Source of the DNA: Macrostomum lignano
Lineage: Eukaryota
Assembly (NCBI GenBank): GCA_002269645.1
Contig: NIVC01000619.1
Location: forward strand, 144,601-208,600
DNA length: 64,000 nucleotides
Direction of reading: 5' to 3'
Positions 1 to 64,000 of the stretch are shown one piece after another. Positions within the stretch are counted from its first letter, which is position 1. Every line of letters starts with the position of its first letter. A program made the translations under genes and the position numbers. The notes beneath the pieces were generated by a model that did not search any database, was not told the DNA's origin, and saw only the letters and a list, made by a program, of their open reading frames with translations.

Positions 1-344
1 ATTTGGTGGTGGGGGCGCCATGTCAACTGAGGCAAATTTGACAATTTGATGGTTGGGGCGCCATGTCAACTGAGGAAAATTTGACAATTTGGTGGTGGGG
101 GCGCCATGTCAACTGAGGCAAATTTGACAATTTGGTGGTGGGGGCGCCATGTCAATTGAGGCAAATTTGACAATTTGGTGGTGGGGGCGCCATGTCAACT
201 GAGGCAAATTTGACAATTTGATGGTTGGGGCGCCATGTCAACTGAGGAAAATTTGACAATTTGGTGGTGGGGGCGCCATGTCAATTGAGGCAAATTTGAC
301 AATTTGATGGTTGGGGCGCCATGTCAACTGAGGTAAATTTGACA
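1..344. repeat. 43-bp minisatellite, 8 copies (runs off the window start)
   Basis: Unit ATTTGGTGGTGGGGGCGCCATGTCAACTGAGGCAAATTTGACA and variant ATTTGATGGTTGGGG... abut directly, with no spacers. Confidence 0.95.
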
Positions 345-1072
345 AAAGCAAATATTTAAAGCGTTTGTCGAAGCGAATCAGCCCAAAGTTCGCAAAAGCA
401 TTAATATTCTAAGAAAACAAAGTGCCCAATCCATCTACTTTTAGGGGTCCACAGCGCCTAATTCCCACGGAAACCAGTTAGCCAGGTTGCCAGCAACTTA
501 AGAAAAAAGGTAGTTTTTAGCCACTTGGCCACCTTTTTCATTCCTGCATTTCTGACACACTCGAACTCCCAGCCCTACTTTTTTAGGTCATGCTGACTTC
601 GGAATCGGTGAGAAAATCTCAGCGGACCCGTAGCAGCCCCGCGATTCTTCATCTCCTCGGCCGCCTTTTTATCGCCCTGCCCTGCGCTGCCCGCCGCCTC
701 TTCTACCGATTTGATTCGTCAAAAAATATCGCAACGAACTTGACACCCCGCGACCGGCTTAGAGGCCGTTAATTTGCATAGAGAATTGCCTTCTCTGGGG
801 CACTTTTTCCCCTCCCGGCTCCTGAGAGTCGGCAGGATCTAGATTGAAGCGGGCTGGGGTCCAGCCTCAGCTGCGAGCTGAATTCCCAGTTGAGCTGCAT
901 CACTGACAGAGAGTTGCGACCCACCCTTCCTCACAGGAGAGCTACCAGACCCTTGAGTTTCTTAGAATAGCGGAGGGTAATGATCGGAGCTGAAAACTCC
1001 TCCTGAATATGGCGCCTCTCTAGCGTAAACTCCGCGCCTCTTCTGAGAATTTTAACACCTACTTGATGCCTC

Positions 1073-1350
1073 ACCCGTAAACTCCGCGCCTCTCCCCCGT
1101 AAACTCAGCGCCTCTCTCCCGTAAACTTCGCGCCTCTTTCCCATAAACTACGCGTTTTCTCCCATTAACTCCGCGCCTCTCTCCCGTAAACTCCGCGCCT
1201 CTCTCCCGTAAACTCCGCGCTTCTCTCCCATAAACTCCGCGCTTCTCTCCCATAAACTCCGCGCCTCTCTCCCGTAAACTCCGCGCCTCTCTCCCGTAAA
1301 CTCAGCGTCTCTCTCCCGTAAACTCCGCGCCTCTCAAAACTCCGCGCTTT
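1073..1350. repeat. 22-bp minisatellite, ~12 copies
   Basis: Unit CCCGTAAACTCCGCGCCTCTCT repeated with small variants. Confidence 0.9.
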
Positions 1351-2399
1351 CACAAAAAATTCTCAGTAGAACATTCGTTGCCAGCGGTAGCTCTGCAAGT
1401 CGCCAACAATGCAAGCTCAAATATTAAAAAATAAGCGAAAAAATTCGGATACCGAAAATAGCTCTTTTTCCTGGAACGACGGAACAAAAGCAGGCAGCCT
1501 CATTGACAGAGCCGCCGAGTAGTCCGCTCCCCCAATGTATAGCACCCCTTGTTGATTTGCCTTCGCTAAAATACATCTGCCCCACTAACAATAGAGCAAG
1601 TGAGAGGCAAAACGGCCTGAGTTCAGTAGCAGAAATGACAGATACAGGCTCGCGAGCAAACATCTGAGAAGGAAAGGTACGAGAGGGGGGGGGGGTGAGT
1701 GAGAGCCGAGATCTCCGCCCCTGTTGCCGCCCCCCAGCAACCAAAGAAAACCATCTACCTTGGGGCAGCAGCAGCAGCTCGGAGCAGCGGCAGCAGACCC
1801 AAGCCTTGCTCACCGATGGCTGAGGGATCCGCGCCTCGCTCCACTCGTCAGCTGCATTCTGCTGAGTCCCCCTCCCAACCGGTGGATGGAATGGGAAGGG
1901 GTGGCAAACCAAGCAAAGCGCCTCGCTTCCCCTCGTTTCCCGTCTCTCCTCCCGCTCTCGCCCGGCTCTACTCACTCTCGCCGGCCTTCCTCTCCAGCTC
2001 TCTCCGGCCCCTGCACCGATTGCCTGCTTCGCCTGCCCCGGTGTCTCGTTTCTCCTGAATCGTCCTCACCCCCAGAGCCGGATAGTTGATCAGTTACCAT
2101 GGCAACTACCATCGCCCATCTTTTCGCACAATCCCCCTCCTCTGCCCCTCTCGACCCAGCAGAGCCTTCCAGCCTCCTTCCAGCAGCGAGAGTCGGAGCA
2201 GCAGACTAGAAAACTTGGCCGAGTCCTTATCCAACAACTTCGATCTTCTGCCGACTGCTCCAACAGAAAATGGAAGCTTTGAGCTTCTTCGATCATTGCC
2301 CGTTGAAGCCAATGTGCTGGTTTACTGGAAGTGGGACTTTGTCTATGGCAATAATAATAATTGATTACACCTGAAAGCTCAGCCGCAGCTATTGCAAGG

Positions 2400-2586
2400 C
2401 GCATCTGAAGATTGCGTACGGCTGTTCAGTCCATGGACTGGGGGGTCGTCACACACCCCAACTACCCCAGCTAATGCTGGCACCCATTTTACAGCTGGGT
2501 GAACTGAAGCAATGCAGAGTTGAGTGTCCTGCTCAAGGACACAAATTGTCGGGAATCCGACGCTCTAACCACTAGGACACAACCCC
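2400..2586 (-). mobile_element. Degenerate tRNA-headed SINE-like repeat
   Basis: Minus strand starts with an A-box-like TGTCCTAGTGGTTAGAGCG, followed by a GTGTCCTTGAGCAGGACAC...CACCCAGCTGTAAAATGGGT body resembling invertebrate SINE cores; B box missing. Confidence 0.45.
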
Positions 2587-3734
2587 AAGTACAGAATCTA
2601 TAGACAAAAGACATACGTTAACATGGATGAAATCGTATGCTCTTTGGTGTTACGACTTTGGCTGTCCTTCTCTTACGCCACTTAGAATGGCAAAGCTGTC
2701 AATATTGGTATTCGGTACCTCATTTCCACTTTGCTCCAGACGGAAGCAATGCCGAATATGCTTTTGTTTTACTGTTTTCCGAATGCCCCACGGCAAATAG
2801 AATTCCTAAACACTGATTAGCGAAACATTCCACGCCAAAGGACATGTGCACTTAAAAAGATTTGGAATAGAAAACCTCGTTAGCCAGGACCGCATCGACG
2901 CAGGCTTGGATGAATTGATGAAGCATGGGCAGTCCCAGCTGCATCCCTTTGTGAGTCGGCAGCGACCAAAATTGGACTACTTTGCACAAAAGACGAGTCC
3001 GGGAACAAAATTTGAAGCACCAGACCAGCCAAGCAACATGCAAAGACTAAGGGTAGAGATTTACATTTGAGACTCAGGCAAAGAGACAGACAGACAGAAC
3101 TGACAATGCTCATTAGGAATTCAATATGCTATTGCTTTATTTCCAAGATTTACTCATTGTAACTTCAAAATATGAGTTGAAACAGAACACTTGATAGGGT
3201 TTTAGCTATACGATTCAATCACCTTTCCTGCCAATGCTTGGCGCACTTAATTAAAAAAATGATACATTCCGTGACCACTGATCAACCTCAGGATACCGCA
3301 ATGCATTTAACTCAATTTCAGAGAGGCTCATTGGTTTGCTACACAGCGAATTCAAATCTATCGTGACTGGAATTTCTAAAATAAATTGCATCGCAGCCAG
3401 TATATTACGTCAGTTTGAGGCAGGTATCTGACTCTAACTGGTTTTAAACCCCCCCCGCGCCGGCCTGGCCTCGCTTTGGTGGGTTGGTGGGGTGCTGGTG
3501 CTCTGCGTGCGTGCAGGGCTTAGGGCAGCCTCCCCCTCCGCTCTGTGCTATTTAGTCACGCGTCGCGGCCGCTGAGTCGGCGTATTTTTGGCAAAATATT
3601 TTTTTTCTCTTTTAAATTACAAAAAATAATATATTTCGTCGCTTAAGGGGTTCGTTTCCCCTTTCTGAGCCGCGTCTGCCGGTCTTTTGTGCCACGCTTT
3701 TACTCTGCGTTAGTCTTTTGGGGTTTACTTTACT

Positions 3735-3993
3735 GTCATCTGTGTCTGTCATCCAGCAGCTGTCATCTGTGTCTGTCATCCAGCAGCTGTCATCTGTGTC
3801 TGTCATCCAGCAGCCTTCATCTGTGTCTGTCATCCAGCAGCTGTCACCTGTGTCTGTCATCCAGCAGCTGTCATCTGTGTCTGTCATCCACCAGCTGTTA
3901 TCAGTGTCTGTCATCCAGCAGCTGTCATCTGTGTCTGTCATCCACCAGCTGTCATCTGTGTCTGTCATCCAGCAGCTGTCATCTGTGTCTGTG
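3735..3993. repeat. 27-bp minisatellite, ~9-10 copies
   Basis: Unit CAGCAGCTGTCATCTGTGTCTGTCATC; the minus strand reads (MTDTDDSCW)n. Confidence 0.95.
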
Positions 3994-3996
3994 CTC

Positions 3997-4860
3997 AGGC
4001 TGCATTATGCATCTATCCACTAGGCTGGCTGCATTATGCATCTATCCACAAGGCTGTATTATGCATCTATCCACTAGGCTGCATTATGCATCTATCCACA
4101 AGGCTGCATTACGCATCTATCCACTAGGCTGGCTGCATTATGCATCTATCCGCAAGGCTGCATTATGCATCCATCCACAAGGCTGCATTATGCATCTATC
4201 CACTAGGCTGGCTGCATTATGCATCTATCCGCAAGGCTGTATTATGCATCTATCCACAAGGCTGCATTATGCATCTATCCACAAGGCTGCATTACGCATC
4301 TATCCACTAGGCTGGCTGCATTATGCATCTATCCGCAAGGCTGCATTATGCATCCATCCACAAGGCTGCATTATGCATCTATCCACTAGGCTGGCTGCAT
4401 TATGCATCTATCCGCAAGGCTGCATTATGCATCCATCCACAAGGCTGCATTATGCAGCTATCCACAAGGCTGCATTATGCATCTATCCACAAGGCTGCAT
4501 TATGCATCTATCCACTAGGCTGGCTGCATTATGCATCTATCCGCAAGGCTGTATTATGCATCTATCCACAAGGCTGCATTATGCATCTATCCACAAGGCT
4601 GCATTACGCATCTATCCACTAGGCTGGCTGCATTATGCATCTATCCGCAAGGCTGCATTATGCATCCATCCACAAGGCTGCATTATGCATCTATCCACTA
4701 GGCTGGCTGCATTATGCATCTATCCGCAAGGCTGCATTATGCATCCATCCACAAGGCTGCATTATGCAGCTATCCACAAGGCTGCATTATGCATCTATCC
4801 ACAAGGCTGCATTATGCATCTATCCACAAGTCTGCATTATGCATCTATCCACTATATCCA
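3997..4860. repeat. Composite 25/29-bp minisatellite with higher-order structure
   Basis: AGGCTGCATTATGCATCTATCCACA alternating with CTAGGCTGGCTGCATTATGCATCTATCC variants. Confidence 0.9.
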
Positions 4861-4913
4861 TATCCATAGACTGCCATAGTTACTATCTCTATTTTGCTCA
4901 GCTCAAAACTTGC

Positions 4914-5195
4914 CTGGTTGCTATCCAGGCCCCAGAACTCGAGTTCCTCCTCAAACAGAGGGCCGCACACGTCCGTAGGGTAGTGCAGCTTGCCAGTTCG
5001 ATAATAATTGAGAATCTGAGCGAACACGCCCGGGTGCCTGTCGAAGAAGTACTCATTGAGAATGGGATCGTAGTTGGCCAGCGCCTCGGTCAGTCTGGAC
5101 AGCCTCGTGGCCGGAATTTTCTTCAGCGTTGCCTTGTAGGTCTCGTGCCGGATGCCGCCGACGTTGAGCACTACTCGGTTCTCAGCGTCCGACAT
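4914..5195 (-). CDS. Shaw: First coding exon (94 codons) of a Shaw/Kv3-family voltage-gated K+ channel, T1 tetramerisation (BTB) domain
   Basis: [35 protein letters not shown]...[10 protein letters not shown]...[11 protein letters not shown] is nearly identical to the Shaw N-terminus as I recall it; similarity ends at CAG|GCAAGT, read as a phase-0 GC donor. Downstream exons were not found in the window. Confidence 0.95.
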
Positions 5196-5567
5196 CTGAT
5201 GGAACTACCGGATGGGTCCGGCCTGGGCTGAGACTCGGAATTGATTAACTCGGTCAGCAGGTGGGGGTGCCTCGCTGGGAGAGAGTTCTCAGCAGACGGG
5301 TCGGTAGAACAGAACAAAGCTTTGGAACAGAGCTGACTGCGAGTAGCTGTCCACAATTTACGGCCTCAGCAGTCGTGGGGGATGCGCTGCATCACCGGAT
5401 GGAGGATGGGGCAGCTGGGACCACAGACGGGGCAGGGCCGCGACCAAGACAGCGCTCATTCGCTCGAAGCCGAAGGCCCCGGCAAGGGAAGAGCGCAGAC
5501 AGGGGCAGAGCTGGGACGGGGAAGAAAAATGGTGAGACAAAAATTAAAAGCTTGGGCGTTGCCGCTC

Positions 5568-5568
<1 letters not shown>

Positions 5569-5593
<25 letters not shown>
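5569..5593. repeat. (GA)n microsatellite upstream of Shaw
   Basis: Direct reading. Confidence 0.9.
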
Positions 5594-5598
<5 letters not shown>

Positions 5599-6165
5599 CG
5601 AGAACCGAGGGAGCTTCTAATGGTCTCTCCCCAGTAGGGCAGACTACAGGTGGGGAGATACAAGCGATCGTTTGTCTCCAGGTGGAACAAAACACTATAG
5701 GAAACCGGATGCCGGATTCAGGGCTTCAATGGCAGCAGTGCTTTTCAATTGTAAAATCACTAGTATACAGTTTACAGAGAATTCATTTTAATAGGAATCA
5801 TGCAAAAAAACAAATATCTGCCTGTAACAGCAGCAGGCGGCAGTCATTGCTTCATCACTGCGTCAGTGCAAATGTTTTTATTCTTATCTTATCTTCTTAC
5901 GGTCACAAACTGTCTCTCCACTGTCTCAAACTGTCTCTCCACTGTAAAAAATTGAGACAGCAGCATTTTAAGTAACACAAGTTGCAGTGCAGGCAGTGTA
6001 CCGATCGCATCTGAGAGAGATCTCCGAATCTTCGCAGCTAATGAGCAAAGGATGCGGTTGCTGCAGCAATCGATTTTCGATCGCCAGACGGCCTGTAAGA
6101 CGAGAGCCCGTAGTACTTTTTGTTCCACAGAAAATCGATTCGTCACCTGCGTTTTGACCGCCTTC

Positions 6166-7043
<878 letters not shown>

Positions 7044-7401
7044 GTATCTGCACACCCTTAGCAGGTCTGGGGGTTAACATTGACTGGCGCTGAGCCAACG
7101 GGGCCGTCTGAAGCGACCGGTTGGGGGCTCGGCTGTCCAAAGAGGCTTAGGCTGGGGATTAACAACTTTCACAGCGATCGCCAATGCCCCTGGAAATGTG
7201 CTATTGATCCACAGTCTGTGCTCGCCTCTTTCAATTTTCTTTTCCATCAGTTCCCTCTCCTATCTCTGCATTCGTTAATTGACTTGGGACTTTGGACTAT
7301 TGGGCTGGCGAAATCGAGTCTGACGATAGTGCTTTGAGGATTCTAAGTTCTTATGAAACTGAAAGCGCTGAGAAGTTTGGCGACAGAAGTGAGACAGAAT
7401 A

Positions 7402-7530
7402 GGGTTTATAGTGCAGTCGGAGCGGTGATACATCCAGACTCTTATACCAAAGTCCTGGGTTCGATTCTTGAGTAGACAGGGACTGGCTTATCTTAGTTGG
7501 CAAGTGCTAGATTACTACGAACTAAGGACG
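7402..7530 (+). mobile_element. Possible tRNA-derived SINE head
   Basis: A-box-like TAGTGCAGTCGG and B-box-like GGTTCGATTCT at tRNA-like spacing; no cloverleaf. Confidence 0.35.
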
Positions 7531-7542
7531 TTGCATAAGTGC

Positions 7543-7953
7543 ATGTACTCAGACAGGACAGAGGTTGCAAAAGTACTCAGACAGGACAGAGGTTGCAAAA
7601 GTACTCAGACAGGACAGAGGTTGCATAAGTACTCAGACAGGACAGAGGTTGCAAAAGTACTCAGACAGGACAGAGGTTGCATAAGTACTCAGACAGGACA
7701 GAGGTTGCAAAAGTCTCAGACAGGACAGAGGTTGCATAAGTACTCAGACAGGACAGAGGTTGCATAAGTACTCAGACAGGACAGAGGTTGCATAAGTACC
7801 CAGACAGGACAGAGGTTGAAAAAGTACACAGGCAGAACAAAGACAGGACAAAGGTTGCTAAAGTACACAGACAAGACACAGGTTGCAAAAGTACACAGAC
7901 AGGACACAGGTTGCAAAAGTACACAGACAGGACAGAGGTTGCAAAAGTACACA
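7543..7953. repeat. 28-bp minisatellite, ~15 copies
   Basis: Unit GTACTCAGACAGGACAGAGGTTGCATAA/AAAA. Confidence 0.9.
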
Positions 7954-7994
7954 GACCACAGCTCGCCCTACAGAAGCCCCATCCCAAGCAAGTG

Positions 7995-8264
7995 CTAACA
8001 GCCTGTACAGTCGAAACGTGGCTCTCGCCCATGGTCCTATTAACAGCCAGCTGGGATCACCCTCGCCGTCGCCCTCGAAGGCGTCGCCAGTCAGCTGGTT
8101 CGCCGTACTCGGCGACAGACGGCCAGCCTCGGCCAGGACGGCCAGGTTGAAGGCCGCCTCCGGGTCGCCCTTGGCAACCGCGCGAGTGTAAAAATCCACG
8201 GCGGCGCTCAGGTTGGAGGCGTGCGCCAAGCCCAGGCTGTGGTAGTCTCCCATGCGCGTCAGCG
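7995..8264 (-). CDS. Internal exon of a Sel1-like-repeat protein (SEL1L3-like C-terminal region); 3' boundary approximate
   Basis: (A)LTRMGDYHSLG...NLSAAVDFYTRAVAKGDPEAAFNLAVLAEAG fits the Sel1 repeat pattern; pyrimidine-rich acceptor TTCTTTCCTCAG immediately upstream (8265-8276); GC-rich coding-like composition. Confidence 0.7.
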
Positions 8265-9478
8265 CTGAGGAAAGAATGGTTATGCCCCGCTTAGACTACT
8301 CTCGGGTTTTGTTCAGTAGTGTAACTGGCGCTGGTAGCCCAGGTATTGTTAAATTATTTGCGTGCATTCAATCTATCAAATTAGATAAATTCTCGTATTT
8401 CTTGCATCTCTCGCAACTGTCTGTCGTATATGTCGTGCTCCTTCCGTCTTTGTCAATTCGCTTAAACTCTAATTCAAAATATTCGGTGGGATCTGAAGAT
8501 CACTCTTCTATAACTTGAAGAGCAGCCAGTCAACTTCTATAGGTGAAGTATTCATAAATTTTAGCAGCCAAGTTGGTGTCTTAGACGTAATCCATTGTAT
8601 TACTATATCCATAGTAATCATCGATTAAAAGTAATACTAATAGAGCCCAAAATCTCTCGCCGTGACCTCTCGTTGGCTGAAATAGGCCGTTGACATAATT
8701 AGATACAAGTTAAAATACAAGGAGTTGGAAATGATGGTCGCGAGAACACACTTTTAGCCTAATTTCAACACAAATAGGAATTGGAAATGATGGTCCCTAG
8801 GCTTGTTAAGAGACCAAAATTATTGGGCCGCACACAGAATTGAACCAGAGTACATGAATGAGTACTGTGGCGCGAGATTAAAACGTGTTGCTGTTGACTC
8901 CATTTTGCTCCCTCTGCAAAGAGGCGAACAAATCCAATTGTTCGCTAATTCAAATAGGTCTGATCGACACTGAAGTATTTTTGTGGTCCAAATGGCCCAG
9001 AACTTGGATATTCCATGCAGTAAACTATTTGCCGTAGGAATCCATTCCAAATAGCTCACTTAAACTTAGCAAACAGCTTGTTTCATTTAATAAAATGGAT
9101 CAGTGCTCGGAGTGTGGAGTTCACTTTTTCTGTTGGAAAATTGGGCAGATCCGAATCGGATTTTAGCGACTTCGATGCACGATGCGGCATGAGAGCGACA
9201 AATCAATATCTGCAAGTAGCTCGTAAATGTATCTACCAGTATTCCACATGACCACTTGCAACTTTAAAAAAATTACAAAGCTCAAAAAACACAAATATTG
9301 ATATTATCGTTGCATTCGGTGCCTAATTAGATTATGCTTGTTGTTATATTGTATATTTAGTAAAATTAACTGATCAGTGAATAGGGGCTGTGAAGAGTCA
9401 GAGATCAAAATCCGGTCAGCTGTGAGTTGTCTGGATCTTCCGATCGATAAAGCGACTTCGATGTGCGGTGTGGCTCAT

Positions 9479-9661
9479 CTAACCATGAAAATGAACGTGG
9501 AAGCCCTTCTTCCTCAGCTTCGGGAACTGCTCCTCTGACATCTTGGAATCGTCGGAGTCGGACGGATCCTCCTTCGACTCGCTTTCGGCCTTGGCCTCTG
9601 AGGGTTCGACAACGACCAGGGCTGCGAGCACCAGAAGTCCGAGAACCAGTTGCCACTTCAT
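9479..9661 (-). CDS. P1: secreted His-rich prepropeptide (60 aa; mature GFHVHFH-G)
   Basis: MKWQLVLGLLVLAALVVVEPSEA signal-like segment, acidic spacer, RKK, GFHVHFHG, stop; one of 11 near-identical intact copies. Confidence 0.9.
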   Translation of the reverse strand: MKWQLVLGLLVLAALVVVEPSEAKAESESKEDPSDSDDSKMSEEQFPKLRKKGFHVHFHG

Positions 9662-11036
<1,375 letters not shown>

Positions 11037-12570
11037 CTACACAGCCCTTGTGCCCTGATCGGCTTTGACAAATATAACAACCAGTACCATCTAACTAGGC
11101 AACCCCATGCAACTATAATATTTGTGTTGTTGAGCTTTTTAAATTTGCAAGTTGTGATGTTGAAGACTGGTAGATAAATGTGCGACGTACAGATAATAAT
11201 TTGTCGCTTTCATGACGCATCGTGCGTCAAAGTTGCAGACTGAACTCTAAATTCTGACTTGAATATGATGATGTAATAATGATGCGATGAAGATAATCTT
11301 AAATTCAACGTAAATGTGTTAACTTAGAGAGATACTTGTTCAGCAGTTTTTGGGTATACCTTCATTTTCCGGGTTTTTGAGTTTTACCGGGTACGATAAG
11401 TCAATAACTTGTGCATAATATCTCTGAGATTGTGAGTGCACTATTTACTTGGAAGGTGTGTTGTGTCCTTGGGCGGTCCGGCTGATGCTCCTAGATGAGA
11501 AGCTGAGCTTTCCGTGCTTTTTGAAAGATGACCGCTTTTAGCGGCTTTACTGAGTTTGCGCTGGGTGAACCGAGATGAGTAGGTAGCTGGTAAATGGAAA
11601 TCATTGAAGGCATCGTGCCGTAGACTTTGAATTTTCACAACTAGCTAAATGGAAGGCATGAGACCAAAACTTTGGTACCCTGCCATTGGGACCCACTTGG
11701 GATTCGGGAACCCTAGGCCGATGAGAGTGTTCAGCGATAGCGAGAGCAGTGCCGCTGGGTCAGATATTGACCATCAGGTCCTACTGTGACTGAATTCTAG
11801 CTCGTAACCTCTCTTCTAGCAAACCGGTGTATCAACGCAAAGGGGATAGAAGGCGGAAACGGGCGATACAATTGCCCTCGGCCTGTCCAGCGCTTGGTAG
11901 AGTCGAGTCACAGGCCAAAGGAAAGGCAAAGGCCGATACCAAAGTCGATGCAGTGCTTGGCCTTCTGCAAGCGGCGGTTCGGCGACCGTACCGACGTCTG
12001 TGCCATAGACTTTTAATTCCACAAAGGTCGAAATGAAAGATATGAGCCCAAAAATTTGGTACCCTGCCATTGGGACCTACTTGGAAGTTAGGGTAGAGCA
12101 TGTTAGACGAAGAGAGTCGGCTAACTGAAAAGTACGAGGCTGAATTGCAAAACATATTTGGAAGATGGAAATCCGAAACGCCCATAATGTTTTGAGCGCA
12201 TTTCAAGTAGTTTCAAATTGGCACAAATGAATAATATCCATATTTGATTGAATTTCTTCATTCAATGAATTTCTTTCTTCATGCATCAAAACTTCTCTGA
12301 TTACTTTAGTGCAAATTGTCTGCATGATCACTGGCAACTGGAAAAAAATTAACAAAGCTCAACACCACAAATATTATTGTTGCATTAAGTGTCTAATTAG
12401 CTTCTGCTTGTTGTTATATTTGGTAAAATTGTTCAGCGAATAAGGGCTTGTGTTAATTTCAGTTTACCATTCAGAATTGGGCGGTTTCAAATCAAAGTTT
12501 AAAGTTCGGTCAGCTGTGACTTGTCTTAATCTTCCGATCGATGAAGCGACTTCGATGTGCGATGTGGCTC
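11037..12570 (-). repeat. Inverted duplicate of the P5-P6 spacer (~32420-33950)
   Basis: Identical 65-aa ORF at 11441-11638(-) and 33342-33539(+); flanks are reverse complements. Confidence 0.9.
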
Positions 12571-12572
12571 AT

Positions 12573-12755
12573 CTAACCGTGAAAATGAACGTGGAAGCCC
12601 TTCTTCCTCAGCTTCGGGAACTGCTCCTCCGACAGCTTGGAATCGTCCGAGTCGGACGGATCCTCCTTCGACTCACTTTCGGCCTTGGCCTCCGAGGGCT
12701 GGGCGACGGCCAGGGTTGCAAGCACCAGAAGTCCGAGAACCAGTTGCCACTTCAT
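12573..12755 (-). CDS. P2: His-rich prepropeptide (GFHVHFH-G)
   Basis: Intact 60-aa ORF, signal variant VLATLAVAQ. Confidence 0.9.
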   Translation of the reverse strand: MKWQLVLGLLVLATLAVAQPSEAKAESESKEDPSDSDDSKLSEEQFPKLRKKGFHVHFHG

Positions 12756-13711
12756 GATTGCTTGAGTCGAGTCGATTCTTCGAGCTGTGTGTAGATTGAG
12801 TCGAGTCTGAGCTTGTTGCTCTGAGCAGTCGGCAGCTACGAATTTATACGCATCGGATCAGCACGTGTTTCCGGTCCGTTGAGAGGCGTTGTTTGAGTTG
12901 AAGACTTTCGCATGAGCAGAGACAGGCGTTGTTTCAAACGAATATCATGTAGCGTATATTTGCTTGCTGACACCCGAGCAATCAAACGAGTACCGCTCTA
13001 GCTTTTTCTCAGTGCAAATTTATCTAACGCACGGCACTGCACTGCAGTCACTTGACTCAGTCGCATATTGAAGCCCAATGACGCTATCTATCGACTGTGG
13101 AGAATAAATGCATGAAATCGAGATATCTACAGATTTTTTGGCTACTGTGTGTTGATTTCTGCAGTTTCTAATGGTAGTTCTGATTTGTCAGAGCACGCTC
13201 GTGTTCAGAATTTCTTTGATTTTATTCCTTATTCGGTCAAGTACGCGGATTTCAGTCGCCGATTTCGTGTGATTGAGCGATGCGGAGAAACCAGACGCAT
13301 GTCCAGAAATGCATGGAAGCGTGCAATATGCCAGCTTATATTCTGACTTCGCCTTGTTCTGTCTACCGTTTTGCGGCAACTGCCGACTTTCCGCGTTTCC
13401 TTTGACACTCGCTTTGAACGTGACTGGATATTTTTTAATCATTTCAACTCCACTAAGCTCTCATTACAGGATTATTTGAATGGGGTTTAACAGTAGAAAG
13501 ACCATGGGGTGTATTTCAAATACACACATTTTTCCTTTGTCTGGATCTCCCAAAACTTTTCAAACAATTGCCATGAAAATCCAGAACACGGGCTAAAATT
13601 TTCCGCTCTATGCGATGAAGCAACTTCGAGAATCACGAAAAATCGGCATCGTCTAGATATTCAACAAAAACCACCAACATTGAGAAATATTTTCAACATT
13701 GAGAAAAAAAT

Positions 13712-14080
<369 letters not shown>

Positions 14081-15190
14081 GCTGGGGACACCTTCAATGT
14101 CAACCAGAAGTATCAATCGATAGTGAGTCACCATTTGCGAGACTGATAAACCAACTGACAGATGTATATTAATTAGTAAGCCGAGAAGGATCACAATGTT
14201 TTATATGTTGCTTCTGCCATTTTTAAATCGTTTGTACATGTATATTATTTATTTATGCGATTATACTTTGCTCATGGTTTGTACATATTAATGGATCCAT
14301 AGTTGGTTGGCTGACTTTGTTTTAAAGCGGTCAGTTCATTGTGTTGTTAAATAATCGTGTGTAAAGTGCATGCCGTTACCGTTCTGTATACGTTATAAAA
14401 TTTGTTTGTATAAATATTTAAGTGGTTTATTGACCAAGATTCCGTTGCTGGTTGTTGACGCCAAAACTGTGTCCAAGTCGTGTACATACAATTTCAGATG
14501 GGTCAAGATTTTAATCATGGCCGGTTGTTGTCAAACTTGTCCTCGTAGATGCCAAATGTGTGGATTATAATTGTCAATGTTGTTGTGCTAGTGACTGTAA
14601 TAAAAACTGTTAACATTGTGTATGTATGTATGTATGCGTCTGTTTGTCAAAGCTGTGCTCAATTGAGACAAATCTGTGCACATGACTAATAACCGATATA
14701 ACAGAAAAAATAAAAAATTCAAACCAGCATACGAACAATGGATAATAACTGTCAATAAGCTGATTAAAATTTTCGTTTAATTATAATATAGTTTCAATAA
14801 ACATATAGTTACAAAGGTGAGCAATTCGCTTTTTTGTATTCATTTTTTTCGTAGTGTCAGAAGTTGTCTGGTTCGCTTCATACTAAAAGTCAGTCAAATA
14901 GTTCGAGAAGGCACCGCGTCTGGACGAGGCAGCGTCTGAGTAACTGGGTGACCGAGTGTTGGTCGTAGTGTCCTGCTGTTCGAATGCAAGCAGTTGTCCA
15001 GAACAAAGATGGTTGACTGTTGGCGACCACACACCTGGCAGTCAGTGGTTGGGTAGCGGTATGCTATTGTAATACATTAATTTAAAATTTAGAAAGTAGA
15101 CAAACTAACAAAGAACCGAATTGTTTTGTGTTTTGAAATATATTTAAATGGGTGTATGGATAGATGTAGTCAGACGAGATAAAAAGAGGC

Positions 15191-15195
<5 letters not shown>

Positions 15196-15270
<75 letters not shown>
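15196..15270. repeat. (GA)n microsatellite
   Basis: Direct reading. Confidence 0.95.
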
Positions 15271-15272
<2 letters not shown>

Positions 15273-15594
15273 TGCATACATACTATTATACTATTATATT
15301 ATTTGAGTGACAATCAAACGGGTAGATTGGGAGACATAATGGGTAAAGTGCATGCATAGAGAAAGAGATAGAGACGGAGAGAGAGAGAGTACCACAGACA
15401 AATTTATATAGAACAGAACAATATTTACCATAGACAACTGCTCTAGAGAACAGTTTATGCTCAAACGAGGCAATGTTTTATAATGCGACGAGTCTGACTC
15501 GGTTAATATAATCACAGCATACCAGCTTTGTTAAAATCAACTGTTGTATAGTTTAGATATTATTATAGTCAATCAATCAATCAATCAGTCAATC

Positions 15595-15626
15595 ATGTCC
15601 GGTGACAACGGAAAAGTACAACAACA

Positions 15627-15690
<64 letters not shown>

Positions 15691-16527
15691 CAACAACATC
15701 TACAAGAGTCGCATCGTTGTCAGCTGAACACTGCCAATGATCATCTCGCCTGGGCAGACGACGTCTCAGACGCGGAGTTGGTCGCTGCGTGTGTATCGGT
15801 CGAACAACAACACACAACGCAGCAACCATTGATGAATGCGTCTGCATCGTATGCAGAGACCAGACGCACAGTGTCAGCGCTACATTCGGCAGGCGTCGAT
15901 TGGGCTGACCAGCTCGACGAAGCGATGCGCTGGTTAGATGGCGATTTGTACACAGCGAACGCGATTGTGACCGACGTTGCTGCGACATCGATGCCGTCTA
16001 TCTTGCGTAAGCGGCGTCATTCGTGCATCAGCCAAGAACACCAGGATGACATGGTCGTCGATCTTGATGCCGATATCGACATCCTGATCGACCCAGAGAC
16101 GATGGCAGAATGCGACGCACTAGAAGCAGCTTATTATGCTTCTATGTGCAGCAACGACGATGCCGCCAATCACAACATCGAACAGCCGCCAACTGATGCG
16201 ACTACTGACGATGCAAATGCGGCCGCCTCTGATGACATGTACATGTCAGATGCGGAGCTTGTTGCCGCATGCGAAGAGGTCGAGGCGACATTCCATCTGA
16301 GCGCCATCGATCAATGTGCACCACCGGACGAAGCGTTGGATAGCCCAATTAGTCAAGTCGACCCGTCCGTGTCGCTGTACGACTCCGATGGCAATCTGCT
16401 AGAGGAGTCCAGCTTTGCCGTTGATCGACGGTCAGTCGCCTGCCAGGTGGACATGTGTCGACCTCGTCGCAATCGCACCTGGACTCGACTGTACCGTAGA
16501 TGGCGTTCTCGTCGATCCACCGACTAG
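15595..16527 (+). CDS. Cargo ORF A: 310-aa acidic, probably disordered protein with a polyQ tract and an internal SDAELVAAC repeat
   Basis: Long open frame in AT-rich flanks; C-terminal block (SLYDSDGNLLEESSF...RSVACQVD) is homologous to ORF B. Confidence 0.6.
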
Positions 16528-16613
16528 GTAGATGGATGGTGGTCGCTCGAGTCAGTACAATCGCGCGCGCGTGTTGTAGTCTGCTGCCGGTCCTGACCAG
16601 GCCGTGAATCTGG

Positions 16614-16646
<33 letters not shown>

Positions 16647-17271
16647 TGGCTGACTAATTAACTAGTTAGAAAATACTATATGAACCTCCTATGAGTTGTC
16701 TGTATGTATGTATATGGGTATGCGATTGATTTCAGAAAAAGTGGCTCAACCGATTTTTTTCAAACTTGCACCATTCGATCAGAAATTTTCCTGGGACGGT
16801 ACATGCATCTTGGCTAAGAAATTGCTCAATGTTAAAGGGATTAAATATTCGAAAAACATGCTTTTTTGCAAAGGTCAAGCAAAATTTTCAACTTGAAATG
16901 CATTGTAAGAATGCTAGAGAAAAACTGACTGACTGAATTACAATTCTGATAAAGATTGCATCACAACCAGTTGAAAACAGTGCCAAAGAAATGCACACAC
17001 GACTTGATTTAAATTGCGTAACCATATTGCTAACTTAAATTGAGACTGGTACTGGCTGACTGAGAAATTGATTATGTCATAAATTTTTACTCTAACCGAC
17101 TTGCTGTAAGAATTGAATTATAAGGGCCACAATTCATGTTCTCCAATTGAAAAGAGATAGCCTAGATGCAAACAGACTGGACTGCTAATGTAGCGACCTG
17201 GGTTCGAATCTTATTAGTGCAAAATAATTTTTAAATTAAAACACCTTAAAAACACAAAATGCAAAACATAA

Positions 17272-18090
17272 AAGAGCCACCATGTCAAACATTAGAGAGC
17301 CACCATGTCGAACATTAAAGAGCCACCATGTCAAAAATATACATGACTCCATGTCGAACATTCAAGAGCCACCATGTCAAACATATACATGACTCCATGT
17401 CAAACATTGAAGAGACACCATGTCGAACATAAAAAAGTCACCATGCGAAACATAAAGGAGCCACTATGTCAAATATTCAAGAGCCACCATGGCAAACACA
17501 TACATGACTCCATGTCGAACATTCAAGAGCCCCCCTGTAAAACATATACATGACTCCATGTCGAACATTCAAGAGCCACCATGTCAAACATATACGTGAC
17601 TCCATGTCAAACATTGAAGAGGCCCCATGTCGAACATTAAAGAGCCACCATGTCGAACATAAAAGAGCCATCATTTAAAACATATACATGACTCCATGTC
17701 AAACATTGAAGCGACACCATGTCGAACATAAAAGAGCCACCATGTCAAACATAAAAGAGACACCATGTCAAACATTAAAGAGACACCATGTCAAACATTA
17801 AAGAGCCACCATGTCAAACATTAAAGAGCCACCATGTCAAACATAACAGAGACACACCATTTCAAACGTAAAAGGGCCACCATGTCAAACATTAAAGTGC
17901 TACCATGTCAAACATAGAAGAGCCACCATGTCAAACATTAAAGAGCCACCATGTCAAACATAAAAGAGACACCATGTCAAACATTAAAGAGCCACCATGT
18001 CAAACATTAAAGAGCCACCATGTCAAACATAAAAGAGACACCATTTTAAATGTAAAAAGAAGCTTCATGCCAAACATAAAGGAGCCACTA
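17272..18090. repeat. 22-23-bp minisatellite
   Basis: Unit AAGAGCCACCATGTCAAACATT with variants. Confidence 0.9.
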
Positions 18091-18134
18091 TAAAGCTAAG
18101 GATATTATTGCACTAGCTACTTATTGTCTTAGTG

Positions 18135-18435
18135 GATGCTTGCTATCTGAGGGATGCCTGCTATTGGGGAGATGCTTGCTATCTGGGGTAACTTAATATT
18201 GGAGGATGCTTGCTCTCGGGGTGGAGGGTTCTTTCTATCTGAGAGGGGGTTTGCTATCTGGAAGATGCTTCTTGCTATTGTATTTGGGGGTGCTTGCTAT
18301 TGTATTTGAGGGTGCCTGCTATTGTATTTGGGGGTGCTTGCTATTGTATTTGGGCGTGCTTGCTATTGTATTTGGGGGGCTTGCTATTTGGGGGATGCTT
18401 GCTATCTGGGAGATGCTTGCATGCTGTCTGGGGAT
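18135..18435. repeat. 17-20-bp degenerate minisatellite
   Basis: GGGGTGCTTGCTATTGTATTTG / GGATGCTTGCTATCT units. Confidence 0.8.
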
Positions 18436-19727
18436 GTTTTTTAAGAGGAAATGTCTGTTGTTTTTTTCGTTGTCTATTTGTTACTTGTAAAGATTCTATA
18501 CAGATGTCCATCATCGAAGGGGGAAGATTGCTAGTTATTATCTGATAAGTTCATTCTATTGTTATTAATTTAACACTAGACTTTGATTGATATTAGTTAC
18601 ATTGTTTATGCATTACATATGTAAATATGAGTTGGGTTTTGAATACAACATGTTTGTTTTCACAAATCCATCACTGTACATTAGAATAATCCGTTCACCA
18701 ACTATATTATGCTAAAGTTATAACCAATGAACGTGTAACATGTCGATCGTTAAACCAATTAACTGTATAAATGAGGTGAGGTACAATATGGTGATAGAAG
18801 ATAGAACTGCAAAATTTAAGCCATGGTATTGGATTGAGTGTATGTACGAGAGACTGCTAGTAGTATATAGTATAGAGAGTGTACACGATGACGAGTGTCC
18901 TATTTGAGAATGAGGTTACCTACTAGGAGGAAAATGAAGATTAAAAAGATTAATGAGAATGGGATTGCCAATGCTAACGCGACTGAGACTGATTGAAAGT
19001 GCAGCATATTGAAAGTGATTATGAGAGACCATATGGAATATGAATTACGGACGGATGGTAACGTGATACGATCGTATGTTGAGTGCTTGTGTACATGCAG
19101 ACACAAGAGAATCGGTAACAATAAATTCTGATAATTGTGCAGATTGTGCATATTTTAGACAAGCATAAGTACAAATGCATAAGTACAACTATTCTGTACT
19201 CAGTAAAGTTCGTAAATATTAGAATTATAGATTGTTATTAATGATGACATAAACTATAATTTGTTCGCATCTGCTGCTTATCAGAAACTCTGTTATAGAT
19301 TCGGTATCTCGTTAATAATTAGTAATTAAATAATAATTCAGTCTAACTGTTTGTTGTATTGTCAGTCAAATTTAACAGCTTTTTTATTAACTAACTCACT
19401 CCAAAACATAATAATGGACCACTATGAGCCGAGATGTGACCACCTGGACGAGTCCGAGTCGACCTTCCCGCTACAAATGACTGTTGACCATGCTGACGGT
19501 GTCGACAATGTATTGTCTGACAGTGACACTGTCATATTAGACAACAGTGATGAAGCATACGACGGTATCGACGAGTCTGTAGATGGCAACACAACGTATT
19601 ATACGTGTAGTCCAATGTACTCGAATGGCGACTGTTGTTCAGTGACCAACGAGGAAATTGACGCAGCCGCCGACGCAGATGATCCGATGCTCGACAATCT
19701 CGACGGGGACGCCGACGAACAGATGAT

Positions 19728-22700
19728 GGTGGTGGTGGGGCACCCCACTACCGGGCGCGCCTGGCGCGCCTCCCAACGCTGCCACCTTCTCGCGGTGGGA
19801 CCGACTGGGCGCCCGCCCAGCAAAGTGCAGCAACACCCCTGACCCTGGGAAGAGTGCAGAGCGCGCTTTCGGCGCGTCATTACCACGTCGGCATTCTTTT
19901 ACCAAGCTGGCCCTGGCTCCCCAGCCCACCTCGGCCAGCTTCTCATCCGGGCTGGAGACATCGAACAAAACCCGGGACCAGCCTTCCCGTGCGGAGCCTG
20001 CAATCAGAATGTCACCCGCAAAGACTACTCCACCCGCTGCTCCTCTTGCCTTCGCTGGTGGCACCGCCGTTGCAGCAACCTTAGCATAGCCGAAATCAAC
20101 ATCGGTCGTGACCGGAGACTTTGGCGGTGCGCAAACTGCCGTCAGCCGACGGCACAGACGGACAGCCCAACGCCACTGCCTGACCCGCCTAGCCCGCCAA
20201 ACCCGCCTCCCCCGGTCCACCGTCGGACTGAAAACATGGCCACGTATCCGACCGACGGGACTCCGCACGCTAAAAACGCTAAAAACAAAGACAATGCAAA
20301 GTTCCGCATTATACAACTCAATGCAGCCGGCCTCAGAGCTCGACGCCTCGAACTCCTCCGATTCCTCGAAGAACACCAAGCGGACATTGCCTGCATCCAG
20401 GAATCGAATCTGTCGCCCACGTCTCAGGTCCCGCGCCTCCCCGGTTGGCAACTGGCAGGCCGTAGGGACCGCGCTATAAACCGCGACGGTGACGCCACTG
20501 CCACTCCCCACGGAGGGGTCTGTTTTCTTGTCAAGGAAGGCGTGGACTTCGCTGAGTACCGTCTGCCGCAGATAGACGTGACCCGCATTGCATCTGAAGG
20601 CTCGGCCATCTCGCTCCACGATAAACGGTTAACACGCCCAATTCACATCATCAACCTCTACCTCCCGCCGGTTCGAGCCGCCGACGGGCGCCCTGACGGC
20701 TTCGACCCGGACTGGCTCCCGACCGGCCCGGACGTGCTCATCCTCGGAGACATCAACGCGCACCACGGCATGTGGGAGGATAACTGCGACTCTGAAGACC
20801 AGCGAGGCTCCGTTTTCGAAGACTGGGCTACCACCAACGACTACGTGGCCCTCAACGACGGCGGCCCAACCAGAGTCAACGCCAGAGGCATCACCAGCAG
20901 CTTCGACGTCTCCTTCGTCCCTGCCAGCTGGCAGGACAAGCTGGAATGGAACACCGGCAAACATATCGGATCTGATCACCTGCCCATTATCATTGACGTT
21001 ATTAACCAAAACCCGCTCCCTGTGAAAAACGACAGGAAAAAGAGGCACACTCGCTTGGCTTATCACAAAGCAGACTGGGACAAATACCACCTTATCATCA
21101 GCGAGCGCCTTAAAAACTGGACCGCCAGACCACCAAAGACTGCCACCGGAGCCGCCAACAAGCTCACCGACGCGATCATGGACGCGGCCCGCAAAGCGAT
21201 CCCGCAGGGATCCCGCCGCGCCCCTATCGCCTGGTGGTGCCCAGAAGCAGAAGCAGCGTGCGCGGCCAGGCGCCAGGCGCTAGAAGACCTCCGAGCCAAC
21301 CCCAACGACGACTAACTCGCCCAGGCGTTCCAGGAGGCGGCAGTACACGCCACCGCCACCATCCGCAACGCAAAGGAAGCCCTGTGGCGCGACTTCATCA
21401 GCGACAACTCCAGCGAGCTCAAGTCGGCTGACCTTTGACGCATCATACGCGTCCTCGACGGCCGCACCGCGGCCTCCCGCCCATCAGGGGCGATCCAAAA
21501 CCCACAAGGCCGCTCCACCACCTCCGACCGCCAGAAAGCCGATCTTTTCTGTCAAGAGTACGCCAATGTCGCCAAAATCCCGAAAGACAAATCTGCCGAC
21601 AAAGACATCCGAAACGAAGCCAGAAGAGCTGTGCGGGACACCTGCAGCTGCCAAAATCACTGGACGGGCCTTTGCGCCGACTTCCCGATGGAAGCTCTGA
21701 CCAGAGCCATCAGAGGAGTCCCCAGCAGATCGGCACCGGGCATCGACGGCGTTTCGAACTTAATGCTAAAAAATCTGCCAACTCAAGGCCTGGAACTGCT
21801 GCTGCTCGCCATCAACATCTCCTGGCGCTCCGCTGAAATCCCGGCAATGTGGCGTCTAGGCGATATTCGCCCGATCCCCAAGCCCGGGAAAGATCACAGC
21901 ATCACTGCGAGTTTCCGCGCTATCTGCCTTCTCTCTTGCACTGCCAAAATCGCTGAACGGCTCGTTAACGAACGCCTCACCTTTCATCTGGAAGAGAATA
22001 AACTGCTAAATCCAGCCCAAGCCGGCTTCCGCCGGAACCGCTCCACCGAGGAGCAGATCACAGCTGTCACCCAATACATCTTCGACGGCTTCCAAGCGCA
22101 GAAACCAGCGAAGCGGACCGCCCTACTCTTAGCTGATTTCTCCAGAGCATACGAGCGAGTGTGGCGTAAAGCCCAAATCGCCAAGCTCCACAGGAAAGGG
22201 ACGCCCACGTGCATGAACCGGTGGATTAACAACTTCATCAGCGATCGCCGTGCCCTCGTCACCTGGGACGGGGCCCGCAGTCGCGTCCGGATCTTCACAG
22301 AGGGCCTACCGCAAGGATCCGTTCTCGCCCCGACGCTCTGGGACGTTTACATCGACCACCTGCTCGACGACGCCCCCGAAAACGTCCTGGCGGTCGGATA
22401 CGCCGACGACACCACCTTCGGCGCCCAAGGCCACAACCTCAGGGAGTGCGAGTCGAAACTGCAGAGAGCGGCCGATTGGCTTGTTGCCTGGTCCCAAACC
22501 TGGAAGGTGGACCTCAACAAGTCCAAATGGGTCGTTTCCTTCTTCTCCCTCGACCCCCGCGAGGTCAACGGCAAAGCGAGACCCAGCATCATGCTCGGCG
22601 ACGTCCAGGCCCCGTACGAATCCCACCCCAGACTCCTGGGCGTGCACCTCGACTCCCAGCTCACGTTCCGGCACCATGCGTCGGTCCAAAAACAAAACCT

Positions 22701-24175
22701 CCAAAAGAGGACCAACGCTCTCCGCTGCCTCGCCGGGCGTGACTGGGGCCAGGACCCAGGGCTCCTGTCGCAACTCCACAGAACCTACGCCGAGTCGGCT
22801 GCTCTCCACGGCGCTGCAGCCTGGTTAAACTTCGCGTCGGACGCCTGCAGACAACTGGTGGAATCTGCTCACAACGAGGCTGCCCGTGTCATCTCAGGGT
22901 GCTGCAAATCTACGCCGACTGCCGCGCTCCTTATCGAAGCCGGACTCCAACCCCTGGCACACAGTGCGGCGGCCGCGGCAGCGACGTTCCTGGACAAAAC
23001 GAGCGTCAAGCCACCCCGCTCCGCAACATAGCCGACAGAGAAGTCACTCCTCGCATCCGCGCTCTCGGCGGAAACGGCAACTTCCGCAGATGCTGGCACA
23101 GGTGTGCTAGAGAGATGACCCACAGAGTCGGACTGGCCGAGCGCCAAATCGAAACCGACAACGAGCTGGTGCCAACGTGGTCTTCCTTGACTAGTTTTCA
23201 CATCCAAGACTCCCTCATTACTAGGTGCTCCCGAGACGACCCATCGCATGTCCGCAGGACCGCGGCGCTGGAGACCCTAGCTCCCCCCCGCAGACCTGAA
23301 ACTCTGGACGGACGGCTCAGCATCAGGAGGCACTACCAACGGCGGAGCAGGAGCCGTACTCTACACCCGGTTCGCCGACGCGCATTCTCAGAGCACCGGC
23401 GGGGAGCCTGACCTCGTCCTTCCGAGCGGAAGAATGCGCGCTTAGGCTCGGTCTTCAGGCAGCGTTTGACGATCTGCCGTGGCCGGGAAACCGTGAGCTG
23501 CGCTGCGCGACTGACTCCCAGGCCCTGCTCCGCTGCCTCAAAGGCGGCCCCATCCCGCGGCTTTCCCCGTGCTGCCGCGACATCCTGCGTATTTTGGGAC
23601 GCCTACCGCCAGGCCACCACGTGACCCTGCAATGGGTCCCGGGCCACTGCGACCTTCGTCGCAACGATCTCGCCGACGCCACTGCCCGCGCTGCTGCCAC
23701 TCTTGATCAGACCAACGCACCTCTGGATCACCGCAGCGCGCGCTCTGCCATCCTGGAAACGGCCCAAAACGACTTCATCCAATTGTACAAGGCAAACAAG
23801 CACTGCAGCACCCACCGCACCTGCACCAACGGACGACGACCCAAACAGAAAACTTCCATGAACCGTAAGGACAGAGTCCTGCTAGCCCAGCTACGCAATG
23901 GCCACTGCCCGATACTCCGACAGTACCGGCACCGCATCAGGCTGGAACTGGAGGCCACCTGCCCAGCCTGCGGGGAGGCCCCGGAGGACCTCAAGCATCT
24001 GCTTCTGGAATGCCGCACCACAACCGAGACCAGACGACAAATCTTGGGCGAGAACCCGACGCTGGCCATCCTCCACGACGACGGCCCGCGCGCACTGCAC
24101 TTTCTCCATGCGGTAGGGGCGCAAACCCGCCCCCCCGGATATTAACCCGGCCGGGAACTAACAACAACAACAACA
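19728..24175 (+). mobile_element. Apparently full-length Ingi/I-group non-LTR retrotransposon (2A, PHD-like finger, APE, RT, RNase H, C-terminal Zn finger), inactivated
   Basis: 13-bp TSD ACGAACAGATGAT (19715-27 and 24176-88); (AAC)n tail; APE motifs (QLNAAG, CIQE, GDINAH, SDHLP); RT (GLPQGSVL, YADD); RNase H (WTDGS, TDSQ, WVPGH); CPAC...HLLLEC; in-frame stops at 21313 and 21436 and frameshifts near 23000-23400. Confidence 0.93.
19924..19980 (+). other. 2A-like StopGo ribosome-skipping motif (AHLGQLLIRAGDIEQNPG|P)
   Basis: Matches D(V/I)ExNPGP; in frame with the downstream finger and APE, with no stop from 19843 to 21312. Confidence 0.9.
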
Positions 24176-24509
24176 ACGAACAGATGATCGACGAACTAGA
24201 AGAGATTGAATTTTTATATAACCAGTTTATCGCGGAACAGCACTCGTCTGGCGACAACACTGGCTTAATCAATCCAATTAGTCGATGTAGCCCGGCCGAG
24301 TCTCTGCGTTATTCAGACGACAATATTCTAGAGGAGTCGAGTTTCTGGAGCGGCGCTCGTTCTGTCGCGTGTCAAACTGACAACATCAGACCGGGCTCTA
24401 CATCAGGTCGCATCCGTAGTTGGTCTGTATAATATTAGTTATATAACAACATTGTTAAAAAGACATATTAAATCTATATAACTACAACATAGTGAGATAA
24501 AAGGTCATA

Positions 24510-25085
24510 TCACCAATTAACAAGGTCACACCATCAGTCAACAATGTCACATCACCAGTCTATACAGTCACATCACCAGTCAGCATGGTCACATCACCAG
24601 TCATCATGGCCACATCACCAGTCCATATGGTCACATCAACAGTCAACATTGTCACATCACCAATCAACATAGTCACATCACCAGTCCATAAGGTCACAAC
24701 ACTAGCCAACATGGTCACATCACCAGTCACCATGGTCACATCACCAGTCAATCAGGTCACATCACCAGTCAATCAGGTCACAACAACAGTCAAGTATGTC
24801 ACACCAGCAGTCACTTTGATCACATCACCAATCTTCATGGTCACAACACCAGTCAATCGGGTAATATCACAACTCAATCGGAGTCACAACACCAGTCAAC
24901 CAGGTCACATCACTAGTCAACATGGTCACAACACCAGTCAACCAGGTCACAACACCAGTCAACCAGGTCACATCTCCAGTCGCGTTGGTCACATCACCAG
25001 TCACCCAGGTCACATCACCAGTCAAACACGGTCACATCGCCAGTCAACACGGTCACATCAGGCGACATCAGGTCACATCAGACAT
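24510..25085. repeat. 21-bp minisatellite
   Basis: Unit ACATCACCAGTCAACATGGTC with variants. Confidence 0.9.
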
Positions 25086-27094
25086 ACAGGCGACCTTCGG
25101 GACCTTCAACGGAGTGCCACCACGCGGCCCTGACGAGCGGGCACCCCAACATCGTGATTTTTCTATCAAGGCACCAAACCAGGCATGTTTGGATATTATG
25201 CAATGCTTTTCCACCATGTTAAATTGGAGAGTTGCAGATTTAACTGGCAGCTGAAAGTCTATAATTATAATCCCGGCATAAAACACACGCGTCTGCGTCC
25301 CACAATGAAATCAATACATCCCCGTAGGCCCGATATATAAGTAATCACAGAACTGTCAGAGCAGCCATCGCGAAGCCCTCAGGCTCGGCAATCAAGAAAG
25401 AATAACCGCCCGGAAGAAAGGGAGGCACAGCGATGCGATGGATTGCACTGTTACAAAAACCAGCACATCTTCAGTTCTTCAGTCTTTCCATCGCAAATTT
25501 CCGGAATCATACTAAAATCGTATTCATAAACCGGTTGCGTTGTTACACAATGGCAGTCACTGAGGCGCAACTGTTGCACAGATATCTCACAGAAAATTGA
25601 GCCACAGACAACGACGCCAAGGGCTTCATTTCCTGGTGCGAGCGCTACAGAAATTGCAACAGCAAAGCTGGCAGACGTGATGCCTGTATGTCTACAGGTC
25701 AGCCTAGAGGGTCGCCATCGTCCATTTCATCCACCGATTATGTCTACTGACAGAAGAGGGTTCTTCCATTTCAATTTTGGGAACGCAGCCGTCTCTGAGA
25801 TGCCGATCGGGTGCTTTTGTTGAAGGTCCCGACGGTCGCCGCCGTCCAGACGTTGATGAAGGGGACCCTGGTGCCTGGGATGCTGAGAGCAAAAGCCTCT
25901 ACGACAGATGGACCCAGATTATTGAGCCAATATGGATTCACCATAAAGGTTGATACAGTGTAGTGTTGGTTGTCCTTGCCACCAGTGTCTTCGACAAGAA
26001 TCGTTAAATATCTCGACGATGCTGACGTCGTATGACTTTGAAAGTTAGTTCGTCGGAAAAGGCGGAAAATTTTGATCCATATGGTTTACTTTTACGAAAA
26101 TCGGTAATTCGGTTTGCGAGCTAGCGTCGTCTGCGTCTTACAAAATGAAATGGGTCGTGTGTATTTTTAATACACCCCGAGGTCTTTCCCCATGGGGAAA
26201 AATTGCGTGGTCTTTCTACTGTTAAGAGACTTGTACTCAACACTCTTGATCCCTGTAGTGAGCAAACTCCTTGAGGTGCTGCCAGATGGACTTCGTATTA
26301 GAAGAGTCTCTGTCTCTCAGCAGGATCGGCGAACGATAAAGAATATACACTGACACGAAGTTTGGAAGCAACCAGTGGAGTAGCTGAAAATTGGCGTGAG
26401 TCTGCCAGAAATTTAATAGTCAAGTGTGTCCAATCTGATCGGGTTCAAGCTGTTTAAGAGACTAGGAGGCAGCAAGCGGTGATTGTCAACCAGAGAATAG
26501 CATCACATTGGAAATAGTCGCTACACGAGAAAACTTTAAGGGCTTGTGCTAGGCATATTAATTCTCGATTGACTAGAAAGCGGGGTTGACGTACGGGCTT
26601 TAGCGAAAAGTGGTAATGACTTGCAATGTACGATTTAACAACTCAGAATACGGAAAGTTAAAAAAGTGGCGCGACACGAAGACGGCAGGTGGAATAGGCG
26701 ATCTTGAGTGAGAAATACTTTTTTCTTTAAACCATATCTCCCTTCTTGGCATAAGCACATGCCTACAAAAACAAAGAGCCATCTAAAAAAGCTCCTAACG
26801 TTTGAAACATTAAAATTAGAAGCGAGTGCCTTTCATGAACAAAATTGAATCGCTAGGATATAATATTTCCAAACAAATCACAGAAAATAAAATTAGGATT
26901 GAATGATCGGTGAAGTAAACGGAGTGCATGGCGGTGCGGTGGGTATACTTGCACTGAGAAAACCGTAGAGCTGTAACTCGTTTCATTGCTCAGGCGTCAA
27001 CAAGCAAATAAACGCTACATGATATTCACTTAAAGCAACGCCTGTCTCTGCTCACGTGAAAGCATTCACCTCAAACTACACCGCTCGACGGAAC

Positions 27095-27125
27095 GGAAAC
27101 ACGTGCCGATCCGATGCGTATAAAT
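27095..27125 (+). promoter_or_regulatory. Core promoter of the peptide genes (representative: P3): GGAAACACGTG E-box followed by TATAAAT, 94 nt upstream of the ATG
   Basis: GGAAACACGTG is present at the same position upstream of all 12 intact copies; the TATA element reads TATAAA, CATAAA or CATATA. Confidence 0.7.
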
Positions 27126-27212
27126 TCGCCGACTGCCGACTACTCAACCCAACAAGCTCAGACTCGACTCAATCTACACACAACTCGAAGAATCGACTCG
27201 ACTCAAGCAACC

Positions 27213-27395
27213 ATGAAGTGGCAACTGGTTCTCGGACTTCTGCTGTTCGCAGCCCTGGTCGTGGTCGAGCCCTCGGAGGCCAAGGCCGAAAGCGAGTCGA
27301 AGGAGGATCCGTCCGACTCGGACGATTCCAAGCTGTCGGAGGAGCAGTTCCCGAAGCTGAGGAAGAAGGGCTTCCACGTTCATTTTCATGGTTAG
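27213..27395 (+). CDS. P3: His-rich prepropeptide (GFHVHFH-G)
   Basis: Intact 60-aa ORF from the conserved ATGAAGTGG. Confidence 0.9.
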   Translation: MKWQLVLGLLLFAALVVVEPSEAKAESESKEDPSDSDDSKLSEEQFPKLRKKGFHVHFHG

Positions 27396-28059
27396 ATGAG
27401 CCACATCGCACATCGAAGTCGCTTCATCGATCGGAAGATTGACAACTCACAGCTGACCGGACTTCGAACTTTGATTTGAAACCCCCCAATTCTGAATGGT
27501 AAACTGAAATTAACACAAGCCTTTATTCGCTGAGCAGTTTTACCAAATATAACAACAAGCAGAAGCTAATTAGACACTTAATGCAACAATAATATTTGTG
27601 GTGTTGAGCTTTGTAAATTTCTTCAAGTTGCCAGTCGTCATGTGGAGGACTTTCAGATAAAAGTTTTTGTATTAAAGTAGTCAGAAAGTGTTGATGCGAT
27701 AAGGTACTCATTCGGCACATATGGATTATATATATTCGTTTTTGCCAAACTTTATTATTTGAAATAAGTTCACAACATAATCGGCGATTATGCGATTACG
27801 CGTATAAAATAACATTTCCTAACTTTTCCGTTTACTTTGTGAATTATTGTGGCGATTCTTAACTCGTCACAAACAAGTGACTAAGCAGCTAACTAACTGT
27901 AGAGTTAACAGAATTTTCTCTTCTTGTTGTGAAAAATCGGTTATCAAATGTGCGAGCTGATTTAGGAAACGTGGAGCCAATTCGATCCATAGAACTATAG
28001 TGGAGCTCGTACCCATTTTTTGAGAAATCTCCAAGAGAAAGATGTGACAACTTGATGAT

Positions 28060-28400
28060 TGATAACTTAGAGAACTAGTACTCGTATTGAAGCCCCACAC
28101 ATTGAAGTCAAAGTAGCGAGAAGGAATGTTGAGCAACTTACTGCTGCCCATTCATGGTTTCCGGATCAGGATGACGACCGGCCTTTACAACTGGCCATCG
28201 TCATCAAATTTAATAAAGCAAGTTCACAATGCTTTAAATATATTTCTAGACATTAGCTCCTTTAGCAGTGTGGAGCTTAGCCATACTGTACAAAATTTAA
28301 GTTCTGATGCGATTTTCGAGGCTATCAAGGAGACTAGACAGCAGTTCGTCCTCGTCTCAGGCCGTCGGGGTTTGTCCGGTAGGTGGGACTTGGTCGACGT
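28060..28400 (-). mobile_element. Degenerate APE-type LINE remnant
   Basis: KFDDDGQL*RPVVILIRKP* is homologous to KFDEDGHLSRPVLILIHEPWMRNG at ~51600, resembling the endonuclease (L/I)xQEPW motif; many stops. Confidence 0.35.
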
Positions 28401-29806
28401 CCATGGTCTCCTCGCCCCTCAGCCCCGACAGATTCTTCAAGCTCCGATGACGGAATGGAGGAGGTTTCTTCATCTTTATCTTTTCCCTCGGACCCCACCA
28501 AAGTAGACGAGAAAAACACGGGCTTCGAACTTTAACTTCCGAACACCCGGCTTTGTTTCCGACTCCATTTGGCAGGTTTTGCGCCCTGGGCCGGGTCACA
28601 GCTGTCGCTACGGTCGCCGAACCGCCGCTTGCAGAAGGCCAAGCACTGCATTGACTTTGGGATCGGCCTGTGCCTTTCTTTTGGCCTGTGACTCGACTCT
28701 ACCAAGCGCTGGACAGGCCGAGGGCAATTGTATCGCCCGTTTCCGCCTTCTATCCCCTTTGCGGTGATACACCGGTTTGCTAGAAGAGAGGTTACGAGCT
28801 AGAATTCAGTCACAGTAGGACCTGATGGTCAATATCTGACCCAGCGGCAGTGCTCTCGCTATCGCTGAGCACTCTCATCGGCCTAGGGTTCCCGAATCCG
28901 AACCCGAATCTCAAGTGAGTCCCAATGGACGGGCACCAAATTTTTGGGCTCATGCCTTCCATTTAGCTAGTTGTGTAATTCAAAGTCTACGGCACGAGGC
29001 CTTCACTGTTGTCCATTTACCATATGTCAGTTCACCTATAGCGCAAATGCAGTAGAGCTGCTAACAGTGGTCATCTTACAAAAAGTACAGAAAGGTCAGA
29101 TTCTTATCTAGGAACTTCAACCGGACCGCCCAAGGACACATCACACTTCCAGGTAAATAGTGCACTCACAATCTCAGAAATATTGTTTGTACATATTTAC
29201 GGTGACGAGCTAGAAATCGCCCAAAGAAAAAAAATGAACGGAAAAATTTCAAACTGCAATAAAAAATAATACAATTTTTGTAATGATACTTATTATTCGG
29301 CGAAAATGAAGGGATACCCAAAAACTTTTAAACAAGTATCTCTAAGGTAACACATTCACATTGAATTTCATGCGAAAAAAAACAATCTCTGCATCGCATC
29401 ATCATCAAATCAACATATTCAAGTCAGACTTTAGAGTCCAGTCAGCTTTGATAAAGCAACTTCGATGCACGATGTGTCAGGAAAGGATATGAGTCAATGT
29501 ATCAATGTATCAGTATCAATTGTTATCTGCAAGTTAGATATATCTACGAATGCTCCTCATGACGACTCGTAACTTAAAGAAATTTACTAAGCTCAATCTA
29601 ACATATATTATTGTTGCATTTGGTGCCTAATTAGATACTGCTTGTTGTTATATTTGGTAAAACTGATCAGCAAATAAAGATGGTATGGATTTCATGTTTA
29701 CCATTCAGAATTGGGCGGTTTCAAATCAAAGTTCACAGTCCAGTCAGCTGTGAGTTGTCTTAATCTTCCGATCGATGAAGCGACTTCGATGTGCGATGTG
29801 GCTCAT

Positions 29807-29989
29807 CTAACCATGAAAATGAACGTGGAAGCCCTTCTTCCTTAGCTTCGGGAACTGCTCCTCCGACAGCTTGGAATCATCCGAGTCGGACGGATCCTCC
29901 TTCGACTCGCTTTCGGCTTTGGCCTCCGAGGGCTCGACAACGACCAGGGCTGCGAAAACCAGAAGTCCGAGAACCAGTTGCCACTTCAT
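29807..29989 (-). CDS. P4: His-rich prepropeptide (GFHVHFH-G)
   Basis: Intact 60-aa ORF. Confidence 0.9.
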   Translation of the reverse strand: MKWQLVLGLLVFAALVVVEPSEAKAESESKEDPSDSDDSKLSEEQFPKLRKKGFHVHFHG

Positions 29990-32233
29990 GGTTGCTTGAG
30001 TCGAGTCGATTCTTCGAGTTGTGTGTAGATTGAGTCGAGTCTGAGCTTGTTGCTTTGAGCAGTCGGGAACTAATAATTTATAAACATCGGATCGGCACGT
30101 GTTTCCGTTCCGTCGAGCGGCGTTGTTTGAGCTGCAGGCTTTCACGTGAGCAGAGACAGGCGTTGCTTTAAGTGAATATCATGTAGCGTTTATTTGCTTG
30201 TTGACGCCTGAGCAATAAAAAGTGCCGCTCAAGTTTTATCAGTGCAAAAGGTAAGCATCTCACTTATCGCGCTGCACTACACTGCACTTGACTCAGTTCT
30301 ATGCGAGTATTAAAGCCCAATGACGCTAACTATCGATTGTGGAGAATAAAATGCATGAAATCGGGATGTCTACCGATTTTTTCGGCCACTGCGTGTCGAT
30401 TTCTGCAGTATCCAATGGCGGTCCTCAACCGGTCAGATGCTAAGCTTGTGTTTAGAATTCCTTAGATTTGATTTCTTAGTCTGCTCGGGAAAGCGTATTT
30501 CAGGAGCCGATTTCGTGTGGTCGAGCGAAGCAGAAAATGCGCGCCATTTGCCAGCTTATATTCTACCGTCTACCGTGTTGCTACAACTGCCGACTTTTAA
30601 TATTTGCTTTTGCAGCCGTTTTGAACCTGACTGAATGTTTCTAAACCATTGTGACGCCCCCGAGCTCTCATTAGAGAATCCATTCATTGAGGTAGAATTT
30701 AACTATTGAACTCACTGCAGTGAGCAAACCCGTTGAAGTGCTGCGAAACGGACCTAATCTGGATTTGGCTGATGATGTAGTGTATGAAAATTGATTTATT
30801 TGACAGCTTTGTAGTTAAATGGGCTAAAACTCCTATTTTTATCATAAGGTGATACGCTTGTATAATTGGTAATATCCATACTCAACAAAGGTAGCTAATT
30901 AAAAAAACTGCTACTTAAGTACTAATACTTAGGTCAAACGAGCTTTAAGTCAAGCAAAACATTTTAATCCATTCAAGAAAAAATAGTATGAGGTCGCAAG
31001 TGTATGCTTCGCCTCATGTCGATGAATAAAATCAAGAATCTCTCTGCCTAAAATTTATGTTTCCGCTCATCACAGCTCGAATCACCGTCCCGATCCGCAC
31101 AGTGATTGCAGATGGTCTTATTTCAGAAGTTAATGAAGCGTAACGGGTAAATGTATGAAAAGGGGGTCCATACACCGATCATTTGGTGAATCTCAAAATA
31201 CATCTCGTAGGTGTGCAAGCATGAATTCAAAATGATAATGCCATAAATTTACGAGTAGCTACACCTTCTTTGTATCGAATTCGAAATTCATTTGACACCA
31301 CAAATTGAAAATTTCATGAACGCATTGATGAGCATCGTAATAAATGTCTGTCTCCCAGCAGAATCGGAGAAAAATGAACGATTAGACTGACAACAAAGAT
31401 TGGAGCAGGACAGCTGAACATCTGCGTCAGAAATGCCAGAAATGAAATAGTCAAGTGTTTTCCAATCTGGACTTGTTCAAGCTTTTCAAGAGAACAGTAC
31501 GCAGTAAGCGGTTATCGACAGCCTCGACGGTGTATCAGCTCTTTAGGATAGTAAAAAAACGTTTGGTGAGATTATGGGGCTTTAGAACATTAAAGTAAAC
31601 AACCCCGTCAAAATACAATGCTTGTACTCCTTAACATTGCGAATACGAGCTATTGTTCTCTTTCTTCTTTTTTTACATGCACTGTCTCTACTGAGATTAT
31701 TCTCCAAGATGAAATGCGACAGCTTTTCCACATTAAAAGTCTCATGCATATTTAGTCCAACGAATACGTTGTTGGATTGCAACGAAAATTGACACATAGC
31801 TACAGTTTCCTGCACTGCAGATATCCCGATTTCGCACATTTCTTCTACACAGTCGAAATATAGTGTAATATTGCTTTACTATGCGACTGAGTTCGCATTA
31901 CGAGTCAAAGAGAGTGCTATGCAAAGCAGTGCAGTGCGGTGCGGTGCAGTGCTTAGAATACCTGCAGTGTCCTGCTCTAAGAAAATGCTAGAGCGGTACT
32001 TGTTTGATTGCTCAGGTGTCAACAAGCAAACAAACGCTACATGATATTCGCTTAAAGCAACGCCTGTCTCTGCTTACGCAAAAGCCTGCAATTCAAACAA
32101 CGCCGCTCGACGGAACGGAAACACGTGCCGATCCGATGCGTATAAATTCGAAGCTGCCGACTGCATAACACAACAAGCTCAGACTCGACTCAGTCTACAC
32201 ACAGCTCGAAGAATCGACTCGACTCAAGCAATC

Positions 32234-32416
32234 ATGAAGTGGCAACTGGTTCTCGGACTTCTGGTGCTCGCAGCCCTGGTCGTTGTCGAGCCCTCGGAGG
32301 CCAAGGCCGAAAGCGAGTCGAAGGAGGATCCGTCCGACTCCGACGATTCCAAGCTGTCGGAGGAGCAGTTCCCGAAACTGAGGAAGAAGGGCTTCCACGT
32401 TCATTTTCATGGTTAG
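32234..32416 (+). CDS. P5: His-rich prepropeptide (GFHVHFH-G)
   Basis: Intact 60-aa ORF. Confidence 0.9.
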   Translation: MKWQLVLGLLVLAALVVVEPSEAKAESESKEDPSDSDDSKLSEEQFPKLRKKGFHVHFHG

Positions 32417-34059
32417 ATGAGCCACATCGCACATCGAAGTCGCATCATCGATCGGAAGATTCAGACAACTCACAGCTGACCGGACTTTGAACTTTAATTT
32501 GAAACCGCCCATTCATAATGGTAAACTGAAATTAATAAAGCCCTTATTCGCTGAACAGTTTTACCAAATATAACAACAAGCAGAAGCTAATTAGACACTT
32601 AATGCAACAATAATATTTGTGTTGTTGAGCTTTGTTAATCTTTTTCCAGTTGCCAGTCATCATGCAGATAATTTGCATTAAAGTAATCAGAGAATTTTTG
32701 ATGCATGAAGAAAGAAATTCATTGAATGGAGAAATTTATTCAAATATGGATATTTATTCATTTGTGCCAATTTGAAACTACTTGAAATTCGCTCAAAACA
32801 TAATGGGCATGTCGGATTTCCATCTTCCAAATATGTTTTGCATTTCAGACTCGTACTTTTCAGTTAGCCGACTCTCTTCGTCTAACATACTCTTCCCCAA
32901 CTTCCAAGTAGGTCCCAATGGCAGGGTACCAAATTTTTGGGCTCATATCTTTCATTTCGACCTTGTGGAATTAAAAGTCTAGGGCACAGACGTCGCTACG
33001 GTCGCCGAACCGCTGCTTGCAGAAGGCCAAGCACTGCATCGACTTTGGTATCGGCCTGTGCCTTTCCTTTGGCCTGTGACTCGACTCTACCAAGCGTTGG
33101 ACAGGCCGAGGGCAATTGAATCGCCCGTTTCCGCCTTCTATCCCCTCTGGGGTGACACACCGGTTTGCTAGAAGAGAGGTTAGAATTCAGTAACAGTAGG
33201 ACCTGATGGTCAATATCTGACCCAGCGGCAGTGCTCTCGCTATCGCTGAACACTCTCATCGGCCTAGGGTTCCCGAATCCCAAGTGGGTCCCAATGGCAG
33301 GGTACCAAATTTTTGGGCTCATGCCTTCCATTTAGCTAGTTGTGAAAATTCAAAGTCTACGGCACGATGCCTTCAATGATTTCCATTTACCAGCTACCTA
33401 CTCATCTCGGTTCACCCAGCGCAAACTCAGTAAAGCCGCTAAAAGCGGTCATCTTTCAAAAAGCACGGAAAGCTCAGCTTCTCATCTAGGAGCATCAGCC
33501 GGACCGCCCAAGGACACAACACACCTTCCAAGTAAATAGTGCACTCACAATCTCAGAGATATTATGCACAAGTTATTGACTTATCGTACCCGGTAAAACT
33601 CAAAAACCCGGAAAATGAAGGTATACCCAAAAACTGCTGAACAAGTATCTCTCTAAGTTAACACATTTACGTTGAATTTAAGATTATCTTCATCGCATCA
33701 TTATTACATCATCATATTCAAGTCAGAATTTAGAGTTCAGTCTGCAACTTTGACGCACGATGCGTCATGAAAGCGACAAATTATTATCTGTACGTCGCAC
33801 ATTTATCTACCAGTCTTCAACATCACAACTTGCAAATTTAAAAAGCTCAACAACATAAATATTATAGTTGCATGGGGTTGCCTAATTAGATGGTACTAGT
33901 TGTTATATTTGTCAAAGCCGATCAGGGCACAAGGGCTGTGTAGATTTTACGTTTACTATTCGGAATTGGGCGGTTTTAAATCAAAGTTTAAAGTCCTGTC
34001 AGGTGTGAGTTGTCAATCTTCCGATCCATGATGCGACTTCGATGTGCGATGTGGCTCAT

Positions 34060-34242
34060 CTAACCATGAAAATGAACGTGGAAGCCCTTCTTCCTCAGCT
34101 TCGGGAACTGCTCCTCCGACAGCTTGGAATCGTCCGAGTCGGACGGATCCTCCTTCGACTCACTTTCGGCCTTGGCCTCTGAGGGTTCGACAACGACCAG
34201 GGCTGCGAGCACCAGAAGTCCGAGAACCAGTTGCCACTTCAT
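34060..34242 (-). CDS. P6: His-rich prepropeptide (GFHVHFH-G)
   Basis: Intact 60-aa ORF. Confidence 0.9.
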   Translation of the reverse strand: MKWQLVLGLLVLAALVVVEPSEAKAESESKEDPSDSDDSKLSEEQFPKLRKKGFHVHFHG

Positions 34243-35314
34243 GATTGTTTGAGTCGAGTCGATTCTTCGAGCTGTGCGTAGACTGAATCGAGTCTGAGCT
34301 TGTTGTATTGTGCAGTCGGCAGCCTCGAATTTATACGCATCGGATCGGCACGTGTTTCCGGTCCGTCTAGCGACGATGCTTGAGGTGAAGGCTTTCGCGA
34401 GAGCAGAGACAGGCGTTACTTTGAACGAATATCATGTAGCGTATATTTGCACGTTGACACCTGAGCAATCAAACAAGTACCGATATAGCTTTTTCTCAGT
34501 GCGAATGCATTCTACACCTTGCTCTGCACTGCACTCTATTTACTCGATATCATTAGCATAGTAATGCAACTGACACTATCTATCAACTGTAGAGAAGAAA
34601 TTCGCGAAATCGGGATTTCTACAGATCGATCGACTCGGCCACTTGTTCTCGATTTGTGCAGTTTTTAATTTTAGATCTCAACTTGTCAGATGCTATTTAC
34701 AATTTCTTAGATTTGATTCCTTACTCGACCCGGCGGAAAATGCGGAAGAACCAGACACGGGGCGAGAAATACGTGGAAGAGCGCCATTTGCAGCTTATTT
34801 TCTTACATCGCCTCGTTCCATCTACCAACGCTCAGAGCGACAACTGCCGACTTGCAACCGCTGGGTTTTCTCAAATGTCGATATCTCTTTTAAATCTATT
34901 GACTTCTTTTCAATCATTGCGACGCCATCGGATTCTCATTGAAGGAATTTTTAATGAGATAGAAAAAATGTGCTAAACAGCCGGGAAGGCGCCGTAAGGA
35001 GTAAAGTCGTTTCGATGCTGCAAGATTGACTTAATCTGGATTTTCCTGATGTACGAAGTACCGAACCTTATTGCAAACTAAATGAAAGTTATTTCCATTT
35101 ATTACTTGTAATATACGGAAGCAATATATTTATACGAGTATTCCGTTTGGCCATATTAACATTGTACATTTTAGCCATAGAGAAATGTTGATTTGATGCC
35201 TGTGTCGACTGCCTGTGTCGATAGAGAAACGACTGTGTTGGGTTTTTTTAAGAGTAAGTAGTTGTCTGTACCTCTACTAAACCTTTTCTGTGACATTTTC
35301 GAGTTATTTGCTGC

Positions 35315-35700
35315 ATGAGTGATGTTGATAGCGTCAGCTTTGAATCACTTAGGCTTGCTGAAGTCGAAGCTGTCTTAAGTGACTTGCCATTGGCACCCGC
35401 AACCGACTATCCGAGTTTGAGCAAGCGCGATCTCAACTACGTTCTTAAGTGTTTTATCTTAGAGATCCGAAATTAACCTGGTAATCGCTATGGCGCTTCT
35501 ACGTTTAAGGATTGTTTTCAGCATGCTGCAATGCTACTTTTTCAATTAATGCGGAAAGCCATGGAGCCTCTGGATGGATGGGGAATTCAATGAGAGCCGA
35601 CGTCCGAAGAGAAACTCTGGTCTGAAGGTGTGATTGGTAGTGATGTCCACGACAACTGGTGAGTTCTGTGATTTGGGGGGTGGTCGATGTGGAGTTGTGC
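35315..35700 (+). mobile_element. Degenerate Crypton-like (DUF3504) tyrosine-recombinase transposon remnant
   Basis: LSKRDLNYVLKCFILEIRN*PGNRY and SEEKLWSEGVIGSD match the DUF3504 patterns LNYxLxxFxLEIR and EExLWxxGVxG; stop and frameshifts present. Confidence 0.55.
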
Positions 35701-37281
35701 GGGGTGATTATCTACTTTGATTGAGTTGATCTGTTACAACCCATTGACTCACTTCTAACTGTACAAGCCAAAAAAACTGGTTAACAACTGCTTACCTTTC
35801 TAAAACATTATAATATAACTTTTCAACTTCGGATTCGTCAAAAGTGAGCTCAAATTGGTCAGCGTATGCAAAGCCATATAGCGCTCAAGGGGAAGAGAAT
35901 GAGTGTCTATGGTAAATTTCTAGAGAAAGTGACTTCGAATTCGTCTAAATAAGTGAAATTCGTCAGTGCAAATACAGCCTGATCAGAAAAAGTGTTTGCT
36001 TTGTCCATGGTAAGAAAAGGTGTCTATGGTAAATTTAGTAAGAAAGTGAGTGAAGTTCGTCTGTGGAAACGTAGCCCAATTTCTTAAAATCTTCATTTCA
36101 TGCTTTGATTTCATGCTTTGATTGTTGTCAGAGTATTTCAGACTCCTCTGTGTCAGAGCATCAAAGCATAGTATGTGTTGCTTTTGCATGTATTTCTTGA
36201 GTACTTTCTTGTGGCGCATTCGTTTGTCTTATTTATTTGGATCGTTTGTTTGGCCGGGACAAATAAATGTCTTTTACATTGCACCATAGACCTTTTCGGC
36301 GCGGCCAAAAGGGTATAAATCGATCTCACTTTCATCTGAGCTACCTGGCTAAGTTGGCAAGTGACTACTAAATAAACTTCACTGATGTCAAAACAATTGT
36401 TAAAATGTGTATTGCTCTTGATTTGCCAGCAGAAATCAGAGGTACCGGAGGAATTTCTTTTTTAAAGAAGCCTGGAAGATAAGGGTTGAAGCTTTATTGT
36501 TTATATGCTACCGAGCAATAAAGCGATGCAATGTTTTGCTACGCAAGCAAAAAAGGCCCATGGCCGAAAAGTAAAGGCATAATGATTCTGTCGTGTAGAA
36601 ACGAGCATCCATAGACTTCAATGTACCACTAAACTTAAAAAACTGAGTTCACAGGCACTCGATATATATGAGAAAGGAGTCCTACATCGATAATATGATG
36701 CATCTCGAAAGTAATCCACGATAGATATCAAGCTTCGAGACGAGGAGACAGGCAGCAAACGTATGGCGTTTAAGCAAAACCATGATCGAAAGAGCTATCG
36801 TTTCTTTAAACCAAAATCGTGTAGATTATCCTGGTATGGAAGATGACAAGAGAAAAATAACTACGACTCGCAGCGGACAGAAAAAAACGATCTTTTCTTT
36901 CGATCTTAACCGATTTCATACATTTAATCTCCCACTGTCGATAGATAGTGTCATTCGGCTTTACGATGAAACTGATTAAAGGTAAATGCAGGGCAGTACA
37001 GTGCAGTGCAGTGCGGTGCGTAGGATTAATTTTCACTGAGAAAACGTTGGGCGGTACTTGTTTGATTGCTCGGGTGTCAAGAAGCAAACAAACGCTACAT
37101 GATATTCGCATAAAGCAACGCCTGTCTCTGCCAATGCAAAAGCCTTCATTCAACTCAAACAACGCACTACAACGGACCGGTGGTCAACGGTCCGGAAACA
37201 CGTGCCGATCCGATGCGCATATATTAACAGCTGCCGACTGCTCAACACAACAAGCTCAGACTCGACTCGACTCAAGCAACC

Positions 37282-37473
37282 ATGAAGTGGCAACTGGTTC
37301 TCGGACTTCTGCTGTTCGCAGCCCTGGCCGTCGCCGAGCCTTCCCAGGAGGAGAACGACAAGGGCCAAAGTGATTCGAAGGATGATCGGACCGACATGGA
37401 CGTTTCCGACCTGTCGGATGAGCAGTTCCCGAAGCTCAGGAAGAAATTCCACCTTCATTTACCTGGTAAATAA
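37282..37473 (+). CDS. P7: divergent paralog, 63-aa prepropeptide (mature FHLHLP-GK)
   Basis: Same signal peptide and promoter, diverged acidic spacer, ...QFPKLRKK FHLHLPGK*. Confidence 0.88.
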   Translation: MKWQLVLGLLLFAALAVAEPSQEENDKGQSDSKDDRTDMDVSDLSDEQFPKLRKKFHLHLPGK

Positions 37474-38228
37474 GCAACATCGTACATCGAAATCGCTTCA
37501 AGAATCGGAAGATTATGACAACTCACAGCTGACCGGACTTTGATCTCTGACTCGGAACCACCCAATTCTGAATGGTAAACTTGAAATCTACTCGGCTCTT
37601 ATTCGCTGATCAGTTTTATTATCTGACAAATACAACAGCATCGTCTAATTAGGCACCCAGTACAACGATTAGATTTTTGTTGTTAAGCTGCGTAAATTTC
37701 TTTGTAAGTCGGAAGTCATAATGGGGAGAAATTTAAAATACATTTAATTTCAATTAATGATCTTAAAATATGACAGAAAAATAGCTGTTTCGAAGGAGCG
37801 ACTTCTCCAAAGGCGGCTGCTGCTCGCAAAGACTGGCCGCTTGTCCGCCCGGCGTGAATTTCCCCAAATTGACCTGCGTTCTACAGGTTCGCATGTTTCA
37901 TAGTGTGCTGGTGGGTGGCTTGTAAAAGTAGCTGCTCTTAAATTAAGAGTAGTTTCGGAGTCAAATTGTGGTGGATGAGACCTATATGCGCGTCAATATG
38001 GTCAGCCAATGTCGTTTTTTCTGTGCCTTGTTGCACTGTACGGATATTTTCGCCCGCATTAAATAGAAGCATTTACTGCTCGTTATTCCAAATATTACAA
38101 TAGACATTTGGATTCAAAACATTCAGCACCAGGTGTATTTGTTAATACGAACTTAGCTAAAGAACACCAAAAAGTAAATGAACAAAAAAGAAACAATCAA
38201 TAAAAACTTAACTACACTCTTAACTAAC

Positions 38229-39458
<1,230 letters not shown>

Positions 39459-39923
39459 GGCATAAAGATACAGCAGATAGATATATACTTTTCTATCTGA
39501 GTTCTTAGCTGAGTTTCGAGTGCCTAGAGTTAATTTTTGCACTAGACAATTGGGCAAATGAATTTTGATACAGAGTTCCGTCAGCCTCAATAAAGTGACT
39601 TCGATATACGATTTGTCATGAAAGCGACTAAAAAGTATCTGAATGAAGATGCATTTACAAGTCCTTTACTTCACGGCTCGCAACTTGAAGATATTTACAA
39701 AGCCCAACAAAACAAACAGTATAGTTTCTTTGCGAGCCTATTTATTTGGTACTTGTTGGTATATTTAATAAAACTCGCCAGTGAATAAACACTGAGTACA
39801 CTACACCTCAACCATTTAGAAATTGGGGGGGGGGTTAGAGTCAGAGTTCAGAGTCCGGTCGGTGGGAGTTGTGAGTGCGAGTCCCTTAATCTTCGATAAA
39901 GCGACTTCGATGTACGATTTTGT

Positions 39924-40114
39924 TTATTTACCAGGTAAATGAAAGTGGAACTTCTTCTTGAGCTTCGGGAACTGCTCATCCGGCTTCCCGGAAGCGTCCA
40001 TCTCGGAGGATCATCCTTCGACTCACGTTCGCCCTTGTCGTCCTCCTCCTGGGAAGGCTCGGCGACGGTCAGGGCTGCGAACAGCAGAAGTCCAAGGGCG
40101 AGCTGCCACTTTAT
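39924..40114 (-). pseudogene. P8: pseudogene of the P7-type paralog (would encode FHFHLP-GK)
   Basis: ATG changed to ATA; 1-nt deletion (191 nt vs 192 nt in P7) after KDD; TATA/E-box segment deleted upstream. Confidence 0.85.
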
Positions 40115-41224
40115 GTTCGCTTGAGTCGAGTCAAGCCTGAGCTTGTTGTTTGTCTCTTTATTTTTCATAAAAGCCAAATGACGCTATCGATCGACTGTGG
40201 AGAAAAAATGCGCGAAATCGGGATATCTAAAGTACAGACTGTTGCACCATGGCCATTACCATGAATTCTCACTTTTAGACAACCCTCCATTAGTAAAGTT
40301 TATTTAGTCCCTTTGTAGCTTAGCCAGATCCCTCAGAGGTAAGTGAGATGATTTGGTCTACGATATGGTTTGGTATATCCAGATTATGTCCATCTCGCAG
40401 CACCCCAACAAGTTTACACACTACAATGAGTTCATGACTGTTTAGCACAAATTTGTTCTATTTAATCCAATGGTGAAAGCCCAGTGGTGTCGCAATTATT
40501 TAAAAGTGATCTGAAAGATTAAGTTCTGACAGGTTGTTGTCGGAAAACGGTGGCAAGTCGGCAGTTGTCGCTCTTAGAGTTGGTAGATGGAACGAGGCGA
40601 TGTAAGAATATAAGCTGCATTTGGCGCGCTACCACGCATTTACCGCGCATTACCACGCACTACCACGCATTACCACGCATTTTCTGGTTCTTCCGCATTT
40701 TCTGCCGGGTCGAGTAAGGAATCAAATCTAAGAAATTGTAAATAGCATCTGACAAGTTGAGATCTTCAATTGGAAACTGCACTAATCGACAACAAGTCGC
40801 CGAGTCAACGATCTGTACAAATTCTGATTTCGCGAATTTATTCTCTACAGTTGATAGATAGTGTCAGTTGCATTTACTATGCTAATGATGTGGAGTAAAT
40901 ACAGTGCAGTGTAGAGCGGTGCATAGGATACATTCTCACTGAGAACACGCTAAAGCGGTACTCGTTTGATTGCTAGGGTGTCAATCTATCTATCTATCTA
41001 TCTGAAGCAAATATACGCTTCATGGTATTCGTTCAAAGCAACGCCTGTCTTTGAGGTAAAGAAAGCCTTTACCTCAAACATCGTCGCTAGACGGACCGGA
41101 AACACGTGCCGATCCGATGCGTATAAATTCGAGGCTGCCGACTGCACAATACAACAAGCTCAGACTCGACTCAGTCTACGCACAGCTCGAAGAATCAAAG
41201 CAACTCGACTCGACTCAAGCAATC

Positions 41225-41407
41225 ATGAAGTGGCAACTGGTTCTCGGACTTCTATTGTTCGCAGCTCTGGCCGTCGCCCAGCCCTCGGAGGCCAAAGCCG
41301 AAAGTGAGTCGAAGGAGGATCCGTCCGACTCGGACGATTCCAAGCTGTCGGAGGAGCAGTTCCCGAAGCTGAGGAAGAAGGGCTTCCACGTTCATTTTCA
41401 TGGTTAG
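41225..41407 (+). CDS. P9: His-rich prepropeptide (GFHVHFH-G)
   Basis: Intact 60-aa ORF. Confidence 0.9.
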   Translation: MKWQLVLGLLLFAALAVAQPSEAKAESESKEDPSDSDDSKLSEEQFPKLRKKGFHVHFHG

Positions 41408-43879
41408 ATAAGCCACATCGCACATCGAAGTCGCTTCATGAATCGGAAGATTAAGACAAGTCACAGCTGACGGACTTTAAACATTGATTTGAAACCGCCC
41501 AATTCTGAATGGTAAACGTAAAATTAACACAAGCCCTTATTCGCTTATCAGTTTTACCAAATATAACAACAAGCAGTATCTAATTTGGCACCCAATGCAA
41601 TTATAATATTTGTATTGCTGAGCTTTGTGAATTTATTTATGCGAAGGACTTGTAGATACATCTACATGCATATAATGATATTTTTCATGAAACTCGGCGA
41701 AACTGTGCTGGTTAAATATTATAGCTTAGAACTCTTGATTAATGTATTCCTTTCTGCCGAATTTTTAATTTAGGATAAGTTCACGAAATAATAGGCGAAC
41801 GACATTTTTTAAATGGTCATTTTCTTTTTTGGGGCGATTTGTAACTCGTCACCAATATGTGACTAAATATGGTATGCTGTAACTAACTTCAGAGTTGACA
41901 GAATGTTCTCTTGTTCTGCGGCTTGGTTAATCATTACCTACCAAATTTGCTAGCCGATTTATGAAACCTTCGATGTATGAAGCCATCATGGAATAGGGTT
42001 CGTTTCATAAGAAAATTTTAAGTGACAAGTGAATATTTGATGAGTGGCTGCTGTCGTTATATCATGCAAGAACCCTTTCTGCAGAACTAATGTATCTTTT
42101 TATGTCTTTGGCTGGAATGACCTTTCTGTTAATTCGACGCAAAAGTAATTAGAGCTCACTTAAAAAAAGTAAATAAAATAGGAAGAGCTGAAGAGCTCTA
42201 AAGTACGTAGTGCGCACATTGCAAAAAAAATGAAGTCAGAACTTTTTGAAGCAATATTGTCTAACAACTTTGCAAGCCTAGAAGCCAGCTTTGTATCTAA
42301 TCCATGTATTGCCAATCGCATCGACACACACTTGCCTGCACCTCGCAGCAAGTACATTGAAGATCCTTGAACCCAACTTATAACAGTCGCGTTGCAAGAC
42401 GAACTCTGCATCCAGTTCACCTGCACGATCATCAGTGGATTCCAATAAAGTAGCGGGTCCTCCCAAAACAGTTAGGGTTGTTTTACGAAGACGGCTGGTC
42501 TGCCGGATAGTGCGGCGCAAGTCGTCGGCCAGACAAATCGACGGACTGAGGGAGCAGTAGGTATCGAGAAACTGGAAGCTTCTAGCAACCTGCCATGCGG
42601 TCTAGATAGATTCGAGGTGGCAGTAGCCTTCTACAACTGGGACTCAGTTGGAAAAGCACAAGTAACGCTAATGCGACTTTCATTAAAGTGTAATGACTAA
42701 TGATTAATTTGTGGCTGAGGTAGAGGCTTTCTCATTCTTAGTCGCAACAGATTATGAATAACGCTTCTAAGCTTGACGGCCTTGCGAAAATTAAGGTTGG
42801 AGTTTTCAAATACGGCTCAGTGAGAACAAAAAATCGGAATAAGAATACAAGACTTAAGAACTTTCAGTGTGGTTCGATGCGCGACAAATTTCCTGTCTAG
42901 TGATGGAAGAAACTTGCCGAGATTTTGGGAAGCTGTACCACTTCCAGAAAGTGTGCCGGTCACAGAGCGGCCGTTTAAAGCCAAGAAGGCGCCAATCATC
43001 ATTAAATTTCTCGAATTCCACTAGAAGCCCAAGTGCAAGTTGAGAACCGGCCAACGGGACGTTCCTCATTGGCACTATAGAAAGCACTTCACCTATAAAC
43101 TTCACGTTGAACTTCGTCTATAAGGAGAAAACTAAAGCATTTGAGTGCCAGGTCGACACAGGTGAAGCTGTGTCAGCCACGTCAAATTGCTCATGGCTTG
43201 AGATCGGATGTCAAAAATTGCAACAGAATGAGACCAAGCAGCTGAGCTATGTTGACTCGCATTCATTTCAAAACCTAGAACGATTCAATGGCACTGTGTC
43301 TCATGAGGACTGCCATTTTATACTCGTAATTGTACAATCGCTCATTACGATTTCCTAAGCTTATTTCAAATTGTGAAATTCGGTGAAAGGAAAAAAATGA
43401 CCAATAAGTACTCAACCAGTTTCTTCGCATTAACACGTTCCCTGTGACGATTAACCGGCAGACTCGAAATTAACTGACATAGACAAATACAGCATAGGCG
43501 AATTTTTTAGCGGTAGCACTTGATGATAGTAGCGAATGATGCGGGCGGTGGCTGCAGTTCTCATTTATTGTAACCGTATAAGTGGATAGTTAGGGCTCGT
43601 TATTATCAATTCCGTCTGGGTAGTTAATAGAGATGGGCCGGAGTATTTGCTGAATCCGTAAGGAGTGCACTGGGCGGCTACACAACAAGATAGATGATAG
43701 ATGATTTTTTATTTTTCTATTAGAGGCAGGGGGGTTGTGTGCACCCTGGCGCACTTTAAGCGTCATAGGCACACAACCGGCGAGAGGCATTACTGCCCAT
43801 TCCGCCGACTCCCCTGAGCAGGCATACAAGCGCGCGGATACGTACGCAGGCACACACTCACACAGGAGTGTACAGCGGC

Positions 43880-44067
43880 CCTAACTTTATATTATCGTTA
43901 GGCATGTACACTTCACTGCGCCTTGGGGGTTGGCTCTCAAGGCCGTTAATTGCACGAGCAGAGCCAAGCCGAGATTCCAATTCAGCCCCAAATTAATGTG
44001 GCTTCACTTGGAATCGAGCCTGGGTCGCTGGCACACTAGAGCAGCTGCGCTACCGCTGGGCTACGGC
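43880..44067 (-). mobile_element. tRNA-derived SINE
   Basis: Head 44067-43999 has A box TAGCCCAGCGG and B box GGCTCGATTCC, but no complete cloverleaf. Confidence 0.5.
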
Positions 44068-44976
44068 CCCCCTGATGATAGATGATAGAGCGAGTCGATG
44101 AGCCTGAGGCAAAGGCGACGATGTGATAACAGTGATCGTGTGGTTGCGGTGCTCGTAGCGAGAACCCTTTATAGACGGTAGTGGTGGCCTGGTCGAGAAT
44201 TGACGGTGGCGGTGGCGTGACTGAGACTTGGCAGAGGCGTGCTTTAGAACTGTGGCGGAGCGAGGCGGAGAGAGAAGACGGGTAAACAAGCAACGAGGGC
44301 TGTGAAAAACAAGGGTCGCAAAACAAGGGGCTACCCCGGGCGCCCCAGCCAGACAGGACTGATAAAGAGCGGGCTGGGGGTGGGTGCGCGGGGAGAGCTT
44401 AATTTCCGGCTAGCATAATTTATGCGCGGCTTTTCTATTGGCCGGCGAGAAAAACCAACTTGAAAACAGAAATTATCGATCGCATTGTACATAGGCTTTA
44501 CAAACGCACGCATTTTTGTTTAAAATTCTTTGGGCATTACTTTAAGCAGACGTTAGAGTACGAGACCATTAAATAACCAATATTATAGATTGGCACTGCT
44601 CTCGCTAAAACAGCCCTTGTCGGGGCTACCTCAACTGACAACGTCACATTCCCCAATGCTAAAAAGTTTTTGCTAAATTTCATACGACAAATGTTTATCG
44701 GCATCAAGATGCATCTACAACGTCTCCACATGACGACTCACAAATTAAAAAAAATACAATGCCAAACAACACAGGCATTATAGTTGCATTGGGTGTCTAA
44801 TTAATTCTTTCTGGTTGTTATATTTGGTAAAACTGATCAGTGAATAAGTATTGCGTAGATTTCACGTTTTCCATTCAGAATTGGGCGGTTCCGAGTCAAT
44901 TTGCAAAGTCCGGTCAGCTGTGAGTTGTCTTAATCTTCCGATCGATGATGCGACTTCGATGTGCGATGTGGCTCAT

Positions 44977-45159
44977 CTAACCATGAAAATGAACGTGGAA
45001 GCCCTTCTTCCTCAGCTTCGGGAACTGCTCCTCCGACAGCTTGGAATCGTCCGAGTCGGACGGATCCTCCTTCGACTCGCTTTCGGCCTTGGCCTCCGAG
45101 GGCTCGACAACGACCAGGGCTGCGAAAAGCAGAAGTCCGAGAACCAGTTGCCACTTCAT
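44977..45159 (-). CDS. P10: His-rich prepropeptide (GFHVHFH-G)
   Basis: Intact 60-aa ORF. Confidence 0.9.
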   Translation of the reverse strand: MKWQLVLGLLLFAALVVVEPSEAKAESESKEDPSDSDDSKLSEEQFPKLRKKGFHVHFHG

Positions 45160-46509
45160 GATTGCTTGAGTCGAGTCGATTCTTAGAGTTGTGTGTAGAT
45201 TGAGTCGAGTCTGAGCTTGTTGTCTTGAGCAGTCGGCAGCTGCAAATTTATATGCATCGGATCGGCACGTGTTTCCGGTCCGTCGAGTGGTGTTGTTTGA
45301 GCTGAATGCTTTCGCGTGAGCAGAGAAAGGCGTTGCTTTAACCGAATATCATGTAGCGTTTGTTTGCTTGTTGACACCCGAACAGTCAAACAAGTACCGC
45401 TCAAGCATTTTCTTAGAGCAGGACACTGCAGGTATTCTCGTATTCGTTTCACTAAATATGCATGAGACTTTTTATGCGGAAAAACTGTCGTACTTCATCT
45501 AGGAGAAGAATCCCGGTAGAGACAGTGCATGTAAAAAGAAGAAAGAGAACAATATTCGCAAGATTAAGGAGTAAAAGCGTTGTATGTTGAGGGGGTTGTT
45601 AACTTAAATGTTTCACTCCCCCTCTTCTTATGCATATTCTTCTTTTTGAGTCTTGAAGTTTCTTCTTCTTGAGTTTTTAAGTTTCTTCTGCCTGTTAGGC
45701 TCCATTAATTGGTGAAATAAGACCGTTTGCATCTAATGACCCGATCAGCACAGTGATTAGAACTGTGATGACCGGAAACACAATTTTTAGGTAGTTTAGC
45801 GATTCCTAGTTTTATTTAATCGGAATGAGGCGAAGCATACTTTTGTGACTATGTACTTTTTTTCTTGAATGGATTATAATATTTTTTTGACTTGAATGTC
45901 TTTTGCCTGGGACTTTTCAAATGCTAGTGCTTAAGTGGTAGCTTTTTTAAGTGGGCACCTTTGTTGTGTCATGATATTACGATATATCACATGGTAAAGA
46001 TATAAGTTTTAATCAATTTAACAAGTTTTCATACTAGGCAAGTGCCGTATAAGTCCGTCTTTCAGCAACTCACTCAATTAGTTTACTCAGTACATGTTCG
46101 AAACTGTTTAGCACAAATTTGTTCAATCTCATTTAACTGGAAAGCCCAGAAGAGTCGCGATGAGTTTAAAATTTTTAGAAAGGGTGAAAAATGCTGTCGA
46201 AATAAACACGGCGGTAGCAAGTCGGCAGTTGTCGATTTGCACGTTGGTAGATTAAACGAGCCGAAGTCAGAATATAAGCTTGCGAATGGCATGCTTCCAC
46301 GCATTTCCAGCCTGTGTGTGGATTCTCGTCATTTTATGCTTTGTTCGATCAAACCAAATTGGCTACTGAAATCTAAGCAGTTCGAAATCTAACCAGAAAA
46401 GTTAGAAACTACTATTAGAAACTGCAGAAATCGACACTCAGTGATCGAAACAACAATCTGTAAATATTCCCATGTCGTGGAATTTATTCTCCACTGCTGA
46501 CAAATTCAG

Positions 46510-46572
46510 ATGTCGGAGGAGCAGTTCCCGAAGCTGAGGAAGAAGGGCTTCCACGTTCATTTTCATGGTTAG
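46510..46572 (+). pseudogene. P11: 5'-deleted copy (MSEEQFPKLRKKGFHVHFHG*); promoter and signal peptide lost
   Basis: The upstream module is joined directly to AGATGTCGGAGGAG; the 3' flank matches P12. Confidence 0.85.
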
Positions 46573-46620
46573 ATGAGCCACATCGCACATCGAAATCGCT
46601 TCATCGATCGGAAGATTAAG

Positions 46621-47461
46621 TGTGACGTTGCCAGTTTAAGGTGGTCCCAAAAAGGGCCGTCGGACTGCTGTTTCTCTATAGTTTCAACCCTTCAGTTTCA
46701 CCGTTTCAACTAAACTTTTCCATTTGTTTATTGCGACGTTTACTTGTAGTAGTGCCCAACGATTTTGTGGCAATTTCTAATTCACTGTATATTTTGCTAT
46801 CCTCTCTCGCGACCGTATAAAATTGGCACGATCGATAATTTTAAGTTCTCTCGCCAGCCAATGAAAACCACTCGTGCTTCGCGCTACCCCCCTCTGCGCT
46901 CCTTTATTAAACCCCCGCCTGGCGGCGGGCACTCCTCACTTTTTCTGTGCTTGTCTGTTCCTCCCTGTCTGTCCTTGGCCTTGTGTGTGTTTTCGCGTTC
47001 TTGTCTGGCTGCCTCGAGCCTCCTTATTTCTCGCCACGGCCCCTCTGTCTGGGCCAGCCTCACTCGCTCACTTGACTGTCTCACGCCACGGCCGACGCCA
47101 ATCTCGCCACTGCGACTCACTGCCTTCACTGTGCTCATTGCCATTGCTCACCGTTACGTCGCCATTGCATCATTCGCCTGTCACTTGACTTCATATCCAA
47201 ATTATATTCAACCCATTGTTGCAGCCGCCAGTGCCCAGAAAGCTCTAGTTTGTGTATTGCCAGTAACAACTAAACTTAATATTGATATTAACAATAAAGA
47301 CAACTACGGCAGTTCCTGCCTTTATCGCCAAGTGCTCCGCTACAAAATCCGCTTTACAAGAGTTGACTTCGACTTATTTTGAGACTACGACTTACTGCAA
47401 CGCTTGTTAAAACGGCCCTTTTAAGGGTCACAGCCATAGCCGCTACGCCAATAACGTGACA
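46621..47461. mobile_element. 841-bp insertion with TG...CA ends and a 4-bp TSD (solo LTR-like)
   Basis: TAAG|TGTGACGTT...AACGTGACA|TAAG; removing it restores GAAGATTAAGACAAGTCAC as seen at ~50286. Confidence 0.8.
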
Positions 47462-47774
47462 TAAGACAAGTCACAGCTGACCGGACTTAAAACTCTGACT
47501 CGGAACTGCCCAATTATAAACGACAAACGTAATATTTGCCCGTATTTGCTGATTAATTTTAAGAAATATAACAACCAGAACAGTATATTAGCTACCCAAT
47601 GAAGCTATAATCTTTGTGTTTTTGAGCTTTGCTAATTTCTTCGAGTTGCGATTCATTTGGAGATTTTTTATACAAATTTACTTACGGATAACGTTTGGTC
47701 GCTTTCATGAGATATTGTGCATCAAATTCCATTTATCGAAGCTCACTGGACTCTGCAATCTAACAGATAGATGC

Positions 47775-47830
<56 letters not shown>

Positions 47831-48225
47831 TAGATAGCGAGAAAGAGCGAGCGAAGCGAGCTCTTTCGAGCTTGCTTGCCGCAGCCAATCAAGCTGAAAG
47901 CACGCACACACGATTAAGGCAGCTGGAAAGCCAATGGGCGCGGTAAGCGCTTTTATCCAGAGGAACTACCTGCTGGAACCAGCCATGCCGAACGAAAATC
48001 AGACTACTCAAGTAGTGCAAAAGAGTGCGAGCAACTACCGAGAAATCTAATTTTCGTAACCGCTCCGGTGCAGGTCCTGGCAATAGATGGTAGATAGCGA
48101 GAAAGAGCGAGCGAAGCGAGATAGAGATAGATAGATAGATAGATAGATAGATATGCAAAAGGCAGTTTTAAACTGCAAACCACACACACGGAAATATTGA
48201 AGAACGTTATTTGTCGAATATTCAG

Positions 48226-48266
48226 AAACCGATATTTCGGCCAGAACCTGGCCTTCATCAGGGTTT
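48226..48266 (-). ncRNA. Minimal type I hammerhead ribozyme motif (Penelope-like)
   Basis: AAACC CUGAUGA A GGCCAG GUU CUGGCC GAA AUAUC|GGUUU: core, 6-bp stem II, 5-bp stem I, palindromic AUAU helix III. Confidence 0.75.
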
Positions 48267-48759
48267 ATACTTGAGGTATAAAAACGATTATTTTGGCAGT
48301 GAAGTTATTTAATCAGAAATTTAATATTTATATATAGGAGCTTTGGAGGGGTGCGTTGAGCAGCGTTGTGTAACGATGTGTACGTATAAAAGGTAAATTG
48401 AAGCACGCTGATTGGTCAAAGTTTTGCGGCTAAAGCCTTGCACAAAAATAAAGAAGTTAGGTGCTATAGAAAAACAGATTTAAAGCATTCAAGTGTATGA
48501 CTAAGTATCTTGAAAAGTTCAACAAATAAGTTAATTACGCCGTAGAAAAAAAACAAATACTAAATTAACACAGAGCACTGAAAACTATGCATAAATAAGT
48601 GTAAATACTTAGATGTAAATATTGAATACATATACAGTAATTAGATTGGGTAGCCAGTCAGGCCACGCGAGACGCAGTTGGCGGCGTCTGGTCACAGACC
48701 GCCGCAGCCCAGTCCCTGGACACAGGCGGTTTGGTCAATGCCGATTGGTTGTACATTGA

Positions 48760-48798
48760 TAGTAGAATAGTAGTAGAAGTAGTAGTACGCTCGTAGTA

Positions 48799-48829
<31 letters not shown>

Positions 48830-49105
48830 AGTAGTATTAGTCGTAGTCGTAGTAGAGCCGTACTGGTAGCAGTAATTTGAAGTAGCCAGTCAGGCCACGA
48901 GGATCGCAGTTGGCGGCGTCTGGTCACAGACCGCCGCCTGCACAGCCCCTGGTCACAGGCGACTGGGCACTGCCGATCAGTTGAAGCTAGATTGTCAGTA
49001 GTAGTAGCACTAGTAGTTGCAGTAGTAGTAGTAGTAGTTGTAGTAGTAGTAGTAGTAGTTGTAGTAGTAGTAGTCGTAATCGTAGTCGTAGTCGTAGTAG
49101 TGTCG
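48760..49105. repeat. Interrupted (GTA)n tracts
   Basis: Direct reading. Confidence 0.85.
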
Positions 49106-49310
49106 TACATCTAATATTTGCAGCTGCAGAAATAGTACTCTTGCTTATCCCGAGTAGATTTTTAGCGGAGAATATACGTAGATTTTTTGTTGACAAACAT
49201 GGCGAGCCTCAATAATCCGGTCCTAGGTAATAGCTATGCAAAAGGCAGTTTCAACCTGCATAAAAAACACACACGGAAATATTGAAGAACGTTATTTGTC
49301 TAATATTCAG

Positions 49311-49351
49311 AAACCGATATTTCGGCCAGAACCTGGCCTTCGTCAGGGTTT
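49311..49351 (-). ncRNA. Second minimal type I hammerhead ribozyme motif
   Basis: Identical to 48226-48266 except CUGACGA (variable position 7). Confidence 0.75.
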
Positions 49352-49541
49352 GTATTTGAGGTATAAAAACGATTATTTTGGCAGTGAAGTTATTTAATCA
49401 GAAATTATTAGAGCATCGGAAAATATATTGATGCTGCACTTTATTGTATTTTGCCAATCTACGCGTAACTCAACATGCAGTCTCTGAACTCCAGCGTATC
49501 TTGACATTTTATCCGTTAAAAAACCTTACCGCGCCTTCGGC

Positions 49542-49682
49542 AGTTTGAGACTGCGGAGAGACAGTTTGTGACTGCGGAGAGACAGTTTGAGACAGCGGAG
49601 AGACAGTTTGAGACAGCGGAGAGACAGTTTGAGACAGCGGAGAGAGACAGTTTGTGACTGCGGACAGACAGTTTGAGACAGA
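49542..49682. repeat. 21-bp minisatellite (an inverted relative lies at ~5905-5945)
   Basis: Unit GAGACAGTTTGAGACAGCGGA. Confidence 0.85.
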
Positions 49683-50063
49683 TTCTAAAAATCCTAGTTT
49701 CAAACATTTATTCTGCACATTTAAAAGATGGTGTCATTTGGCTTTACTCTACAACTGCTCAAATAGAGTTCCGTGTTGTGTAGTGCAGCGCGATTAGTGG
49801 GATTTATTTGCACTGAGAAAACGTTGGGCGGTACTTGTTTCATTGCTCGGGTGTCAAGAAGCAAATAAACGCTACATGATATTCGAGTAAAGCAACGCCT
49901 GTCTCTGCTCACGCGAAGCAACTCAAACAACGCCGCTCCTCAGACCGGAAACACGTGCCGATCCGATGCGCATAAATTCGCAGCTGCCGACTGCTCAACA
50001 CAACAAGCTCAGACTCGACTCAATCTACACACAGCTCGAAGAATCAACGCGACTCAAGCAATC

Positions 50064-50246
50064 ATGAAGTGGCAACTGGTTCTCGGACTTCTGGTGCTCG
50101 CAGCCCTGGTCGTTGTCGAGCCCTCGGAGGCCAAGGCCGAAAGTGAGTCAAAGGAAGATCCGTCCGACTCGGACGATTCCAAGATGTCGGAGGAGCAGTT
50201 CCCGAAGCTGAGGAAGAAGGGCTTCCACGTTCATTTTCATGGTTAG
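50064..50246 (+). CDS. P12: His-rich prepropeptide (GFHVHFH-G)
   Basis: Intact 60-aa ORF, KM spacer variant. Confidence 0.9.
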   Translation: MKWQLVLGLLVLAALVVVEPSEAKAESESKEDPSDSDDSKMSEEQFPKLRKKGFHVHFHG

Positions 50247-50593
50247 ATGAGCCACATCGCACATCGAAATCGCTTCATCGATCGGAAGATTAAGACAAGT
50301 CACAGCTGACCGGACTTAAAACTCTGACTCGGAACTGCCCAATTCTAAACGATAAACTTAATATTTGCCCGTATTTGCTGATTAATTTTAAGAAATATAA
50401 CAACCAGAACAGTATATTAGCTACCCAATGAAGCTATAATCTTTGTGTTTTTGAGCTTTGCTAATTTCTTCGAGTTGCGATTCATTTGGAGATTTTTTAT
50501 ACAAATTTACTTACGGATAACGTTTGGTCGCTTTCATGAGATATTGTGCATCAAATTCCATTTATCGAAGCTCACTGGACTCTGAAATCTAAC

Positions 50594-51245
<652 letters not shown>

Positions 51246-51329
51246 ATTGCCGGGGGCAGATTATTCGCTGTTTAGTTTTACCAAATGTAACAACAATTGC
51301 AATTTAATTAGGCACCCAATACAACTAGT

Positions 51330-51700
51330 CTCAGCCATTTGATCGACTTCCTCGCAGGCCTCAATCGGACGCTTATTCGTGAGTTCCTGCAGGTGCAGAT
51401 CAAGGGTAGCTTTATAGGCTTCCAATCAGTGTTGCGGACGTTACGCCTCCAAGTACTCAAGGACTGGAGCTTAGTGTCGATGGAGCAGAGGTCAGACAGG
51501 GGGTTCCTTCAATTAGACCTCCTCCAGTTCCATATTCCAGCCATTGGTGCAGCTAGGGCCACAAATTCAAGTCAGAGTAAGCCAGAACTAACCGTTTCGC
51601 ATCCAGGGTTCATGGATCAAGATAAGGACTGGCCTGGACAAATGACCATCTTCATCAAATTTACTGACGCAAGTGCACAACCCCTTACGGCTTATTTGGC
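51330..51700 (-). mobile_element. Degenerate APE-type LINE remnant
   Basis: RPVLILIHEPWMRNG resembles the endonuclease N-terminus; homologous to ~28100-28230. Confidence 0.35.
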
Positions 51701-52152
51701 CACATGTCGGTGACAGTTACGAATCGCCCAAGAAATCATAATTGAACAGCGAAGTTAAAATTAGCTATTGAATATTTATAAAATCTTCCTTTAAGTTGGT
51801 TAGGTATCTTCGATTATAAACTTCGATGAAATTGAAAGAAAAAGCCATAATTTTGGAACACATCTTATCGAATCCACAAGTTTTCGTTGAATTTTATGCA
51901 CGACATCATTATCCGCAAGTCCATAAATCTATGCAAGTCCTATTAAAAAAGAAATTCACAAAGCTCATTGCTTTATTGCTTTATTGCTGGTTGTTATATT
52001 TGGTAAAACTGATCAGAGTATAAGGACTGATCAGATTTCACGTATACCATTCAGAATTGGACAGTTCCTAGTCAAAGTTCAAAGTCCAGCCAGCTGTGAG
52101 TTGCCTTAATCTTCCGATTCATGAAGCGACTTTGATGTGCGGTATGGCTCAT

Positions 52153-52335
52153 CTAACCATGAAAATGAACGTGGAAGCCCTTCTTCCTCAGCTTCGGGAA
52201 CTGCTCCTCCGACAGCTTGGAATCGTCCGAGTCGGACGGATCCTCCTTCGACTCACTTTCGGCTTTGGCCTCCGAGGGCTCGACAACGACCAGGGCTGCG
52301 AGCACAAGAAGTCCGAGAACCAGTTGCCACTTCAT
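52153..52335 (-). CDS. P13: His-rich prepropeptide (GFHVHFH-G)
   Basis: Intact 60-aa ORF. Confidence 0.9.
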   Translation of the reverse strand: MKWQLVLGLLVLAALVVVEPSEAKAESESKEDPSDSDDSKLSEEQFPKLRKKGFHVHFHG

Positions 52336-53525
52336 GCTTGCTTGAGTCGAGTCGCGTTGCTTTGATTCTTCGAGCTGTGTGTAGATTGAGTCGAGTCTGA
52401 GCTTGTGTTGAGCATTCGGCTTCAGCGAATTTATGCGCATCGGATCGGCACGTGTTTCCGGTCCGTCTAGCGACGCTGTTGGAGTTGAAGGCTTACACGT
52501 GAGCAGAGAAAGGCGTTGCTTTAAGCGAATATCATGTAGCGTTTATTTGCTTGTTGACACCCGAGCAATCAAACGAGTACCGCTCTAGCTTTTTTTCAGT
52601 GCTAATGGATCATACATCGACACCGCCCTGCACTGCACTGCACTGCACGCTCTTTTTTCAGACTCTAAATCAGTTGGATAGTGACTACTTATCGACTGTG
52701 GAGGCAAAAAGTGCGAAATCGGGACATTTGAGATATATCGAGATATAACGAGATTTTTGTTTGGGCCACTTCATGTCGGTTTCTGAACTTTCGATTCTAG
52801 TTCTCAACTTGTCAGATGCTATTTAGAACTCCTTATATTTAATTCTTCATCCTTACTGAAGCGGATTATGAGAGCTGATTTCGACTAATCGAACAAAGCA
52901 GAAAATGGGGAAGAATTAGTCACATGCATGGCAGCGAGCCATTTGTCTGCATATACTCTGAACTGACCTTCTTTCGTTCCATCTACCGAGGGCAGAGCGA
53001 CAACTGCCGACTTACTACGGCTGTGTTTTCTTCAAGATCAATCTGTCTGAATGAATACTATTAAATCATTGCAACGCCATCAGGTTCTCATTGAAGACTT
53101 CTTTGAATGAGGTCGACAAGATTTGTAATAAACAGTTCAGAACCCGCCGTAGTGAGTAAAGTAGTTGAAGTGCTGTGAGTTTGACATAATCTGGAGTTGC
53201 CTGATTTACCAAACCTCATTGCTGATTAAATCGGTCTCAGTTTTCTTTGAACGATCTCGCTAAGATGGCAAGGGACTTAATAAATTTTACTTCTGTCAAA
53301 ACAATTGATAGAAGATATAATACTCTTGATTAGCGGGCAGAAATCCCGAGAAATCTCCGAAGAAGCTCGCAAGTTTAGGGTTACGATTGTGTTGTTAAAA
53401 GGCTAGCGGGCAAATAAAACCACTCAAAAGCGTACGGCACGAAAACCCTGCTAAAAGTATGACGATTTTTGCCTCAGTAGCCACGAGTTTCCATAGACAT
53501 GGAACTAATATAAGTAATATTCAAC

Positions 53526-55906
53526 TTAAACCCCAAGACTGCGGATGGCCTGCTCTGCAGGTCATGGTCTCATATCTATGGTCTGCGGCTCAATTTGCTG
53601 CTGATATGTGAAAACATGTCTAACGAGTCTTAGTTTGCGGCTGTGGCCTGCAGAGCAGGCTATGAAAAGTCGGTTTTCTTAAGTAACTTTTTTGTTTCTT
53701 TTAACATCTGATTTTTTCTATACTATAGCGCAACAGGGATACTAAACGAGTTATGAAGTGTGAATATATTTTCTCAACAGTCATTGGAACAGTGAATAAA
53801 AGTTCAAAGACATAGTGAAAAATTTACGAAAACAAGTAATACGAACAAGTTTAAAATGATAAGCGAATAATTCAACAACGACCAACAAACATCGATAACA
53901 CCAAGCACGAGTACCAGTCATAGGCATAACAGCAGGTGAGTCACAATTTAACAAATAGTTATAATTATGATTGGCATGCCAATCTCCGAAGCAGGGCACA
54001 GCGCAAAGACCTGGATTTCCCTGGCAGTGATGGCAACAATAGACAGTTTTCTTGACTCGGCCACTCTTGTAACACTGTCTGCGACGCTTGGCTGGCTGAG
54101 CCTGGGCACCTGTTGGCCGGAGGCGCTTCAGGAGATGCTGCTGCCTATTGGGTCCTGTGCCAGGCTGTGCTTGAATTTGCCGGTTCCATGCAGGTCCAGT
54201 AGTCTGGATGAAGCCCTTGATGGTTAATTCCAGGAACTTCAGGAAGTCTTACGAGCCGCCACGAGACTGGTACACAACCCAACCGTTTCTGACAAGGACC
54301 AAGAAAAAGTGGGCCCCTAGCTTGGCAAACCACTTTTGGGTCCTTCTGTTTGGGCTATACGGCTGTAGGCCAGAGTCCAACTTATCAACACCGCCCATGA
54401 AGCTATTGTACGATGTTGCTGTTAGAGGCTTGAGCTCTACAACTTCATGATTTCCTTGAACAGTGCGGTGAACATGTTGAATGGCGGCGGCATTTTTGGT
54501 GTCAATAAAATACACCGTCTTTGTACCAGATGCCTTTCTGACGACGTACTTCACAACAAGTACACTGCCGCTTCGCATGAAGGCACAGCCTGGAGCGGGC
54601 ACGGCTAGATCTCTCAGTTCAACGGGGACACCGCGGTTTGCACGCACTGTGCAGGTCAGCAGTGTGCCGTGATGCAGCAGGTAGTCTGCTAGGCGATGCG
54701 ATCCGAACCAGCTGTCGCAAACGACATGGTAGCCAAGGTCCAGTACATATCGGCATGTCTCAACCAGCACCTTCTCGCTCATCGAAAGTCCTTCACATCC
54801 CAGATGTTGACCAAACTTATCATTCTCGGGTCTGCTCGAATGCACAAGAAAGTTGCAAACATAACTTGTTTTTGCCTCACACAAGCAATAAATTTTAATG
54901 TCATACCGCGCTTTCTAAGCTGGAATATATTGGCGGAACAGTACTCTTCCTCTGAGCAGCACCAGTTCTTCGTCTACGCTTAGCTCCTTCTCTGGCATGT
55001 ACACGTTCCGGCAGATCCGCGACACACAGTTGATGAAGGGCCTGGCCTTAGCCAGAGGATCAGCGGCGTCAAAGTTGGAGCAGTCATAGAAGCGTAGTAG
55101 ACTGCTGATCTGCTGAAACCTGTTTCTTGGCAGACATGCTTGCTGCTGGAAGAATGGCGTAGAATAGAACTCGCTTTTAGACCAATAGTGGGTCACTTCG
55201 GGTTTTTTTACTACTCCCATATAGAGTGACATTGCGACGAACTTTGACATCTCATTTACAGTGACATCCTTCCAGCTGGAAAATCGCGATGGTACATGTA
55301 GCTGTTCATCCTGAAAATCTTCGAACTCGCGCAAACGCTCGAGCATTCGTCCAGTCGCACAGCTTCTGTAGCAATTCGGGTGTCAGAAACCTTCGGCTGA
55401 AAGCTACTGGATCTTCGTCAGCGTTCTCGGGTTGCGGCAAATCCGGATTGACACCTGGAATGCCAAGGAACTCGGGGTCCTGGTTCGGCTTCTGATCTTG
55501 GCCAGGGTGGCATGCATGCCATACATTGGTTGCACCATGGGCAGTGGCCAAACCTTCATCTACCTCTTGCATTTCCATGCCTCCTTGTTCGGTTTCGTCC
55601 TCATCATCAGTGGAAAAACTGTCGTCTCCTTCTTCAAACTCGGGATCAGTATCAGTATCAAAATGCTCCGCTTGAGCCATAATGACGATAAATAGTTTTT
55701 AAAAAATTGAAAAGGACGTTAATAGACACTGCTCTAGCTTAAAAACTGAGCCACAAGCTGTACAAATAAAATCCTAAAGTTTCAAAGACTAAATACTCAG
55801 TAGGAGCTGCTACCGCAAACTAAAGACATGTCAGCCAAAGATTTAAAAAATGTTTATGACCTGCAGGGCAGGCCAAGCCGCAAACTGTGTCTATGGCATA
55901 ATTTAA
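53526..55906 (-). mobile_element. piggyBac transposon remnant (PGBD-type transposase, frameshifted); ends approximate
   Basis: Fragments 55306-55680, 54915-55346 and 54249-54884 carry the DDD motifs SVDE, VCDSWF and GGVD plus PRNRF; C-terminal CRQC...YCCHHC..NPGLCAVPCF; inverted repeat GGCCTGCTCTGCAGGTCAT (53547-65) / ATGACCTGCAGGGCAGGCC (55856-74); TTAA at 53526 and 55903. Confidence 0.9.
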
Positions 55907-56805
55907 GTGAGAAAGGAATCCATAAATCAGTCATCTCATGCACTGCAAGGTTCAGATTGAAAGCGTTGAAGCGAAGCAATGATCGACAACATTGTCGTTC
56001 CTGTGAACGAATGCGGAACCCGTGGTAAAGAAAGAAGCAGTTACGATAGGCAGTATTGTTACCCTTGCCACTGTGTTGGTAGTAGGGGCGTTTAAACTGC
56101 GGGGGGAGGGGCTCGCTTGGCTGGGGCGGGTGCGTGCGGGGTTGCGTGTGCTGCGGGGGGCGGGGGGTCACGGGGGTGCTAGCTTGATTTCTTATTTAGT
56201 CCGGTCCTCCGCTTGTTCACCGTGCATTCGTGTTTGCTCAGATTTTTTTTAGCTTTTTTTTCTCATTCGGCTATTAAATCTTTCGCAAGAAATAAATAAT
56301 TCATCGGCTGCCATTTTTTTTTCGACCCGCAGAGGTTCCGTTTCGCGCCATCCCTTGTCTTGCCTCGTTTCTTTTCCCCGCGGTTTAACTGTGAATATCT
56401 CGATTTCGAGCATTAATTTTCCAAAATAAATAAGTACTCGTGATCGCATTTGATTTGATTTGAGTGTGCAACGGATTAAAAATTAAATTCTCGTGGAGTG
56501 CGGGCAGTGCATTGCAGTGTGAAGCGGTGTGTAAGATGCATTCGCACTGAGAAAACGCTTGAGCAGTACTTGTTTGATTTCTCGCAGGTGTCAACAAGCA
56601 AACAAACGCTACATGATATTCGGGTAAAGCAACGCCTGTCTATGCTCACGCAAAAGCCTTCACCTCAAACATCGTCGCTAGACGGACCGGAAACACGTGC
56701 CGATCTGATGCGTATAAATTCGTAGTTGCCGACTGCTCAAAGCAACAAGCTCAGACTCGACTCAATCTACACACAGCTCGAAGAATCGACTCGACGTAAG
56801 CAATC

Positions 56806-56988
56806 ATGAAGTGGCAACTGGTTCTCGGACTTCTGCTATTCGCAGCCCTGGCCGTCGCCCAGCCCTCGGAGGCCAAGGCCGAAAGTGAGTCGAAGGAGGA
56901 TCCATCCGACTCGGACGATTCCAAGCTGTCGGAGGAGCAGTTCCCGAAGCTGAGGAAGAAGGGCTTCCACGTTCATTTTCATGGTTAG
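56806..56988 (+). CDS. P14: His-rich prepropeptide (GFHVHFH-G)
   Basis: Intact 60-aa ORF. Confidence 0.9.
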   Translation: MKWQLVLGLLLFAALAVAQPSEAKAESESKEDPSDSDDSKLSEEQFPKLRKKGFHVHFHG

Positions 56989-57239
56989 ATGAGCCACATC
57001 GCACATCGAAGTCGCTTCATCGAAGATTAAGACAACTCAGCTGACCGGACTTTGAACTCTGACTTAGAATCGCCCAATTCTAAATGATAGACGTGAAATC
57101 TACTCAGTCTTTATTCGCTGATCAGTTTTACCAAATATAACAACCAACACCATCTAATAAGGCACCCAATGCTGCTATAACGTTTGCGTTTTTGAGCTTT
57201 GTAAATTTCTTCAAGTCGCAGGTCGTCATGTGGAGAACC

Positions 57240-60200
57240 TCTCGGTGCAGCTACTTGTACGAGTAGATAAGGGTTTTTAAAAGGAAATTCATCGAAGATT
57301 TATTGCAATCGTTACTCTCTGAGTAAGGGGTGTTAGACAGGCCGGAGGGTGCCGCTGTACATATGGCTGTACTTTGGTAGGGGTTGAGGTGTGGGGGTGT
57401 TGGCCGCGCCGGCCAGCTTAAAGCCTCTGCACCCGGCCCGGCTTGGCTCCGCCGCAATTTCTCAATTTTTTGCTCAGCCACCGCCATGAGTGCCAGCCCA
57501 AAGCGACTCTAAACGTGCGCCAACTCAAGGCTGAGCTGCGAAACAGAGGCCTGCCTACTACGGGTCGCAAACAACAGCTTGCCAAGCGCTTGTCTACTGC
57601 ACTCGGTTTAGAGCAAGCTGACGAAGACTTCAACAACTCCGAGATGACTTCTGCTCCGGACGCCGAAGTCGGCATCAGCTGCGCGGGCGAGGCGCCTCCG
57701 GGGGCGGGGAGCGACCGGCTGGCTGCGCTGCGGCAGGAGGTGGAGCTGCTCGAACTGCAAGTCTGGAAGGCCGTCGTCGTGATCTTCAGCAACAGCTTCA
57801 CACTCAGCAGCGCTTGACGGCTCAGCCCCAGCCAGCATCATCATCAGGTGAGCCAAACGCACATACCAGTCTGCAGTTGCCCGAGGTTTTTGAATCTGGG
57901 ATGAGGGAGGCGGCTCAGCTTCAGGCCGCTAATTGCCAGGCTCCGACTCGCAAGTTGCATCTCGTCAGAGACCATATCAAGCTAGCCAGAGGACCCGGCT
58001 CAGCCAGTCAGGAGCAGTTGGTCGCCACTATGGAGAATGGCTCGCTCTCATTCAGAAAGCAGTAGCCGAAGCTGTCTAGTATCTCTGCTGGTCAGTGGAT
58101 CGCGGCCAACTCGATCATCTTGTAAAAGCTGATCAAGGAAAAACTTCCGGCGGCTGCTGGAAGCACTGATGGTCTCCTGACTGACGTCCTTGGCTACCTT
58201 GACTACAATCGCAAGATTGGCGAGCTGCTGGCTGCTGACTACCCGGAGTCCGTAATCTGGGAGTTTGACGAGGACTACTGGAGGCTGGTGGCGGAGTCGG
58301 GCATGGCGTGGGGTGAGGAGCCCCCTCAGTTGTACCACAAGCACCTCAACGCCCCCAGAAACCTGCGGTTCACGTTCGCTAAGCAGCCCAGCCAGCAGCA
58401 AATCCCGGCAGCAACCAGGCCGATCTGTCTGCGCTTCAACTCCGAGTCCGGGTGCACCCGCCAGAACTGCAGGTTCCGCCACGTCTGCAAAATCCAAGGC
58501 TGCCTGGCAGCGCACCCGGCTCACGCTCACACGCAGTCGCCGCAGTCATTACTCACCGGACAGCTGCCGGGTCACGTGACCGGTGCGAGTGCAAAAAACT
58601 GATGCCATTTTATCCAGCTGACTGCTCTGCTTTTAATTCCGATTTTTCTGCTTTTACTTTTTCGCTGCCCATCTCGTCTGACCTGCAACCTGACGCCTGG
58701 AGTGCTCTGCTCAGCGACGACCCAGACCGCGACCTTCTGATGCAAGGCGTCGTCAACGGTTTCGCTCTCACCAATGCTGGCCAGCCACCTTTGACTTCGT
58801 CCAAGAACCACGCCTCCGCCTGCTGCACCGCTCTGCTGTGGAAGCCCAGGTCGAGGAGGAGCTGCGCCTTGGGAGGTACATCCGGTGGAGCGGCCCGATC
58901 AAAGTCAACCCATCGGTGCCCTTCCCAAGTCCGACGGGCGGGTCCGCCTGATCCATGACCTGTCCTATCCGACCGGCCAGTCTGTCAACGACTTCTACGA
59001 CCAACAGAAGCACATCAAGTACTGCACTGTCCAGCAGCTGGTTCGTCATCTCCGTCCGGGACACTACATGGCCAAAATTGATTTCAAAAGCGCCTACAGG
59101 TCCGTGCCAATCAGGCCTGCTGACTACCGGCTCGTCGGCTCGCCTGGCGGTTTGACTCAGACAGCCAGGACAGTCTGCTCTGCGACACCAGGCTTCCCTT
59201 CGGCGCCAAAGCTGCTTGCGAAGTTTTCCACCGTCTTTCAGCCGCCGTTACCCGGCACATGCACCGGCTTGGCTTTTCTGCCACGGTGAACTACCTGGAT
59301 GACTGGGCAGTCGCTGGGAAATCTGAGTCCGAGGCTTTCGCTGCTTTCGATTGCCTGCTGGACATCTTGCAGCGCCTCGGCTTTACCATCAACTGGGACA
59401 AGGTTGTCAGACCTACGCAATGCATCGACTTCCTTGGCGTGCGCATCAACACCGCTACCGGCACCAAGTCGCTGCCCGAAGAGAAAGCTCTCGAGACGAC
59501 AAAGCTGCTGACTCAAACCTGCTCGGAGACTCGGGTGCACATGCGCTCTGCTCAGAAGCTGATTGCCAAGCTTAGCTGGTTCTGTCAGATTGTCCCTCAT
59601 GTCAGAGTCTTCCTGCGTCCGCTCTTCGACTGGCTGACAACTGCTGTTGACTGCAAGCTTTGGGTGACCGATGAGACCCGCGCCAACCTGTCCTGGTGGC
59701 TCAGAGCCCTGGCTTGGCTCCACCCCCCCCCTGGTGTCTTTGTGGCCGCGCTTTGATGAGGAGTTTGCCATGGAGACTGACAGCAGCCGGTCGGCGCAGC
59801 CGCAGTCATCTGGGGTGCCGAGAGTTTCTGGAGTGTCATCGACTGGGAGCTGGACTGCGGTGGGGTGTTCAAGGATGTTCATATCAACTTCAAGGAGGCT
59901 CTGGCACCTTTGCTGATTATCCTGCACCGTCGCTCTCAGCTATAGAACTGCAAGATTGTCATCTACACCGACAGCACCGCTGCGGCTGGCATGATCAATC
60001 GCTGAGCTGTCGTGACCCGCGGTTCCTGCAGGTGTACCAGACTGTGGCTCTGCTGTGCGTCAGGAACAGCATCAGTTTGGAGGCCTTTCGCCTTCCTGGT
60101 CGCATGCAGATTTTTGCTGATGCCGCCTCCCGCATGTTTGTCTCGCAGTCTGAGCTCATTAACTTTTGCTGCCGCTACTGCCGTACGCTCGTGATCTGCC

Positions 60201-61455
60201 CGCTTGAGTTCGCGTCGCACGCGCTCTCTGCCGCTTCCCAATCTCGCCTCCTTTTGCAGGTCGCCCTCGCCCTCCGGAGACGCCGCCCGCCCCCCGCGCT
60301 GTGTCCGCCGGACACCTGCGCCGCCTCGGCCTGGCGGAGAACTCCTGGCGATCCCACCTCAGCCAGCTGCGCTCCTGGGAAGCCTTCTGTGTTAGCGCAG
60401 GCCGCCCTTCATCTCCAGCTGACGGGGACCTGCTCTGCCGCTACATCGCGCACCTGGTGAGCACCCGGCTCCGGTCCTTCTCTAGCCTCCGATCCTACAT
60501 CCATGCCGTCTCTTTTCTGCACCAAGCCACCGGCGCCCCCGACCCAGCGAAAGACTTCACCGTGCAGCTGGCCCTCCGCGGCGCCAAACGTCATCTGGGC
60601 CTGCGATGCAAACAGGCGAAGCCGCTGACCATCGAGCACCTCAAGAGCATCCATCAGCAGCTCCCGCGCTCCATCTCAAGCGCAGATCTCAGGGCCGCCT
60701 TCTGGGCGGCTCTTCTGGTGGGCTGGTGGGGCATGTTGCGCCTTGGCGACTTCCTATCGACCCGCGGCAGCCGCTCTGTCTCGCGGGCTGCCTGTCGGCT
60801 TCATCTGGCTGCTGGAAGTTGGCCCTCCCTAAGTCCAAGACCAACCAGTTCGGGTCGACGCCGCATGTCGTTCTTCTGCCACCTGTTCAAGAGTCACCGC
60901 TCTGCCCTGTGCGCGCCCTGCGGTCTCACCTGCACCTGTCACCAGCCAGCGACCCAAGGCGCCACTCTTTGGCTACGGCCTCGGAGGCGAGCTCTCAGCC
61001 AGCCAGCTCATCAGCTGTCTTCGTGCGTGTCTGGCTGCGTGCGGCCTTCCAGCTGCTGGTTTCTCCGGCCACAGCATCCGGCGTGGGGGTGCCAGCTTCT
61101 GTCATCAAATCGGCTTGCCAGATTCGGACGTTCGGGCTCTTGGGGGCTGGAGATCGGACGCTGTTCTCCGCTACTTTTCTTCCAGCTCTGCCCTGTCGCG
61201 CCGCCAGCGCTCTGCTTCTCTCATGGCTTCGCAGCTGCAGGCTGCGTCCACCTGACTGCCTTCCCGCTTTTACTCCTTCCCTTCCCCATCATTGGGGTTG
61301 GGATCCGCTTTCTCGGCCGCTGCCTGCTTTTCGCAACTGATTTGTCTCGTTTGGCTCCTTCCGGCGTGTTTATTGATGCGATAATATACTCAGCACTTTT
61401 GCGGTGCTCAATAATGTTTTTGAATTTTAATATATCGCATAAGCCCACAACATAA
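57240..61455 (+). mobile_element. DIRS/Ngaro-like tyrosine-recombinase retrotransposon, degenerate; ends approximate
   Basis: gag-like region with a SAP motif and a CCCH-type finger (CLRFNSESGCTRQNCRFRH); RT (LPKSDGRVRLIHDLS, KIDFKSAY, NYLDD); RNase H (HINFKE, YTDS); YR (GHSIRRGGAS...LGGWRSDAVLRY); all on +, with multiple frameshifts. Confidence 0.9.
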
Positions 61456-62246
61456 TCAACAATTGTAAAATTACGAGTCACGAGCATTAACCGGCAGTTC
61501 CTCACTTCGCCGTTCATTTGTGACTTATTTGGGTGATTCGCGCGCTCTACCCTCTACTCAAGTTTGATGGCATATTTGAGTGCGTGCTTTGCCATATGTC
61601 GATGGATATGTCGATGGTTTCATACCAGTTCTAGCCGCTGTCCTGATCGGGTCAGTGGATGCTGCATACGATTTTTGTTCCAGAAATTACTGAAGCGCTG
61701 CCCATTACCGGCAAATGAAACCCAAAAACTAAAAAAGGAAACTACGCTCGTAATGAATAAAAACGGTGTCAATGCATTGATCATTCTCACATCTTAAAGG
61801 CCATCGAGGAAAAGTACATCTCAGTGGAATGCCTTCCATGAATGGAGAATGATATTAACATAAATTGAGCTACACTTTCCTTGCACCAAATCTGCCTTTC
61901 ATTTGACACCACAATAAATAGAAAAGTTCACGATTGCCGTGATGACCATAGTATTAGAAGTCTCTGTCTCCCAGCAGGATCGGCAAACAATGAACGATTA
62001 GATTGACAACAAGGATGGCAAAAATTAGCGGGAACTTCGTGTCAGTCTGAAGAAATAAAATCGTCAAATGTGTCCAACCTGGGCGTGTTCAAGCTGTTCA
62101 GGAGACCAGGACGCAGCAAGCTGTGATTGACAGCCTCGTCATTCCTTTGAGCGAATATCATGTACAAAATCCCGGTAGAGACAGTGAAAAAGAAGAAAGA
62201 AGAATCTATCAATTCTATCTAGCTCGTATTCATCTATTTGATTTGA

Positions 62247-62765
62247 ATCTGAGGCCCTGGACGACGGGCTCAAGGCTCGGCTGTTTCAGGCAGTCATCGA
62301 GACTGTCCTGTTGTACAACGCCGAGACTTGGACCCTGACGGACGCCTTGGAGAGGCAGCTGGACGCTGCGCATGCGGCAATGCTGCGTGCGGCTTTCGGA
62401 GTGCGCAGCGGCCCAGGCAGCGAGACCAACGCCGCGCTCTACACTAGGGCCCGCCTGACGCGGCCTTCTGACCTGCTGCGCGGCGGCGACTTCGACTGGC
62501 TGGCCACGTCATCCGGTCGGAGGCCCGCTGTCCTGAGCCGCTACACGACGTGCTGCTGCTCAAGCTGCAGGGACCGCGGAGGCGAGGCCAAGGGCGAACG
62601 GTGCGATACCCTGACCGACTTCTGAGTGACGCTGGCGCCCCGGACCAAGCAGGGGGATGCGACTTCCTGAGGGCAATGGCCCAGAGACGCGCTTTCTGAC
62701 TGCTCCCCCTTTCTGGCTACTGCGTGGCCGGCGGGAGCAGTACCTTGTTGTTGTTGTTGTTGTTG
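62247..62765 (+). mobile_element. 5'-truncated RTE-like LINE 3' end
   Basis: ARLFQAVIETVLLYNAETWTLT...; (TTG)n tail; TSD TTGATTTGA at 62238-46 and 62763-71. Confidence 0.8.
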
Positions 62766-63539
62766 ATTTGAGTTGGTAAGAATTTTCAATAACAAAATCA
62801 GCTTTACAGTCTGAGTAGATTAAACAGTGAAAATTACAAGTAAGGAGATTTAGTAAAGATAATACAATAAAAATAATCATAGAGGCTGTGAAAAGAATAG
62901 ATAGAACCAAACGGTCACAAAAACTAAGATTAATTCCCCCACCAGCAGAGACCAGGGACTACTAGTTTAAGTAGTCCCTGGCAGAGACAGAGAAACAAAA
63001 ACGATGGGGTGGCAGCGAGCAAAACGCGGCGGCGAGGAGGGGAAGGTTTCTCCTTTCGCATGTTGCATTTATTTTAAGCATTTGCGCAACATATGTCGAA
63101 TTAGCAGTTAGAAAATATATTGAAGATGAACCGTAAAAAATCGGAAGAAATATGAATATTAATCGAGCAGTGGCACACAGAAAAGGCCAAGCCTGAAAAA
63201 TCTGGGGCTTATAACCTCTTGAAACGCGGTGGATGTCGGGCTAGGCGAAAAGGAGGGCGCAAAGGGGAGGAGTGTGGTTAACACACATTGCACTGAGGTC
63301 CACGAAGCATTTAGAGCGTAAATAAACAGCACTATCCCTAACCTCGTCTTAGTTACTTTTTCCCTGAGTGAAAAGAATATCTGCTTGATTTTTTCGTTAA
63401 GAATATTTAATAAAAATGGAGCAATACGTCATAAAAAAACAACAAAAAAATGTGCAGCGACGCATGCAAAGCACAGTTAGAACAGGGGCGCGTCAGATTG
63501 CACCCGCAAAGCCTGAGAGCGGCCGAACTCCGCTCCGTT

Positions 63540-64000
63540 GGCAGTGTCGGGCGCCCAGCGTCGCACAGCAAGCAGTCCACGTATCGAGGGTTCGGCCTGA
63601 CCCGCCTGTACGGGCCCTGCAAGGTGAGCAGCAGGACATCCTAAGCAGGCTGGGGACAGTAGCTTTTGGCCCGGATCACGTGGCTCGCCAGTTGAAGTCG
63701 CCGCCGGCGCAGAATGATGGACGGGCGCTGCAGCTAGGCCCGATCATACAGGGCTCGGTCCCGACGCTCTCGTCAGCCCGAAAGGCCGCATGGAGGAGCC
63801 ATGCGTGCGTCGAGTCCACGTAGCCGTCAGTGTCCACGTCTCGGCGTTGTATAGCAGGACAGTATCGACCACCGCCTACCACAGCCGAGCCCTCGGACTG
63901 GAGGATAACTCGGATTAACGGAAGGCCGCCCAAGACAAGTCGTCTGCGCCGCCGGAGGTCTTCCTCCACGTAATTCACCAGACCGCGGAGGTATTTGAAT
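63540..64000 (-). mobile_element. Degenerate LINE fragment of the same RTE-like family (runs off the window end)
   Basis: FKYL..VNYVEEDLRRRR...LLYNAETWTLT-like segments with frameshifts. Confidence 0.7.

Follow-up and report, generated by a model that had tools for sequence, protein, structure and literature searches.

A gene-amplified Macrostomum family of small, putatively secreted precursors and its histidine-rich C-terminal peptide: architecture, ATCUN motif and candidate role

The focal gene and its copies

The window analysed here is the last 64 kb of the Macrostomum lignano contig NIVC01000619.1, and the focal ORF within it, MKWQLVLGLLLFAALVVVEPSEAKAESESKEDPSDSDDSKLSEEQFPKLRKKGFHVHFHG (27213-27395, plus strand), has the residues G-F-H-V-H-F-H-G as its C-terminal end. 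In the DNA, AGG AAG AAG encodes R-K-K at 27360-27368 and GGC TTC CAC GTT CAT TTT CAT GGT TAG encodes G-F-H-V-H-F-H-G-stop at 27369-27395, which bears out the original prediction of a basic R-K-K site followed by G-F-H and two further histidines. A signal peptide, called by inspection rather than by a dedicated predictor, is suggested by a basic n-region (MKW), a hydrophobic core of ~15 residues, and small residues at positions -3/-1 of the possible cuts (SEA-K or AVA-Q). Upstream of the gene lies a TATA box, TATAAATT, at about 27119-27126 (-94..-87), with an E-box CACGTG ~20 nt further upstream and the starts of annotated transcripts ~35-40 nt downstream of it. The region 3' of the stop codon contains a conserved AAATATAACAAC block, and the duplication extends to about +450 relative to the ATG. 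What a bacterial ORF-finder reports around the locus, antisense and out-of-frame ORFs that overlap the gene included, was disregarded because the DNA is eukaryotic.

Within the window we identified 11 intact genes with the exact GFHVHFHG tail; the other relatives there are an FHLHLP-GK variant, a pseudogene, and a fragment (Table 1). Change is concentrated in the tail: in the variant gene at 37282-37473 the pre-pro part is amino-acid-identical, with seven synonymous differences, yet the tail is FHLHLPGK instead of GFHVHFHG (Fisher p 0.007). Gly-Lys, with which this tail ends, is a classic amidation signal.

Table 1. Features of the focal gene and related copies in the 64-kb window
Feature	Position	Strand	Remark
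Paralogue RKK-GFHVHFHG	9479..9661	-	L41M variant
Paralogue RKK-GFHVHFHG	12573..12755	-	
Promoter and 5'UTR of focal gene	27000..27212	+	conserved
Focal gene	27213..27395	+	intronless 60-codon CDS plus stop; predicted 60-aa secreted precursor
Focal signal peptide (predicted)	~27213-27281	+	residues 1-19/23
Focal acidic pro-piece	up to 27359	+	between signal peptide and R-K-K
Focal R-K-K site	27360-27368	+	putative cleavage site
Focal tail GFHVHFH	27369-27389	+	directly 3' of R-K-K
Focal Gly	27390-27392	+	putative amidation donor; last residue before stop
Focal stop TAG	27393-27395	+	
3'UTR region	27396..27660	+	partly conserved among copies (identity 0.5-0.9)
Paralogue RKK-GFHVHFHG	29807..29989	-	convergent with focal gene
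Paralogue RKK-GFHVHFHG	32234..32416	+	
Paralogue RKK-GFHVHFHG	34060..34242	-	
Divergent paralogue RKK-FHLHLP-GK	37282..37473	+	His at 2 and 4, without ATCUN
FH-type pseudogene	39924..40114	-	ATG to ATA start plus frameshift; residual tail KKK-FHFHLPGK
Paralogue RKK-GFHVHFHG	41225..41407	+	
Paralogue	44977..45159	-	protein identical to focal
Truncated 3' fragment	46507..46572	+	ends ...MSEEQFPKLRKKGFHVHFHG*; without signal peptide
Paralogue RKK-GFHVHFHG	50064..50246	+	L41M variant
Paralogue RKK-GFHVHFHG	52153..52335	-	
Paralogue RKK-GFHVHFHG	56806..56988	+	

The focal ORF is a real gene and not a chance reading frame, because it exists in 11 intact copies, its coding sequence is better conserved than its flanks, its codon changes show a synonymous excess, all copies keep the TATA box, and the public gene models of family members rest on RNA-seq. 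Identity between copies reaches 0.93-0.98 in the coding sequence versus ~0.8 in the 5' flank and 0.5-0.7 in the 3' flank, and among the variable codons of residues 20-60 there are 14 with synonymous changes only and one with a replacement, the tail being invariant. Copies on other contigs, with a different pro-piece (EEHFSMLKKK-GFHVHFHG), have the same GFHVHFHG tail, with synonymous changes only (CAC/CAT and AAG/AAA). The coding region, including the GFHVHFH tail, is under purifying selection.

A Macrostomum family with hypervariable tails

By sequence comparison, the focal gene is a member of a large, amplified family seen here only in Macrostomum. Apart from one Logan contig and one spurious match, an exhaustive phmmer search and two profile searches, run against 5.8e9 and 1.84e9 sequences, yielded M. 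lignano proteins only, and a Pfam search found no credible family for the focal protein or its relatives. A 'Lock_Gag1-like' match at threshold (27.1 bits) maps to the acidic helix that is duplicated in P0015 and was judged spurious, and the DUF4576 and GRP matches to the focal protein are far under the cut-off. Among the phmmer matches, P0011, a cystatin-like repeat protein of 1022 aa, aligns only through an acidic low-complexity stretch and was not accepted as a relative; the UniRef name 'SERPIN domain-containing protein' is a mis-annotation of P0009, a family member of 73 aa. Arrays of the family are present on several contigs and comprise dozens of copies in tandem and inverted arrangement.

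More than 20 paralogues share one architecture, in which a signal peptide is followed by an acidic pro-piece, a basic site and a tiny C-terminal peptide; the precursor logic of the original prediction extends to these relatives. Every aligned member has [REK]KK or KK before the tail, with KK invariant. The tails themselves are hypervariable, 6-10 residues long, and nearly all end in G or GK (for example, FVRVRVRL-G, IFRVRVHI-G, and FIHIHF-G), and the residue before the Gly may be H, P, F, I, L, or V. Identity decreases from 0.82 in the signal peptide to 0.49 in the pro-piece and 0.22 in the tail. The more acidic residues a pro-piece has, the more basic ones its tail tends to carry (rho 0.55, p 0.03), a weak correlation computed without phylogenetic correction. 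The acidic pro-piece is itself strongly constrained and may be more than a spacer.

Despite their variability, the tails keep a common register of alternating hydrophobic and basic residues, with basic residues at positions 3/5/7(/9) in 12 of the 15 short tails and hydrophobic residues at positions 1, 2, 4, 6, and 8. Most tails are Arg-rich, as in FVRVRVRL and IFRVRVRI, and the Arg-type tails have net charges of +4 to +15. Arg and His interchange at homologous codons by single CGT/CAT steps, and mixed tails with a lone His at position 5, 7, or 9 form a continuum from all-Arg to all-His. At the other end of the size range, the family tails grade into AMP-like, Arg-rich forms of 18-33 residues, and two members (P0027 and P0028) carry long Arg-rich and Pro/Arg-rich tails resembling classical antimicrobial peptides (AMPs).

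The ATCUN motif within the tail register

The original prediction proposed that the mature peptide begins with an ATCUN motif, which is defined as NH2-Xaa-Xaa-His with a residue other than Pro at position 2. G-F-H fits these formal rules, residue 2 of the predicted mature peptide being Phe, which leaves the backbone amide N-H of residues 2 and 3 available; the free Gly N-terminus is deduced from cleavage after R-K-K and is not visible in the DNA, and G1-F2-H3 adjoins KK, so that His occupies position 3 only if cleavage falls exactly after KK. The invariance of KK in the family speaks for a cut there without proving it. With such an N-terminus, the peptide should take up Cu(II)/Ni(II) in vitro through Gly-Phe-His, like any ATCUN peptide. 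Conservation of the motif among close relatives would be expected if it were the selected function, but the sister tails do not show it: ATCUN is found only in GFHVHFH and FIHIHF, FHLHLP and FHFHLP carry His2, and all Arg-type and mixed tails are without His3. The variant gene at 37282-37473 ends in RKK-FHLHLPGK on the plus strand and would yield either His2 or, if cut after RK, K-F-H, as had been anticipated.

In a peptide with three His among seven residues, His stands at position 3 in 3/7 of the permutations, and the family register places basic residues at positions 3, 5, and 7; an X-X-His start is therefore statistically unremarkable. The His3 codon is homologous to that of Arg3 in the paralogues and one CGT/CAT step away from it; an Arg-to-His change there thus suffices to produce the ATCUN motif. 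To judge from these comparisons, selection has most likely not acted on the motif, which would be a side effect of Arg-to-His substitutions within a register that existed before; at most, it may have been co-opted.

Natural AMPs with ATCUN motifs include piscidins 1/3 (FFH/FIH), histatin 5 (DSH), ixosin, and myxinidin. They have in common with GFHVHFH the NH2-Xaa-Xaa-His start, the non-Pro residue at position 2, and more His downstream, and the paralogue tail FIHIHF resembles the start of piscidin-3, FIHHIF. However, these AMPs have lengths of 12-24 residues, with the motif added to a helical membrane-active body, whereas the whole Macrostomum peptide would consist of seven residues; in further contrast, the Macrostomum motif is not kept in sister genes, and its presence is explained by Arg-to-His changes within the register.

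Candidate role and alternative explanations

Since nearly all of the otherwise hypervariable tails end in G or GK, the terminal Gly of the focal precursor is almost certainly an amidation donor, and the predicted product is the 7-mer GFHVHFH-NH2 and not GFHVHFHG with the Gly retained. In the processing route that we infer, the signal peptide would be removed first, a prohormone-convertase-type enzyme would cut after the invariant Lys-Lys, and the C-terminal Gly would be consumed by peptidylglycine alpha-amidating monooxygenase, leaving the heptapeptide GFHVHFH-NH2. M. lignano possesses a homologue of PC2 as well as peptides that are amidated, such as GYIRFamide (PMC4490696). The anionic pro-piece would probably neutralise or escort the peptide, which may represent the all-His branch of an ultrashort amphipathic beta-strand peptide family, and the use of His for Arg would provide a switchable charge and, in addition, metal-binding ability. 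The calculated charge of GFHVHFH, about +1 at pH 7.4-8, rises to about +3.6 when the pH is lowered to 5.5, and the peptide is amphipathic as a beta-strand (hydrophobic moment 0.60 versus 0.18 as a helix). With such very short peptides, each shuffle test of beta-periodicity is weak on its own (p 0.01-0.2), and the beta-strand argument therefore rests on the recurrence of the same register in many distinct tails.

We consider a secreted host-defence effector (antimicrobial, otherwise membrane-active, or toxin-like) the most likely role of GFHVHFH-NH2 and its amplified Macrostomum family, with a probability of about 0.5. The antimicrobial or toxin-like function suggested originally agrees with the family design, namely the decrease of identity from signal peptide to pro-piece to tail, the rise of pro-piece acidity with tail basicity, and the existence of an AMP-like distant member; against it counts that the window peptide is barely cationic (~+1) at seawater or physiological pH. 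To our knowledge, a length of seven residues is also shorter than that of almost all natural AMPs. The distant member, Mlig024774, shares its signal peptide and acidic pro-piece with the family; it was AMP-like, being positive in 100% of predictors, in the survey of Irvine et al. (2023), where 'same genome' was the only ground for dropping it and where a member with the shared N-terminus was marked signal-peptide positive. The designed 8-mer IRIKIRIK, which alternates in the same way, is bactericidal over a broad range. A literature search for the peptide strings GFHVHFH, FHVHFH, and FHLHLP gave no match, nor did nine family gene IDs in the paper texts or in the supplements of the M. lignano transcriptome and expression papers searched.

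The closest parallels in precursor organisation are the preprodermaseptin superfamily of hylid frogs and the Hydra arminins. AMP precursors of both groups combine a conserved signal peptide, an acidic pro-piece, and a basic processing site with a single variable, cationic, often Gly-amidated C-terminal peptide, they are encoded by multigene tandem families, and the acidity of the pro-piece tracks the charge of the tail. No sequence homology to them was found, and their peptides are helices, whereas the Macrostomum tails are far shorter (6-10 residues) and are predicted to be alternating beta-strand amphiphiles, with His as the only basic residue in the window tail. At the level of the peptide, the designed beta-sheet antimicrobial IRIKIRIK-NH2 (IK8L) shares its strict hydrophobic/cationic alternation and C-terminal amide with the near-analogues FVRVRVRL, IFRVRVRI, and FVRLRVRI; it differs in being synthetic, the natural tails begin with two hydrophobic residues, and the window variant has His in place of every Arg/Lys.

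A serious rival, though one that we regard as doubtful, is that the genes encode neuropeptides or peptide hormones, that is, amidated peptides signalling at receptors, maybe as a lineage-specific expansion akin in kind to the flatworm I/L-amides. A signal peptide, an acidic spacer, a dibasic KK site, and a C-terminal G/GK amidation signal are textbook prohormone grammar and are equally a hallmark of neuropeptide precursors, which counts against the defence role; 6-10 residues is a typical neuropeptide size, and both PC2 and amidated neuropeptides are present in M. lignano. Moreover, some Arg-type tails would end in R-[VI]-R-[IL]-amide, and the resulting ...VRI/VRL-amide recalls GFVRIamide and RLamide, which are likewise short amidated peptides from small precursors (npp genes). 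The window tails, however, would end in His-amide or Pro-amide and not in Ile/Leu-amide. Schistosome I/L-amides are 'highly conserved between species', and the mature peptide is usually the conserved part of a neuropeptide precursor, whereas in Macrostomum the tail is the least conserved part (0.22 versus 0.82 for the signal peptide) and even its C-terminal residue varies. A single peptide per precursor combined with dozens of arrayed gene copies is a pattern typical of effector genes, the family grades into the long Arg-rich, AMP-like tails, and no homology to a precursor from outside Macrostomum was detected.

We hold it improbable that the peptide was selected as a dedicated metallopeptide, as the original prediction implied, with an ATCUN Cu(II)/Ni(II) site and extra His that would let it act as an antimicrobial generating ROS in dependence on copper, or else scavenge or buffer metals. 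His makes up three of the seven residues, G-F-H fits the ATCUN rules if the cut falls after KK, GFHVHFH, with 11 copies and a tail under purifying selection, is more amplified than any other variant in the region, and His3 recurs in another paralogue of the His type, FIHIHF. NH2-Xaa-His is itself a copper site in coordination chemistry, and the sister peptide FHLHLP would still offer one. Against this, FHLHLP and FHFHLP are without ATCUN through the deletion of a single Gly codon in an otherwise identical precursor, single His residues at 5, 7, or 9 mark the continuum of mixed tails, His3 is homologous to Arg3, and the motif is expected by chance from composition and register. Another improbable reading is a self-assembling material or storage peptide, which would be charged and soluble in acidic granules and at ~pH 8 would form cross-beta, possibly Zn/Cu-bridged assemblies that might be used in mucus, adhesive, egg-shell, or other extracellular matrix, or might serve as a surface for catalysis. 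This is suggested by the strict F-H-V-H-F-H alternation with its beta-type hydrophobic moment, by a high gene dosage that suits a bulk product, by the calculated fall in charge from +3.6 (pH 5.5) to about +1 (pH 7.4), and by a close parallel with the designed 'catalytic amyloid' peptides Ac-IHIHIQI-NH2, Ac-IHVHLQI-NH2, and Ac-LHLHLRL-NH2, which form Zn-binding amyloid at pH 8 with His facing outward. These peptides also have seven residues, a C-terminal amide, and a hydrophobic-His-hydrophobic-His-hydrophobic core (IHVHL in the designed peptide versus FHVHF and FHLHL in Macrostomum). However, the reading is pure analogy with designed peptides that are N-acetylated, have no free amine or ATCUN, and contain only two His, and the Arg-type majority of the family would remain highly charged and soluble. 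In addition, the known adhesive proteins of M. lignano are large proteins. It is a similarly long shot that GFHVHFH-NH2, together with FHLHLP-NH2 and FIHIHF-NH2, is a natural, gene-amplified counterpart of the catalytic amyloid heptapeptides, stored protonated and soluble in acidic granules, perhaps escorted by the conserved acidic pro-piece, and, once secreted into seawater of ~pH 8, losing its charge and self-assembling into amphipathic cross-beta material, where the His face and the free N-terminal ATCUN site would take up Cu/Zn to give a redox or hydrolytic surface of antimicrobial or structural use. Finally, a seminal-fluid or otherwise sexually selected peptide, a fast-evolving, lineage-restricted, and tandemly amplified gland product passed at mating, appears very unlikely; it would account for the lineage restriction of the family, the rapid diversification of its tails, and its amplification in tandem arrays, which are common features of reproduction-related genes of Macrostomum. 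It describes a site and not a mechanism of action and could hold together with an antimicrobial mechanism.

For motif-based annotation, the lesson is that a family-wide register can by itself produce an ATCUN match where cleavage is predicted, without that match being the selected function. The antimicrobial-peptide repertoire of flatworms 'has not been described', according to a 2023 survey that filtered out the sole member of this family that it detected. If the peptides are defence effectors, they would be among the first flatworm AMP families and would show in nature the minimal (hydrophobic-Arg)n alternation at which peptide engineering arrived independently. The all-Arg, mixed, and all-His tails on one precursor chassis would then constitute a natural Arg-to-His series, in effect an experiment on pH- or metal-switchable activity, and since M. 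lignano is tractable to transgenesis and RNAi, the question is directly testable.

Focal gene and its predicted product

Reading of the codons at 27360-27395 (AGG AAG AAG GGC TTC CAC GTT CAT TTT CAT GGT TAG) gives R-K-K-G-F-H-V-H-F-H-G-stop, so that the coordinates and residues of the GFHVHFHG end were correctly placed in the original prediction, as was the variant copy ending RKK-FHLHLPGK. The 8-mer product assumed there needs revision: nearly every tail of the family, the part after KK, ends in G or GK whatever its remaining sequence, a signature of an amidation donor whose Lys, where present, would be trimmed by carboxypeptidase. Thus, the most likely product of the window genes is the 7-mer GFHVHFH-NH2, with both cleavage and amidation predicted from sequence. 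A PC2 homologue and amidated neuropeptides are known from M. lignano (PMC4490696), indicating that the processing machinery exists.

In 12 of the 15 short tails, positions 3, 5, 7 (and 9) are basic and the remaining ones hydrophobic, and His3/5/7 of GFHVHFH fall exactly into the Arg3/5/7 slots of its paralogues. At homologous tail codons, Arg and His are separated by single CGT/CAT steps, as seen in FVRVHVRF (TTC GTC CGT GTT CAT GTT AGG TTC), FVRLRVRI (TTC GTC CGT CTT CGT GTC AGG ATT) and FIHIHF (TTC ATC CAT ATT CAT TTC).

A family of precursors with hypervariable tails

The family members share a signal peptide M[KR]WQ[LIF][AV]LGLLL[CF]AAL…, an acidic pro-piece, an invariant KK and a short tail. 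In searches covering 5.8 billion and 1.84 billion proteins, matches came only from M. lignano, apart from one Logan contig and one spurious match, and a Pfam search with the family proteins gave no matching family. The UniRef name of the 73-aa member A0A1I8G6Q8, 'SERPIN domain-containing protein', is an evident mis-annotation. The 929-nt Logan contig (run SRR31628392), the sole member found outside the NCBI M. lignano assembly, encodes the Pro/Arg-rich tail FLRVRLPRVRMPRVRLPRVRLPRLRVRFRWSKK.

Tail types in the family (a slash precedes the predicted amidation donor)
Type	Tails
All-His	GFHVHFH/G, FHLHLP/GK, FIHIHF/G
Mixed Arg/His	FVRVHVRF/G, IFRVHVRF/G, IFRVRVHI/G, IFRVRARIHI/G
All-Arg	IFRVRVRI/G, FVRLRVRI/G, FVRVRVRL/G, FVRVRARIRL/G, FIRARVRVRL/G, WLRVRARVRI/G
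Long Arg-rich	FRIRIRWGRVARNVLRLL/GK, WLLRRIRIRWRRVLRVASRVYRIYRYLPI/GK, FLRVRLPRVRMPRVRLPRVRLPRLRVRFRWSKK

A second, more diverse array lies at 19-49 kb of NIVC01000619.1, about 100 kb upstream of the window array, with tails FVRLRVRI, IFRVRVRI, FVRVHVRF, FIHIHF (twice) and WLRVRARVRI. Proteins encoded in the window place it on this contig as the final 64 kb out of 208.6 kb, and contig coordinates exceed window positions by 144,600. Since the window ends with the contig, the His-type array may run on past it. On other contigs, GFHVHFHG is kept despite altered pro-piece ends (EEHFSMLKKK, EEQFSKLEKK), and the tail changes are synonymous only. Mosaic genes joining a GFHVHFH-type pre-pro region to an FHLHLPGK tail occur on other contigs (L001 19594 (+), L001 2778 (-) and L006 6313 (+)); the Mlig_3_7 assembly (GCA_002269645.1) contains redundant haplotype or homeologue copies, and cross-contig copy numbers are upper bounds. 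One FHLHLP gene has a pre-pro region identical in amino acids to that of a window GFHVHFH gene; the pair differs at 7 synonymous sites across 156 nt of pre-pro, whereas the 21 nt of tail hold 5 differences and, in addition, two codon indels (Fisher p = 0.007). The mosaics suggest that the subtypes have undergone recombination or gene conversion with each other, or that changes concentrate in the tail.

Copies, constraint and repeats in the window

The focal ORF is a genuine gene and has been amplified. Using tblastn and blastn, we identified in the window 11 intact copies ending RKKGFHVHFHG-stop, which are distinct loci of one contig, and a single divergent intact copy ending FHLHLPGK-stop. 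A pseudogene and a 3' fragment indicate that the array has undergone birth-and-death turnover. Neighbouring copies mostly lie in opposite orientations, and the unit conserved among them is ~700 bp long. Compared pairwise, the copies are 0.93-0.98 identical in the CDS, with lower values for the 200 bp upstream (~0.8) and for the 3'UTR (0.5-0.7). Among the 11 copies, as non-independent paralogues, the variable codons of residues 20-60 comprise 14 synonymous-only and one replacement (L41M), which argues that tail and acidic spacer are both under purifying selection; six of the seven replacements sit in the signal-peptide hydrophobic core. The spacer, with L41M as its sole replacement despite 13 synonymous sites, is constrained as strongly as the peptide. 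It contains S-x-E/D motifs, and may have its own function, e.g., chaperoning, sorting or phosphorylation.

All copies carry a [T/C]ATAAATT (TATA) box at -94..-87, and all 11 also retain a CACGTG E-box that precedes it by ~20 nt. Public gene models, built by genome-guided RNA-seq assembly, start ~35-40 nt downstream of the TATA box. The promoter as a whole (~ -215..-1) is conserved in all 11 copies and has further invariant blocks (AAGCAAA…ACGCTACATGATATTC and GCAACGCCTGTCTCTGCTC), and the 3'UTR has a conserved AAATATAACAAC block near +330. These conserved stretches may serve as regulatory and poly(A) elements.

The window also holds mobile elements and satellite and microsatellite arrays. Its LINE-type element stands out in the composition profile as a block of high GC content (0.60-0.63). 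Long ORFs such as 38178-39500 are spurious products of microsatellites, and the 'VTSPV…' repeat ORFs (24585-25254) are an artefact of the 21-bp tandem repeat.

Features of the window
Feature	Position	Strand	Remarks
Focal ORF, 60 codons	27213-27395	+	MKWQLVLGLLLFAALVVVEPSEAKAESESKEDPSDSDDSKLSEEQFPKLRKKGFHVHFHG, closed by RKKGFHVHFHG-stop
Conserved promoter (example)	27000-27212
Acidic spacer, residues 20-49 (example)	27270-27359		PSEAKAESESKEDPSDSDDSKLSEEQFPKL
Divergent intact copy	37282-37473		Tail FHLHLPGK
Pseudogene, family member	39924-40114	-	ATG to ATA, frameshift; unique tail FHFHLPGK
3' fragment, family member	46507-46572	+	Only …MSEEQFPKLRKKGFHVHFHG-stop left
LINE-type retroelement	20236-23031	+	Inside cluster; endonuclease and reverse transcriptase ORFs
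Its endonuclease domain	20236-21315	+	Exo_endo_phos_2
Its reverse transcriptase	21631-23031	+	RVT_1
piggyBac-like transposase remnant	54249-54884	-	DDE_Tnp_1_7, C-terminal half only; between two peptide genes
Microsatellite (CTAT)~220	6166-7043		Very long, nearly perfect, between gene copies
Microsatellite (TCTA)~307	38229-39457		Very long, nearly perfect, between gene copies
Microsatellite (AGAT)~162	50594-51244		Very long, nearly perfect, between gene copies
Two (CTA)~120-140 arrays	10619-11040; 13712-14079		Very long, nearly perfect, between gene copies
21-bp tandem repeat	24503-25060		26 copies
Satellite, 43 bp	1-345
Satellite, 25 bp	3997-4852
Satellite, 28 bp	7545-7956
Satellite, 23 bp	17264-18088

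Proposed defence or effector role and the alternatives

Antimicrobial-peptide (AMP) gene families such as the frog preprodermaseptins and Hydra arminins combine a conserved pre-pro region with a hypervariable cationic C-terminal peptide in tandem arrays. The present family likewise has a conserved pre-pro region, a hypervariable C-terminal peptide and tandem arrays, with identity falling from 0.82 in the signal peptide to 0.49 in the pro-piece and 0.22 in the tail. The more basic residues a tail has, the more acidic residues its pro-piece tends to contain (n = 16; Spearman 0.55, p = 0.03, without phylogenetic correction). According to Irvine et al. (2023), the flatworm AMP repertoire is not yet described; their S5 file places BOX15_Mlig024774g1/g2 in AMP-like group 142, where 100% of the predictors scored positive and the only reason for removal was "Same genome". 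Both carry the family's MKWQLALGLLLC… signal peptide and acidic pro-piece, with tail FRWRKAIRIAGKVAKAVL. This discarded supplementary row for a distant member is the sole literature trace of the family, and no paper retrieved by literature search contains the peptide strings or family gene IDs. IRIKIRIK, a designed 8-mer of alternating residues, has broad bactericidal activity. Based on the AMP-like design, this listing and the IRIKIRIK activity, we interpret the window genes as the His-type branch of a family of putative defence or effector peptides.

A neuropeptide is a rather unlikely alternative, although the precursor grammar is identical, the peptide size fits and the …VRI/VRL-amide ends of Arg-type paralogues recall I/L-amides: whereas neuropeptide families conserve the mature peptide, this family has its lowest conservation in the hypervariable tail, and the gene copy number and AMP-like long members also argue against it. 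The original proposal of an ATCUN (amino-terminal Xaa-Xaa-His Cu(II)/Ni(II)-binding) metallopeptide was correct as a pattern match, but this is probably not the biological point. The register and Arg/His steps make the pattern automatic wherever position 3 is His, and it is not conserved, since FHLHLP lacks the Gly codon and has His at 2 and 4, and mixed tails have a single His at 5, 7 or 9; a dedicated metallopeptide is accordingly improbable. In ATCUN chemistry, Cu(II) is coordinated via NH2/N-/N-/Im, and GFHVHFH-NH2 should, as predicted from this chemistry, bind Cu(II) in vitro in the same way.

The FHVHF and FHLHL cores strikingly resemble those of Ac-IHVHLQI-, Ac-IHIHIQI- and Ac-LHLHLRL-amide, which at pH 8 assemble into Zn-binding amyloid whose His residues face outward; a self-assembling material would rest on this analogy, and we regard it as no more probable than a dedicated metallopeptide. 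A reproductive secretion is more doubtful still, and would speak to the place of action, not the mechanism.

Under the defence or effector reading, the calculated net charge of GFHVHFH-NH2 (about +1 at pH 7.4, +3.6 at pH 5.5) and its near-perfect beta-strand amphiphilicity (calculated moment 0.60 at 180° versus 0.18 at 100°) imply that the predicted activity would be switchable by pH or metal. The family is new, and its conserved-prepro/hypervariable-tail kind of effector is already known; new within this kind are the ultrashort beta-strand design with alternating Arg/His and the 11-fold amplified all-His heptapeptide with its predicted amide. This family context is worth pursuit in a tractable model organism.

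What the first reader, a model, noticed from the sequence alone, without database searches (positions are those of the whole stretch)
37444..37473. Alternating F-H-V-H-F-H pattern resembles designed self-assembling catalytic amyloids
Seen: all three variants (GFHVHFH, FHLHLP, FHFHLP) keep hydrophobic-His-hydrophobic-His-hydrophobic. In a beta strand this puts all His on one face and all hydrophobic residues on the other. Established: designed heptapeptides such as Ac-IHIHIQI-NH2 form Zn-binding, esterase-active fibrils, and His-rich proteins harden invertebrate biomaterials through metal cross-links. Inference: this could be a natural pH- or metal-triggered fibril or gel former, which would explain why many gene copies are needed for bulk material.
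Basis: inference. Interest (0 to 1): 0.7.

Follow-up and report, generated by a model that had tools for sequence, protein, structure and literature searches.

The report
Flatworm histidine-rich amidated secreted peptide genes
The flagged bases are the tail of one of twelve clustered genes in the flatworm Macrostomum lignano; each most likely yields a six- or seven-residue amidated peptide of alternating hydrophobic and histidine residues, an undescribed family built like animal antimicrobial-peptide families.

Summary
Window 37444-37473 encodes K-FHLHLPGK-stop, the end of a 63-aa ORF (37282-37473). Eleven intact 60-aa paralogues end in KLRKK-GFHVHFHG-stop. FHFHLP comes from a pseudogene.

The window is Macrostomum lignano contig NIVC01000619.1:144601-208600. 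Each gene has a signal peptide, an acidic propeptide, a conserved KK site, a short peptide and a terminal Gly or Gly-Lys. The predicted products are GFHVHFH-NH2 and FHLHLP-NH2.

The copies are under purifying selection: pN/pS is 0.03 in the propeptide and 0 in the peptide. All twelve share a TATA/E-box promoter module.

A profile search found relatives, all but one annotated M. lignano proteins. They carry other tails on the same cassette:
- FIHIHF
- Arg/hydrophobic alternating 8-10-mers such as IFRVRVRI
- long polycationic peptides

This is the logic of host-defence peptide families: conserved prepro region, hypervariable cationic tail.

My best reading is a secreted amphipathic beta-strand peptide, with the His branch gated by pH or metal. 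Arg in the relatives argues against metal catalysis as the family's shared function. A neuropeptide role or self-assembly is not excluded.

No expression site or activity data were found, and no paper describes the family.

The parts
37282..37473 (+). Intact 63-aa prepropeptide gene containing the finding. Signal peptide is about 37282-37335. Acidic propeptide is 37336-37440. KK site is 37441-37446. FHLHLP is 37447-37464. The Gly amide donor is 37465-37467, Lys 37468-37470, stop 37471-37473.
   Evidence: identical or near-identical annotated M. lignano proteins P0006 and P0024
37194..37225 (+). Core promoter module of the 37282 gene, GGAAACACGTGCCGATCCGATGCGCATATATT (E-box CACGTG plus a TATA-like box). 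The same module sits upstream of every intact copy.
   Evidence: 12 matches against 0 expected, one per intact gene; also shared with Arg-type paralogues elsewhere on the contig
9479..9661 (-). Intact 60-aa paralogue ending KLRKK-GFHVHFHG-stop
12573..12755 (-). Intact 60-aa paralogue, GFHVHFHG
27213..27395 (+). Intact 60-aa paralogue, GFHVHFHG
29807..29989 (-). Intact 60-aa paralogue, GFHVHFHG. It lies within annotated gene model P0001, which was used to place the window on the contig.
32234..32416 (+). Intact 60-aa paralogue, GFHVHFHG
34060..34242 (-). Intact 60-aa paralogue, GFHVHFHG
39924..40114 (-). Pseudogene copy of the FHLHLP type. It has ATA instead of ATG and a 1-bp deletion that shifts the frame, and there is no promoter module upstream. 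The shifted frame still reads KLKKK-FHFHLPGK-stop.
41225..41407 (+). Intact 60-aa paralogue, GFHVHFHG. A (CTAT)n insertion lies in its upstream region.
44977..45159 (-). Intact 60-aa paralogue, GFHVHFHG
46510..46572 (+). Truncated 3' fragment (codons 41-60, MSEEQFPKLRKKGFHVHFHG-stop) with no 5' half and no promoter. Similarity to the 3'UTR resumes at 47462-47639.
50064..50246 (+). Intact 60-aa paralogue, GFHVHFHG
52153..52335 (-). Intact 60-aa paralogue, GFHVHFHG
56806..56988 (+). Intact 60-aa paralogue, GFHVHFHG

Best explanation
The finding is the 3' end of a small, intronless gene of the flatworm Macrostomum lignano. It is one of 12 intact tandem paralogues in this window. Each encodes a 60-63-aa secreted prepropeptide.

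Shown from sequence:
- a hydrophobic signal peptide (MKWQLVLGLLLFAALAVA)
- an acidic propeptide (net charge -8 to -9 before the basic site)
- an invariant Lys-Lys site
- a 6-7-residue tail
- a terminal Gly or Gly-Lys

Inferred from the standard secretory-peptide pathway:
1. Signal peptidase removes the signal peptide.
2. A proprotein convertase cuts after KK.
3. A carboxypeptidase trims the basic residues.
4. The amidating enzymes convert the terminal Gly to an amide.
5. The products are GFHVHFH-NH2 ([M+H]+ 879.44) and FHLHLP-NH2 ([M+H]+ 762.44).

These genes are the His-substituted branch of a superfamily seen almost only in M. lignano. The superfamily hangs hypervariable tails on the same signal/propeptide/promoter cassette. 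The tails are mostly strongly cationic: Arg/hydrophobic alternating 8-10-mers, a 33-mer rich in Pro and Arg, and amphipathic 18-29-mers.

The most likely function (inferred) is a secreted host-defence or otherwise membrane-active amphipathic beta-strand peptide, with the anionic propiece neutralising it during export. The His branch would be nearly uncharged at seawater pH and cationic at acidic pH. With His at position 2 or 3 from a free N-terminus, it could also bind Cu(II) or Zn(II), so its activity would be gated by pH or metal. The high copy number would serve dosage.
For: Architecture and copies.

Organism and annotation: the proteins are annotated only as hypothetical proteins of M. lignano. 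The window equals NIVC01000619.1:144601-208600. The Mlig_3_7 gene set was built from RNA-seq transcripts (PMC5730564), so the models imply transcription.

Real genes:
- Among the 11 GFHVHFH copies, pS is 0.07-0.15 while pN/pS is 0.034 in the propeptide and 0 in the site plus peptide. The signal peptide is at 0.47.
- A 32-nt E-box/TATA module precedes exactly the 12 intact genes, against 0 expected by chance.

Superfamily:
- Profile searches of 1.84 and 5.8 billion proteins returned relatives that are all annotated M. lignano proteins, apart from one contig from a public sequencing run of unknown species.
- They share the same signal peptide, acidic propiece and KK site, with tails FIHIHF, FVRVHVRF, IFRVRVHI, IFRVRVRI, FVRVRARIRL, WLRVRARVRI and long polycationic peptides.
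- 17 of 19 distinct tails end in G or GK.
- Arg types lie on the same contig and share the promoter.
- R<->H is a single CGT<->CAT step.
- Between Arg-type paralogues, pN is 0.016 in the signal peptide, 0.075 in the propeptide and 0.31 in the mature part.

Beta-strand amphipathicity.

Precedents:
- Designed alternating cationic/hydrophobic peptides of 6-11 residues fold into beta strands on membranes and are antimicrobial. Natural linear ones are rare (PMC8757834).
- Mass spectrometry in a planarian shows that flatworms process prohormones with convertases and amidate them (PMC2953531).
Against: - No expression site, peptide detection or activity data were found.
- The His peptides carry little charge at neutral or seawater pH. 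At 6-7 residues they sit at the lower length limit for membrane activity of alternating peptides. Val-containing designs were weak.
- There is no detectable homology to any known antimicrobial family. Pfam gives only a sub-threshold Defensin_propep hit (E 0.068, below cut-off), which reflects composition.
- The invariance of GFHVHFH across 11 copies looks more like a constrained ligand than an arms-race peptide.
- No signal-peptide predictor was run.
- I did not check whether M. lignano has the amidating enzymes.
Confidence: 0.5

Rival explanations
1. Neuropeptide, hormone or pheromone. The amidated 6-7-mers are receptor ligands made by neurons or endocrine-like cells, and the gene array is a by-product of the highly duplicated M. 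lignano genome.
For: - The architecture is exactly prohormone-like: a short peptide flanked by KK and Gly, with or without Lys.
- The mature sequence is invariant across 11 copies despite pS of about 0.1.
- Flatworm neuropeptides are typically 4-10-residue amides, validated by mass spectrometry (PMC2953531).
- From memory and untested: Arg-type relatives end in -VRI-NH2, -VRL-NH2 or -VRF-NH2, resembling flatworm NPP-1 I/L-amides and RFamides.
- The assembly is known to be highly redundant.
Against: - The same cassette carries 18-33-residue polycationic tails that do not look like neuropeptides.
- There are at least 12 intact single-peptide genes in 64 kb, plus arrays on at least 3 other contigs. 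Neuropeptide dosage is usually raised by repeats within one precursor.
- The tail is hypervariable between subfamilies.
Confidence: 0.2
2. One reading: the His peptides are natural self-assembling beta-sheet fibril or gel formers triggered by pH or metal. They would be soluble in acidic granules and assemble on release into seawater at about pH 8, or with Zn/Cu, possibly with catalytic or metal-sequestering activity.
For: - The hydrophobic/His alternation is strict and the C-terminus is predicted to be amidated.
- The cores are near-identical to designed fibril formers Ac-LHLHLRL-NH2, Ac-IHVHLQI-NH2 and FHFHF-dopa-F.
- High gene dosage.
- The direction of the pH switch fits secretion from acidic granules into alkaline seawater (inference).
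Against: - Arg-type paralogues keep the alternation without metal ligands, so metal catalysis is not the shared function of the family.
- The free charged N-terminus, the shifted register and the terminal Pro differ from the designs.
- No structural or material context is known.
- Nothing here tests assembly.
Confidence: 0.12
3. Another secretory role in a specialised gland, for example a seminal-fluid allohormone, a pharyngeal or gut secretion, or a deterrent or toxin against prey or predators. The cassette would simply be a lineage-specific export module.
For: - The family is taxonomically restricted, rapidly diversifying and multi-copy. This is typical of reproductive and venom-like secretions as well as immune ones.
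- In a planarian, several prohormone genes are expressed in reproductive glands.
Against: The gene identifiers tried were not found in the held supplementary tables of the M. lignano germline/neoblast, ageing, three-species RNA-seq, ploidy or intestine studies. The one match was an unrelated PRPF19 gene sharing an identifier prefix. This is weak evidence, because the files are partial and use several identifier systems.
Confidence: 0.1
4. The conserved acidic, Ser-rich propeptide is the functional product, and the short His tail is only a sorting or neutralising appendage.
For: The propeptide is under strong purifying selection within the GFHVHFH subfamily (pN/pS 0.034). It is rich in S-x-E/D motifs.
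Against: - The propeptide diverges between subfamilies, whereas the KK site, the alternation and the terminal Gly are retained.
- A recombinant gene, P0013, combines the GFHVHFH-type propeptide with the FHLHLPGK tail.
Confidence: 0.05

Closest known systems
Host-defence peptide gene families with a conserved prepro cassette and a hypervariable tail (frog dermaseptin superfamily, cathelicidins, Hydra arminins); named from general knowledge
   Same: - Conserved signal peptide, anionic propiece, basic cleavage site, then a highly variable and mostly cationic C-terminal peptide, often with a Gly amide donor.
- Clustered multigene families restricted to one lineage.
- One cassette can export very different peptides.
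   Different: - No sequence homology was detected.
- Many tails here are only 6-10 residues and form linear beta strands rather than helices or hairpins.
- The His branch is not cationic at neutral pH.
- Antimicrobial activity is untested.
Designed amphipathic beta-strand [XZ]n antimicrobial peptides, e.g. [IR]4, [RW]3 (review PMC8757834)
   Same: - Strict alternation of hydrophobic and basic residues.
- Length of 6-10 residues, which is the range the review reports as active. The C-terminal amide here is predicted from the terminal Gly.
- IFRVRVRI, FVRVRVRL and FVRLRVRI are essentially natural versions.
   Different: - These are genetically encoded and processed from precursors.
- The window's own peptides use His instead of Arg or Lys.
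- Val-rich designs were reported to be weakly active.
Designed catalytic amyloid heptapeptides (Ac-IHIHIQI-NH2, Ac-LHLHLRL-NH2, Ac-IHVHLQI-NH2, FHFHF-dopa-F; review PMC12995857)
   Same: - Alternating hydrophobic/His core (HLHL, HVH and FHFH are shared literally).
- 6-7 residues with a C-terminal amide.
- His residues at i and i+2 on one face, as used for Zn/Cu binding.
   Different: - The natural peptides would have a free rather than acetylated N-terminus.
- Hydrophobic residues sit at 2, 4 and 6 (GFHVHFH), or the peptide ends in Pro (FHLHLP).
- Fibril formation, metal binding and catalysis are all untested.
N-terminal Cu(II)/Ni(II) motifs: ATCUN (NH2-X-X-His) and NH2-X-His, as in several His-bearing antimicrobial peptides (from general knowledge)
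   Same: After the predicted KK cleavage, GFH- and FIH- are ATCUN motifs and FH- is an X-His motif.
   Different: This depends on the predicted cleavage point. Arg-type relatives lack the motif. Binding was not measured.
Flatworm neuropeptide precursors (planarian prohormones, PMC2953531; NPP-1 I/L-amides, from memory)
   Same: - Signal peptide, basic cleavage sites, Gly-directed amidation and short amide products.
- Arg-type relatives end in -VR[IL]-NH2, like the NPP-1 peptides.
   Different: - One peptide per precursor but dozens of genes.
- The cassette also carries long polycationic tails.
- No homology to known neuropeptide precursors was tested, because the key papers and sequences are not held.

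Membership tests
Prohormone-type amidated peptide precursor | N-terminal signal peptide | tested here: met
   There is a Met-Lys start, a 13-residue hydrophobic core and an A-V-A motif before E/Q-P-S. This was judged by eye. No predictor was available.
Prohormone-type amidated peptide precursor | Conserved basic cleavage site directly flanking the peptide | tested here: met
   KK is invariant immediately before (G)FH in all window copies and in variants KLEKK, MLKKK and KLKKK. It is retained in nearly all distant relatives.
Prohormone-type amidated peptide precursor | C-terminal Gly (with or without basic residues) as amide donor | tested here: met
   Tails end G-stop or GK-stop. 17 of 19 distinct family tails end this way despite unrelated tail sequences.
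Prohormone-type amidated peptide precursor | Mature peptide detected, and processing enzymes present in the species | not testable with these tools
   This needs peptidomics. Convertase processing and amidation are shown for a planarian, not for M. lignano here.
Host-defence peptide family with conserved prepro region and hypervariable tail | Conserved signal and anionic propiece with a hypervariable mature domain | tested here: met
   The signal peptide is nearly invariant across the superfamily. pN is 0.016 in the signal, 0.075 in the propeptide and 0.31 in the mature part among Arg-type paralogues.
Host-defence peptide family with conserved prepro region and hypervariable tail | Cationic amphipathic mature peptide | tested here: inconclusive
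   This is met for relatives, with charges of +2 to +14 and a high beta or alpha hydrophobic moment. The window's His peptides have no Arg or Lys and would be cationic only below about pH 6.
Host-defence peptide family with conserved prepro region and hypervariable tail | Antimicrobial activity, or expression at barrier tissues or on infection | not testable with these tools
   No data were found in the literature or in held supplements.
Known antimicrobial-peptide families by homology (defensin, cathelicidin, etc.) | Significant match to the family profile | tested here: not met
   Pfam gives only sub-threshold hits: Defensin_propep at E 0.068 and 13.9 bits against a cut-off of 23.6, and DUF4576 at E 0.082.
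Designed catalytic amyloid heptapeptides | Alternating hydrophobic/His beta-strand pattern in a 7-mer with hydrophobic residues at 1, 3, 5 and 7 | tested here: inconclusive
   The alternation is met. The register and length differ: G-F-H-V-H-F-H, and a hexamer ending in Pro (compare).
Designed catalytic amyloid heptapeptides | Fibril formation and Zn/Cu-dependent catalysis | not testable with these tools
   This needs synthetic peptides tested by ThT, CD, TEM and ester hydrolysis.
His-rich structural or metal-cross-linked biomaterial proteins | Large protein with His-rich domains incorporated into a material | tested here: not met
   The whole precursor is 60-63 aa, and the His motif is a single 6-7-residue tail after a cleavage site.
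Flatworm NPP-1 I/L-amide neuropeptides | C-terminal FVR[IL]-amide and a homologous precursor | not tested
   The resemblance of the Arg-type tails (-RVRI, -RVRL) is recalled from memory. The describing papers are not held. The window's His peptides lack the motif.

The most novel reading that the evidence does not exclude
M. lignano makes genetically encoded, amidated ultrashort peptides (GFHVHFH-NH2, FHLHLP-NH2, FIHIHF-NH2). They would be natural counterparts of the designed hydrophobic/His catalytic amyloids, evolved from Arg-type beta-strand defence peptides by Arg-to-His substitution. They would be stored soluble in acidic granules next to an anionic propiece. On release into alkaline seawater, or on binding Zn/Cu, they would self-assemble into functional fibrils or films that are metal-binding, catalytic or antimicrobial.
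Probability: 0.12. Interest if true: 0.85.

Novelty: new variant of a known kind. Interest (0 to 1): 0.6.

Why it matters
Flatworm immunity effectors are almost unknown, and I found no paper describing this family.

If the reading is right, M. lignano carries a large superfamily, so far seen almost only in this species, of ultrashort linear beta-strand peptides. The review literature calls this class rare in nature but has studied it heavily as a design.

The family also contains a built-in natural experiment: Arg and His versions on the same scaffold. The His versions almost copy peptides designed in the laboratory as Zn/Cu-binding catalytic fibrils.

The peptides are 6-10 residues long, so every hypothesis can be tested cheaply with synthetic material. 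M. lignano has transgenesis and RNAi, and the roughly 300-bp shared promoter is a ready-made reporter for the producing cell type.

Tried and rejected
- Bacterial-style reading of the window: rejected. Composition, microsatellites, retroelements and protein hits show a flatworm genome.
- Full-text searches for the peptide strings and for 12 gene identifiers: no paper.
- Searches for Macrostomum with histidine-rich, neuropeptide or antimicrobial peptide: nothing on this family.
- Supplement searches for gene identifiers in six M. lignano papers (genome, germline/neoblast, ageing, three-species RNA-seq, ploidy, intestine): no hits. The one exception was an unrelated PRPF19 gene sharing the Mlig024774 prefix.
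- Pfam: no family.
- The two papers on flatworm NPP-1 I/L-amides are not held, so that comparison rests on memory.
- Considered and rejected: a repeat domain of a large His-rich structural protein. The ORFs are complete at 60-63 aa with their own promoters.
- Considered and rejected: chance ORFs in a repeat. The synonymous/nonsynonymous pattern and the transcript-based annotation argue against it.
- Structure prediction and fold search were not used. A 6-7-residue product and a low-complexity propeptide would give no meaningful model.

Full report
**What is at the coordinates.** Window 37444-37473 (+) is the last ten codons, K-F-H-L-H-L-P-G-K-stop, of a 63-aa ORF at 37282-37473: MKWQLVLGLLLFAALAVAEPSQEENDKGQSDSKDDRTDMDVSDLSDEQFPKLRKKFHLHLPGK.

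A tblastn and blastn search of the window against itself finds 13 further copies:
- Eleven are intact 60-aa ORFs ending ...EEQFPKLRKK-GFHVHFHG-stop.
- One, at 39924-40114 (-), has ATA for ATG, a 1-bp frameshift and no promoter. It is a pseudogene, and it is the only source of the FHFHLP variant.
- One, at 46510-46572, is a 3' fragment.

The three variants are paralogues of one small gene, not independent occurrences.

**Is the pattern more than chance?** A six-frame scan for hydrophobic-His-hydrophobic-His-hydrophobic gives 16 hits, 14 of them in these genes, against 3.3 +/- 1.7 in shuffles.

- The window is contig NIVC01000619.1, bases 144601-208600.
- That annotation was built from RNA-seq transcripts (PMC5730564), so the gene models imply transcription.
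- Further arrays of the same genes lie on at least three other contigs. This fits the known redundancy of the assembly.
- Between the copies lie retroelements, a piggyBac-like transposase remnant and kilobase-long (CTAT)n microsatellites.

**Are they real genes?** The unit conserved between copies runs from about -250 to +430 relative to the ATG.
- A 32-nt module, GGAAACACGTGCCGATCCGATGCGYATAWATT (E-box plus TATA box), occurs 12 times in the window against 0 expected. It sits once in front of each intact gene, and is absent from the pseudogene and the fragment.
- Most transcript-derived models start 15-60 nt upstream of the ATG. That fits initiation about 30 nt downstream of the TATA box.
- Among the 11 GFHVHFH copies, synonymous divergence is 0.07-0.15. 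pN/pS is 0.47 in the signal peptide, 0.034 in the propeptide and 0 in the KLRKK-GFHVHFHG segment.
- Flanking non-coding DNA is two to six times more diverged than the CDS.

These are expressed, selected genes.

**Anatomy and predicted processing.** Each precursor has five parts:
- a signal peptide
- an acidic, Ser/Asp/Glu-rich propeptide, net charge -8 to -9 before the basic site
- an invariant Lys-Lys
- a 6-7-residue tail
- Gly-stop or Gly-Lys-stop

KK is kept even where the neighbouring Arg changes, as in KLEKK, MLKKK and KLKKK. This is the canonical layout of a peptide released by a proprotein convertase and amidated through a C-terminal Gly. Mass spectrometry has validated that pathway for flatworm prohormones in a planarian (PMC2953531). 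The predicted products are GFHVHFH-NH2 and FHLHLP-NH2, with masses given. The processing itself is inferred, not shown.

**The wider family changes the interpretation.** I ran a profile of the precursors against 1.84 billion representative proteins, and a second profile search against 5.8 billion clusters. Both returned only M. lignano proteins, apart from one contig from a public sequencing run (SRR31628392, species unknown).

All relatives share the MK/RWQ-LGLLL signal peptide, an acidic propiece and the KK site. Their tails differ:
- FIHIHF
- FVRVHVRF, IFRVHVRF, IFRVRVHI, IFRVRVRI, IFRVRARIHI, FVRLRVRI, FVRVRVRL, FVRVRARIRL, FIRARVRVRL, WLRVRARVRI
- longer polycationic peptides: an 18-mer, a 29-mer, a 33-mer of repeated V/L-R-x-P-R units, a 24-mer starting with five Arg, a 24-mer with two Cys, and a 26-mer rich in Arg and aromatic residues

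Other points about the family:
- Seventeen of 19 distinct tails end in Gly or Gly-Lys.
- Arg-type genes lie 100-125 kb upstream on the same contig and carry the same promoter module and 5'UTR.
- Arg and His interchange by single CGT<->CAT transitions in homologous codons.
- Between Arg-type paralogues, nonsynonymous divergence is 0.016 in the signal peptide, 0.075 in the propeptide and 0.31 in the tail.
- In all the short tails the hydrophobic/basic alternation is maximal or nearly so. The pooled score is 85 against 51 +/- 4.5 in shuffles. The hydrophobic moment is far larger for a beta strand than for a helix.

**Best explanation.** A conserved export cassette carrying a hypervariable, mostly cationic, usually amidated tail, in a clustered lineage-specific multigene family, is the organisation of animal host-defence peptide families. 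Examples from general knowledge are the frog dermaseptin superfamily, cathelicidins and Hydra arminins.

The Arg-type 8-10-mers are natural versions of the designed alternating cationic/hydrophobic beta-strand antimicrobials. Those are active at 6-11 residues, and the review notes they are rare in nature (PMC8757834).

The window's genes are the His branch of this family. I infer that they give secreted amphipathic beta-strand peptides whose charge, and hence activity, switches on below about pH 6 or on metal binding. After KK cleavage, GFH- and FIH- are NH2-X-X-His (ATCUN) motifs and FH- is an NH2-X-His motif. Both are established high-affinity Cu(II) sites (general knowledge, untested here).

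I put about 0.8 on the precursor and processing model, and about 0.5 on the whole statement including a defence-type function.

**Rivals.**
- *Neuropeptide or hormone (0.2).* The architecture fits equally well, the tail is invariant across 11 copies, and Arg-type tails end like flatworm I/L-amides and RFamides. That last point is from memory, because the papers are not held. Against it are the polycationic relatives on the same cassette and the unusual route to dosage through dozens of single-peptide genes.
However, the Arg-bearing relatives show that metal ligation is not the property conserved across the family. The termini and register differ from the designs, and nothing indicates a bulk material.
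- *Other gland secretions (0.1).*
- *A functional propeptide (0.05).*

**Comparison and novelty.** There is no homology to any curated family. I found no paper on these genes or peptides, and no expression information in six sets of supplementary tables.

By design logic the family belongs with known host-defence peptide families. The ultrashort linear beta-strand tails, and especially the His-for-Arg branch, are a new variant. Its function is untested.

The decisive experiments are simple:
- mass spectrometry for the predicted amides
- localisation of the producing cells, using the shared promoter or an in situ probe
- assays of synthetic peptides for membrane and antimicrobial activity, assembly and metal binding as a function of pH

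Noticed in passing
window 27213-45159: The copies alternate in orientation (+,-,+,-,+,-,+,-) with 1.1-3.6 kb spacers, forming convergent and divergent pairs rather than a head-to-tail array. This suggests repeated inverted duplication.
   Followed up: partly
L001 6313-6495; protein P0013: A recombinant paralogue joins the GFHVHFH-type propeptide to the FHLHLPGK tail. This indicates gene conversion or unequal exchange between the two subfamilies.
   Followed up: partly
window, about -250 to -90 of each intact gene (e.g. 37060-37230): Besides the E-box/TATA module there are conserved upstream blocks: ACTYGTTTGATTG and AAGCAAAYAAACGCTACATGATATTCG, the latter with a forkhead-like RYAAAYA core. They are shared with Arg-type paralogues and are candidate cell-type enhancers.
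   Followed up: partly
window 37336-37440 and the equivalent propeptides: The acidic propeptide is rich in S-x-E/D motifs (possible secretory-pathway phosphorylation sites). It is under strong purifying selection within the GFHVHFH subfamily (pN/pS 0.034).
   Followed up: partly
window 20236-24145 (+): A non-LTR retrotransposon with endonuclease, reverse transcriptase and zf-RVT ORFs in a GC-rich (0.6) block. The frames are split, so it is probably degenerate.
   Followed up: partly
window 54249-55346 (-): A piggyBac-like DDE_Tnp_1_7 transposase split into two ORFs, so a decayed copy.
   Followed up: partly
window 58000-61500: A GC-rich block with a weak reverse-transcriptase match (59259-59756) and a 384-aa ORF with no Pfam hit (60301-61455). 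It is possibly another retroelement.
   Followed up: partly
window 6166-7043, 38229-39457, 50594-51244; also 10619-11040, 13712-14079: Very long, near-perfect (CTAT)n/(AGAT)n and (CTA)n microsatellites, up to 1.2 kb, lie between the gene copies. A short (CTAT)n run is inserted in the upstream region of the 41225 copy.
   Followed up: no
window 15544-16527 and 24010-24432: A poly-Gln/acidic 327-aa ORF with no Pfam hit. A similar C-terminal motif (ESSF...RSVACQ.D..RP) recurs just after the retrotransposon. It may be a duplicated or interrupted gene.
   Followed up: no
protein P0047 (UniRef A0A1I8G6Q8): A 73-aa family member is labelled 'SERPIN domain-containing protein' in UniRef. The label does not fit the sequence and looks like an annotation artefact of an older gene set.
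   Followed up: no
L002 (Logan SRR31628392 contig, 541-813): The only non-NCBI relative carries a 33-residue tail rich in Pro and Arg, and a diverged version of the promoter module. Its species of origin is unknown. It could be another Macrostomum species or another line.
   Followed up: partly
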